This document shows, one piece after another, positions 1 through 64,000 of a DNA stretch of 64,000 nt; the first letter of the stretch is position 1, and the number at the start of each line of letters is the position of its first letter. The stretch is from NCBI GenBank assembly GCA_030704615.1, contig CM060732.1, positions 73,408,001 to 73,472,000 on the forward strand, written 5' to 3'. The DNA is from Takakia lepidozioides. Lineage: Eukaryota; Plantae; Bryophyta. The position numbers and the translations under genes are program-made. A model generated the notes under the pieces. The model was given only the letters and a program-made list of their open reading frames with translations, was not told the origin of the DNA and did not search any database.

Positions 1-2450
1 TCTCCTAGGTGTCCCTTCTGCAAGCCATACTTGCGCAAACCCCTCTTCACCATCTAAACAACTCTCTCTGCCAAGCCATCGGCCTCAGGATGATCTCAAG
101 AAGTGGTACGGTGGTCTATCAAAACTTTATCACACAAAGCCTGAAACTTCCCCAAGAACTCTCTCCCTTGGTCCGTGAGCACCTCAGCTGGAGCACCGAA
201 TCGGCTAAGCACACGATCCAAGAATGCATATGCAGCCCCCTCGCTAGCCTTGTCAGGCAATGGAACCAACCCAATCCACTTAGAGAAGTGTTCCACCATC
301 ACCAACACATATATGTGGTGGCGCATAGTTAGTGGCAAAGGTCATGCGAAGTCAAGACTCCACATGTAGTCCAATCCCATGATCGGAAGAGGATGCAACT
401 GGGGTGTAGGGGCGTTGAATGAAGCACGCACCTTGTTACACACCATGTACCAAGCCACGAACCGTTGCACCTCTGTGTGCATACCACGCCACCAATACTG
501 CCCTTGCAGTAGACTGTGAATGCGTCGCACTCCAAACTGCCCCAACTCCTCATGGGCATGCCGCACTAACCGTGCACGCTGTGTTGGGTGAGGCACGATC
601 CTCACCCGACCATCCTCCCACACTCGAAGCAGGTGTATCCCCTCCTACTTGAACCTCTTGGCTCGTTGCAGGATCCGATCCCTCTCCCTAGCAGTCACAG
701 TGGCTGTCGTGTCTCCCGTGCGGAGGTAGTCCAACACAGCCGAATCCTCATATATATCTCTAGTACCACCTGGCTCATCACTAGCCTCAGGGTCCTCAGA
801 CACTCCGTCTACAGTCATCCCTGTTGTAGGTCCAACCTGACCTCCCGATGCCAAGATACACAAAAATGGAGATGCGTGCCATCCCGACACCATCTCCTCG
901 TCCGTCTCACCATGCCACTGAGCTCATGTGTCATCCTGCTGGCTCGTGCATGGATTGCGACTCAATCCATCCGCATCTCGATTGACCAAACTCGGTCGAT
1001 GCACAACCTGAAAGTCATACTCCTTGAGTATGAGTGCCCATCGTGCAAGCTTTCCCGTAAGCTTGTCTGATTCCATCAACCACTTGAGTGGCTGGTGATC
1101 CGTGACAAGGGTAAAGAGATTTCCGTAAAGATAGCACGTGAAATGTGCCACGACCCACACTGCAACGAAGCACTCTCCTTCATATGAGCTATACTTAGCC
1201 TCTGCAGCGTTGTTCGAGCGGCTAGCATAAGCCACTACGAACTCTCTTCCCTCATCATCCACCTGTGTGAGCACCGCTCCAAGCCCCAATATGCTCCAAT
1301 CTGTATGCACCTGAAAGGGACGCCCCCTGATAGGTCGTCTCAGGATAGGCGCCGAAGACAACCTCGCCTTGAGCTCTTGAAAAGTTTATTCCTGCTCATC
1401 TTCCCACTGCCACTCCTGGTCCACCTTGGTCAGCTTGGTTAGAGCCTTTGCAATGGTACTAAATCCCTTGACAAACCGTCTATAATAATTTGCCAACCCC
1501 ATGAAAGCTCGAACTCGACTCACATCCGTGGGGCGTGGAATTTGTGCAATGGCCTCTACCTTAGTCTGTTGTACCCCCAATCCTCCAGGATATATCATGT
1601 GACCCAGATACTCAATCTGGTTGTGGAAAAACTTGCACTTCCCCGGATGCAACTTCAATCCGTGTGCTCTCAAGCGCTCCAATACCACCTGCAGGTGTCT
1701 CTCATGCTCCTCCACTGTAGCGCTAAAGATGATGATGTCATCTATGTAGCACCGAGCAAAGTCCACCCCTGCTAGAATCCTATCCATGACTCTCTGAAAC
1801 TCTGCAGGAGCGTTCTTAAGCCCAAATGGTAAGAACCGCCACTGATATAGGCAATCTTTGCCGTGCTCATTGATCCCCCAGAATGTCGTCTTCTGCTTAT
1901 CCGCCTCCTTGATCGGCAACTGGTGATATCCGGATCGTAAATCCAAAGTGCTAAAGATCTTAGCATGCCCTATGGCATCAAAGATCTCCTCTGGTGTTGG
2001 CATGGCATACTTATCGGACTTGGTCTGACGATTTATAGGCCAGTAATCACCGCACATACGTCTCTCCGTCCAATTGCCATAGACATCCTTCTTGGCTGAC
2101 ATCACCGTGGCTGAAGCATACTCTCCACCAGAGAGCTCCACCAAACCTGCCTCCCATAGATCTTGAGTCCTCATCTGAATCAAAGACCTCTCCATGTCAC
2201 TGTATCTATAGGGTCTCCGAAAGATTGGCGTGTCAGTGGTCAACTCAATACGAATCTCCTGACCCTTCAGTGCTCCCAAGTCCTTGCAAAGCAATTCTTG
2301 TAAGCCCTCAGGAACCGCCGTATACGCTGTCTCTCTCCTCCGGTGACCAATGTCAGGCTCCCAATTGTCCTCCGTAACTGCAACCTTAAGTCCAATGGGC
2401 TTAGAGGTAGAGGACGCGTCCAGGTTGCTATGTTGCAACCTCTTGAGCTC
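1..2450 (-). mobile_element. Ty3/Gypsy LTR retrotransposon pol remnant (RT-RNaseH-integrase), frameshifted
   Basis: Successive minus ORFs: RT (STLDLRSGYHQ, LPFGLKNAP, YIDDIIIF; 1386-2477), RNase H (VHTDWS..GLGAVL, AYASR, TDHQPLKWL, NRDADGLSR; 924-1361), integrase zinc finger (HEELG..YWW; 342-623) and core (SLDFA, EHFSKW, LTDQGREF; 96-338). RT-RH-INT order is Gypsy. Confidence 0.95.
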
Positions 2451-2689
2451 CGGGGAGAGTCTCCGTACCACCTCCACCGATTGAAGTTAATCAGGAAATT
2501 GAGTATGAAGTTGACGAAGTCCTAGATTCTCACATCAAGTATAGACGTCTTGAGTATTTCGTACATTGGAAAGACTACGACATCAGGGAACGAATATGGA
2601 AACCTTCATCCAACCTCGCCAATGCATTTGACAAAGTCCAAGAGTTTCATCAACGATATCCAGCTAAGCCCCGAGCTTCACGTCAATAA
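2451..2689 (+). mobile_element. Chromovirus integrase C-terminus with chromodomain (second element, opposite orientation)
   Basis: Manual translation GRVSVPPPPIEVNQEIEYEVDEVLDSHIKYRRLEYFVHWKDYDIRERIWKPSSNLANAFDKVQEFHQRYPAKP..* matches the group I chromodomain of Tcn1/Tf1-like chromoviruses. Missing from the ORF track. Confidence 0.9.
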
Positions 2690-2705
2690 GACGTCATAAT
2701 GATGA

Positions 2706-2919
2706 TGTCAGACAAGTTAGCTTCAAGGTGAAGACTCCACATTCACTATACTTGATACATGCTAAGGAGGGAGGAGCACCACACATCAGTATATATAGCT
2801 ACACTTCCAGCACTCTTGCATCTTGTATTGGCAGTATGGAGTCACAGGAACCAGATACATTGGAGTTGTTGCTTACCCAACTACCAGATCAGCCGTTCCG
2901 ACTCTCACGACCTTCAACA
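2706..2919 (+). repeat. Putative LTR remnant of the chromovirus
   Basis: Starts TGTCA after a 'tgatgtca' context also seen at 9013-9020, contains CAGTATATATAG (also at ~9335), ends ..AACA. Follows the chromodomain stop codon. Confidence 0.55.
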
Positions 2920-3477
2920 TCACGCCGACGCTCTCGAGACGATGGGCCACCAATGTGACGCGTATTTCCTCGTCTGGACCCCGTACGACGGCAAGTGAAG
3001 CATACTCGAAGTCTGATAATTCTGTTGGAGGTTGAGGCTTCGGCCTGGGGGGTGCACTCCGGCCAGTATGTACCAGCCACGTGCGTGCACAGGAGGGGGT
3101 ATTTAAACCCCCCCCCATGTACAACATTATACATACATGGGGGGGTTTAAAACACCTTAAATATAATATTACAAGAGGGGGTTGTTAAGTTTTAAATGGT
3201 AGTCTAGTGGTAGGGACGTTATTTAGGTTGTGATACACCGCGGGATCAAATCACGGGATCATTCTTTTTGTTTTTTTTTTTTTTTTTTTCTTTCTCCCCG
3301 CGATCTTTCTCCCCTTCCCTCCCGCGGGCACTCTTCTTCCTCCCCTCCTCTCCTCGCCTCTCCTCTCCCCTCCTCTCCCGCGTTCTTGGGAGAGTCAGCT
3401 TGGTCTTAGCAGGTCGTTTCAATCTTTGCCTGCTCAGCTGCACCGTGGTGGTTCTCAAAGACCAATCCGACATTACT

Positions 3478-6300
3478 TGACTACAGACACCAGCAGCACA
3501 TAGAAGAGAGGTCTTTTTGGGTTGATGGGAGGTCAAATCCTCCATGGGTCATGACACAATGTCAAGGACAACGTGGTGAGGGAACCTTCTTCTTCGACGT
3601 ATTTCAGCTTGTGTTTTGCCCTCTCATCAGACTCGGCCCTGAATTTGCAGCACGGAGCAGATCCTTCACGATTGTGGGACAACTGCAATCGCAAAGTGTG
3701 GCGTTTTCTTAAGGTACGATGTGAAGAAGTTTGTCCATCCTGCAAATGCGGGCTCTTGCCTCCTGTTAGTACCCTGATTTAGTATTCTTCCTAATGTTTA
3801 CAAGGTTCTTGGGAGAGTCAGCTTGGTCTTAGCAGGCCGTGTTTCAATCTCTGCCTACTCAGCTGCACCGTGGTGGTTCTCACAGACCAATCCGACTTGC
3901 AATCTTCTGTCTAGAATTGCAGACCTATGTACAAGAGCAGGACACTGGATCAATATGTGTGGTCACATCCAAGTTAGGAGTCTTTGAGGTATAGAATTCA
4001 GACTAAGAATCTGATTTCCTTGCTTTCTGATTTGTGTCTATGTGTTCTTGAACATGCTCAACTTGCCAGCTCCCAGCCAAACCATTAGCACAAATGCCAA
4101 GCCTCCATTTCCAGCCTTGCTTCAGACGCCGACCACAGTCAAGAGCGAAGGAGCAACTTCCCAGCCACTGGCAAGCACCCCCCAGGTATCTGACGGCATT
4201 ACATAGAACCCCAATAGCAGCACCATGTTCAAAAGTGCTCTCTCCTTCTCCGATAAATACCAGAGAATGGATTCCTCTTAGTTAAACACCTGACCTTTTC
4301 TTCCATGTGCTTTTCAATTTGCAGGTAAACAAGAAAGTTGGAAGACCTCCAGAATCGCGCGCCATTGGTGATTGGCTGGCTGTAAGTCTAACTTCATGAA
4401 TTTCTTGTTATTCTCACATTCATGACCTGTACACATACCTAGAATAAGCATCTTGACGCCTAAGCAATCTATTATTCACCGTGCACTCTAGGGCAATCTG
4501 GAAGCAATGTCTGCAAATTGGACAATTGTGTACAGAGTCAGGTCTGCTGGTTTGCCTTATATTCGAGAGTACGAGTTCCGATTGTGTTGTACATGTACCA
4601 CATGTGCAGAAGACACTGAATTTACCCCTGGATGCGCTGGTCCGTGGAGTGGAGAAGGAAGGCAATGACAACGAGCAGCTGGTCAGGCAGGTCGACAGTC
4701 TTGGGAGTATTATGGCATGGCCGACCTTGTTGTCGCCCCTGCACTTAAACCGCAGAAAGAGCACTGAGTCCGTCACATCCGTAGACTCTTCATAAACTTT
4801 TTTTCTGCATGAATGCTCGTTCACATGACTTCTACAAGCAGACTCTCTAGGATTTGACAATGTTGCATGTGGTCACACTCGCCAGAAATCAGGCTTTGAA
4901 TGAGGGAGGTTTGCCATTAGGTTGGGCTTGGTATTTTGGTCATTGTCATAGCCCGGGTTGGACTGTTTAGGGGAAGTATGACTACAAGACACAAGCAGCA
5001 CACACAAGAGGTCCTTTTGGGTTGATGGTCGGTCAAATCCTCCATGGGTCATGACACAAGGTCAAGGACAAGCTCCAGATTTCAAGCTCCAGATTACCTA
5101 TGATTTCCTGTGGAAGGATAGATACAAGAAACCTGCATGGGTAGATAATCAACTTGAAGCCGTAGCAGCAGCAGCACAATTGATAAAATCAGGCACTGCT
5201 GATGAAGGCACCTTCTTCAACACACCTGTTTTCTCATCCTATCAGAATCGGCCCTAAATTTTCATGTTGAATTTTGCAAGTTTGTTGGTTGAGTGAATCT
5301 AGGATAGTTTGGAATGACTTTGACATGATACTGCCAATGTGACAACAGGAAAGTATCCAGAAACATGTAACAGAGACAAGGAGAAGCTGTGGAATGAATA
5401 TTTTTCTGACCCCAGACAATGGTGGGACAACCGAGGCAAAAAGGTGAATGCCTATCAGATTACCAGATGTCATTCTGAACACTGCCCCTACCCTGGTGGA
5501 CATGTATGCCAAATGTGGGTGCATCGAGGATGCCAAGGGATCAGTGTTCAACTCTATGGCTGAACGAGATGTGGTGTCGTGGAGTGCGATGCTTGCAGGG
5601 TATGCACAACAGGGGTGCGGGATGGAGGCTCCAACCTTTGAGCAAATGATGGGGGAAGGGGTGAAGGCCGCTGACATAACGTTTGTGTGCGTATGGCAGC
5701 CCTGGAAAAGGGCAAAGAGATCCCTGGTGACATCATCAAATCTGCAATTGTACCAGATGTCATCCTGAACATTGCTCTGGTGGCCATGTATGCCAAATGT
5801 GGGAGCATTGAGGATGCCAAGGGAGTGTTCAACACTATGGCTGAATGAGATGTGGTGTCGTGGAACACGATGCTTGCAGGGTGTGCAGAGCAAGAGCGTG
5901 AGATGGGGCTTTGGAGACCTGAAAGCAGATGATGGGGGAAGGGGTGAAGCTCGACCACATCATATTTGTGTGCGTTTGCAGTGCGTGTGCAAGCCTGTAG
6001 CCCTGGAAAAGGGCAAAGAGGTGCATGGTTGCATCACCAAAGCTGGAATTGTACCGGATGTGATTATGAACAATACCCTTGTGGACATGTATGCCATTGT
6101 GGGAGCATTGAGGATGCGGAGGGAGTGTTCAACACTATGGTTGAACGAGGTGGTGTCGTGGAACACGATTCATCCAAGAGGTCGATTTTAAACACAAGAT
6201 TACTTCTGATTCCCTGCGGATCAATAGCTACAAGAAAGTAGATGGTCAACTAAAGGCAGCAGCTGCAGCGGCACAGTTGATAAAATCAGGCACCTCAACC
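3478..6300 (+). pseudogene. Fragments of OSB-type PDF motifs (organellar ssDNA-binding motif), several diverged copies
   Basis: LWNEYFSDPRQWWDNRGKKVN (~5349-5452); PDFKLQITYDFLWKDRYKKPAWVDNQL (~5075-5156); DFKHKITSDSLRINSYKK..VDGQL (6184-6252); frameshifted DY.HK...LWVDGRSNPPWV (~3478-3550 and ~4980-5050). These match the W..FF..P..WWDNR..K..P..PDFKHK.T...LW....P.WV consensus. Confidence 0.8.
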
Positions 6301-8072
6301 ATGACCACAGCTTCTGAAAGAGAATCAAGAGAGGGAGTCCACAATGCCTCTTCTGGCACTTCTGGGCATGTGAAGATACTTTGTGCGACAGCCTGACAGA
6401 GGCTCTACAGACTCTAAACCAAGGAGGCAGTTCAGCAGATTCAGATATGTATGTCTGTCTCTTGCTTAAGTGCATCAAGATGGAAGGTCTCGAAGCTGGC
6501 AAACAGGTGCACACTCACATTATCCAAAGTGGATTCACGCCAAATGTTTTTCTACTCAACACCCTTGTCAACCTGTATGTTAAGTGCCGGAACATCAGGG
6601 ATGCTCACCAAGTGTTCAACAAAATGCCTCAATGATCTTTGATCACGTGGAATATTATGTTGAAAGGATTTACCAAGCATAGGTGTGGTAGGAACGTTTT
6701 GGAGACATATGAGCAAATGATGTGCGAAGCGGTGAAGCCCAACCACATTTGTTTGTGTTTGCAATGGGTGTGAAAGCTTGGGAGCAAGCTGGAATTGTAC
6801 CAAATGTCATCTTGAACACTACCCTTGTGGACATGTTTGCCAAATGTGGGTGCGTTAAGGATGTGAGGGGAGTTTTCAACACTCTGGCTGAACGAGATGT
6901 GGTGTCGTGGAATGTGATGCTTGCAGGGTATGCACAACAGGGGCACGGGATGGAGGCTTTGGAGACCTATGAGCAAATGATGGGGGGCGGGGTGAAGCCT
7001 AACCACATCACAAGGCATTTCACCAGATTCAGATATGTATGTCTGTCTCTTGCTTAAGTGCATCAAGATGGAAGGTCTGGAAGCTGGAAAATAGGTGCAT
7101 ACTCACACCATCCAAAGTGGATTCACGCCAAATGTTTTTCTACTCAACACCCTTGTCAATATGTATGCTATGTGTGGGAGCATCATTGATGCTCATCAAG
7201 TGTTCAACAGAATGCCTCAACGATCTTTGATCACGTGGAATATAATGTTGGCAGGATGCAGTGCGTGTGCAAGCCTGGGAGCTCTGGAAAAGGGGAAAGA
7301 GGTCCATGGTGACATTGTCAAAGCTGGAATTGTACCAGATGTCATTCTGAACACTCCCCTGGTGGACATGTATGCCAAATGTGGGTGCATTAAGGATGCA
7401 AAGGGAGTTTCCATGGCTGAACGAGATGTGGTGTCGTGGAGTGCGATGCTTGCAGGGTATGCACAGCAGGGACGTGATATAGAGGCTTTGGAGACCTATG
7501 ATCAAATGATGGGGGAAGGGGTGAAGCCCGACCACATCACGTTTGTGTACATTTGCAATGCGTGTGCAATCCTGTCAGCTCTGGAAAAGGGCAAAGAGGT
7601 CCATGGCGACATTGTCAGATCTGCAATTGTATCAAATGTGATTCTGAACAATACCCTCGTGGACATGTATGAAGGGAGTGTTCGACGGTATGGCTGAACG
7701 AGATGTGCTGTCGTGGAGTGCGATGATTGCAGGATATGCACAGCAAGGGCGCTGGATGGAGGCTTTGGAGACCTATGAGCAAATGATGTGCGAAGGGGTG
7801 AAGCCCGCGCTTTGCATTGCATGATGTTGAGGAAGAGCTTAAAGAATCGTCTCTTTGCCAACACAATGAGAAGCTGGCCATTGTTTTTGGGCTTATCAAC
7901 ATACCCTCTGGGATGTCTGTGGGGATCATCAAAGAATCTTCGGATGTGTGGTGATTGCCACACAGCCACCAAATTCATCTCAAAGATAGCTAAGCAAGAG
8001 ATTGTTGTACGGGATGCAAACCATTTTCACCACTTCCAAAATGATGTTTGTTCTTGTGGGGAGTATTGGTGA
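5453..8072 (+). pseudogene. PLS-class PPR-DYW (RNA editing factor-type) pseudogene, scrambled and duplicated
   Basis: Repeated P/L/S motifs (LVDMYAKCG.I.DA..VF..M.ERDVVSW.AMLAGYAQQG; GVKPDHITFV..CNAC..L.ALEKGKEVH). DYW domain HNEKLAI..[+1 frameshift]..[29 protein letters not shown] ends at 8072. Many frameshifts and stops; E1/E2 and PG box absent. Confidence 0.92.
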
Positions 8073-8773
8073 AATGAAATGATTGTCACCTAATTGAATG
8101 TATTAAACTCTGTCAGCTGCGAGTCAGGTTGGACTCCAACAGTGGCAGCAAAGGCGCACGAAATCTCTTTTTGGAGAGGAATTCTCAACAGTAGGTTTTG
8201 AACATAATTGGACCTTGCGAAGGTTGAAACTGTAGAAGTTCAGAAACTGTCCTAGTTGATGAACAGAGGTGCAGTGACTAGGTCTTAATGGTCTTCAAGA
8301 GGGTCACTCTCTGATGAAAATACCCAGGACTATATATCAGAAAATGGAAACTTTCTTCAGGCCTCTTGCACATCGGGCATTGACAATGTCCTTTTCATCT
8401 CTGCATCTGATTATTGTTCAAAGTGAGATTCCACAACAAGTTTTATTGAGGGCAAACAGATTTTTTTAATTAATTAATTAGATTTTATTCTATTTTTAAA
8501 TAAATAAACTTGATATAATATAAAAACATACATATACATATTTGAGGGTATTTTTTAATTATTGAAAATAGAAATATACATACAGAAGGGGGTACTTTTT
8601 AAAAATTATATATTTCTATATATTTACAGGAGGGGGTTTTATAATCTTCAAAATATATGTACAGAGGGGGTATAAATGATCCAATGACCCGTATATAGGG
8701 GGTTTTTTTTATTAGGCGGCGAACGCACGTGATACGGACAAGTTATAAAGAGTGCACCCCCCAGGGGCTTCGG

Positions 8774-9400
8774 ACCCAGAGGGCAACGAAATCATGTTTG
8801 AAGGCAGCTTCGAAAATCAGAATGCTCAAATCACTGCGTGGTCCTAAGTTCAAGGTGTTGGACACTATGCAGGGACCTATAAATCATTTGAGTCAAGAAT
8901 GAAGAGCCGAAATACTTGGCAAGTACCATTCGCCGGATTTTGGATTTTCTCCAACTCTAAGCAAGTCCAAGATTTTACCGGTCCTCGACGAACTCGACGT
9001 TAGAGGAGGGGGTGATGTCACGGACATAGCCCAGATGAACTTACTAGGAGTAAATACCAGAAGTTACTAAGTTACCATGTTATCGGTAGTTGCCATGATC
9101 TACCATGATCTACCATGATTTATCATTACTTACCAAGTTACCAGAAGTTTACCAAATTACCAAGAGTAACTTTGGAAACTGCTCAGGAAGCTTCATTTGG
9201 AAGAAAGTTCTCCATCAAGATACCTCCTTTTGTTTAAGGAAGCTTCTCTATCGAGAAACCTTTGTTTAATCTTGGAAACTTCTTCAGCAAGAAACCTCCA
9301 TAGGGGAAGCTTCTTAGGGAAGCTTTTTAGTAGCCAGTATATATAGGAGACGAGACTGGACACTTTTCACTAAATTCACTTCTAACAACCTAATTAAGGC
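8774..9400 (+). mobile_element. Continuation of the host LTR retroelement: internal remnant, PPT and 3' LTR start
   Basis: Reading frame EVEASDPEGNEIMFEGSFENQNAQ is continuous across the insertion once one TSD is removed. Polypurine tract AGAGGAGGGGG (9002-9012) is followed by TGA-TGTCA (LTR start 9016), with a TATA-like CAGTATATATAG at ~9335. Confidence 0.65.
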
Positions 9401-9468
9401 TTTAAGTCTTCAAACATAATCTAATGATCTAATGAAAGCTTCAAGTCTTCAAACACAATATAAAAAAA

Positions 9469-9985
9469 CCTCGTGTATTAAAATCCCTTATCCAAGACTA
9501 TACCAAATGCAAACATTAGGTTTTCAACCCTAAATCCTAAACTAAAAATTCTCAAAATTGACTTAGTATACAATCATAGTAGAATCCTAGAATAATGTTG
9601 ATGAAATATCTTTTGTATCTATCCACAAATGTACTTAAAAACATAAGAGATTCAAAACAAAGAGGAGAAAGTTGCCCAATGTTTTTTTAGTTTGTCTTTG
9701 GTGAAGTTTTCGCTTTACAAGTTGCTTGATTGCTTTATGTTTCTTCTTCCTTCTTAATGAAATGGAAATAAACCTAAAAATACCTCGTGCATTAAAATCC
9801 ACTATCCAAGACTATACCCAAGGCGAACATTAGGTTTTAAACCCTAAACCCTAAACTAAAACTTGAGAAATTTGACTTAATATACAATCCTAGTGGAATC
9901 ATAGAATAATGTTGATAAACTATCTTTTGTAGCTATTCACAAATGTACTTCAAACATGAAGAGACCCAAAGCAAAGAGGATAATA
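9469..9985. repeat. Diverged direct duplication (~200 bp, period ~315 bp) with telomere-like motif
   Basis: cctcgtg.attaaaatcc..tatccaagactatacc..acattaggtttt.aaccctaaa.cctaaactaaaa.. at ~9469 and ~9784. Confidence 0.8.
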
Positions 9986-12018
9986 ACGAAGGTTGAAACC
10001 CTCTTGAAAGAAATGAGAATAAAACAATCAAGCAATTTGTGAAGCGAGAACTCCACCACAAAGAAAGTGAAATGAACTGGAAGAGACAAACCCTGAAGAG
10101 ACACCTAATATGGATTATAACCATTTTAAATATCATTATCCATCCATCCATCCATGAAATTTTCCATCCACCCAGGAGCCCTGTGTGTGGGTCGCCATAC
10201 AGTAATTGTGTGGCGAGTTGCTGGATTTCCCATATTGTGTACGGATTATTGCATGGCGAAAAATTGGCACGTGGAAAGAGGAGGCGATGTGGCAGCGCCG
10301 GATTGTAGGGCCAGGAAGAGGCGACGTGGCAGGGAGAGGCCAGCAAGAGAGCGCATGGGAGCACGTCACAGGAGCTGACCTGGCAGCGGGGCCAGCCAGC
10401 AGCCCACCTCGGGCATGAGGACGGGAGCCCGGGCCGCACTATCCTCAAAGGGCTTGGGACATAGGCGAGGGCGGGCGGTGTCCCATTTGGACGCCTTCAT
10501 GGGCAGGTTAAGTTACTGTGAAACAGGATATTTTCTCCTCTCACTATCAAGGGGCCTGATTTGTGAGCTGTCGCTCCCAGGTGTTTCCCTTTGAGAAAAA
10601 AAAAGAAGAAAAAAATATAGTTCCCCAATGGCTCTTATAGTCCGGCAGTGGGCCAAGAAGGTACCCTTCATTCAAGCGTTGGCAACTTCAGTTCACTGCG
10701 TAACTTTCACCTCAATGTCAATATCCACCTCTGCATTTTACATCTCCTTGATATGAATATATCTGTAGCCCGTTTTTTAGGAGGAGAGGAGGAGAGTAAT
10801 CAAACTGGAGAGTATGAGAAGGAGAGGAAATCTGCCAGTCGGGAAACAATCAAGAACAAACTACGAGATTCTTGAACACATAGGACAGTGCAGGCCTATG
10901 TGCGTGGTGATCTGTATGGCAACAAAGTGATAGTGTTGTACAAAGGATTTTGTAGTCGATTTGGTGGTTCTGCCTTCCTTGCTCTCACTTTCGAAATCGA
11001 CCACAAAATCCTCTATGCCAGTCCAGAATTCTTCTTCATGGAACATTCCATTCTAATTGGTTAGTCGGTGCAGCTGATGGAGAAGGATCAAATCATAGCA
11101 TGAGAAGATGATGGCCTTAGCGAGGGACGTGGAAAGAGAAGTGGAAGGAACAGCTAGTAGAATAACCGAAGGATGGCACCATACATCATGTCGTTGTGAA
11201 TTGAAAGTGTTCTTTGGTGAAAGTGTTGTTTGTTTAGATGCCATCTGCTGGGCACAGCCAAGACGAAACTGTGAGCCTAGTTATTTTCGGGTTTCAAACA
11301 AATGACTGAAGACCTCAAGGCTGTAAATAATCTTAAGCACACAAGCAAGACAAGATTCAAAGCTTTACCCCATCACCTCTAATCAAGAGAGTTTGACAAG
11401 GCTGAGCAATTCCTCCATCGAGGGTTGGAGTAGGCCTTGATGACATTGTAGCAAGGAGGACTTACTTTGTTCATGGTGCTGTGTGTCGTGTTGCTCCATA
11501 TAGAGGAAATAGCAGCTCACTTGGAATATTCAGTTTCTCTCTTTGCATGACCTCTCCAAGAGCTGTGTTGGGATGGCTATAGAGCAATCATGTGGCTTAA
11601 ACTCTTGCAGGACCACACACTGTATCCGTTGCAGAACACCATCAGAGCATACGCATTGCCCTTAACGGTCCAGAGACACTTCCACGCATTGCATGACCAG
11701 CCGACAGAAAAAGCTTTGAACGGGTCCAGAAAAAGAGAATATATGCTTTGAATTTGCATTGAATTTTTAGAGCCAAAATGGCCTCTAATAAAGATGACAT
11801 TCTTCAAGAGATGTATCTCCATCTCCAGCTTATTGCTACAGGTCACAAACAAGGACCTTCAATCAAATCTGGTGAGTAATTACAAGGGAGTCTGGTCCAA
11901 CATGGACCTGCTCCAAGGTCATACTTAATCTATCATAAATTTATCAATTGTAGAAATAATTCAAACAATATAAATGATGTAATCAAAACTCCACCCGGCG
12001 AGAGTGACCTTCTGGTCA

Positions 12019-15000
12019 CTACAGGGCATGTAAGTCTAACATCTCATATTCATGTGCAATTTGGAGAGGAGTATCCTTGGAGACAGGTCGCTCCTCAGAC
12101 CACAATTCCAGATTGCAAGCGCCAGGTCCCCAATGAATGAGACAAGTAGCCACCTCCTCCACGTTAAACCTGTTGACCAGTGCAAGACCCGTTACCTTGT
12201 CCTCCAACATCCATTTCCCTGTCCACACACCATATCCACAACAATCGTCAAGCATTCTGCGTACATAGTTGCAAAGCCATTATTAGCTCCCACCAACAAC
12301 TTCCAAGGCTGTTCAGTTCATCTATGGTTTCTGCATTTCCTTGGTAGAATCTCTGGCTGCAGCCTCAGCTGAAAGAGAAAACCTTTTTTATAGTTCTATA
12401 CTCTTCCATGCCCCACTTGCCATGAGTATGACCATTCCCTCACTGTAGGAGGGCCATTGGCTATTATATCCCACAAGGCAGATATACAAAAATCAAGTTT
12501 GTGCCCAGATACTTAATACAGCTCCTATTACAGCTCCTATTAAACAAATGTTTCAAGGGCCAAACGAACTAAGACAACAAACCCATCTGGCACATTCTAC
12601 GCATGTTCCTCCCCAAGAGCTGAGCACAAGAAACAAATAAGTCCTGTAATCTGCATGCTTCACACCCTTTGAACTCACCGTTGGGTCTGTCTGCATCTCG
12701 GAGCCATGTTTCCTCGAACTCCAGGTTTGCAGTCAGTTCATGAGATGTCCCATCTACCGCCACAAACTTTACCACCGTTTCCAAGGGATGTGCCAATTTG
12801 AATGTGGGATGTACCCGGAGACAGACCAACCTGCCAAATCACGTTTATTCCATTAACAGCGCACTTGATCAAAAAGACTGAAAGGAAACTACTCACTGCA
12901 ATAGCACACATGATTCTGTTAATCCCTCACTATGTAACCATCATGACACCAGGGTTAACCTTCAACAGGGCAAGAGGAAGCTGCTGCAGCATGAGAGCAT
13001 TAAATGTCAAAGAAACCAGCGAGCGCCCCTGGCGATAGTGTCTCTGCTGTGGAGGTGAAGTGACATCAAACCCAGGGAATTAGTTCCATCTTCTTCCTGA
13101 ATGAGTTCATGTAATGGAGACAGCAGGTCCAAGCCTGCGTGGTTTCATGGTCATACCTAGAAAAGCCGCCAGAGCCTGCACCTACCGACCTCGCTACAAT
13201 CTTGGAACAAATTCGCACTACATTTGAAGATCCCTCTGAGAGGGCAATCTGGCGACACAAGCCAAGTCCACCACCTATGTCTCCTTCCATCTCCAAAACA
13301 TTTCCCCCCCCCATTTGTGCAAGATTGTGTCTGCAAAACCAACCAGGTCACAGTTGAGACCTTGGCAAGGTGAGACTAATCATCAGACAACCCAAGGTAC
13401 AATAACATTCAAATGATCATATCCCATGACCCTGCTGGTGAAAGCACCTCACAGGATCGAGCCAATCCCCAGCGTGTTGAGGCCTGGAAACTGGCGGATG
13501 GTCGCAAATGTCACAACTGCTTTGGTTTGAGAGGTAAGCGCTATTTCTGTTTTCCCGCTGTATGAAATCCTTAGAGCGGCTCTAAGGGATCCTTAGAACG
13601 AACGTAAGGGTTATTCTCACAACTGCCAGGGTTTAGGGTTTAGGTGCTTTAGTGCACATATAAATCCACGTAATCTCAACAACTGAGTACTCAGAACCTG
13701 TCTGCTGCAATTGTGTCTTATCTGCACTAAAAAGAAGCACACAGTGGCTTCTTGAGGACAGAGATAACCAAGGTTATTCTCACAACAACTGCCAGGGTTT
13801 AGGGTTTAGGTGCTTTAGTGCACATATAAATCCGCATAATCTCAACTGACAACAACTTGGTACTCAGAATCTGCCTGCTGCAATTGTGTATTATCTGCAC
13901 TAAAAAAAAGCACACAGTGGCTTGCTTTACTCAAAAGTATACCTGTTGACTTTATACTCTTCCATGCAGCCAGAAGACCGATGCTCCACCCCACTATATT
14001 CCTCGTAGCCTCCTGATTCCAATCTACCCTCGATCCACTCATAACCTGTACAAACCCACCTCATCTTCAATGTTAGTAGGGTTGGTTTTAGTTTGTCCAC
14101 AGAGTCATCCATGAATGCGACACCGAGGGTAATATTTCTCACTGCCTTGACCTTGAACATCCGACAACATAAACAACACATGCACATTAGCAGCAGAGAG
14201 GTTTTAAGATTGTACTCATAAGACGTTGTTCGCCGCAGCCTTGTGGCCATTGACCCCGCGCCCAGTTTGAGCGGGAACAAAAGGGACAGAACCTACCTCT
14301 GTCAGGGGCTGACGTTGGTAGTAAGACTTACCTCCATATAAAGAATTAATCCGGGTTTTCCAGATATCCTCTAGAAATCCCTTCACACAAGCATCAATCT
14401 GCTGTGTGTGATTTGCCCAAAAACTAGGCCTCAGGAGGGCCTGGGCTTTTGGCTCAGCCTCGAGACTTTCAAAGTTGGTAAACAGGGGTACAGGCACAAT
14501 AACCTTAATAGATTTGAAGAGAGCATCTCTTTGGTGAGAGAACGCCGGACAGTGTATCAGAAAATGAATACTGTCTTCAGATTGCCCACACAACAGGCAA
14601 TTGCACTCTCCCTTTCCTCTCTGCTTCTGTTTGCTGTTCAAAGGTAGGCTTCCTGCCCTGAGTTTAAATTTCAGTCTAGTGCCGAGAGTGGGTAGACCCT
14701 TGAGGTCATCCAAGATGTCCTCCCCCATGTCACAGACTGGAAACAAGTTCAGGGAAGTTTTCTGCCTAACTTCATTTTCATCAGACAATCTCATGGCAAC
14801 AGACATGGCTGAGGACACTACAGCCTCTATGTCAGATTTATCCAGCAGGGTCAAGACTTGCGGATCCAGGTCCAGGTCCTTGAGGATCTCTTCTACTCTC
14901 TTCTGCCAGGACTTGGCCTGTTTGACAGGGCGGTCCTGTTTCCAAGATGTAGAGTCGATTAACTTAGGATATCTGGTGTTGGGCATATGTTGCTGACCCC

Positions 15001-18000
15001 ACCATCTGACCTTGAATTCATCTCGTCGGGAGCTTAAGGACGGAATGCCAAACTCACCCGGAACAGCCACATTGGCTGTTTTGGAGCATGCTGACATACA
15101 CTCCTTAAGCACCCCCACTTAAATGGATTCTAGAGACTTAGCCTGGTTGGAGTTATCAACCCATATAGCAGATCCGTACTCCAAGGCAGGTCTAATAACG
15201 CGACAAAGCATGGTTTTCTTAACCTCAGAGTTGACCCCTCTGCAGTGGAAAAATTTAGTGAGCCCCAGAGCTTTGCCCTTGCCAGTTTGAACAACTTTCC
15301 AGATATGTGCATCCCAATTACAATTGGAGGAGAACTCAACGCCCAGGTAAGTGTAGGAAGGGAGGACCGGGATCTCTTGACTACCCCACTGCCACTTAAG
15401 ATCACTTCCTCCCTCTCCTCTGTCGTTGAATGCTACCACTGCACATTTGCTGACATTAGCCTCTAGCGTTAGAGAGGTCTTAAGAGCTAGGTATTTAGTG
15501 GGGTTTACAAGGAACTGGAGTCAACCTGTTGGCTTGAATATCATCGAAAAGATACGACCTCCAGCCCAGGGCACCACTTTGACCAAGCAGTTTCCACCTT
15601 CAAGGTCTATTGACACCTTCACAGCCTCGCTCTGTGGAACATTCATTTCTGCTTCATCTACCAACACCTCCCCATTCTCTGCATCACATACAAAACAACA
15701 CAAGTATGTTAGAATGATACAGATATACCCACATAAGAAACATCAACACCAAACCACCTTATCAGGTTACTCTAAATAAAAGTAGATAGAAAAAGCTAGA
15801 AAAGTCACATACCAATCTTTGCATTCTGTTGCTTCCAACTGGCATCAACAAGCTGCGCAATTTCAGATGTTGCAGGCAGCTGTATCCTGATTTCCTCTCC
15901 ATCCACACCCTCAGCTTCAACCTGCAACAAGATTGCCTTTTTAGGAAATCGACCAACCTCCAGCACATCTTACTACCACATTTGCCTGGTCAAAAAAGGA
16001 ATAATACATTAGTAGCATTTGCTGGCATTTGCACAGACCAATCAGCTGACCTGGGTGAAATCACCAATCAACACGCGCACGTGAAGGGGACGTTGAGGCC
16101 TCTCCCAGCTGCCTTCAGTGTGGGCCACTTTTATCAGAACCTCTTCCCCCTGCCCATTCTGGCTGGGAAGCAGCTGTGCTTCATAATGTGTAAGTAGAAA
16201 TTGCCCCTGCTGGTAATTAAACCCATCGTCATCATCCTCATATAAAACTCCCTCAGCTTTCCCTGTCACCACCAGAGGCAAGAAGAGGACATACAATCTT
16301 CAAGTTCCATTCACAAGCAACAGATTGACAAGAGCATGAGTCAAAATGAAGTGGTCACCTTGCCTGCCTTAAGCCAGAAAGTGGAGCAAAGCTAACTCTC
16401 TCAAACATGATCAAGAATCTATACTTATTGATCGCTTCCTGTAAACTTGTAGATGACATTCTTGGAGGCATTCTAGTCCCCAGAGCATACCAGCCCTAGG
16501 GTATGGCCTATGGACTCAGCCCACGATTGTTATGCTGCTCGCATCACAACCAACGAAACTCTCAGTGATTTGGGTGAAGTGTTTAAGGACTGGCTCTAAC
16601 AGCATTGTACAGAACATGGAATTGGATTCTCGAATGCTACTTTCCTTCACCCGAACATAAATGTGCCTAGTGTTTTTATGGACGTTACACATAGGGTTGG
16701 GATTGCCTTGCCATACACACTGTCCTGACAAGACAGAAGAAAGAAGAGCACAGTTCCTCAGCATTTAAAGAGAGGGTACATCCACGAGGGGAAGAGTTAC
16801 CATTCTGATCAAGAGCCACCAACAGCGTCACAGGGTCAGTAGAGCTGGTCTGGCTAGTATGCTGTACCACAGGGCCTGTTGGTACAATGGCCCCCCCCTT
16901 CAAGTACAGCAGTGGCAGCTCCTGCAATCAATGCAAAAAGGTTAAGGGTTCGCCCTATATACCTGTAGAGACCAGCTTTTTCCAGAAACATCTACCACCG
17001 TAAGTCATGAGAATAAGAATGACCCAAATTCTAAAGCTACAACTGCCAACCTACTTACTGCAAATCAACCTCTCGGAGAATTCTCTGCAAAAATAACAGG
17101 AAAGAAAACAACTGCCACAAAGACAACATATATCTTCCTCCTTAAAATAAGCCTGAAATACTGTTGCCGCTTCTTACAGGGTGGTCATCCTTGAAATTGA
17201 ACCGATGCCAGATTCCATTGGGTAAGACAGGGGTTTTGAGCGATGCTTTTTCCTTTGATTCAATACTGCAAAACCGTGCAAATAAACAAAGTTTAGTTGC
17301 GGGCTAGTGCTCTTTTCAGAACTCTCCTTCAGCCTGATCAATCAAGATGGGCAGCTGGGGACATAATTCAAGACCATGAGTATGATCAGTCCACACAGAA
17401 AGTCTCGCTAGAGATATAGGCATATAGCTATGAAGCAAGTAGATGTAGAACCAATGTCAATTGAAAGTTTGAGTCGTCCAAGAACAAGCGCTGCAGAGGA
17501 CCTATCAAACAAATTGAATATTCAAACAAACCTCACCTGGCTGAAACTAGAATTCCGCCCAACAGAAAACTGTCGTCTACCTTCCGGAGCTTGGGATCCT
17601 TAGGATCTGGCACATACAAGACACATTACAATAAAGGCTCAAGCACAGCTAGAGAGAGAGAAACAAAGGAAGAAAGAAACTTTGTAATGTCCGCGGAAAG
17701 CCCAAAGAGCTTATGGGGCAAAGGAAAGCATGATACAAGACAGAGACAGAGATACACCGACCACGCCAACCTCTTTGCCCCTTTCAGAGTACCACCCTCA
17801 GATCAAGCAAACATCTACTTCCTCCTTTGGCATAACTCAATGAGTGCTTGAATCTTCTAGACTAAGGATGAATTATACCAGCAAAAAATAATGGGGCCAC
17901 AACAGGCACCCCTGTGAGATGTGCCTTGTAGAAGAGCGTGTAGAAGTGTGGCAAAAGTCGATATCTTCTATTCAATGCCAACCGACAAATCTCTTCAACC

Positions 18001-21000
18001 TGCAAACACGCACATAGATGCTTTTAGGAACATCCCCTTCTGAATGAGTAAATTATGGATCTGCGTCAACATTATCTTCCTCCATCTTTCTCCTCTGATA
18101 TAGCATTCAAACCTATGGAGGAATTTCTCTTGGACCTGTGCAGTACCAGTCTTCTTTATGACTTCACTCAGGCGACAGCTTATTCACCTTTGAGCAGCAT
18201 TTCCCGCATTTTGAGGCCTTACATATATTGGCCTCAACCTCCTCTCTTGGATTATCTAGTAGGTCATAAGTTTTTGCATCACAAGGTGCAATAAGAGGGT
18301 TTCCTTTGGGAAAAAGCTGAAAAAACAATCAGCCACATTTTTGAAGGTTAATCCAACAATGGAACAGGCCTTTCATGCCAGCAGTGGCCTCCACTGTTAC
18401 CCTTTACCCCACTTCTTCTGCTCCATCCAGACCAGGCTATTCCCAATGTCTACAGCAAGAAAAAATAACTACGTCTCTTTCTTAACACAAGCCCGCAAGG
18501 CCACAGCAAGCAAGGTCTAATGACTACACTCATTTCCCAACTTGCAGGTTCATCGAGATGGATTAGTATGATGGTGCCATATCTGCTTGAACTGTGCCCA
18601 CTATTGATTTTCATTTTGATCACACATGGTCACTAACACAGATACACTCATCTCCAGGAAGAAAACCTGCAAAACTCATTTACCTTGGTGCCAAAAGACC
18701 ATGGCTCCTGATCAATCGTCCCCTGTTCAGAGTGTCCTCTTGCAAAAGGCATCATAACACCAATCCCCATCCAGCGAGCAAACAGCCTAGGAGTAGCATC
18801 TCCCGCAAATCCACCGATATCAGGACCTGACATTGCTTGCCCACTGAGACCCTGTGTATCACAGGCAAAGAGCCCGCAGCTTTAATAAAACAAAAATGTA
18901 GTAGCACAATCTTTCTGATTTTTTGGAGAAGGAATTAGATTCAATATAGGGCAGGGAAATTGATAAGACTAAAGCTTTTCACAGCAGTCTGCTGGCACCC
19001 CAGTAACTTCAATTTGAAACCTCCCAAACAATCTAGAGAGGCTGATATGACAAGTTTGGAAAAAAAATCCAAGATACGTCTCGACCAGCAAATAGCATTT
19101 CTAGTGTCCAGTGATTAAGGATTCCAACAGAAACTCATGCCTAGAGGATGGCCTGGTGACAGATAAGGATGGTGTGCAAGTAAGGCCAGATGGGTACCAA
19201 GTTGATTGCCATAGGGATACTCATTTTCAAATGCTCCCAGTTGGCAAGGTTGTCCCCAGTCCAGGTGGCAGCATATCTTTGACTTCCCATGAAACCTGCC
19301 CTAGTCAAAACAAAAGGCCTTTTGTTGGCATTTGCTTGCATCATCCCCGCGAACGTCGATTTGGCTTGTAGCATTCCATAAACCTGTTTCAAAGAAGCAA
19401 GAATTAAGATAGGTACCCGTAGAGTCTGCCTTATGCAGAGCCCACAATTCTTGCCTGGTCCTTTTTCCGACCCGCCCCCGCTTTGCAGGAACTCTAGGGA
19501 GCTCCAGCAGAGGACTCCTAATACAGGACTCAGCAGAGGAGTCCAAAGGAGTCCCTCCTAACCACCAATAACTATACAAACCAACTCTTTTATGCTTATA
19601 AGGTGTTAGAGGTCTTCTCAAGGATAAGAAAGAGAAAAAATTCCAGCAGTCCACCACCCTGAGAAGGAGTAACTGTATTCAACATCCTTTCAGCACATCA
19701 ATGCACAGTATACTGCAGCAAAATTTCACAAGAGAGAGGCACACAAGACAGTTCAACCAACCTGCTATTCCCTAATTTTCAACCCAGTTTAGTATGGTTC
19801 ATTACTCATGAGAATCCAAGCAATCATCCCAAGGTTCTCAATGAATGTAAAGAGTTGGTACATTATGGTAGTGCAAGTGACTTTGTCGACCACCAAGCTC
19901 TTCATCCCCTCTGTGAATGTTGGTCTCAGGCATTGTTTTGGAGACAGTCTGCGCATAAACATGTCAAATTAGCCTGCTACAACCATATAAAAAATGTTGT
20001 TTGCTTCTGTGGGAAAAATTGTTCATCAACAACCAGCTACTCAGTTGACACATCTTTGCTTTAAATATGACTGCTCACCTTGAACACCGCAGGTTCATTC
20101 ATATCATTCCAGATACCATCAACACCATTGGCAACAAAGTCCTTGACTAAGCCTGCCCACCATGCCCGTACTTTTGCTTGTGTAAAATCAGGGAACGAAA
20201 CCGGCCCTGGCCAGCACTCTCCTGCCAAATATGAAACAAGAAACATCGTTAAGTTCTAGTCACACTGCATACATGCTTACGCATATTAAGTAGTTCACTT
20301 CTGGTAAGACAACAACAACAGCAAGAACACAATGTGGGTCAGGGCCAAAATAAGTACTTACCAACATAGGGCTTGCCATTGGCATTCAAAATCCAGACAT
20401 CCTGAGCAGTTCCACTGTCATAGGGATGGTAACCCTTCTCACACTTCAGGCCAGGATCCAGCATCCACACTCCCTTGAAGCCGTCATCATGCAAGCTCTT
20501 TGAAAGTGCCTGTGCATCTGGGAAGGTCTCCTGAAATCAACATGCATCAGCAGGTCTTAAAAAATGTTCATACAAAAGCAACAAAGCATTCTTGAACAAG
20601 CTAGAACAACCTCTATCTCAAAAATGGGACATGGACACTAAGGAACTACATAGTTCCATACAGAGATGTCGACCAATTGGAACCCCTCAGCTTACCACCA
20701 CGAAGTTACAATTGTGTCAAAGCGAAGAAACACAATTACAGACAATCACATCACTCTGGCAGTTATGAGTGGGGTGAATTGTGGCAGCACACCCCTCATA
20801 ACTGCCAGAGCTCAATAGCTTAAACATACCATACTGAAAGGCTCCGTTTATAATTCATAGTGTGTCCTGAGTAGTGTTGCTTACAGGGTCAACAGTGAAG
20901 CAACGAAACCCATGCATGTAATCAATGTCCATCCACATCACATCACATGGTAATTTCTTTTCTCGAAAAGTTTTTGCCACCTGAATGAACAATCAACAAC

Positions 21001-22933
21001 CATTCAACTTATAATGGTCATGAACCTTGTAGTTGAGTCCTCAAAAGAAGGGGTGTATTATTCTGCAAATCATGGTTCTTGCATTTCTATTTGATGTAAG
21101 ATGTAAGTGTAGCACAAGTTGACCCACTCTAGTAGTGACAAAAAAGTCCTTTGAAGAGGCCACCAAGCCCAATTCCTGTTATCGTATTTGCATGCTCTAA
21201 AGTGATCCGACTAAGCAGCAAAGAACACCAAGTTTCTTTTTCGCAATGGCCATAACTGCAAATCCATTGACCTACCTCAGAAACCCTGGCAGCCGTTTCG
21301 TAACTCCATCGACACTGGTGATACCCAAGAGTCCACTTTGCAGGCATTGGAATGGTTCCTGCATTTTCCACAACAACGTATGGAAATCACTAACCTTACA
21401 AATGTCTCAGCACCAAATACAGTGAGTACTTTCAGACACAGAAACAGGGACAAGATCTAGTCTATGGCTCCTGAACAGTTCCAAGGGGGCATTATTGCTG
21501 GGGGGCTTTACAACCATTGCTTAAGACTAACAGAAACACCAGATGGTAGAATTTTAAATCAATCACGGTTCAGCTTAACAGCTATATGCAGAACTGAAGA
21601 CTTTATAGCAGACCATCTCAATGGGGTACAACAAGGTTCTCTCTAGATTTAGCTGCTGCTCATTCAGGGCGCCAATATGTGTGTTGAACCGCATAAGCAC
21701 ACATATATTCCCCAACAACTAGCCTTTTGACTATATCAACAACAAACTGGATATTAGATATCAACAATACGTCAGATACAAGGAATCAGCAATCGTACCA
21801 ATGGCCCGAGAGAGTGCCGTTAAAAGTGCCTCAGGTGAAGGATAAGGTCCAAACGTGATGACAGGATAAGAAAGTGCTGATGCAATCTTAATTGTTGCTT
21901 CTTTTCGCAAATCCACCTTTAGCAATATATCAGCATGTCAGTCTAACCCAAACTTTCAACAGGATCCAGCATAAGAAAACCTTTTTCAACTGTTTCCCAC
22001 TCCATAACCTTCATTTCCCCTTCACAATGCTCACACCTCAAGAAAACATTGAACAAACCCACTATATATTCTTAATATGGAGCCCCCCAGTATCTTTATT
22101 TGGCAAACTCTGGTGAAGAGTACCTCACTCTAACCAAACAGGCCACTAGCATGTTCCTGGTATCCCTCATTTGCGTATACCAGGATTGAAACAGAGGGAA
22201 GCACTCTCACCTCACAGCGTCGTGTGGTGTCTGCAAGCACTCCGAAGGCATCCCCATTTGGAAGGACTGCAAATATCCATGGATGTGATTGATAGAGGGA
22301 AGTGGTGTTTTGGTTATACCCCCAAGCATCAGTATTCCACATAAACACCTGCACCACACATGCCAGAGTCCAGTCATATGCCCCACTGCTTTGAAAGACA
22401 TTGACTAAGCACAGAACAATTAGCATCTTCCCAAACCAGGTGTGAATACTTCTTGGAATGAGACCAGCTTACCCTCTTCCCGGTGCGCTCCAGTGAACCA
22501 CCAACCTCCCCAGTCCCATAAAAAGATGTGCCCGGAGGCAGCTGCATGACAGCCAAGCACTGCAATCAGCCACCAGCAGGAAACAACTTGTCTCATTATG
22601 CAACTGTGGCCTTCCCAAAATTAAAACCACATGATGCAAACAACTACTCCTGATCATTATGCGTTTGAAGAGAAAGAAATTATTTTTCTAGAAAATAGAC
22701 TTGCTCACCTTGAAGGTCACAATTTGCTGTCCATTTTCAGACCTGCATTGAGGAACATGGGGAGGATCCACATTCCCACCAGTGGAGTCCTCCAACAAGG
22801 TCAGGTCTCTATGGCTTGAATCTGCGAATGAAAGAGAAGGCCATGCTTGCTTCCTTGCTCCTTCAGTTGAGTCAAACCGAAAGACTCCTTTCTCCAGAAC
22901 GGGCATCCAGACCATCTTTTTTGCTGGAGCCAT
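12019..22933 (-). CDS. HGL1: GH31 alpha-glucosidase, heteroglycan glucosidase 1-like; ~22 coding exons, 5' end uncertain
   Basis: GT-AG bounded exons (approx.): 22933-22710, 22542-22473, 22348-22211, 21917-21799, 21359-21277, 20981-20885, 20531-20362, 20222-20080, 19947-19860, 19383-19198, 18852-18683, 17999-17879, 17607-17537, 17267-17179, 16921-16801, 16262-16050, 15921-15812, 15679-15526, 14045-13943, 13330-13157, 12830-12679, 12218-12019. Motifs GVFRFD, FYGTGEVGG, WNTDAWGY, LGYHQCRWSY, WMDIDYM, nucleophile WNDMNEP, acid/base WTGDN, GPDIGGF, and C-terminal NLELWSEERPVSK..PL.I.HEYE typical of HGL1. Confidence 0.93.
13607..13923. repeat. Intronic tandem duplication (~150-165 bp x2) containing AGGGTTTAGGGTTTAGG
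   Basis: ggttattctcacaac..tgccagggtttagggtttaggtgctttagtgcacatataaatcc..gcacacagtggctt occurs at ~13607-13750 and ~13770-13923. Confidence 0.9.
14210..15470 (-). mobile_element. 5'-truncated RTE-X-like LINE inserted in an HGL1 intron
   Basis: End of RT (ANVSKC, YTYLGV, IRPALEYGSAIW), one in-frame stop at 15119-15121, then a C-terminal CCHC-type finger (CLLCGQSEDSIHFLIHCP). 15-bp TSD with 1 mismatch: AGAGAGGTTTTAAGA (14195-14209) / AGAGAGGTCTTAAGA (15471-15485). Lies in intron 14046-15525. Confidence 0.9.
18060..18530 (+). mobile_element. Degenerate 3' fragment of a related LINE in an HGL1 intron
   Basis: Ends gcccgcaaggccacagcaagcaaggtctaatgactaca (~18491-18528), resembling the LINE tail ggccacaaggctacggccaacaatgtcttatgagtaca. 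Upstream ILRPYIYW resembles LLRPSFW. Confidence 0.5.
20754..20810. repeat. 57-bp intronic hairpin
   Basis: CTCTGGCAGTTATGAG-T-GGGGTG ... CACCCCTCATAACTGCCAGAG: 22-bp stem with one bulge and a 12-nt loop. Confidence 0.9.
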
Positions 22934-24927
22934 AGTTTCACCTGGACTGATAAGATGCTGACCCTGGTTTTTACACCTAAGCGATCTTTCAGAAATGACA
23001 CCCTCACCTGCAAACCTGACAGAGACACATTTTAAGAAATCACTTCTCAAACAGGAACGCCCATGTAGGACATATGCCCAGGAATGTGCATACATTAGAA
23101 GTCAGACAAGGGATCTGGATGGTAAAAGGAGAAGGTTGACTGAAATCAGATATCATCAAATGGAAAATCACATCGGTGCTCTCATTCCCCCCTACACAAT
23201 GCATGGAGAAGCCCAGAGGTTTTCAAACCGCATTCTTTCGTAAGAATGATTTATAGTCATTCCACCACTCTGTCATATTCTTAAATGTGGGTACGGAAAG
23301 GCTGTTTGAGAAACACATAAAACTGTTTGAGAGCCCAAGATGTTCATTATGCCATCACCCCATGGCAACTGTCGTCGCAAGCATGCTGCTGATCACCTTC
23401 AATGGCTTCCTCATTCTCTGGCTCTCTCTCCCCACTTGGCATTGTCTCGCCTCTCGCGGCCATTATAAATTCATTCAACTTCAGATCTCTGTTCAACTAT
23501 CATTTCAGCAGCAGCAAGATAAACCATGCTTTCGGGAGGAGGAGGGGGAGGCGGGTCCATCGCAGCTTCCAATGACAGGATGCTGACATGGCAACCTCCA
23601 ACTCTTTGTACTTCGGCAATTGACAGAACACAAGCGACCGATGTCGCACTGCAGACCAATATGTCTCCAAACATTCGTACCGATTAACCTTAAAGACGTG
23701 TATAAATACTGTTCACTGAAGCGTTCCTGGATTCACCCTCTCAATTTGCGGATTTTAAAGGAGTCTCATTCTGGAAAACTCTATGCGCATAGAAAGGATT
23801 CATGAAAACATGAAAAGCGACCGATCTCTCATAATTTGCTTTGGCCCTGCAAAAGCTGTTCGACGCAAGCATCAGATGGCCATGCTTGATGGAACAACCA
23901 ACAAATCAGGACGAGAAACTCAACTGCTAAAAACACAGTCCATCTGATGACAGAGGAGATGATTAGAAACAGGACCAATAATATCTGTACCATTGGTCGC
24001 AACAGTTAGACAGGCCACTCATCAAGACATCTACATCCAGAAACAACTTGCAACATTGTCCCAAACTCAGACAATCTTAAAAACGCGCAAACAGACCAAA
24101 ATGCAGGGACTAGTGCAGGGAATGCAGAAAAGCACCTGCAACAAGTCTCCGGAACTTGCAGCCTCTTAACTTAACCAATTCAGTCTTCTCGCCTGCCCCT
24201 TCACAACCTCTCTACTACGGCTACTCACAACCAACTGTTGAGGTGTGCGTCTTCGCTTGCGTATTATATAATCCCAAGGAGATCTGATAGCCTTCACTAT
24301 CTCGCAATCCTGCAGCGCTCTTCAGCGCGCAGCCGCGTCCCAAGGATGGAGAGGGAAGCCCTCGGGCGCAGGGCCCCAGAAGTATGAGGGAAGGCAGCCC
24401 CCGCATCGCACTGAGCGGGAATTACCTCCAGGGAGATAATTTGGGGGAGCCGTAAAGCACGCCGCCCCACCGCCAAGGACTTATTCCTTGGCGGCGTTGT
24501 CGTCGGCGTCCTCGTCGGTCGTCCCTAAGCCGTCTGCAAATCTCGAGATCAGCAGCTGGCTGGCCCTCTTCATATTCCGTTTGATTGACCAATGTGGACT
24601 GATCAGGCGTTTGGACTGAGCAAAGCTCCCAGAACCGAAAAGAACTGAGAAGCTTAGCTTCAAATCCCTGCGCTTCGGGCGATCAGAGCACATGGCATGC
24701 CGCCACCGTCCGAATTAGAATGGCTGTACGTCATAATTCACAGATCTCTGCTAATCACGGCGGAGCTTCTGATATTTGTGTCGGACAAGCTTCACGTGAC
24801 CAGGATTGAGATTTGCCGGGGACCCACCTTTGATTATCCTATGAAAGATTATTAGGAATCTGGCTGCAAGTTGAGCTGCAAGTTGAGATCTACCTACTAG
24901 TAAATCGTGATGAGAAAAACTGGCAAC

Positions 24928-25165
24928 TAAGCTACAGATTTGGGCATCACAATTGTAATTGTCGATGCCTGGAAGGAGCTTAATTTATGTTGCCGTCAAT
25001 CGTGCCTGGTGAATGGAGTTATAGAAATCAATCAGAGTTCTCCTACTAGCTACAGATTTCTGCATCACAATCGTAATTATCGATGCCTGCAAGGGGATTT
25101 ATGTTGCCATCAATCTTGCCTGGTCAATGGAGTTATAGAAAGCAATCAGAATTCTCTTCCTAGAT
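24928..25165. repeat. Tandem duplication (~118 bp x2)
   Basis: gctacagattt..gcatcacaat.gtaatt.tcgatgcctg..atttatgttgcc.tcaatc.tgcctggt.aatggagttatagaaa.caatcaga repeated. Confidence 0.85.
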
Positions 25166-27373
25166 GGAAATTTGATCCTTTCTGCAATATGAGCGCTGCA
25201 GATTCTTTGTGCCAGCGGTCAGGAGCCTGACGGTCGAATGGTCCAAGGCCTAGGGACCAAACAGGTGTGGGCATTTGATGGGAAACACGTGAGTGTGCGC
25301 TGGGAGTTGGGCAGAGATCCACCAACCGTCCCTGCACCGACGCCGCAAGCAGCGCACACACGTCCAAACGAAGCCTCCAGCTCTGATTCTCTGCAGTGCC
25401 GCTTGCTCCTTCGCATCCGCAGATTTTTGAAGGGAAGCCATAAGACATGAGCACGTATACAAATCGGCCGGGAATATAGCACCCATCCCGGATCGTCTCT
25501 CACACGCTTATGATTTCCTGACTCGTTTAGTTGACGCTTCTCCATCTGCTAAGTTAACAGGCCCAATGGAAAACTGATCTAATTTTTGAAGAGATTATCT
25601 GCCAGCCTGGCACGTACAAGTGTGTTGAGAATGTGGGAATGAAAGATTCAAACTGATCCTCAAGTTAGTTGAGCCGTTGGGTTGCTGATGTGTCCAGTGA
25701 AGCAGGCCATGATATGATGTCCTGCCAGGAAAGGGGCAAGTTGCTGAGAAAGGGGAAGGTGTACTGGTGTGTTCCGTGTTTTTGTCCTCTCCTTACTTCG
25801 AAGGACAAGATCTCAAGTAAGGATAAGATCTCGAGGGTGTGGTGGCCACATGCGGAAGCCTTACAGGTTTGCAAGAGGCACCTCTTGAGGGCTTCAGATA
25901 TACTTTGACTTCTGGGTTTTGTAAGTTTCTTGTCTGCTTCTTTGTATCCGCTCTGAGAGTATGTCCTGTATCTCTGAAACTTTTTGTGGGGGGTTATTTG
26001 TCGCCCTACTGTTTGGGTGGCCTGAACCAGTCTCAAACAGTTTTAATAGTTGAATCAGCAAGGTCAACAGGCACAAGCAGTCTCTTAAGGGTTTCTTATT
26101 CACCCAATAAGCTGACTAAATCAGATTGACCTGGTGTCACAAGGCCATTTTGACTCTGTATAACAGCGTGTTAAGCAGAGAGTCCCAAGTTCTTTGCACA
26201 ATGGGAATAACATAGATGGATTGTTGCAGCACATGAGAAGTTTACAGAGTGTTTGACAAACTTCATGACCGGAGATCGGTTTATTTCATGACTGGAGATG
26301 GGATTTCAGCAACTGACTTCTGACATGTACTGAGAATGTGGGTAGGTCATTGTTCCACTTTCTGAGAGGCATCTTATCCAGAGCACATGTTGGGGCGACA
26401 TGGGATGCCATTAGAATTGAATACTGAATGCAAAGCTTCATTACAAGAATTAGTCCCTTGAGTGTAGGCAGCCTCATCACTAACCACACCATCTCTTTGC
26501 ATGGGGTTGTCCATTGTGGAAGCAATCCCCAGCAAAGAGCACAAGCGTTTATATATAGTGCAGGCACCAGAGCCTTCCTGTGCAGTTTTGTATGCTATCA
26601 CAGAGGGGCCGTGTGTTGGTGGCAAGGTGCATTCAGGACGGTGCAGTAAAATAGACCTACTTTGTAGTAGTAAGAACAGCATAGCAAAACGCTCAAGGAT
26701 GTGAATGCCATTGCAACCTCATCAGAAACTGGTGACCTACCAGGTACGGGACATGGCAACTGTGATTGTAGAGAATAACCTTTGATTCAATGTGATATCA
26801 TCAGGGCCTGTGCTATTTTGATGGAAGTTCATTGTACCACTTTGCTGGTCCAGCAAAGTATGTCTTGGTTGTCCACGTGAGCCACAATGGAAGGCATTAC
26901 CACTGAGCTGGATATCAATGTTTGGCACCATCTGACTGGCTCAAAGAGTTAAGGATGTGCACAAGTAGAGCAACCTGCAGTTGGGGTTCCCTCCTGTTGG
27001 CATGCAGGGACCTTCTTCGAAATAACAGGAGCAATACTGAGTTGGCATCTGTGATTGGCAATATCAACCTGTGTTTGGACCAGTGGCGAAGCTGGAGGCC
27101 GATTAAAACAAGGTGCTGTGGTTCCGCTTGTAGGAGAATGCTACGTGTCCTCTTTCAGAGGTGTTCTTGTCCATATCTGTGTCTTGAAATCCAGGATAGA
27201 CGGAAGTTGTCAAGTACTCTGGTCTGGATTGATGCTGTGTTAGAGGGGGATCGGTGGGATCCACTCCCCAACTTCAAGCCTTCAGATGGATCCCCTCATG
27301 GTTGGCTTTTGGAAGTAAGGAAGACCAGAATGTTGATCACCAAGGCCCTGCGTTGTATTCTATGGAGTCCATA

Positions 27374-28551
27374 TCAGACCGGTAGGTTTTCAAAATCTCT
27401 AACATTGAGCTTCCACAATGAGCCTCCTTCAAACTCTCCAGAATTGTGCCCCACTAATTTTGCCCTCACCACATCAGCACCCACTGTTGGCTGTCCATCA
27501 ACTACCACAGAAAGCATTAACACCAACTCTTCCTCTCTGGGATTGTAAGGCAGCTCCCCGCCAGCATCAGTAAGTCCTGCATCCTCCACGCTGCTGCTTG
27601 GATCTGCTGTCAGTCCCATTATTCTGGTTCTGTCCATGCCTCTAAGGATTGCGACAAGGTTGCCACGGCCTACCACTGGCACTTCAGCCTCCATCTGTGG
27701 GTCCCATAACACAATGATAACTGATCTGAAGGAGTACACCGAACAACGTGAAACACACAGAGTGCATGAAAGAAAGTAACTCACAAAACTCTGCACATAA
27801 AACTAATTTAAAGTTAGTATTAGATGAGACCAACAGCTATACTGCAAGACATCCCTACCTTGTCGGCTGAATTCACCGCTCGTAGATGATCCTTGGTGAG
27901 GACACCTTCGGGTGCCTGTGACGGATCAATAACAAACGGGCGAGGCACATATTGAGCATTCCAGTTCAGAACGGTGTAGGGAGGCGGATCATCCGAATCT
28001 GGGGATGAAGGCCGAGAATGAAAGCTGAACCCGCTGGCGGGCCCCCGGGGGAGCGTGCGAACGGACTCTTGCACGAGCACACACCCAGCCCCATATCTGC
28101 ACCAATTACCCTCGTCATTACCCTTTCTAGTTATCGACCCAGTTGCATGCATTCCGCATACTCAGTGGTGAACTGCTTCTGTCTACAGCACTGAGGGTCA
28201 GTCAAATTCCAACACAAACCTGTCGAATCCTGTCTTTCCCAGCCCACGCAATGTTGCCACCCTTTCCGAGTCTTCGCAGCATCTGTCGAATGCATCGTCC
28301 CACACCAACATCAACTGGTCGAAGCTCCATCCCTTCCCTCCCGATGGTACTCCGGTCTTCTTCCTCTCTTTCACTTTCTTCTTCTGCTTGCCCACAGCAC
28401 AAGTGATTTCCAAGCTCGACCCAACCCAGCTCCCTCCACTACCTCCCCTGCGACGGCCATCGACAAAGACGAGAGGGCCACTCTTCCAGAGATGGGCATG
28501 TGAGAGATGGTGAAGCCTGGCAGCAGCAGCAGCAGCCTGCAGTGCAGCCAT
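27374..28551 (-). CDS. Uncharacterised ~296-aa protein with probable chloroplast transit peptide; 3 exons
   Basis: Exons 28551-28220, 28096-27859 and 27694-27374 join in frame via GT-AG introns (332+238+321 nt). N-terminus MAALQAAAAAARLHH..EITCA is transit-peptide-like. Telo-box AAACCCTAA at 28565-28573. No domain recognised. Confidence 0.78.
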
Positions 28552-28919
28552 CGCCTCGCGCACCAAACCCTAATCCTCTCTTCGCTCTCATAGTTCCCGA
28601 TGTGATAGTTATTCATCCATCATCAGGTACTTTCATCTTCTTGCTGCACAACACTGGACATACTGTACCCCTATACGAGGTTAGAGCATCTCCGCCCCGC
28701 CATGCTATTTATCAGGCGCTAAATCAAAAGTAGCGTGTTTTGAAATAGCGTGCCGGGGCGTATTTCGCAGCGCAAAGCAACTAGCATTAGGTAGTTCCAC
28801 GTGTTTTTGATATTGTCCAGCCACGTGTTCATTATCCAGCATTAGCGTGGATATATGCTTCGTCATTGCGCGGGAAATCACGACCTGCTGCCGTGCTGCC
28901 GTCAACTGCACAATTTCCT

Positions 28920-29420
28920 GATTCATACTGTCAATGGGAATGAGTATTCTATACCCTATTGGCTAGTCGATGCCATTTATCCGGATTACCATTGCTTCGT
29001 CAAGATGATACCAGGACCATCAACTCGGAAGATGAAAATCTTTGCTACCAAACAAGATTAGTCCAAGTGCAAGGACATCGAGCAAGCGTTTGGAATTCTG
29101 CCGGCCCGGTTTCATATATTGACATCTCCATGTAAGTTGTGGGACTGAAATGCGATGACAGATATCATCAGAACTTGCGTTATCCTACATAATCTTATCA
29201 TCGATTATGAAAAAGAGCACGGCATTGATTCGAAATATATCGATGATCTTGAGTATGTTCCTAAACACCCTTTCACCATGATATATCTATCCAATATAGC
29301 ATGACACAAGCTGATCGGAAAGGAATCGTCTGCGAATTGCAATCAAAAGTTCTGCATCACCAATTGCAGCAAGACCTTGTGGAATTCCACTGGAACCAGT
29401 ATGTCAATTCAGTCCAGTAA
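28920..29420 (+). pseudogene. Harbinger DDE transposase C-terminal remnant
   Basis: TVNGNEY..PYWLVDAIYP..FVK; KDIEQAFGIL.ARFHIL..PCKLW; IIRTCVILHNLIIDYE; with stops and frameshifts. Confidence 0.88.
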
Positions 29421-29499
29421 AAAATTTCAATCTCAGACCTGACAGAAAGTACAGTTTGGTCTGTATTAAGCATTGGAAATGACTGTGAAAGCCTCTTTT

Positions 29500-30430
29500 T
29501 CTACAACTGATTCATTTACTTGATCGACTATACACTGTTTAGGCGGTCATCGATTCGCATCCAATATTGATGAGCTTGTTTGATCAACTGCAGCCAACGC
29601 CGCCAGTTCCTGCTTTTTCTTTGTTATTTCTAACTCTAGATTGAGCGTATATTCTTCAGCTTTCAACGCGAAGAACTTTTTTCGCCTGATCAGTTTTTTT
29701 CATGTTGGTAAAAATTCGAGTGCATTGTGCTCGGCGAAGATCTTGTTTTTTTTACCTCAGACGCTTCAGCTATGCGAGTCAAGACTGCCTCGCGAGTCGA
29801 TTTGGTGTTTTCATCATTCTTGGACTTTGTTTCCGCCTCAAACTTCAACCGTTTGGTTTTTTTCTTTCTAATATCAGGACGAACATGTACAGTTAACTTC
29901 TTTTTTGTTGTAGTTTCCTTATTACTTGGCAATGCTGCAGTCGAAGTTGGGCTCAAAATATCACCAGCTCCATCACCTTCGGGGCTTCCTTCTAATTTTG
30001 TTTCGTCATTGTCGAGTTGCAGCGCTACCTTGACCATTGACGATGCTAAAGACAGATTTGCTTCGAATTTGGGCAGTATTTTTACTTCATTCTAGCAAAG
30101 CTCAATTAATTGGAATTTTATGCCAGTCTCGTCGAAATACAAACTTTTCGCTTTCTTTGTGTAATCCTCTAACGACCATCCTGAGTAATAAGTTCAAAGC
30201 GCTTTTGTCATCATGCCAACAAACTTTAAGATGGCCTTTCGGATCAAGTTGTTCCATCGATTCATGAGACTGTTTGCGTTTCGAGGAATTCCAATCTCCT
30301 GTCTAAACAAACCTTCGATCTTGGCCCAGTATGTTTGGCCATCTTGGTCGGTTCCTACTGTAGGATCACTGGTTACACAATCTTCACCACCCTTGCCAAG
30401 CATATATTCTCGTTGGCCTTGCAATTGACT
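29500..30430 (-). pseudogene. Harbinger ORF2 (Myb/SANT-like, NAM-associated) remnant
   Basis: SDPTVGTDQDGQTYWAKI..RNANSLMNRW..I.KAILKFVG followed by an RP..KK.K-rich tail, typical of the PIF DNA-binding ORF. Confidence 0.8.
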
Positions 30431-30918
30431 TGGCCTGGTTGTCGACCCTTCACCTTGCTCATCTCTTCAGCAGTGCCAGTCGATGTTTCCACCCAAGAGC
30501 TCACACTCTCTCCTTCTCCCGTTCCTTTGGTGTACCTCCGGTTGGAGAGTGGAATTTATATGTAGGGGTCTTCAAGTGTAGGGGCGGTGATGGGGAAGCA
30601 GCCATGTTTGAAGGACTCGGGCGCCCAATTCCAGGAAATGAAGGCTTAAAAACATATGAAGCCTGCATTGTAGTGGGACGTTATACGTTTCCGCAGTGCT
30701 TGAAACTATGAATGTGTCACCTTCGTTCCATCTGCGGGAACAATGAGTCAGGACTTTTGATTCTGATGACAAGAATTGGGTGCTTTGCGAGACTCTACTG
30801 CTAATCTCTTCGGGGTTTTCTACTGGAAAACAGACCGTATTACGCAGTGGTAGTAGACCTAAACTGTATTCAGGGAAGGTTCACTGACCGCTAGATTTTG
30901 GCTCTGTTTTGTTCATAG

Positions 30919-31056
30919 GACAATCCACTCAGTTGGATGGTTATGAGGGCATGGTGGAGACATCAAAGAACGTGATGAAGGGCCGAACAGCATCTGAGCA
31001 AAGAGCAGCTGTACGCCAAGTGCTTCTGTCGATCATGCCCCCTGGGGCTCCAGCAG
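30919..31056 (+). pseudogene. Captured exon of a D27-like beta-carotene isomerase gene
   Basis: After acceptor ..gttcatAG: GQSTQLDGYEGMVETSKNVMKGRTASEQRAAVRQVLLSIMPPGAPA, matching the D27-like pattern Y..FVE.S..VM.GR...QQ..VR.VLLSMLPPGAP. No other D27 exon seen. Confidence 0.8.
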
Positions 31057-31278
31057 GGGGCTCCAGCAACAGTACCTCAGCTCCTACTCTGTGTGCTATT
31101 ATTCAGCTGATGGTTTTGTGGGTCGCTGTTTGTGTACACCCTTCCAAGACGAGTATGCTAGTAGTTGCAGGAAGGAAATGCCAGTCTAGATTGGTGCAGT
31201 TGCCACTCTGGTTTCACGGTTCCCGCACAAAAAGCGCACCACGCTACACTATCCGCCAGATCTAGCGGATTATCTGAC

Positions 31279-31697
31279 GCTAGAATCAGATCTGAAAGGT
31301 CTGCCAAAATTTGGCATGTCCGGGTGGAAGTGCTATTTTATTGAAAAATCGCCAAATCTGGTTTTAGCGTGCGGGGTTATTTGGCGCTAGAATCAGATCT
31401 GAAAGGTCTGCCAAAATTTGGCATGTCCGGGTGGAAGTGCTATTTTATTGAAAAATCGCCAAATCTGGTTTTAGCGTGCGGGGTTATTTGGCGCTAGAAT
31501 CAGATCTGAAAGGTCTGCCAAAATTTGGCATGTCCGGGTGGAAGTGCTATTTTATTGAAAAATCGCCAAATCTGGTTTTAGCGTGCGGGGTTATTTGGCG
31601 CTAGAATCAGATCTGAAAGGTTTGCCAAAATTTGGCATGTGCGGGTGGAAGCGCTATTTTATTGAAAAGTCGCCAGATCTGGTTTTAGCGTGCGGGA
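31279..31697. repeat. 107-bp tandem repeat, ~3.9 copies, in the Harbinger subterminal region
   Basis: Unit starts gctagaatcagatctgaaagg at 31279, 31386, 31493 and 31600. First three copies look identical; the fourth is diverged. Confidence 0.97.
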
Positions 31698-32099
31698 TGG
31701 CGTGGCGGGGTGGAGATGCTCTTCGGCGATAATTAATTTAGATTCAATACGCTTTGGAAAATTTCCAATTTGTTGTCTAATTGCTCGAAAACTATGAGCA
31801 AATATGTTCAATTCTCATATTGCTTATGATAAGCGGAAAATTTCATTGAACACAAATCCGTGCATGGAGTCGGAACCATCATTATTCCTACAAAGCTCAA
31901 TCGATGCACGAGAGCTTCATGTAACTTCCAAAAGGCCCCTGTATTGACTTGACACTGTCATCATATTGACCGCATCACTAATCATCACGATCTCTCCACT
32001 TAAATAAGATCATTTGGAAGGACATTTGGAGAAAAAATAGAGCACCTAAGATGAGTGGTAACCGAACCCTTCCGGTCTCTCACTTTATTTCACAGAATA

Positions 32100-33180
32100 A
32101 TGTTGTCTATTCATGTTGCTCACATCAAAGTCCTGAGACAATTGAGCGTTGTTTGCTAATTCTTTATACTGTTCTCTCTTTTGTTTGGCTTTGGTGGCTT
32201 AATCCTGTACTCCTTGGAGAACATACTTCTTCCTTCACCCTTCTGTTCTGCTATTGAATTATTAGGGCGACAATGTTTGGAGCACTTGCTTTTGTTTGGG
32301 CCACGCTACGTGCATATACTTTTAAGAACATCTGGAAAGCCAAGTGCTCTTGGGTTTTTGGGGGATTTTTAGACCCTGTATTAGAGTCATTCTATACAGG
32401 GTTCAGTCAGACATTCCGTCGGAGACACACAACGCTTGGGTTGTTTTATGTTCAGCTTTTCCAAGGTGTGCACAATTAAAAAGGCAGATGCAACTTCTCG
32501 CTGGTTTTGACAACTCTTGGGGTAAGGGCGGTATCATGTGCACCAGAACCTTAGAATCAACCCTTACCTGGAATGATAACTTCCTGGCACCCTGGTGCCC
32601 AACTTTCTCCACGAAATGAGACGAATCTGATGTAAACTGGAGGCACAAGTACAACGCACATGAAGGTGCGGGCACGGCTGATCAGCCGCCACTGAGCCTT
32701 GTGGGACCCAACGATGTGGGGGCGGACATCCATCCTCATCACACACATGGGCAGATGAAATCCCACGACTCATTCGCTAAGTGAACTCGAGCAAAATTCA
32801 CCATTCACCATTCACATTTGTTGTGCCTCTGAGAATCCCATCATGACCACTCAGAAGGAGGAGCACATGTTGCATTACATTTTTGTCTTTCTTCTCCATA
32901 CACATCCTTAAGCTTGTCCACCTTGTTGGCGACATTGCTTCCAAGAACGATGGGGCGCATTAGGAAACCCTGCATTCAGTTTGTCAATGATGTATGTTCA
33001 ATCTTTTGCTCTCAAAGGTCCACGCCCATGATCCCAGTATTTCTCCTCCCAAAGATCTAGCAACAAAAACGTTGTATCGTTTGTCCAACCTTGTGCAACA
33101 TGCTTCTTTTCAATATGAAATTGCACGGCCCACCCCCGAAAGGGGGCAGTAGCCGCAAGGCGAAGTGGCTCTTAGTTATG
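32100..33180 (+). mobile_element. Possible highly degenerate RTE-X-like LINE 3' part
   Basis: Weak remnants only (FRPCIRVILY; C..EEHML) and a terminal agggggcagta-gccgcaaggc similar to the LINE-type tail at ~40100. Confidence 0.3.
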
Positions 33181-34090
33181 TCGGCCTCGGCCGGAGTCTT
33201 CTCTCTCTTTCTCTGCACGGCCTTCTCACACCAACAATCACCGGCAACTGACTACCTTGAATTGAACAATTGCTTTCAGGACCTTCCAACCGTAACCCTA
33301 ACCTAAAGGATTCCCTCTCCATGTTTAGGTAAGGGTGCTTGCTCGTCGTGTAAGTTACTTCTGTACATTCAGTAGGATGCGCGCCCAGCAAAAAACAAGC
33401 TAACACTTTTTATAACATGAAAAATAACTTTTGTTTGAATCATGTAAAAAGTCAATTTTATTCGTCTTGTTTTATCCAACGAATCCACTTGCAAGCTAAG
33501 TGACCGAGCTGGGTTGACATCCCTATCAGCCCGCTGAAGCGCTCTCAGAGACGGATCAGCGACACTTTTTCTTCATGTGCGCAAGACTACAGATGTTACA
33601 ACTTTAGGAAATGAAAATCGAAAACACGAAAACACTTATCTTTTGAGCCTTCTCAGAAGAAACAAGGCAGTTTTTGATCGCTCTTCCACGAGAGATTCTG
33701 CTATAGTCTCCTTGTCTCCTCCCTGTATTGGACATTCCTACCTCCCGTTCTATGTAGTCCCCATTGGACCCTCCCTCCCCAAACTCTAGTCACCACTGCC
33801 CCTTTCATTTTATGGCCCTTCATGGCCTTCAACCAAAAAATGAAAAAGAAAAAACATAATACAAACGGAAAGCAGTAGCCAATTGGGATGTGATAAGATT
33901 TAGGGTTGGAGTGATTTGATAGGAGACTCGAGTCAACCTTTTTAATAATAATAACTTTTATGTCGATCCAAAAGGAAAATGTTTGGGAAGCCGGCAAGCA
34001 ATCCACATACAGTGAACCTGGTCACCAACAAGAGGGGCAGATACATTGCACCGGAGCAGGTTCAATGTCCGCAGCCCACATGCAGCGAAC

Positions 34091-34320
34091 TTGCAATGGG
34101 TCCACCCGCTGTCACCGGTTTCGCGCTTGCGGCCGCCGGCAGTGACCGGTGAATGAAATGCCGGGAAGAACGTTTGAATGCAAAAAGCGCATGTTAGCGT
34201 AGAGTTTGCAATGGGTCCACCCGCTGTCACCGGTTTCGCGCGTGCGGCCGCCGGCAGTGACCGGTGAAAATGCCGGGAAGAACGTTTGAATGCAAAAAGC
34301 GCATGTTAGCGTAGAGTTTG
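34091..34320. repeat. GC-rich tandem duplication (~115 bp x2) upstream of the GH31 gene
   Basis: ttgcaatgggtccacccgctgtcaccggtttcgcgc.tgcggccgccggcagtgaccggtgaa..gttagcgtagagt repeated near-identically. Confidence 0.95.
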
Positions 34321-35323
34321 AATGCAGATTCTGTGTTGCCTTCCTCTAGATTCAGTCAAGGAATCTGCCAGCCCTCTTTCGCTTTCCAAAGCTATATACA
34401 TCCTGCTTCTCTCGCTTCTTCTCTCCTCGATTAAGCTGCTTTGTGACTTCACGCCCTCCATCTCCTTCTCCTTCTCTAAGTAGCTAAACTCATGGGCAAT
34501 GGTGGGCAGTGCAGATTAGATCAGTAATGTATGTTAGCAGGGAGTGTGCGGTGTAATTGCGGGGTGATGAATATAATTGCATGTGAGTGCCTCCTTCCTG
34601 CAGGATTTTTTATCTAGATATACAGATGTCCACAGCTCTAGAGCTCTTGCCTGATCTGGTTTAGTTTTTTTTTTGCTGGTCGCTTGGATACAGAAAAGGT
34701 GCATTGCAACTGCGAAAGGGAAACGGTTTCCCGTTTTCGGTTTCAACTTAGTTCGCCTCTAAGGCTCCTTCCGTCTCTTGGAGAGGATTGGAGGAGAAGT
34801 GCGTGCACCCCTAGTTTTGAAGAGTGCACACCCCCTCTACGTAGATGGTAGTGTGCACACCCCTTAATTAAGTAGCTTGCAGATATATATGCAGGGTGGT
34901 GAATGTAAGGATTGAGTATCCTGCACATCGTAAGTTCTTCATGCAGAGTGCGGAGGTGTTTCAAGCACCACTATCGATTCAGGCCTGCTGGAAGAGTGCG
35001 ACTAGATGGGCTGATTCTCATGCAGACCGTCGTGAATCTCATCTACCACTGCAACAAAACAGCAACCCAACACACAATGAAATCAAGTGGAATTTGAGTT
35101 GCTTGAGCAAAGTTCAAAGAGTAACTTAGTTTGTTCCTCCGAAGAAAAACCAGAGGGAGTGAGCGCTTAAGCACGTCGATAATCTCATGGTCATCGTTGA
35201 GGGCGATGGCTTGGCCGCCTGACAAGTATTGCTTTCCTTTCCAAGACTTCCTTTTCAGGTTTAAACTGAAGTTGTAGTGTTTATGAGGGCTCAATTACGC
35301 GGGATACAGCAATCGGCCTCAAT

Positions 35324-38300
35324 ATGGAGAGAGGCCGAAAGGGCGTCCTGCGGCACATACATAACCCTTTCCCAAAGCAACCGAGTACTTTGGGATTTGT
35401 GAAGGGGCAATTACTGTTCGATGCACGAGCCTTACCTTCTGAAAGCTTTGCAGCTGGCCGCGGGTTCACAGTACAATGGCAGGCTGAGAGAGGGGGTTCT
35501 CTTTCGGTTATTCATCAGAGTGAACCTGACAGACCTCTTTGGTCTACAGCTTCGGGGGCGGGGTTCGTGTCTGCCGCACTAGGTAACGAGAGGATAGAAG
35601 AGAGTAGGGGATCATATGCTCTTCATGACCAGATTGACATTGTTTGCAATTACCAAACGGTTGAACAGATTACTGTTGCTTGGCCAGGAAAAGGGAGCCA
35701 CGAACACTCTTTCCAGCCTGCCTCCTCCTGCCTCTCTTGTAATACCGATGCTGATGGGATCAACAAACGAGGAATAACCAGAGATTTTCTAGCTGATCAG
35801 CCGAGAGACTCGGAAAAAGTCAGGAGGAACAATGGCTGCAACTGTTGCTGTAAAATTCCAGAGAAGAGTGGCTGTCCTCAAGCCGGGGAAGTGTACCTGT
35901 TGCCTTGCGATTCCACCGACGCTGATGGTACCACCACAGCAGCAAATGGACCCACTGTACTTGTCAAAGGTTGCTTATACACTGATGCCAAGCTAGCCCA
36001 AGAGCAACTCGCAGCTGGTCACAGCCAAGGCGTAGGTTCCGAGAGCGGACCATTTTACAAAATGTATCGCCCAAAAAACTCGGGCTTCTTTAGCTTTCCC
36101 GAAAATCTGCGAAGTGTGGGTGTGCGTTACTGTCTAATGTTCATGGAGAGAAGAGACCACCATCTTGGCTTTCAGATATGGTTGGATTTACCCGTCACTC
36201 TTGAAGATTACATGACACGACATTTTTGGGGAAGTGAATCACTGAATCATCCTGACATTATCTTCGGTGAAGGTGGAAGGCACGAGGTTGATTGCGACAG
36301 ATTGGACAAGCACTCAGAAAGCCCTTTGTATGATATTCCTGAACGTCTGCAGTGGCTTTGGTCGAATGAACCCTTCTCCGCTTTTGCTCCATTGACAACT
36401 TACAGTGATTTGCGGAAACGGAGGAGATCAGTGAACGAGGTCGGAATGGTGGATATGAAGGACAGGTGTTTAGTGAGAGGAGGACAGTCAAGTCTAACGA
36501 GAGTGCGGAAATGCTTGAAAAACTTGAGGAGTGCGGGCAGAGTTTCAAACATTATGAGGCTTGTTAGGGATCAAAGCGGCGTTCAATTGCCCCAATTCAA
36601 CCGGATTCAACTCACCTATTTATCAAACAAAGGGGAGAGATTCTATGGTTTTGGTGAACAGTTCTCCTACTTCGACATGAAGGGAAGAAGAGTGCCCATC
36701 ATGGTCCAGGAACAGGGCTTGGGAAGAGGGGACCAACCCATCACCGCTGCTGCCAATCTGGTAGCCCACAGGTACCGCAATCAACTCGCCGTGATTGATG
36801 CCATAAAACCACCATTTCTTGTGAGGCGAGGGCTATCTCCATGCCTGCTAACATATAGGAACGTATCGTCCCCGCAGCAATGCATGCACTCAAAAGTTCT
36901 TCTTGCTGCAGTGAGGCCAGCAATCTGGTTAAATTTCAAGCCACAGTATCTTAGTTGGAACCGCATACCCCACTGGTTAAGACAATACTGTGGATTTGCA
37001 GTGATCTTGGGATTCCATTTACATTGACCGAGATTATCGGGTTACAAGATAAACTGAATTTTACCAAATCGGTACGTGAATGGTCGTCTTTTTGAAGTGT
37101 AAAGACTCTTTGTAAGAACGTTTCTGCACCTTGGAAACCTCAGTTGTACATATACAATACAATAAAGGTGCACAAGCCGTTGCTCTGCCAGGATGTATAG
37201 ACACTGGTCGTGAATATGAAACACCTTTAGTCAATGTTTTTCTAAAGATGATACCATTGCAGTCTGGTGTTAAACACGTTGGTCAGTATGCTACTTTGGT
37301 GAGCTCTAGATTGACCACTTGGCTGCAAGTTAGGTGGGAGTGTGAATGAAGACGATGATGTTTGGAATGTACTTGAACTGGGATTGGCGCAACTGGTGGA
37401 TGCGACAGGGCAGGAGGAGATTGGCATACGACATATGCACCCGCTCCATATTACATGACTTCGGACATGCACTCCCTCTACCTGGAGGGCTACGAGCATG
37501 CGGTTTTTGACCTCACTCGCCATGACCGCGTCCAAGTGCAAGTGAGTGTTTTCCTTCTCTTTCTCGTGTATGTTCTTGAAATTGTCCCGATAGATGGGTT
37601 ATTGCGGAAGTGTTACATGCACGTGTGATTTTGAGCAATACATAACTTGCATGTTGCCAGTAAAGGGTCAAGGTTTGCTCAGGGCCGTGAATTCTATTTT
37701 CCTGGAGGAGGCTGATGGTGTGATAATGGATTGTGTATCACACCATAGTTGGCTTCCCATGGGCTATATGAATAACAGTCTCTGCAACCATTTTTCAAAA
37801 GGAAAAACACCTTGGCACACAGAATCCCAGTATTGTCATTAGGGAATCCAGAAGTGTGCTCTTAGGTTGGGGCTATGGTAGAATGACAGTGACACTGATT
37901 GGGTGCCCCAGGTCCATGCAAGTCGCATACAGGGGCGAATACTGCATGGGCGTACACCTGCAGAGCTTATTGAGCACTACACAGCAGCCACGGGTCGCAT
38001 GCGCGAACTTCCTCAGTGGATCACCAAAGGTGCTATTGTGGGTATGCAAGGGGGTTTGGATGCCGTGCGCAAAGTTTGGCAGCAGCTCCAAGACTTTGAT
38101 GTGCCAATCTCTGCATTCTGGCTCCAAGTGAGTGTGACATGCACTTTTCTCATTGCAGGCACTTCCATGACCTTCTCAAGATTATGTTTGTTGTTTTGTG
38201 ACTGATTTAATCAAATTGAATTGATGCAAGCACCCCAAGCCATTCCTTCAGAAAACCTCCAGGCTTGTGTCATTATGTTTCTAGCGTATGTCTTTCTATT

Positions 38301-41171
38301 TCTCATTATGACTCTAAGCTTTCAAGCTTTCTTTGCAGTTGTCTTACTCCAGATTGTTGAACGGACTAGCATTGTCTGTGAGATCATCTATCTCTCTCTG
38401 CAACCAACACCCCACCTGCCCTGAAAAATACTAAGAAAGATCCCTCTCTGTAAGGACAAGCTCACTATTACCATCAAGAGCACCATCATATTGGTTTTTA
38501 ACAAGTTATGTTGGGAGTTGTTTGTTTCAGGACTGGGTAGGGCAGAGGAAGACAAGCATAGGGTGGCAGTTATGGTGGAACTGGGAAGTGGATGAAGACC
38601 ACTATCCGAATTGGGAAAAACTGGTTCGTGATTTACGTTCACATGGCATTCAGACTATGACTTATTGCAATCCTTTCATCGCTCCTGTAAGTGTCAAGTC
38701 CTTCCTTCACCTTGCTAGTACATCTGGACTCCTCTTCTATGCAATGTTGAGCTTCATTGGTTGTGTGTCCTGTACTTGCAGGTGCTGTCCCACGGTAACA
38801 GAAATCATACACTTTGAAAGAGAAATAACCCCTTTACAGGCCAGACCATCTTGACATTGTGGTTGCTGCTAATCGAAGCTTATGAAATCACTCACAGTAT
38901 CTCGTTTTGAGGGTTACTGTCAATATGCACTTATCAGTCTAATCTGGATGCCGTTACAGTCCCATAAGAGGTTGCATTTAAATGCAGGGGCCTTTGCCAG
39001 GACAGAGATTTGCACTGGACTGAGTTTTGGTTTTGGTTGACAGACAGATGAGAAACCCAATTCAAGAAGGAATTTGTTTGATGAGGCCAAAAATGGAAGT
39101 TTTCTGATTGGAGATAATTTTGGAGCTCCATATATGATTCCCAACACTAGCTTTGATGCTGCCATGGTGGACCTGACCAACCCTGCAGCCCGTAAATGGC
39201 TCAAACATATCATGCACAACATGGTTCAGACTGGTGTCCGTGGTTGGATGGCTGACTTTGGAGAGTCCTTGCCTTTTGACTCCTTGCTCTTCTCAGGTAG
39301 GGTGCCTCTCTAGCAGTAACCTTGTAAGTCAGACCAAGTCGAACAAGCATAATTGCATGTTTGTTACTGTGCAAATTCACCCCTTGGCCAATGTATATCT
39401 TCTTGTGTATATCTTTCAGAAAGTGGTTGTCTGAACCATCTGCGACAATGTCACTAAATTTTTTGTCCTTCTGCTGTGCAACATTGAACTCCTTTACCAC
39501 TTTTCATCAACAATCCGATTTTCATATGTAGGTATCCATCACCTGATCATGCATTATCCTGCAGGTGAAGACCCTGCCACGGCTCACAACAAGTACCCTG
39601 AGATGTGGGCAGAGCTAAACAGAGAGTTTGTAGAAGAGTGGGAGAAGGAGCAAGAAGAGCTGAGGAAAAGTAAGCTAACATCAATACATTGCAAGTTGGA
39701 AGAAAGCCAATCTCAAGGAGATGAGAAAGATGAGGACAAGCTAGTTTTCTTCATGCGGGCTGGATACAGGGGAAGCCCACGTTACAGCACATTATTTTGG
39801 GCAGGTGACCAGATGGTGAGCTGGCAACGGCATGATGGAATAAAGAGTGCTGTGACGGGGTTGCTGACTAGTGGTCTTAGTGGCTATTCTTTCAATCACA
39901 GTGATATTGGTGGCTACTGCACTGTCAATTTGCCCTTCTTCAAATACCGTCGGAGTGAGGAGCTTCTGATGAGATGGATGGAGCTGAATGCTTTTTCAAC
40001 CATATTTAGAACTCACGAGGTGACTTTTTCCACTACAAACAAACAGCAAATCAAGTTGTAGATGGCCATGTCGAGAGATAAGATGTTGTTTGTTGTAGCC
40101 TTGTAGCAAGCTACGGTACTGCCCCCTGTCTGGGTTGGCCACCATGCATAAGTAGTCCAAAGCTAGTAGACCTGTACTACTTTTGTGTAGATGGTGACTT
40201 TTGCTGTTTGCTGCAGGCTACTTTATATTTGGTATGTCTTTCATCCTCAGAGTGTAGTCATAGTTTGTCTACTTGGCAAGTGAGGCATGCTGTGGGTACA
40301 TTAGGAAGCATGGCATGTACAGTGCCACCTTGGAATGTGTACACGTCCACGATTGTCCGTTCTTCAATGCTAGGTCCCATAGACGAATGAATTTCTTGGT
40401 GGTATGGTTACAGTTTACACTAATCTCATATATATGTTGGTACGCTGCACAAACTTTTGGAGCAGGGAAATGTGCCAGCCGCCAACTCACAGTTCTACTC
40501 AAATGAGAGAACCTTAATGCACTTCGCTCGATGTGCAAAGATGTACAAAGCTTGGGAGTTTTACCGTCGCCAGCTCGTCAAGGTAATTATGCTTTCACTT
40601 TATGACAGTTCAATAGAGAACAGTATTGTATCAAAGGGACTCTTCCTGGAGGAAGACATTGATGCAGACTTCACAGATCTTACAATTTGCAGTTCAAGTG
40701 AAAGGGTTGCGAGAGCTGGGCTTGAGTTTTGCTTAGCAGAAGAGAGTCATTTTGATGCTCACTGGTGCTCTGTATGGACTCATGGGTAAACTGCAGGAGG
40801 CAGCAAAAACGGGGATGCCAGTAGTGAGGCATCTGTTTTTGCACTATGCAAATGACAAGCAGGTGCAAGGCATCACATACCAGCAATTCCTGGTTGGATG
40901 TGAGATACTCGTGGTCCCTGTACTCAATAAAGGGCACTCAAGGGTGCAAGCTTACTTCCCTTCTGGGGACACATGGGAGCATGTATGGACAGGGATTACT
41001 TATAGAGCGGCAACCCCAGCTGGTCACAGAGCCTGGATCCAGTCCCCACTTGGATACCCAGCTATGTTTGTCAAGAAAGGCTCCCTGATTGGGGCAGAAT
41101 TCATAACAAATCTAGTGCATGAGGGAGTTCTAAAAAGAAAGTTTAATTCCACAGTGTTGCAGAAGCTGTAA
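35324..41171 (+). CDS. GH31 YihQ/sulfoquinovosidase-like glycosidase, ~1050 aa, 8 exons
   Basis: Exons 35324-36771, 37409-37541, 37912-38127, 38531-38686, 39044-39296, 39565-40019, 40466-40582 and 40797-41171 join in frame with GT-AG. Motifs FYGFGEQFS, QEQGLGRG, TTYAP.P, WLQDWVG.R.TSIG..LWWNW, nucleophile GWMADFGE, acid/base WAGDQ, HSDIGGY, FRTHEG. Confidence 0.93.
40075..40150 (-). mobile_element. Short LINE-tail-like insertion in an intron
   Basis: Minus strand reads ..gctacaaggctacaacaaacaacatcttat, sharing the family 3' tail. Confidence 0.55.
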
Positions 41172-42726
41172 TATTCCCTCTCCATTGGTGCATGGAGACA
41201 GAAAACGCACACATTGTGTGTTTGGTAGCTAACCATGCCATTTGTTCAGTATCTGTGTGCATGGCTTGCATGTGATGGTTGGCTGCATCTCATGCTGTGT
41301 CATTCTCAGTATGAGTTGATTCTTGTAGATTGAAGACCTTGTACAATCTGGACTTGATTTGAGAGTAGAGCAAGATGAATTCATTACATTTGTAAATATT
41401 GTTGGAATAAACCGTATAGGGCCCACCTCAAATTGGGGGAATGGGCGAAGCTTTCTGTCTTTCTATGTGTGGAGTGAGTACATGCAACCTCTATGCATCT
41501 ACTGATGTTAGATAGGATTGTACTAAAACCCTATTAAGTATGTTCCATTGCAACTTTTAACCCTTCAAATTGATTCCATTCAAGTCCTCTGGAAGGAGCA
41601 AGAAATCATGGAGCTGAAAACTATTATGCATTGACCTCTAACTATTCTATTGCCTTCAGATGTCTTCCCTAGGCTTTAGACACCTATGTTCCCTATCTCC
41701 ATTTGAGTGGTTTTACAGTTCAAACAAGGGAAAGGACGAGCTAATGATAGTGTGGTTGGACACCTTTATCTTTCTAGACATAGATTTGGTTCGTGTATTT
41801 AGCCTAGTCTTTCTCTCACTTCCTCCCTATGTGCCTGTGCTTGCGTTAGTGCATTGTGTATGCCTATCATTTAGACTCATGAGAGGACTTGATTGAATCT
41901 ACTAAATCTGACCTCCACCCTCTATACTGCGAGTAGTACATTTGTAAGCCTTTCATTGAGACTCCATGAGGGGACTTGAAGAGGTGGTCGACAATCTAAT
42001 TCGGCTGTTGGTAAGTGCTCCTACTTTCTTGTTGGTAGTCAATAACTAGTGTGGCCTGCCATTGAGTATTATGCCACACCATAGGTCCAAAAAAGCTTAT
42101 GAAACCACCTTGATGTACCCCTTCTTTTCAACGGTACTAAGAACCGGGATGGAGGCCTTGCTATTTTTTGTCAATTTTCAATGACAAAAATATTTGAAGA
42201 AATATTCTCTCCTTATGATGTAGTGCCCCTGTTTTCCTCAGTCTGGTTTTAGGTCACACTCTCTCTCCTTGTCCTTCTCAATTCATTTCTTCTCTGCTTC
42301 TTTTAGAACTTATGGTTAGGAGTATAAAAAATATTTGAAATTTAATATCACCGTATGTCCAAAAATTATGCATGGGTGTCATCTATGTTAAGCTCTTGGT
42401 TTCACCTTCCCAACCTAACCCTTTTCTGCCCAATCTAAACTAGATGAAGAATTTTTGGTCTGAAGATTATAGCAATTGAATGAGGATTCTTTACTAGACT
42501 GCATGCTTTTTTGTTTTTATATTCTTTGTCTTTCAGGTTATGAGTTCCCAAAAACTGGTGCTGCTACATAACGATTGCAAGCAACTCTCAAATGAGGACA
42601 AGATGGGATGGGCAACACTGCCCAAATTACACATCTGGGCTCAAACACAAACTTCCTTGGGAGAGCCATGAAATGGAGATGATTTCCTTGTTGTAACGGC
42701 CCGCTTGCTTATTTCCATGTATTTTA

Positions 42727-42769
42727 TAATGTACTCATAAGATGTTTGTTGTAGCCTTGTGGCCACCAG
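42727..42769 (-). mobile_element. 43-bp extreme 5'-truncated LINE tail insertion with TSD
   Basis: Minus strand ctggtggccacaaggctacaacaaacatcttatgagtacatta, flanked by direct repeat TGTATTTTA (42718-42726 and 42770-42778). Confidence 0.8.
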
Positions 42770-43319
42770 TGTATTTTAGAGCGACTTTATGAGCTTAAAA
42801 TACCCCTTCAGTGGTCAGAGAGTGGAACCTAGGCCTTTGGGTGAGAGCATCATTGATTCCACGGTGAGAAGCTAGAGAAGGTAGAACACACTCTTGTTCG
42901 ACAAATATTAGGTTTTAGCACAGCCACTCTGTCTGTTACCGTGCACCCCATAAATGCTTCAACCAAGGCCTTATTTGATCAAACCCTTAAACAATGTTAT
43001 TTGCCATAGAGGTCACGGTGTAAACAAGCATTCTGATTCCTTCAACTTTGAAACAATATAACTTTGTGTATACATGAAATGGTCCGACCGGAGACTTTCT
43101 ACATCAAAGCCTTTGTGGCACTAGGTTTGCATTTAGTGAGCATATCAGTTTGAGCTATGATTGGCCCATCATGTGGCAGATTTGGAATTTCAAGTGCTTT
43201 TGGTCGTTGGAAATTCCCAAAAATAGCTTGAAAGTGGGATTTCCCGGAACAACGACTGGAGCCTCGACGGGGGATACATTGATATATTAGTACTCAATAA
43301 ATTCAGGTAAAAGAATAAA

Positions 43320-43890
43320 TGGGGCCTTGACATGGGAGACGTACTTGGGCCTCTACATGGAAATGCACTTGGATACATGAATAGAAGATTGCATTTGGGC
43401 TTAGATGGGCCTCGACATAGAAGACGCACTTGGATACATAGGAAATTACACTTGGTCTTAGGTTTCAATTCTTCACACATGGGCCAACGGCATAGGCTAC
43501 ACTAGAGGTCGCACTTGGGCCTCGACATAGGAGACGCACTTGGATACATAGGAAATTGCACTTGGTCTTAGGTTTCAATGCTTCACACATGGGCCAATGG
43601 CATAGGCTACACTAGAGGTCGCACTTGGGCCTTGACATAGGAGACGCACTGGGATACATAGAAGATCTTACACTTGGGCCAATGGCACAGGCTACCCTAG
43701 AGGTCGCATTTGGGCATGAACATAGGAGACGCACTTGGATACGTAGGGGATTGCATGTGGATTTAGATGACACTCGACACTTGGGCCAACGGCACAGGCT
43801 ACCTTGGAGGTCATACCTAGGCCTAGACATAGGAGACGCACTTGAATGCATAGGAGATTGCACTTGGGCCAACGGCATAGACTACCTTAG
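43320..43890. repeat. Complex tandem repeat (~110-bp higher-order unit of ~20-bp CACTTGG subunits)
   Basis: tgggcctcgacatag.agacgcacttggatacatagg recurs at ~43406, 43516 and 43626, with degenerate copies on either side. Confidence 0.9.
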
Positions 43891-45164
43891 TATCAATAAA
43901 TTAAGCAAGGTAATTTGTTTGTGTATGTTTTGTTTGTCACGTTGAGATCTCCCAAACCACAAGGCCTCTCTGCCCAAGTTCTTAATACCATTTGAAAAGC
44001 CCTCGACGAGTAGGCTGTTTCAGGATGATGTATTCAATGGCTCCTGAGCCTCATTTTCATTAAAGTTTTTTTCTACAACATCTATAAGACAAGGATCGCC
44101 CACCACCTTGACAGCCAAGACATCCAGAGTTTACTTCAACATTTTCTTTGAAAATGAATTGTTTGTATGATTTGTACAAACCGGGTTGGTCATGAGATAT
44201 CATGATTGATATGCAGACAAGTTATACCAAGAAATATAGCAATTGGACGTTGATTTTCCCAGTGGTGAATGATATCTATTTCGTGGTGTATTTTCTCAAA
44301 ACTCAAAATCTAGCAGATGGGCAGCGACCCAAGAAAGAGTCAGACTCATTCATACTCTTCATTTCAGTGGTGGACAGTGGACAAACTGAAACAACACTAG
44401 ACTCTCCCATAGGCCTAAACATTAATTTCATATGTGTTTTGTAATCAATCGTTGGGATGTGCTAATTTAACAGTGAGGTTCTCTCATATCAAATGTTACG
44501 TGTGAAAGATTGGGCTGGGCTTACACCGGCTGCCTCAAACATGGGGGTAGTGAACAATTTCCACTTCACATATTACATATTACAAAGATATTGCAGCACC
44601 ATTATAGTTGCATCAAAAGGGAGGGAAGGCTGATTACAATTTCCTTGCCAATGGCTTGTGGTCGTATATCCATGCCGAGTTTTGATATGGAGAGAAGGTT
44701 TCTCTCTTTTTGCTTCTTTTATGAAAAAATCCATTTTTGTTGATAAGATCTTTTTATATTGAACTGATAATTTCTTCAACAAAGTTGCTAGTTTGGTTGT
44801 GTTATACTTTTTATAACTTCTTAGAAAAGCTAAATTGATGTGCAAAAGATAAGAGAAAAGCACTTTGAGACTGCATATAAGGATGAGATTTCTTTTATAT
44901 TTCGCACTTCATATTTGACCTTACTCCCTTCCTCATAATCTTTGTTGCTCAATGGTTTTGCGATTTCTCTCTTTCTCTTAGATCTTCCTCGTGGTCTTGT
45001 TTCTCAAAAGTTTTGATATCAAGATGCACTTATCAAGTTTGGGGTGCGTAGTCTTGTTTTGGTGGCAATGACAAACACTATGCATCGTATTATAAGAGGT
45101 GCGTGGTTGTTTTTGGTGATCTTAGCTTCAGCTTTCGATCCGGTCAAATCAGTTTGTCCATCGG

Positions 45165-48010
45165 GTGTTGTGTCATGTTTGGAGACTCACGCTTTGATAC
45201 TAGAAATGATCAATTAGCATTTCCATCAAACCAACAGTTACACTTGAATAGACCTTACAGAGAAATATTTTTCAGACATCCAACGGGTCGCTAAAGTTTT
45301 GAATGGGCGTATTGTGATTGATTGCGTCACTCATGCCTTTGGACTTCCCTTCATCATCTCGATTCAAGCATATATAACGAACCGTACAAACTCCAATTTT
45401 CGACATGCATGGGATTAATTTTGCTTATGCTGGAGCTACTTATGACATCAATGTGGACATTGTGAAAAATCCCAAAAAAAATACGGATTTCCAAAAAAGA
45501 ACATATTCCAAACGGTATGGACATCCATGCCATTCCAACTTGGATGCTATATGTAGAAACATTAATGCAACAATGGGAGGAAAAATTATGGGTTTAGACG
45601 TATACAAATCTAGGGATCCTAACAACTATATTACCTGTGATGGAGTACATTTTATAGAGGCCTTCCACAAGATTATAGCAAAGTCATTTTTGACAGGAGA
45701 CTATTTGGACCCGCCCACCAATTTCACGACATAATGCGAATTGAATGGTGAATATGTTGTCAAATGAATGCGATTTGTAAATTACGCTCATGAATTCATG
45801 ATATGATCCGTTTTAGCTTATGCTGGAGCTACTGCACGAAACGATGAGTATTTGGTTTTATATCATCTCGAGCTTCCAAATGAACTTTTTTTGGATTTCA
45901 AAACCAATGCAAAATCAAAATTGTCAAGCGAATCAACACCCACTTCAGAAATTTATGAGAATGATTATACATTATATATGTTGGGGGCAATGATTTTTGA
46001 TATCCAACACGTGGGACCTACAGATGTAATGAAAGATATTGTGCATCAATCGGTGGCTGTAGTTTAAGCTGCTATAGAGAAGTGCAGGAGTTTATCTACA
46101 ACAATCATGCCGAAGATTGCTCCACTATTTTCCTCTAAAATTGGGGGAATCCTGGGGTTTGATTCCTTTCAATGAGGTTGTTTTAGCCTACGACGAGAGC
46201 TTGAGAAGTCTGATTGAAGACCTCCAACAACGGTTTCCGGGAATTTCTATTCATTTCTATTCATTTCGGATATCATGACATCAACGTGAACATTGTGAAA
46301 AATCTAGAAAAATACGGATTTCCAAAAGAAAACATATTCCAAACAGCTTGTGGGTATGGACATCCATACCATTTCAACTTGGATGCTAGTGTGGAAACAT
46401 TACTGCAACAATGGGAGGGAAAGTTATGGATTTAGATGTATACAAATCTAGGGATCCCAACAACTATATTATCTGGGATGGAGTACACTTTACATACGCC
46501 TTCTACAAGATTATAGCAAAGTCGTTTTTGATAGGAGACTATTTGGACCTGCCCACCAATTTCATGACATAATGCGAATTGAACGATGGATATTTTGCCA
46601 AATGAATATGATTTGTATTACGTTCATGAATTGAGGATCTGACCAGTTTTTGTTTAGCTTCACTACAGTCAGGGACTAGGACTTGCCTAGTCTGATGGGG
46701 CAGGCGAGGCGTACCAGACCAGGGTACATAGCGATGTGGTGGGGAGGCTGCGTAGTACTAAAAAAAATAACTACTTCGCTAGACGTTGCATCATAATCCA
46801 AGATGATTCCAATATGTCTTCGACGTTTCGCGCGTTTCTATTGGATGGCTCAGCATCCTTATAAGTATGTCATTGACCGCAAATCAGAATGAACATTGAA
46901 GGGGACGCCTTATTCAAACAATGGAGCTATTGCAGGAAACGATGAGTATTTTGATTCCATATCATTTCGAGCTTCAAGTTGAACAATTTTTGGATTTCAA
47001 TACCAATGCAAAGTCAAAATTGCAAATCAACACCCACTTTAGAAAATTATGAGAATGGATTATATATTATACATATTGGGGGCAACGATTTTTCATATCA
47101 GTATCACCGACACATGGGATCTACAGATGTAGTGAAAGGCATCCTGTCTCAATCAGTGGCTGCAGTTTAAGCTACTATAAATAATTTATATAATACAGGA
47201 GCTAGACATTTTTTTGAGGCTCTCATTTTTTAATAATAGGGTCATGAATGAACGGGCGGGCCCCGCCAGTACGACCCTTGGGGTGAGCTCATAAGCCCAC
47301 CGCCCATTCACCGGGTCGGCGAGATTCTGAAATTTTCTAAGTCCTTGTTCATCTATCGTGGCGGACCTTCTAGCAGACTCTCCAACATACCGATGAGCGG
47401 ACTGGCACCTCTCCAGCAGACTGGGTAGAACCCCCTCGAGCAGACTTTCCAAGCGGATCCTCTAAGTACACCGAGCAGACCCCCCTCCAGCAGACCCTAG
47501 ACCCTTCGACAAAATATATGTTTAATAACACACATTACTGCCACAGTACAACCTGACGAGATTTAAACTCCGAACCTCGTGTTTATCATTCATTGCTCTT
47601 AACCACCACACTACCTACCACTTTCTACAAACCAATGCAATAATTAATGCTTTATGTGGATATTGTGGGCCCTAGAAGAGTAGCTTGCCGGGTAGACCCA
47701 ATAGTGCGGGGATTGGCGGGTCCGGTAGGGGCCCTCCCACCCTCCGCCACAGGTGGCCCCGCCGCAGCCACACGCGCGGGCATTCATGACCCTATTATTG
47801 TTAAATGAGAAGCTTTTTTTAATCTACATTAACAACCATGTCGAAGGTTACTCCTCTATTTTCCTCTCAAATTGGGGCAATCCCGGGGTTTCAAGAGATG
47901 AGACGGGGTGTTTGATTCCTTTCAATGAGGTTGTTTTAGCCTACAACGAGAGCTTGCTCCAACGACGGTTTCCGGATATTCATTTCTATTCATCTCGGAT
48001 ATCATGACAT
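45165..48010 (+). pseudogene. Cluster of three partial GDSL esterase/lipase pseudogenes
   Basis: Block I FGDS.FDT, PY..FF.HPTGR, GINFAYAGAT, IHIGGNDF, GARHFL, GCLIPFNEVV.AYN and block V (W/C)DGVHF..AF.KIIA. Copies at ~45165-45734, ~45812-46600 and ~46920-48010, all with stops or deletions; the third is split by a MITE. Confidence 0.85.
47216..47814. mobile_element. MITE inserted in a T-run of the GDSL pseudogene
   Basis: Imperfect ~35-bp TIR with perfect core AATAATAGGGTCATGAATG / CATTCATGACCCTATTATT. Flanked by T7 runs; removing it restores GARHFLIYINN. Internal tRNA-like A/B-box remnant (~47553-47617, minus). Confidence 0.8.
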
Positions 48011-48412
48011 CTTTAATCTTTCATAACAGATCTAGACAAAAATGGTTGAATATTATATTATGTCAAATGACTAACTGTACTATTAAGTATTTCCTCACCG
48101 TTAGAAGTCCTTCTCGAACAATATTTTTAGTTATGTGGATTATGTGTGGTGCCATATGATAAGAATGGGAGTCCTATTGGAATTCTTGAAAGAAAAACTC
48201 AAATTGTAGATCCCATCCCGGAATTGTTGTGTAACACAATCAAAGATATATAGTCAAATGGAAGGCATTGCTGTCTACATGCATATTGACACTTGCATCA
48301 TTAGCATATACGACGAGTCAGAGAGTTTGTATCCCCCACACATCGATCACATTACATTGTTCGACCGTTTTGGACTGTTTTCTCTCTTGAGTGCATGTAA
48401 CAATGTTTGGAT

Positions 48413-49333
48413 CAGTGTTGTGCGGGTTCTGCTTTTTTAAGGAACCCGCCGGGTCCGGGTGCAGTTTTTTTTCGGAGCCAAGTCCGGATCCGGGTTTTTG
48501 AAAATTGGAAAATCCGGGTCCGGGTTCGGGCCCGGGTTTGTCAACACGGACTCGGGTTAGGGTCCGGGTGGCTGTTGGGAAATATTAGCGGGTTCACGGG
48601 TTCGGTCCTAATTTATTGATTAAATAAATTAGAAAAATAAGATTAATTAGGGATAAAATTATTTTTGGCTGGAAAAAACTTTAAATCCTAATAATGAATT
48701 TTAATTTAAGAGACATTCCTTCAAAATATACCATGAATATGAATATTTATACCACGAATAAGAATTAAAATAGAAGTTTGAGTTCTATTTTCTATTTTTC
48801 AATATCAATTCTTTAAACATGTTAAGAATAGTAATATGCCTCAAGGGTAGATCACTATAGCATGGATGTGTGGGATCTGGCCTAATAATAATATATGACG
48901 TCTCCTTTGGGAAGTGTAAATTATGGTCCCATAGGGCACAACTTTGTGACACCACTCCGTGGATTGAACCCACAGCCGCTTTTGAGGTGGTATGTGGGCA
49001 TTACCAGTGGGCTACAACGTGGTGGGGCTGGCTGCTGCAGTGGCCTATTGCTGCTCGTCCCCTCCACACATATGACAAAACCTACCAAATTTAAGGTGGA
49101 CCCCGCATGCCCCATCTAAAATTAAGACCCGAACCCTGACCCGCTACATTGGCCCGCGGATAGCGGGATTAACGGGTTCTGGACCCAGCAGGCGGGTCCG
49201 GGTCCGGTTCCGGGTTCATTTTAGAAATGAACCCGGGTCAGGGTCCGAGTTTTTTGTGATAGCACGGGTCTGGGTAACCCGGATCCTAACCCGCCGGGTA
49301 CCCGCCTTCAAAACCCGGACCCGCACAACACTG
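48413..49333. mobile_element. Non-autonomous hAT element (921 bp)
   Basis: TIR CAGTGTTGTGCGGGT / ACCCGCACAACACTG; perfect 8-bp TSD GTTTGGAT (48405-48412, 49334-49341); CGGGT/ACCCG subterminal repeats. Confidence 0.95.
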
Positions 49334-51315
49334 GTTTGGATCCAAATTGAAGTTTATAGGCACTCACGAGTTTGATGGGCCTCTCTCCATCCCTTTGCCG
49401 ATTAGGTCGGTGTTAGTCGCATACCCTTAACTAAATGATATCATGCACAAATGTTTTTCTTTTATTGTAGTGAGATCCAAAGGTATAAGACTCAAACTAT
49501 GCTTTGCCAATTTTCACACTTACATTATATTCCACAAAACTGGATATACTATTGAGTCAATCATAACAGAATTGCTAAATCAGTAGTTCAATAACTTTCC
49601 AAAAGATGGACCCATTTAAGGTTTATCCAAATCTTGGGGGGCGATGACTCGTGCTATAATTCCCCCATCCAGTGAGAAGGCTTGGGGAGCTCGAACAAAA
49701 ACCCAACCCCAAGATGCAAACACAATGCAGAGGAATGAGCAAGATGAATAACTTGCAGGTCTAATGGGACTTTCTTTCTTTTTTGGAAGAGAGTTCGACC
49801 TCTTGTACATTGCAAGCTATTCTCTTTTCTACTTTGCATGTTGCCAGCAGAAATACATCATAATGACAAGCGAAACACTGATGGATGCAAGTCATGATTT
49901 CTTAATTTCCCTGCGTTACATCATGTTCAACACAGGAACACCCCATCAAAAGTACAACGCAATGGCAAAGGAGTTGCTATTCTATCAGTGATAAAAAATA
50001 GCCCCGTGGCAAAGAGCGCCTAAAATTAATTTGTTCTCGAGGTGCCCGTAATCCATACTTGAATTATCATCGTTTTCCAGTAGTAGATAAATGTAAACAA
50101 ACAATATATTGCTTGTCACAGAGCCTTCATTCGTCGAAGGTGGAGGCTGCTGATGAGAACCGTGGAATTGGCGCTGGGAATCACACCTGAAATACTGACT
50201 ATCCTCCTCTCACTTAGGTGCCGACTGATACCACAACGAAAGTCAGATTATGTAACACATATGGCAACCTCTAAGATGTCATATCATGCATGTACACCCC
50301 CACACCCACCAGCATCCAGACCAGACATTTAAATACCCTGGTACAAGCTAGAGGCCCATATATCCCACAGATAAAATTGGCCAACCTTCACCCTTCATAA
50401 AGCCCCCTTCCTAGTAGAAGAACATGAAAAGAACATAAGTTCACAGTACACCTACCCACCCTCGGCAGTACCCCACTAGGGAAGATGCTCTTCAGTACAC
50501 AGGCTATAGCTGCCATTCCCTCTCTGTGGCTCCCTCCCCACGAGACTACAGAGGTAGGATAATGCACTTCAGTGCATTTCACAAAGAGGAATAATCGCTT
50601 CGCCACCCGTTATATTGACTAAACTGTCCAAGCATTGAGGAAGTCGTCACAGCAGTCGTAGATGTAGATAAATGAGACGCATAACGAAGGATGACAGACA
50701 ACGGCATTGATCACACACTTGTGCACTCATACCAGCTAAGTTGGCAGTCAGCCAACTCAATGCTATCAAGACTCTCCCATGCTTGTGAAGCAGAGCAAGG
50801 GATCTTCTCAACCACATTAGTACTATGCTGCATACTAGTCTTCTGTCGCCGTTGCAGCTGAAAAGACTCCTGCAGGCACAACAATGAAAGCTGACAATAA
50901 TGTACAGTTCTGTTCCATACAAGGCTTATGTGGCATGAAAGACCATGTAATTCACCTTACAGAAACACCTTTTTGTAAAAAACTGCAAAATTTTGTTCAC
51001 CTTGGCTCCTTCCTGTCACCAGGAAGTCGTTCTGGCAAATCACGAGTTTGAGAATCTTCATGCCACAGTCTAAAAGACAAGGTGGCTGTAAGTATGGCTG
51101 CTTCTGCTACCTGTCTTGCTTCCTGCTCACACATCAGCAACTAGGTCTCATCAACTGCAAGCAGACCAAAAGATCCCATCTTTACACAAGTAAAGCAAGA
51201 GGGCATATAATCTCTTGGACGAACGCATTCATTCACAATGAACTGAAGACGAATTATAGTTTCTAGGATATTTATTGAAAAGTGCATAAATGTCCCACCT
51301 TTGGTTTGCTTCAAA

Positions 51316-54302
51316 TCACCCGCCAATGTGAATCATAGGCCTGTTCTGAGTCCGTGCCAATTCAAACATGCCAGTATGTGCTGCCTTTTTTCTCTTTACC
51401 TGCAGATATAATGCAACCGTCTCTAAATCGCCTGAAACATCCCACTCAACTAATCTTGTCTTTCACCTGACTTCCTCCATAGTTGCCGTCACACATATGT
51501 TGAATGCCTGAACCCCCTAAACATCAAGTTCGTACGATCTACAAAAGCACTATCCATAACATCAGGCATATGAAGAATACACTTCCACGTTCCTGTCCAA
51601 ACAAAAGCATTGGAATGTGATTTGCTCAATTGCAGTAAATATGGAACGGCACCCAATTATTAAACTAAAGAACCAGAAACTCCTGGATTTGATGTACTGT
51701 GACCTACTTTAGTCCACATCATGCCCAGACTGCATGTGGAAAAGGTATTAAAGAAAAGCCTGTCTAGACTCAGACCCAGGAAGAGAGACGTGGGGTGCAG
51801 CTGGAAGTAAGACATAACACCAACTACTATTCAGCGACTGTATGAAGAGCAGATGGCAATGAGCATACTGCATTGCTGATGATCTGCTGACTGCATGAGC
51901 ATACTGCATTGCTGATGATCTGCTGAAGTCCAACATCATCCATACCGCTGCGCATGGCGTCCGAGGCTAAACCTGAAAGCGAACTTGACATTCTTATCCC
52001 TCAATATCCACATCCATACACAAACAGGTCGTCAACAGAATCTATCAACTAACTTCTGTAGATCTAGTCACTAAGCTGCATAGACAAGGAGGAGAACCCA
52101 TTCTTTCACCATCCACATTGCCACACAAAAACCATGGCTAACTACGGATGCACCCTCACCTGGCCAATGCTAAACCAACCGAATAAGAGTGCTACATGGG
52201 TTGTTTGCACCCTCATTTCAGAATCTCACCCAGTATCACCACAAGGCAGTGGCGAAACTGCCATCAGATGGGACCAAAAGGTCAGTGAGTTGAAGCTTCA
52301 GGTGTAAACCATGAAAAGCCTGACTTATGTATATCAAAGTCATCCAGAATGGCTCAGTTGAAAAATACAGAAGTCCTACCTCAGAAGGGCCAAACAGGCA
52401 GACTTTGAGATTCCCATCGGCCATAAGGCGTAGTCGATTGCAGCCTGCACAGAAGTGCTCTGTCATGGAGGTAATAAAGGAGACTATGCCTTTGTAACCC
52501 TCCACCCGAAAATTCTTGGCAGTATCTGTAGGATGATCCTGCAGTCGTTGTAGACCTGGATACTTTTGCTTCTGTCACATACACAAAATTTCAAAAGTCT
52601 TCAGGCAGTCAGACACTGAGAACTGCATGTTGCTATCAGCACAATTAATCGTACAACATCGCGGAGATGAACCTCATAAATATTTTGACCTAGGTCATGA
52701 TTTGGGACTGAAATATGACATCATTGAGAGTATAGAGCCGTCTCAATCTCTATAACCAACCAAAATACCTAATCTATCCCATGGACTGCAAACATCTAAT
52801 GAGTACATCCCATCCCATGGACTACAAAAACTTGATGAAGTACCTTCTAACCAGTGAGCCTCTACCCCATAAACATTTATAGCTGTTCCGCACTATGAAG
52901 AATCATCCTACATTCTTCAGTATGAAAATGGTGGGGGAAATGGGACATTTTTTAAGCAACACAAACAGACTCGATACAAAACCACCCACACACTTCGAGT
53001 CCCATGGTACATACCACAGTAGTCAGCATTTCCATGTATGAGCCACTTCTTCTTGGAATTCCAGACATTGCCATCAAAGGGCATAAACTCAATAAAGCGC
53101 ACCTTGATATGCTTATCTCTTGTCATTTCCACAAAATCTCCAATCTCATCGTCGTTTAAACCCCGCATCACAACTATGTTCACCTGAAGATATTACAATA
53201 ACCAAGGTTTGTAGAAGCTTGCAATGAACTATCTACGATTTGTAGCTACAAACATTGTTAGAAAGCAATTGTGGAAATCCCTGAGACACAACTCAGAGAG
53301 GAAGTATGTGTGTCTAAATCAAAGTAGCACCAATCCTAGACACAAGTGAGTGTCCCAACATAATTCCAGACTTCTCAATCAGAAACTATAAATCCACTTC
53401 TACTTTTCATATGATGTAGGCAACCACATGGGGGTGTCAATATTTTTTTTTATTGAATCCTAGTTCTTACTTAATTTATACGTGCATAGTTCCTTCTATA
53501 CATTTTGTTTTGTGTCGCACATTTCAAGAATTTCCACTCTTGTTTGCACTTAAAAGCAAGTTAAGAATCAAACCTTAACAGGAGAGAAACCCTGTTCCAA
53601 AGCAGCCTCAATAGATTGAAGAACCTTGGAATGTCCCTTACGCCTGGTCAGAAACTCAAACTTGGCAGGCACCAATGTATCTAAGCTGATGTTTAGTTTA
53701 TTCAGTCCCACAGCCTTCAAGCGGGGAAGCTTACGTGCTAAAACAAGGCCATTTGTTGTCATGGCTAGAGTTTGGAGGCCTGGGAGAGTTCTCAATTGCT
53801 CACAGAGGTCCTCAATGTCAGGCCTAATGCTTGGCTCCCCACCTGTAAGCCTGATCTTATCTACACCTCCAGCCACAAATACACTTGCAAGCTCAACAAT
53901 TTCCCTCTGTGACAACAGCTCTGGATTTGGAGTTACCTCAACCCCTTCTGCGGGCATGCAATACTGGCATCGGAGATTGCAGCGCTCTGTAAGTGAGATT
54001 CTTAAGTATGTATGCTTCCTTCCATGAGAGTCTATCAACCTGTCCATCACCTGCGGTTCCTCCTCCAACCCTTCCCTTGACGTGACCACATCAGCTTGTA
54101 ACTCTGACGACACTGAAGAAGAAAATTCCCTTAAGCCCAAACCCCTTTGAAGCAAGGAGGCCCTCTGAACCCTAGTACGTGAATGAGTCCGACCGTCACT
54201 TCCCAGATACTTGCTGTAACCTTCCACAACATTGGAAGTTGTCTTTTCGAATGATAAACCATGGTACTCAGCTATGCATTGTATGTTTTGATTGAAACCC
54301 AT
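51316..54302 (-). pseudogene. CNX2: GTP 3',8-cyclase (MoaA/MOCS1A-type, Moco biosynthesis) with frame-disrupting lesions: pseudogene or assembly error
   Basis: Exons 54302-53574, 53183-53015, ~52569-52380, ~51972-51905 and 51399-51316. Radical-SAM motif [56 protein letters not shown] and C-terminal MIHIGG*. The 169-nt exon has a +1 shift near 53040-53047. The penultimate exon starts GTT TAG with a net -1 indel. Confidence 0.9.
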
Positions 54303-54710
54303 TCATCCTGCCAGCACAAAAGAGCAAACATTAATCCCAGACCATCCAATCAGGCAGGGATCACTCTCCTCACAGTTGTCACCTTACCTTATCTTTGCAT
54401 TCTTTCAATGAATTCAAAGGACTGATGCGTTAACAAGGTCTTTTCTCTCTACACTCATGTTTCCATGATCTATGATAAGTGGTCATAATGAAACCCTCTA
54501 AAACTTGCAACGAAGTACTGACCAGATCTGGAGATGGTTTGGCAGCATTGAAAAGCATTTGCAGGTGATGACTACAAGGGGAAACATGGAGGTAAAGCAT
54601 TCTCTCCAGATCAACAAACAGGGAGTGCTGCAGTCTCATTTTCACAACATAATTATTTAGTTAGGCCACTTCAATTTGGGTGAAATCTTATTAGAAAGTA
54701 ATCCAATAAC

Positions 54711-54751
54711 TGGGCCTGATGAGCTGCTTGGGTAAAGCGAAATATCGCTCA
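54711..54751 (+). ncRNA. Minimal type I hammerhead ribozyme motif
   Basis: UGGGC-CUGAUGA-GCU(gcuuggguaa)AGC-GAA-AUAU-C^-GCUCA: complete core, 5-bp stem I (UGGGC/GCUCA), 3-bp stem II, palindromic 4-nt stem III. Predicted cut after C54746. Confidence 0.62.
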
Positions 54752-54963
54752 TCATAACAACCCTTGCAATCCTTGACAGACACCAAAGGAGAAGCTTTGA
54801 GAGTTCAGGCCGGGAACCAACTTTTCATCTAGAGAATCATTGCTGTCTAACACCTTGCTAGTAGTGTCCAACTCAAACAAAGCAGGGAAAGTTACCAGGA
54901 TTGATCACATACAAATGAATCCATGTCTCTCTGTCTCTCTGTCTCGCTATCTCTCCCCCATCT

Positions 54964-55463
54964 CATGGATGACCTCAAGGGTCTACCCACTCTCGGCACT
55001 AGACTGAAATTTAAACTCAGGGCGGGAAGCCTACCTTTGAACAGCAAACAGAAGCAGAGAGGAAAGGGAGAGTGCAATTGCCCGTTGTGTGGGCAACCTG
55101 AAGACAATATTCATTTTCTGATTCATTATGTTCTCTCACCAGAGAGACGCTCTCTTCAAATCTATCAAGGGAAATGTGCTTGTACCTCTGTTTACCAACT
55201 TTGAAAGTCTTGAGGCTGAGCCAAAAGCCCAGGCCCTTTTGAGGCCTAGTTATTGGGCAAACCACACACACCAGGTTGATGCTTGTGTAACCGGATTTCT
55301 AGAGGAGATCTGGAAAACCCGGATCAACTGTTTATTCCAAGGCAAGTCTTTCTACCGGCGTCAGCCCCTGACAAAGGCAGGTTCTGTCCCTTTGTGTTCC
55401 GCTCAAACTGGGCGTGGGGTCAATGGCCACAAGGCTACGGCCAACAATGTCTTATGAGTACAT
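54964..55463 (+). mobile_element. Second 5'-truncated copy of the RTE-X-like LINE (500 bp)
   Basis: Closely matches the 3' part of 14210-15470 (DDLKGLPTLGTRLKFKLRAGSLPLN..ANNVL*). 14-bp TSD with 1 mismatch: TCTCTCCCCCATCT (54950-54963) / TCTCTCCCCCACCT (55464-55477). Confidence 0.92.
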
Positions 55464-57660
55464 TCTCTCCCCCACCTTTCTCCCTCCCAATCTCAACTAG
55501 CAGTGTCACGCGAGAACAGCATAGGGGTGTGACCAGCAATTTGCATCGACCACTCAATACCCTGTACCGGATTCTCGACCGTTGTGGAGCACTACGACCA
55601 TTTCGGGTTAAGTCACGTATACCCTGATGGGTTTCAACCGCTCGAGTATAGCCAACGTGCACTCTCTTTCTCTCTCTCTCAGGCGCCAGAGAGGAAGGCA
55701 AAGGGAAGACACGACAGATCGAATTACAATACACCCAAGACCTTGTTCATAAGCCAACGAACACTGAGAACCGGAGTAGCCTTCTAAGCGCAGTCAAGGC
55801 AGGGAGCTAGACCCACTCTCTGTCTCTCTCACACACACAGAATATTTACAAGTCCAACATGTCCATTAAAGCTATAATGTCATAGAAAGAAGAGCCACTT
55901 AAGCATATACTGTTGCACATTTTCCCCTTGGGCTCTACAATTGGAACTCAACTCTCAGTAGGGCCATCTCCGTGAGCAGAGCATGGCAGTCGCAGAAAAG
56001 TCCGTAAAATGAGGACAAGACAATCGCCCAAAAACTAAAAGGGCAAAGAAGTAGTAACGGCTTGAAAGAGTAAATATGCGTACATGCGGTAAGGCATGAG
56101 TAGTAGTAGCAGGACGTCCAGAACTCCGTGCAGAAACTGAAGTGAACCAGGCAAGCCAGCGTGTCCATCTCATGCTGCCTGAATCGCTCGGATCACACAG
56201 CAGTCATGGGGGACCAATTGCGGGGCAAAGTCTCCCATACCCAAGAGGAACCTCCGCCTCACGGAGCTTCTACTTCTGGGCTGCACAAGGAACCAGTCTC
56301 TCAATTACGCTAACTGCTAGCTTATGCAGCAACAATCGCAACGGTAGTAATGCCTACTACGCTTCTAAGAGGCTAAACGCTCTTCTCCCTCACCCTCCTC
56401 ACCCACATTCCATCTCCCCCTCCCTATAACTCCTTGACTGCGCACGTGCAGCGGGCTCCTTGCCCCCGCTCCAGTACCCCCTCGCCTACCTTTCACACTG
56501 TGTCTCACACCTGAATCTCTGGTGAAGATGCCCCTTCCCCATCATCGCCAATCCACATCGCTCCTCCCCACATCTCAACAGATTTGTCACGGAACAACAA
56601 GTCCACCCTCGCTTGAATACTAAATAGATCCTGACACGTGCTCGAGTTGAACGCCTCGGAAGGTCCACTGTCACGTTCCCCACCGAGCCTAACTCGCAGT
56701 ACATGACAAGTACCTTACCTCTCTCATGCGGATTGTGGCATTCCTAGCAATTTCATCTCTCTCTCCCTAATCTTTTCCCAACGTTACAGAGATTGGATGC
56801 CAGAATAGAAGACCCACAGAGAAGATGCGGGGATGGTGAGGAAAAATGCAAGCCCATAACTTGAAAGGCCTAGTGATGCTGATTTTTCCTTTGTATGTTG
56901 GAGACCTGTTATTTCATGGAATGCCCCATTTTCTTCTTGGATGTCAGCATCAAGCCCTTTCTGCTTGGGAATGGCCCCCACAGAGACCATTCTGGTGGGA
57001 AATCCGCATGTAGAATTTGAGTGAGCCCAAGTACCTAAAGGCTTAAAAAATGGGGCTAGAAACTAGAAACCACCATGAAACAATAATAACCCTATAGAGA
57101 TTCCGAGCCAAAGCTGGAGCCTTGGACTGTTGTTCCAGGCCCGCCTGCCCACCATAGGTTTGGCTATGTACCTACCACAGCAAAAAGAAACGAACCAAAT
57201 TCATGTTCATGTTCCAAATTCATGTTCCATAGAGGGCAATCCTATCAAGCAACAGCGTCCCTTTGAACCCTCCCAATGTGTGACAAAAAGAAGAAGAGGG
57301 TGGCTTCAAGGCGTAACTTATGGTGTCATTTGACCCCAAAGGACTACTGCCTTCTGTTTGGAAAGTTGGACACTTTATGTGTTGCAAAACGTAGCCTAAG
57401 GAGGCATGTCAATGTCCACCAATTTCCGATCAAAATGCTCCAATTTGATAGGGACTTCGTAGGGTAGTACCCTCCAGTGTATATGGAGTTTTCTTGGGTA
57501 TCAAGTATCAACATATCAACCCATGGTAGCATCACTGGTATGAAAAACCGACCTGGCTGATAGCCTATGAAGAGATCCAACACCTAAATGAGGAACACTA
57601 CCGTGCTCTATCATTGGACCAAAACAAATTCTAGTACTTGAGCCAATACCAGGTTGATAC

Positions 57661-58589
57661 CAGTGTTGGGCGGTTACCTGCCGTGACCCAGGTTGACCTA
57701 CGGTTCAGGTTAACCGGAACCGGGCCCATTCCTGCAGAACCTGACCTGGAACTGGAACCTGCCAATGGGGATCGGCATAGAACCGAACTGGCGGTTCGTG
57801 CTTGGTGGGCCCTGGGAATAACATGGCATAACCCTGGAGAGTCGGTGGCCCATGACAAAACTTCTTTAATGCTCTCAAGCTCCATGAGATCCTGGGTTCA
57901 ATGCTTGAAGGGCCCCATGACAAAACTTCTGTAATGCTCTCAAGCTCCATGAAATCCTGGGTTCAATGCTTGAAGGGCCCCATGACAAAACTTCTTTAAT
58001 GCTCTCAAGCTCCATGAGATCCTGGGTTCAATGCTTGAAGGCTGTGACATTCTATATTCAATGCTTCAACGCCATGAGATCTTGGGCTCAATCTCCAGCT
58101 CCATGATATCCTGGCTAAGTTCATTAATGAAAATGTTAGAAGGTGCCAATACTTGCCAAATACTTGAATAGTAATTTCAACCCATAAAATGTTACCCATT
58201 TTCTTCTACCAGTTTATTTAGAGTATTTTTGTTTTGGTTTTTTTTTTGTGTTAGTGAAAACTAATAAAATCGTTGGATTTTAGTTCAAATATGTGAATAC
58301 ATTGCTATTTAATCTCCCAGACTGATAAAATATTTTAAATCTAATTAAATTAATATAAATAAATAAATAAATAAATAAATAAAAAGAACCCGAACCTAAC
58401 CGGATCCGTGGTTTTTATCAGCAACTAACCGGTAACCGGAACCGCCCCCATGTTTAAAAGTTGGATCTGGAACCGGACCGGAACCGGCTCAATAAAAAAA
58501 ACCGGAACCGGATCCGAAACCGTCTCTTGAAATAATTGTGGAACCGGAAGCGAAGGTTCCTTCACAAATGCAAGAACCGCCCAACACTG
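57661..58589. mobile_element. Non-autonomous hAT element (929 bp) with internal ~65-bp tandem repeat
   Basis: TIR CAGTGTTGGGCGGTT / AACCGCCCAACACTG; TSD GTTGATAC / ATTGATAC; AACCGG subterminal repeats; three ~65-bp units at ~57849-58041. Confidence 0.92.
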
Positions 58590-59050
58590 ATTGATACCCA
58601 GTTAATACTAACCAGTTGATTTTGCCTAGGTATTGAGATTTTGACATGGTATTCAAACTTAATCCACTTGGTATCAAATTCAGTTTTGATATACTTGGAA
58701 CCGGCTGGTATTTTAAACTTTCAAAACCCACAAAAAACTTAGACCCTTCTGTTCACTATCGTTACTGTCCACCAAATTTCAGATCAAAATTCTCAAATAA
58801 GTTTGATATCGAGATGTCGTACCTGGGAGGGCCAGGAAGGCTCTCAATTATGGTTCAAAACGCTTTGTTAAGTCCGAGAAAATGGCCGACCATCTTCCTA
58901 ATACATGCCGCTAAGCTCTACAACCACATGACATAGTCCCGCATTTGCTTCTTGGCAAAAACAATCCCAATGGGCATCACCAAAAGTAAGCAGCCCAGCC
59001 ATCTGACTGCACAGAAAGTGCTACAAATCAGTTTAGTCCATCCACCCAAA

Positions 59051-59242
59051 CCCCTCTTGTCAACTCACAAGGGACCTGTCAAATCTCCCCCTCTTGTCAA
59101 CTCACAAGTGACCTGTCAAATCTCCCCCCTCTTGTCAACTCACAAGTGACCTGTCAAATCTCCCCCCTCTTGTCAACTCACAAGGGACCTGTCAAATCTC
59201 CCCCCTCAGGTCAACTCACAAGTGACCTGTCAAATCTCCCTC
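59051..59242. repeat. 37-38-bp minisatellite, ~5 copies
   Basis: ccctcttgtcaactcacaag(g/t)gacctgtcaaatctcc; unit starts at ~59054, 59091, 59129, 59167 and 59204. Confidence 0.95.
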
Positions 59243-59550
59243 CAGATGATGGTTTGTATGGTTGGCTTCCCAGGGTTCAGTGGCAAGGCCAGAATGGTCC
59301 GGTAGGCCAGGCCACATTGGCAAATGTGTTGCTATGAACAAAAGCCATGAAATAGTGGTAAAAGGGTGAGGTGGGTAGTGTGGGAAAGTGGGATACAAGG
59401 GAAGAGAGAAAGTGCAAAGAGATGGGTTTGGAAGATGAGAGAAGGGGGGGTGGAGGGTGACGAGATGGCTCTCTTTGGCTCAACGTGACAGTGTGAGAGA
59501 CTGGGCAGCGAGCTCACCCATCAATCCTGCGAGGCGCTTGGACGGAGACG

Positions 59551-59779
59551 ATGGCGATGCTGCCCACAGCCTCCGTGTGTGTGCCACTGCGGCAATCTCT
59601 TGTTGCAAAGGGCCCCCGTCTTGGTGCAGAGGCGCCGAGGGTAGCTTGCCCAGCGAATACGTCCAGGAGCAGAAGCAGAGTAACATGTCGTGTGAGCCAG
59701 GCCGTGCAAAAGAATGCCAAAATGGCTTTGCTACTGCCGCTAGCCGCCTGCACTATCCTCACAGCTTGGCCTGGCCACG
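59551..59779 (+). CDS. Probable first exon of a plastid (thylakoid-lumen) protein gene; remainder not found in window
   Basis: MAMLPTASVCVPLRQSL..SRSRSRVTCRVSQAVQKNAKMALLLPLAACTILTAWPGH|GTACAT: Ser/Arg-rich transit peptide, VxC cleavage-like motif and hydrophobic signal, then a GT donor in phase 1. Confidence 0.55.
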
Positions 59780-59899
59780 GTACATTCTCGATCATCCACC
59801 TCAAATTAGTTTGGGTATAGCTGGGAGTGGGCAGCTCTGGACAACTACTGACAATGCCTGTAAGTTAAAGACGAAACCTTAGAGTTGGGTGTTCTACCT

Positions 59900-62800
59900 T
59901 GGTCAGCCTGCACTATCTGATTAACCAGTACGATGTCGAAAGGTCCTACCCAAGTCGACAAGCTGAGACATGTATAGTCAAGTTTGTCTGGAAGAGATGC
60001 AGCATATGGAGTCCACTGGTGTTGAACTCTCATGCTTGCGTCCCCAAACCAAATCTTCAACGTGGAACCTGGAGTTCAATATTCTCGACTCCCCTGCTTT
60101 ACTGGTTGAGTTCAGACAGCATCAACAGTATTCAGAGCCATTTCTGCGCATACTGTTCCCCTACCTCCATTGGGAAGTGTTCTTTCTCTGAATGTGGGAT
60201 GATGCTGAGGCAGACCTATTGCTAACCCCTCTTGCTAGCGAGGCCATGTCAGTAAGGTCTACTACCTCTGGAGAATTCTCCTTGTTTCTGTCCTTTCTTT
60301 CTTTCCCCAGTGGTTGCTGTGCAAACTATAAACCAACATTTTTCTCATGTTGCCAAGTACTGTTCTAAGCAGGTTAGAGTGTGGTCCATTCTATATCAAA
60401 GAATTTGATGGTGAGGTTTGTCAGGTTTAATTTCACAGAACTTACGGGAATCCAGGTTCTGACTCAGATCCTTGTCTACTCAATTGCAGCTGAGGCTGGC
60501 TTGCTGTCGGGAAGTACAGGATTGGAGTCTATTCAACTGCCTTCTTTCCCGGGGCCTGATTTTATCAAGCAGATCCAAGGTATACTATTGGGTGAAGGTG
60601 CATATTTTTATTTGAAGGGAGTGAATTTGGGTGGTATCTAAGTCTGGAAGGAAAGAGGTTGAAAGGAAGATTGCATATGGCTGACATGTTGTTTTGAATC
60701 AGAGGCCAACAAAAAGAAGTACGCAGGCTTTGATGAAAAATTCAAGTCCTCCCCCTTGCTTCAAGACTTACTCAAGCGATCCAAAGACAATGCACAATTG
60801 TAATGTTCTGTCACTTCTCGCAGTGGTACATGTTTACCGTTTTTGCCTTTGTTTCTTAAAAGTGTGTGTGTATGAAAGGTGGTCATCATTGTATTGTCTT
60901 TGTGTACTCCTTTCTCCCTTTTTATGGGGGAGCTGGCAGCGTACGGAAAGGAAGTAGAGACATGAGATGGAAATTACAGGGCACATGTCACACTTGGTAG
61001 GTGGAGACTTGCAATGACTTGAGCCTTGGGGAGTGGAGGGAGTGGTTGTGTTCAGATTTATGGGACATGGTAACTGTTTGGTTATTTGCAGGCACAAGCA
61101 AGAGATTCAAGACAAGTACTGTGAACGAGGTGCTGAATGGGGTGTTGGTGATTGCTCTCTTGCGGGCTTGTCGCAAGCAGAAAAGGATGCCTTCATGGCG
61201 GCCTTAAGAAAGAAGTGATGGATTGAAGGTATTTGTTTGGGAAGAAGGCAGTAGCCATATAGGAGAAAGCTAGAAAGCTTCCACAATGGCATGCGTGGTA
61301 ATCATAGACTTCACTTTGTTCACCTCAAAGACTGCCAAGCACGTGGTTTGCCCCTTATTAGTCACCAGGTTTCGATGGCTCCACTGTACTTAAAATAGTG
61401 TGTTAACATGATCTATTTGAGATGGAGAGCGGTCTTCAGGCAAGCCCAGGCCGGGAAGTCAATGTAGGGCTTCTCCCCGATCCTGCAAATTATCCTCCTG
61501 GGGCCTGAATTTTAAGGGAGTTTGGTATCAATTGATGCTGTGGAAAGAAGCTCATGAGAAATTGGGAAGGCTATGGCCACTAGTTTCATTTCTACACCCG
61601 AGCTTCACCTGCATGCTCCCCTGTTGATCTCTAATCTTTCTGCCCCTCCCAAGCAGGCAGTCAATCGACACACAAAGCTGCCGCAATTTGAATCAACAAG
61701 TGGCATCACCCTTATCATTCCATCAAATTTTTAAGGACCATTTCTCGGGTATGCAAGAGCAAACTATGGTGTGTTTCTTGAAGTGAATGTGGAACCACTG
61801 AATCAGTGGAGGAATTTGAACCTCGAAAGTGGAGGAATACTGTGACAAAAATGTTAAACCATCCGGAAGTCAGGCTTCTGCCCTCAGATTCAGTGTTTAA
61901 TAGGGAACTCACAATGAAAGGAGCTTTAAGACTTAAGGGCTCAAATCAATTTTTAAGCCACCATTCCGGCGATGCCACAGATCTGTGGAATAGTTGGATC
62001 AATTGGAGTTTTCCATGCCTCCAGGGTGTAGTCAAAGATCAGACTATCTTCTCTTTCATTGAAGCTTGGTTTTATGTATGTGCCTATTGCTGTTGAATTG
62101 ACCGTCGGCGGGAGATTTCATTTACTCCATACGACTCCGATGTGTTGCTATCATTTTCAAAATCGATGCTACTTGTAATGCCATGAAGATTCACATGATC
62201 ATCTTTGTAGGAGTAGCCATTTTACCCAAGAATGCGATGACATAATTGATGTAGCTAGCGTTAGCATTACCTTCCACAAGTTATCTGCTTCTCCGCGTTG
62301 GTGTACCTCAGATGCTCTACAGGTGTATCATAAAGGATGATGGGTGTGGGTGGAGAATTTCTCCAGCTGCTGTTGGGCCTTATCAAGCTGCTTCAGCCTA
62401 TGATGGACCACGCCTTGCCACCTCGACATGCATTCCATCTGAAAATGTTCCCAACACCACAACGGCAAGTCCAATGTCAAATCAATTTCCAGTTCTGCAT
62501 TTTGCCCTGTATGCAGGGGTTGTGCACGGCCTGTCTGTTTTGATTTCCAGTTTTCCAGTCTATGGATCTTTTGGCAAGTTCACATATGAAAGTGGAAGTA
62601 TAATGCATCCAAATAGTAGCCTAGTTGTCACTATCATCCATTGTGTGGTGCAACCTTCTTGGCAAGATGATGAGGCACATGATAGACAAGTGCAGGAGTT
62701 AGTTCGACACTGAACAAAATTGTTGGCATCTCTTAAACAAGTATGCAAGTGTGCAAGTATGGGAGGTGTCTTTTGCAAGTACCAACATGGCTTGATGCAT

Positions 62801-63720
62801 TTCATCTTGCCGGTATGGTGAAACCTGACATGGAAGGTATTTGATCAACTGTGCAGATATTTGTACAACGACTGAACCCCAGTTATAACTGATGATGATT
62901 TGATGTGTGTTGGGCAGTTTGGAGATCTCTTTTGGCTTTTGTTTGAAGTCCTCCCCTAGTAGCTGAGAAGACATCAATTGCAAGCTGACATATGCTGTGC
63001 TTTTTCCTGGCACTCCATTCTGCAGGAGCTGCCAGCCCTTGTTTGATAACAAGACCAAAACTCAAAACTCAAAATATCAAACTAGACACCCAGGTTCTAA
63101 GAAAGATGTTCTCATGTCAAATAACCACAAAGAAAAAAGCAATTCAAATGAAAATTTCATTACTTGGTGTGATGATGGTGGTCTAGTTCTTCCTGACGGT
63201 TTTTAGTAGAAAACAGACTTCTAAGCTACCAGCATTTTTCACACACCATCGTGTCACACCTATTCAGAGGCAAACCTCATGAATCATGAATCATACTACA
63301 GCCATTTACTGCCTAAAGTTGTACTAGTTGATTTGACCTAACTGCTGGAAAAGGCAGTGAAGGCTGTGTACATACCTACCTATTCCAAATAATTAACAAC
63401 AATTTCATGTTGGATGTCAAAATTGTACATTAAGTGCACTACATAGTGTTGACAGTTGATTACAACCCCGAAAATGGTTGCTACTAAGAGCTGATTATCA
63501 CAGGTCAGGACTCGCCTCCTCAGCAACGACATTGAGGGTGGCCTGCTCGCCATGTGACCTTTTCACCCGCATCACAAATGTAGTCCCAACTTTGTCCCCC
63601 AAAGCTTCCACAATCTGCTCCCAGACTCAGAGCAATTGTGCAAAGAGGATGAAGAGGGCTGGATAACGGAAGATTATAGATGCAATTTGCACTACATCCT
63701 TCCCTCTGTCTACATTGTGA
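59900..63720 (-). mobile_element. Possible highly degenerate L1-like LINE
   Basis: ~4 kb of stop-riddled sequence with strand bias and weak RT-like remnants (LIRGKP, WICLIK..GKEG). No intact motif. Confidence 0.35.
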
Positions 63721-63904
63721 ACGGAAACCATAGTGTTAAGGTCTAGTATGGCGATTTGGAGGAGGATTAAAGAGCAGAGTTCTAGGCCTATTGCCACTAG
63801 CACATTATGCCATTTGCACTAGCACATTATGAAACATAATATGTTTGATTAGGACTTGCAAGCCAATGAGAGGGCGGCAGACGCAATCCTTAATGCTATG
63901 GGAA

Positions 63905-63996
63905 GGGCCCCCCACATGCCATTATGGCGGTGTCGGCAGCAGCTCGCCCTCCGGCTCGCCACCACCTTACCCGCCACAATGGCACGTGTGGGGCCC
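63905..63996. repeat. GC-rich ~92-bp inverted repeat (tiny MITE or palindrome) at the window edge
   Basis: gggccccccacatgccattatggcgg ... ccgccacaatggcacgtgtggggccc. Confidence 0.75.
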
Positions 63997-64000
63997 ATTC

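Follow-up and report, generated by a model that had tools for sequence, protein, structure and literature searches.

Pack-type TIR transposons, among them rice Pack-MULEs, Pack-CACTA elements and gene-fragment hATs, have terminal inverted repeats (TIRs) and a target-site duplication (TSD) but no transposase, carry mosaics of fragments from several genes with introns retained, and move as one unit. Among plant superfamilies, hAT is recognised by its 8-bp TSD; it has a terminal YARNG consensus, a weak nTnnnnAn target, and a transposase with a BED finger, an RNase-H-like core and a hAT dimerisation domain. MULEs usually have TSDs of 9–10 bp and long TIRs (100 bp or more), the TSD is 3 bp for CACTA and PIF and 4 bp for Sola, and Helitrons have neither TIR nor TSD and end in 5'-TC...CTRR-3'.

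Takakia has 2,016 PPR genes (PMC13386178). In Takakia as in hornworts and lycophytes, PPR-DYW families number 1,500–3,000 genes, which has been attributed to retroposition, with intron loss in only 52% of the dispersed Takakia PPR duplicates (PMC13386178). Here we describe PPR-DYW sequence at 3044–8765 of a 64-kb window (the whole stretch of DNA analysed), an interval that is very probably one non-autonomous Pack-type TIR DNA transposon with an interior of filler DNA and no functional protein.

Results

The TIR, CCTGGGGGGTGCACTC, was searched for with up to 2 mismatches allowed, for which 0.03 matches in the window are expected by chance. It is present twice, both times with 0 mismatches and in opposite orientation (Table 1); 0 further copies were found elsewhere in the window and 0 in the metagenome contigs searched. 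Inverted-repeat similarity of the two ends stops at 16 bp, and the TSD, GGCTTCGG, adjoins both TIRs. With 16/16 and 8/8 positions matching, far beyond chance, the perfect TIRs and exact TSD described in the initial annotation are borne out, and the outer TIR ends delimit an element of 5,722 bp. Pfam and blastn place the PPR/DYW matches of the region inside this element only, as had been claimed; the rest of the window gave no PPR match by blastn.

Table 1. Features of the element and its insertion site (window coordinates)
Feature	Position	Strand	Basis or remark
Insertion host, degenerate Ty3/gypsy-type LTR retrotransposon	1..3035	-	Domains given in text; both flanks high-copy in DNA runs
Left TSD copy GGCTTCGG, 8 bp	3036..3043	.	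Single copy in empty-site contigs
Left TIR, 16 bp	3044..3059	+	0 mismatches
Left subterminal arm	3060..3261	+	CACGTGCGT, G5T motifs, palindrome, tRNA-like stretch
T19 run, then CT-rich low-complexity DNA, promoter- or 5'UTR-like	3262..3381	+	Sequence composition
First partial copy of PPR gene 5' part	3382..3804	+	Repeat families D10, D11, D13
5'UTR block A, second copy (A2)	3805..3896	+	95–97% identical to A1
Low-copy fragment of second host gene, intron sequence retained	3897..4979	+	Contig depth
Block B, second copy (B2), and PDF region	4980..5453	+	Start codon at 5051
Scrambled PLS-type PPR repeats, three reading frames	5454..7806	+	Pfam, repeat and protein comparison
DYW deaminase, C-terminal ~86 codons	7807..8072	+	Pfam; HNE, CGDCH, end EYW + stop
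3'UTR-like sequence past DYW stop codon	8073..8242	+	Fall-off of contigs from RNA-guessed runs
Retroelement ORF tail, internal fragment (CxxC...H...C knuckle)	8243..8423	-	blastn and protein match
Right subterminal arm, AT-rich	8460..8749	+	Four + strand G5T motifs (8582–8708), CACGTGCGT at 8723–8731
Right TIR, 16 bp	8750..8765	-	0 mismatches
Right TSD copy GGCTTCGG	8766..8773	.	Exact repeat of left copy

The two ends also share internal motifs. The CACGTGCGT box lies exactly 18 nt inside each TIR (3078–3086 on the left; on the right it is on the reverse strand), and a motif with a G5T core occurs seven times, clustered inside the two ends and always on the + strand. AGGGGGT has 13 sites in the window, six of which are at most 180 bp from the element ends, again without exception on the + strand. 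The left arm holds three + strand copies of ACAGrAGGGGGTwTTT at 3089–3187 and a G-run/C-run palindrome at 3098–3156; a tRNA-like stretch is found at 3200–3262. Over the left arm no contig of the runs guessed to be RNA was found, and its summed DNA depth is 20–200 times that of the low-copy part. Summed contig depth, which is a sum over contigs and not a copy number, climbs toward the termini, to ~5e3 to 6e4 compared with 266–438 for the low-copy insert. Subterminal positions overall have 12–26 variant contigs each, and the right arm has 17–26 per position in DNA run X1. Because depth is higher toward the ends, this gradient and the variant contigs suggest that the termini belong to a putative multi-copy family.

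Integrase zinc (342–620), RNase H (924–1361) and RT (1386–2477) domains identify the insertion host, which resumes to the right of the insertion; no gag or protease domain is recognisable in the left-flank ORFs or the right flank. The empty sites with a single GGCTTCGG that the initial annotation had proposed looking for are present in public DNA. The joint 3035→8766 occurs in 8 contigs of X1, which is from the same organism, with a shifted equivalent joint in 4 more, and in 2+1 contigs of X5, an independent plant metagenome, giving 15 contigs from two studies (12 X1, 3 X5). The flanks are here joined with one GGCTTCGG, skipping exactly 5730 bases (5722 + 8), and the loose-end consensus at 8766 reads as left flank sequence. 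Since the whole 5,730 bp is missing and the TSD is single, the 5.7-kb unit inserted in one piece, as had been proposed. The accompanying claim that the reading frame of the LTR element rejoins is weakly true: removal of the element and one TSD leaves 68 codons open across the joint, but there is a stop codon 7 codons upstream. The empty-site contigs are the better evidence that the host repeat is continuous. The insertion had also been called probably recent; the 0 differences in 24 paired TIR/TSD positions bound pairwise divergence at < ~12.5% (95%), and only weakly constrain the age.

ORF pieces lying between 5448 and 7694 match PPR repeats in Pfam, and 7788–8069 matches DYW_deaminase (E 5e-24). 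The translated cargo is ~50% identical to PDF-PPR proteins, and this coding similarity changes frame at least six times. The first copy of the 5' part consists of 5'UTR blocks A1 (3382–3471) and B1 (3480–3571), the start codon lying at 3551, then an intron-like GT...AG interval (3576–3650), a PDF-a-like exon from 3651 and further intron-like sequence. Contigs of RNA-guessed runs cover 3348–3944, and the A-B block joint is seen in loose ends of such runs at 4987. B2 is followed by a PDF-b motif (PDFKLQ...) and a linker rich in Ala; intron-like sequence then leads to a PDF-a exon (..WWDNRGKK) at 5349–5443, flanked by AG and GT; the N-terminus of protein P0001 has the same WWDNR...PDFKHK motif as this segment. 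Beyond a breakpoint near 5453, where a loose end is found (5453), the PPR block is broken by a second PDF-b piece (6166–6300) and contains the N-terminal first-repeat region twice (6425–6669 and 7013–7257, 91% identical). Similarity of one contig from an RNA-guessed run begins exactly at 7806. The DYW part has no E1, E2 or PG box, and is frameshifted by one extra base near 7931–7933, between HxE and CxDCH, relatives being without one base at 7931/7933. Past the stop codon, summed depth of RNA-guessed runs falls from thousands at 7925–8123 to tens at 8124–8322, with one X6 contig reaching 8226.

The cargo pieces thus derive from a PDF-PPR-DYW gene, from its 5'UTR and start codon, both present twice, to a truncated and frameshifted DYW. 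The set of one open frame, PLS array, E1/E2 and complete DYW that defines a functional PLS-E-DYW gene is not found. With 200 aa as the longest ORF in the element, at least six frame switches, and the damaged DYW, the present copy encodes no functional protein and is a dead pseudogene mosaic.

GT...AG intron-like intervals are retained in the cargo, and no poly(A) run was found on its + strand, where homopolymer runs of at least 8 in the element are limited to T19 at 3271 (3271–3289) and T8 at 8703. An internal TSD around the cargo was likewise not found, the longest direct repeat common to both cargo boundaries being 8 nt, as in shuffles.

Two further pieces complete the interior. The fragment of a second host gene (~1.1 kb) occupies precisely the interval from block A2 to block B2, beside the start of a 353-nt DNA contig at 3895. 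Its depth is 266–438, whereas the PPR part has about 5e5, and Pfam gave no family for it. One contig of 1,911 nt from X6, a run guessed to be RNA, matches 4070–4241 and 4610–4769 and has 64 nt where the element has 368, the second block following directly after the AG at 4608–4609. From this alignment, the contig appears to splice over 4242–4609, ending at that AG. The retroelement fragment has 67–69% nucleotide identity to window positions 14462–14643 and 55035–55208 (blastn), and 51% amino acid identity over 43 aa (E 1e-10). The matching retroelement ORF in the window has a faint zf-RVT match (E 0.053). No transposase was found above cut-off in the interior by Pfam on 10 ORF pieces, which gave PPR and DYW only; a Transpos_assoc match within a PPR ORF is sub-threshold (18 bits versus a cut-off of 27.7). 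Together with the TIRs, TSD, empty sites and Pfam domains, the lack of a transposase agrees with the earlier identification of a TIR DNA transposon carrying PPR/DYW cargo.

Discussion

We propose that a transposase, presumably encoded elsewhere in the genome, would recognise the element ends, with the 16-bp TIRs, the CACGTGCGT boxes and the seven subterminal G5T-core motifs as probable targets. The whole 5,722-bp unit would have been excised and pasted into the Ty3/gypsy retrotransposon, producing the 8-bp duplication. Its filler was most likely copied at the DNA level while an internally deleted ancestor was repaired. In it, an intron-containing PDF-PPR-DYW gene is represented from 5'UTR to 3'UTR by pieces with duplications, deletions and frameshifts, alongside the fragment of the other host gene and the retroelement ORF fragment. 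Such a mosaic, with extra host-gene and retroelement pieces, is as expected of filler DNA from gap repair. The heavy scrambling that the initial annotation noted in the cargo cannot be put down to later decay at the insertion site: internal duplicates differ by 3–9%, and the mosaic includes fragments that are not of PPR origin.

Insertion as such could be questioned, since none of the contigs listed bridges a flank–TIR junction, so that it is the assembly alone that supports the filled site, and X1 depth is absent at 4542–4939. On this view, a deletion between two GGCTTCGG repeats would have removed 5.7 kb from the paralogues, or the assembly would be a chimera. However, depth holes carry no proof, neither deletion nor misassembly would make perfect inverted ends adjoining direct repeats, and a gypsy element has no PPR sequence of its own, which leaves this explanation extremely improbable. 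How the PPR block entered the element is a separate matter. Intron-like stretches kept in a cargo free of poly(A) argue for DNA-level capture as opposed to retroposition, and a simple retrocopy of a PPR gene was rejected on these grounds, there being no internal TSD beyond chance. The T19 run near the left cargo boundary and the retroelement fragment near the right one could point to a composite history, with a cargo-free non-autonomous transposon established first and the PPR block added by retroposition or nested insertion. This is very unlikely considering the GT...AG intervals still present, the absence of + strand poly(A), and a boundary repeat no longer than shuffles give; moreover, the retroelement piece comes from inside an ORF and is no 3'-anchored insertion, and the empty sites miss the whole 5,730 bp, not part of it.

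The 8-bp TSD, short TIRs and subterminal motif arrays make hAT the best guess for the superfamily of the element, with about an even chance of being right. The 8-bp TSD is as in hAT, but the terminal CCTGG falls outside 5'-YARNG and GGCTTCGG outside the weak nTnnnnAn target. These departures would be accommodated by another superfamily, e.g., short-TIR Mutator-like elements or a lineage undescribed in land plants, an assignment we regard as possible although the 8-bp TSD is typical of hAT and MULE TSDs are usually 9–10 bp with long TIRs. A Pack-MULE was rejected on the 8-bp TSD and the end of TIR similarity at 16 bp; CACTA, PIF and Sola are excluded by TSD length, and neither CACTA nor Helitron carriers have such termini and TSD. 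Whichever superfamily applies, the TIR family might actively spread PDF-PPR-DYW genes as whole, working copies and reshuffle PPR and DYW modules, so that editing factors would owe it a material part of their expansion and diversification; the present copy would then be a decayed member. The cargo does span 5'UTR and start to stop and 3'UTR with introns, so that an ancestor may have held a complete gene; the termini are putatively multi-copy, and the 52% intron loss (PMC13386178) leaves room for a DNA route. We nevertheless consider such an active vehicle unlikely: the copy described here is dead, intact ones were not seen, and since PPR genes make up so large a share of the genome, chance alone would lead one to expect PPR sequence among captured genes. 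The new editing specificities suggested in the initial annotation find no support in a 200-aa longest ORF and ~86 DYW codons with a frameshift and no E1/E2/PG box, and siRNAs against PPR genes find no structural support, there being no inverted repeat of at least 25 nt inside the element.

The locus is a clear-cut example of a DNA transposon moving PPR-DYW sequence; its empty site was found, and introns are retained. It shows that at least one of these PPR-rich genomes has a second, DNA-level route for PPR-DYW dispersal. A single dead copy alone leaves the understanding of editing as it was; its worth is that it opens the way to a genome-wide census, for which the TIR with CACGTGCGT at +18 nt provides the search key. 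It is doubtful that, in this early-diverging and heavily editing land plant, an 8-bp-TSD TIR family captured a complete intron-containing PDF-PPR-DYW gene and then amplified with that cargo. If it did, cut-and-paste transposition, besides retroposition, dispersed and recombined RNA-editing-factor genes, and elements of this sort would hold, or be the source of, some of the genome's ~2,000 PPR genes.

Compared with retroposed PPR copies (PMC13386178), the locus is similar in that PPR-DYW sequence has been dispersed to an unlinked site beside LTR elements, but differs in that introns are kept, poly(A) is lacking, and TIRs with an 8-bp TSD bound the block. As for non-autonomous, Ds-like hATs, an 8-bp TSD, short TIRs and short subterminal motif arrays are found, whereas the terminal CCTGG contrasts with YARNG and the seven subterminal motifs are all on one strand. 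The element very probably belongs with the gene-capturing Pack-type transposons. It shares with them the TIRs and TSD with no transposase, the multi-gene mosaic with introns, and movement as one unit; its 8-bp TSD and 16-bp TIRs do not fit Pack-MULE or CACTA. Here, the host is a non-seed plant, and the main cargo comes from one UTR-to-UTR PDF-PPR-DYW gene instead of short exon snippets.

Insertion of the element into a retrotransposon

The decisive evidence that the element (5,722 bp; 3044–8765), a Pack-type TIR transposon with PPR-DYW cargo, inserted as a single unit, as claimed in the initial annotation, comes from public contigs of the same organism aligned onto window positions 2950–8900. 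Eight contigs of a DNA run from this organism (X1) join 3035 directly to 8766, four more have an equivalent shifted cut, and the same joint is found in an independent plant metagenome from another study (X5; 2 + 1 contigs). The length skipped is exactly 5,730 bases, corresponding to the 5,722 bp of the element plus one 8-bp duplicate, and 21 loose ends at 8766 read out left-flank sequence. These contigs are the empty sites that the initial annotation had proposed to look for, and they show that the entire interval arrived in a single piece. The sequence flanking the element is present at high copy in these runs, and the empty sites are most simply paralogous copies of the host retrotransposon, which is clearly a degenerate Ty3/gypsy element.

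Both ends of the element are as described previously. The 16-mer CCTGGGGGGTGCACTC occurs at exactly two sites in the window, where 0.03 matches are expected by chance even with two mismatches allowed, and GGCTTCGG directly abuts each TIR. Ungapped and gapped comparison of the two arms places the end of the inverted repeat at 16 bp, with no imperfect extension beyond it. All PPR and DYW sequence lies between the TIRs, as had been stated, the rest of the window being devoid of PPR sequence when searched with the element by blastn. An internal TSD would have indicated that the PPR block was inserted separately, but neither such a duplication nor poly(A) is present around the block beyond chance.

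Two further arguments of the initial annotation are weaker. When the element and one duplicate were removed by script, so that the two flanks were the only sequences joined, 68 codons remained open across the joint, in line with a rejoined reading frame of the LTR element, but a stop seven codons upstream deprives this argument of most of its weight; the flank beyond that stop contains no ORF of note and no recognisable domain. Nor is a probably recent insertion established, since the absence of differences in 24 paired positions (16 TIR + 8 TSD) limits pairwise divergence only to below ~12.5% at 95%. Internal duplicates of the cargo diverge by 3–9%, which may have accumulated on either side of the insertion event in time.

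Elsewhere, the longest ORF of the window (567 aa; 35324–37027, +) matches no Pfam family and has no convincing look-alike in the ESM Atlas (best 0.78, under the lead threshold). Ordinary host genes are represented at 39549–40061 (+), 19141–19392 (-) and 53568–54302 (-) by exons of glycosyl hydrolase family 31 and an exon of a radical-SAM protein.

Features of the element and of its host sequence (window positions)
Feature	Position	Strand	Remarks
Degenerate Ty3/gypsy element, host of the insertion	342–620 (integrase zinc domain); 924–1361 (RNase H); 1386–2477 (RT)	-	
Target-site duplication, GGCTTCGG	3036–3043; 8766–8773		Adjoins both element ends
Terminal inverted repeat, CCTGGGGGGTGCACTC	3044–3059; 8750–8765	+; -	0 mismatches each
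CACGTGCGT box	3078–3086; 8723–8731		Exactly 18 nt inside each TIR
G5T-core motif	3089–3187 (left, n = 3); 8582–8708 (right, n = 4)	+	
Block A, 5' part of PPR gene	3382–3471; 3805–3896		95–97% identical
Block B, 5' part of PPR gene	3480–3571; 4980–5071		94% identical
PDF-like pieces	3651–3716; 5072–5205; 5349–5443; 6166–6300		WWDNR...PDFKHK kind; AG and GT at borders of 5349–5443
Low-copy insert, 1,083 bp	3897–4979		Exactly between A2 and B2
PLS-type PPR repeats	5454–7806		At least 6 frame switches in coding similarity
N-terminal first-repeat region, two copies	6425–6669; 7013–7257		91% identical
DYW domain fragment	7811–8072		Last ~86 codons only; fused directly to PPR repeat at ~7806
Internal fragment of retroelement ORF tail	8243–8423	-	51% identity over 43 aa, E 1e-10, to window ORF 14216–15118

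Subterminal arms

Besides the CACGTGCGT boxes, the arms carry seven copies of a G5T-core motif (ACAGrAGGGGGTwTTT), all within 180 bp of the element ends. The exact string AGGGGGT occurs 13 times in the 64-kb window, six of them among the subterminal motif copies, and the G-run-plus-T core of this motif is contained in the TIR as well. In X1, summed contig depth, which is not equivalent to copy number, increases towards the element ends: it is ~62,000 at 3109 and 9,000–12,000 at 3168–3174 on the left, 5,000–15,000 at 8570–8611 and 30,000–56,000 at 8655–8685 on the right, and 266–438 on the low-copy insert. Subterminal positions are covered by 12–26 variant contigs each in this run. We read these values only as showing that the element ends belong to a multi-copy family, and that the outer ~100 bp are common to more members than the inner arms. 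A search for the TIR together with the CACGTGCGT box in metagenomes gave no matches, and exact-product look-ups with the 200-aa PPR ORF, the DYW ORF and two ORFs that cross from flank into TIR returned no record.

Contigs of runs guessed to be RNA cover ~3348–8123 with a short 3' tail to ~8226; the left arm has none, and the rest of the right arm is covered at very low depth only. This pattern separates transposon sequence in the arms from a gene-derived middle.

The left arm also contains a tRNA-like stretch (3200–3289, +), in which D-arm-like and T-arm-like blocks are followed by a T19 run, and which may be the decayed remnant of a tRNA or of a SINE head, ending in a Pol III terminator. ARAGORN found no tRNA in the element, and no Rfam family matched at the gathering threshold. 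A near-perfect palindrome at 3098–3156, where a C-run and a G-run flank an AT-rich loop, matches miRNA-precursor models only below threshold.

PPR-DYW cargo

The cargo of this copy is a pseudogene mosaic, with internal breakpoints at ~5453, 6165, 7012, 7257 and 7806; it meets the arms at ~3262–3382 on the left and ~8073–8460 on the right. Pfam identifies PPR repeats in ORF pieces at 5448–7694 and DYW_deaminase at 7788–8069 (E 5e-24), and no transposase in the element interior. The longest ORF in the repeat region is 200 aa. The DYW fragment retains HNE and CGDCH and ends in EYW, but its frame is shifted by one extra base near 7931–7933 that is absent in relatives, and neither E1, E2 nor the PG box is present. 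Other small private indels relative to the many related contigs include those at 5692 (~11 or more nt missing) and after 5998 (a missing C); these and the extra base near 7931–7933 are consistent with pseudogene decay. Among the proteins searched, which were those of other organisms, the best matches, at ~50% identity, come from Diphasiastrum, Sphagnum and ferns, and none is a sibling copy.

Each B block contains a start codon (3551 and 5051), and the first residues encoded from it, MTQCQGQ, resemble the N-terminus MVQCQGH of P0001, the best protein relative, a PPR protein of the lycophyte Diphasiastrum complanatum. In contigs of X6, a run guessed to be RNA, A continues straight into B (loose end at 4987), and the two therefore form one transcribed 5' exon in living relatives. 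The WWDNR...PDFKHK motif also heads P0001 and a second Diphasiastrum PPR protein, P0002, where it precedes a long PLS-PPR array once and twice, respectively, so that the PDF-PPR architecture is not peculiar to this genome. No Pfam model matches the PDF-like pieces; they bear a resemblance to the 'PDF motif' described for OSB proteins (PMC6963530).

The low-copy insert represents part of a second host gene, which is expressed, and retains its intron. An X6 contig of 1,911 nt matches 4070–4241 and 4610–4769, with 64 nt replacing the intervening 368, and the second matched block begins straight after an AG. A DNA contig starts at 3895, at the edge of the insert, which has no Pfam family. The fragment at 8243–8423 belongs to the same family as two retroelement tails in the window (14216–15439 and ~54990–55460, both -), which are ~85–90% alike by eye. 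ORFs in both tails, including 14216–15118, match zf-RVT faintly and contain a CxxC...H...C knuckle, and the upstream ORF is similar to the region that follows RT in non-LTR elements.

Acquisition and transcription

Intron-like GT...AG intervals are kept in the interior (3576–3650, after 5443, and 4242–4609). Like that of Pack-type elements, the cargo would have been picked up as DNA and not by way of mRNA, probably when an internally deleted ancestor was repaired with template switching. Since 5'UTR, start codon, stop codon and 3'UTR are all represented in the cargo, a complete PDF-PPR-DYW gene may have been present in an ancestor. The transposase would be supplied in trans and is expected to bind the CACGTG box and the G5T motifs in addition to the TIR. 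Genomes of this kind have ~2,000 PPR genes (PMC13386178), and capture of PPR sequence is therefore expected by chance.

The presumed RNA runs give no sign that the element copy itself is transcribed. Their contigs on the PPR part diverge from this copy by 3–10% and therefore stem from relatives, and the arms are barely covered or bare. The proposal that such elements might give rise to siRNAs against PPR genes finds no apparent hairpin source, since the element contains no inverted repeat of at least 25 nt.

Classification and comparison with known systems

The 8-bp TSD, the shortness of the TIRs and the arrays of subterminal motifs point to hAT, but the hAT consensus fits neither the terminal CCTGG of the element nor its TSD. 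MULEs usually have a TSD of 9–10 bp and long TIRs, neither of which is present, and the defining features of CACTA, PIF, Sola and Helitron elements are likewise missing. We file it as a Pack-type TIR element and assign it to no superfamily.

Our literature searches returned nothing on the TIR string or on PPR in connection with Takakia transposons, and in the open literature nothing on capture of PPR-DYW sequence by DNA transposons. The expansion of PPR genes is explained there by retroposition (PMC13386178). Beside this, the element offers movement at the DNA level as a second way of dispersing PPR-DYW sequence, and its termini provide a precise key with which the whole genome could be surveyed.
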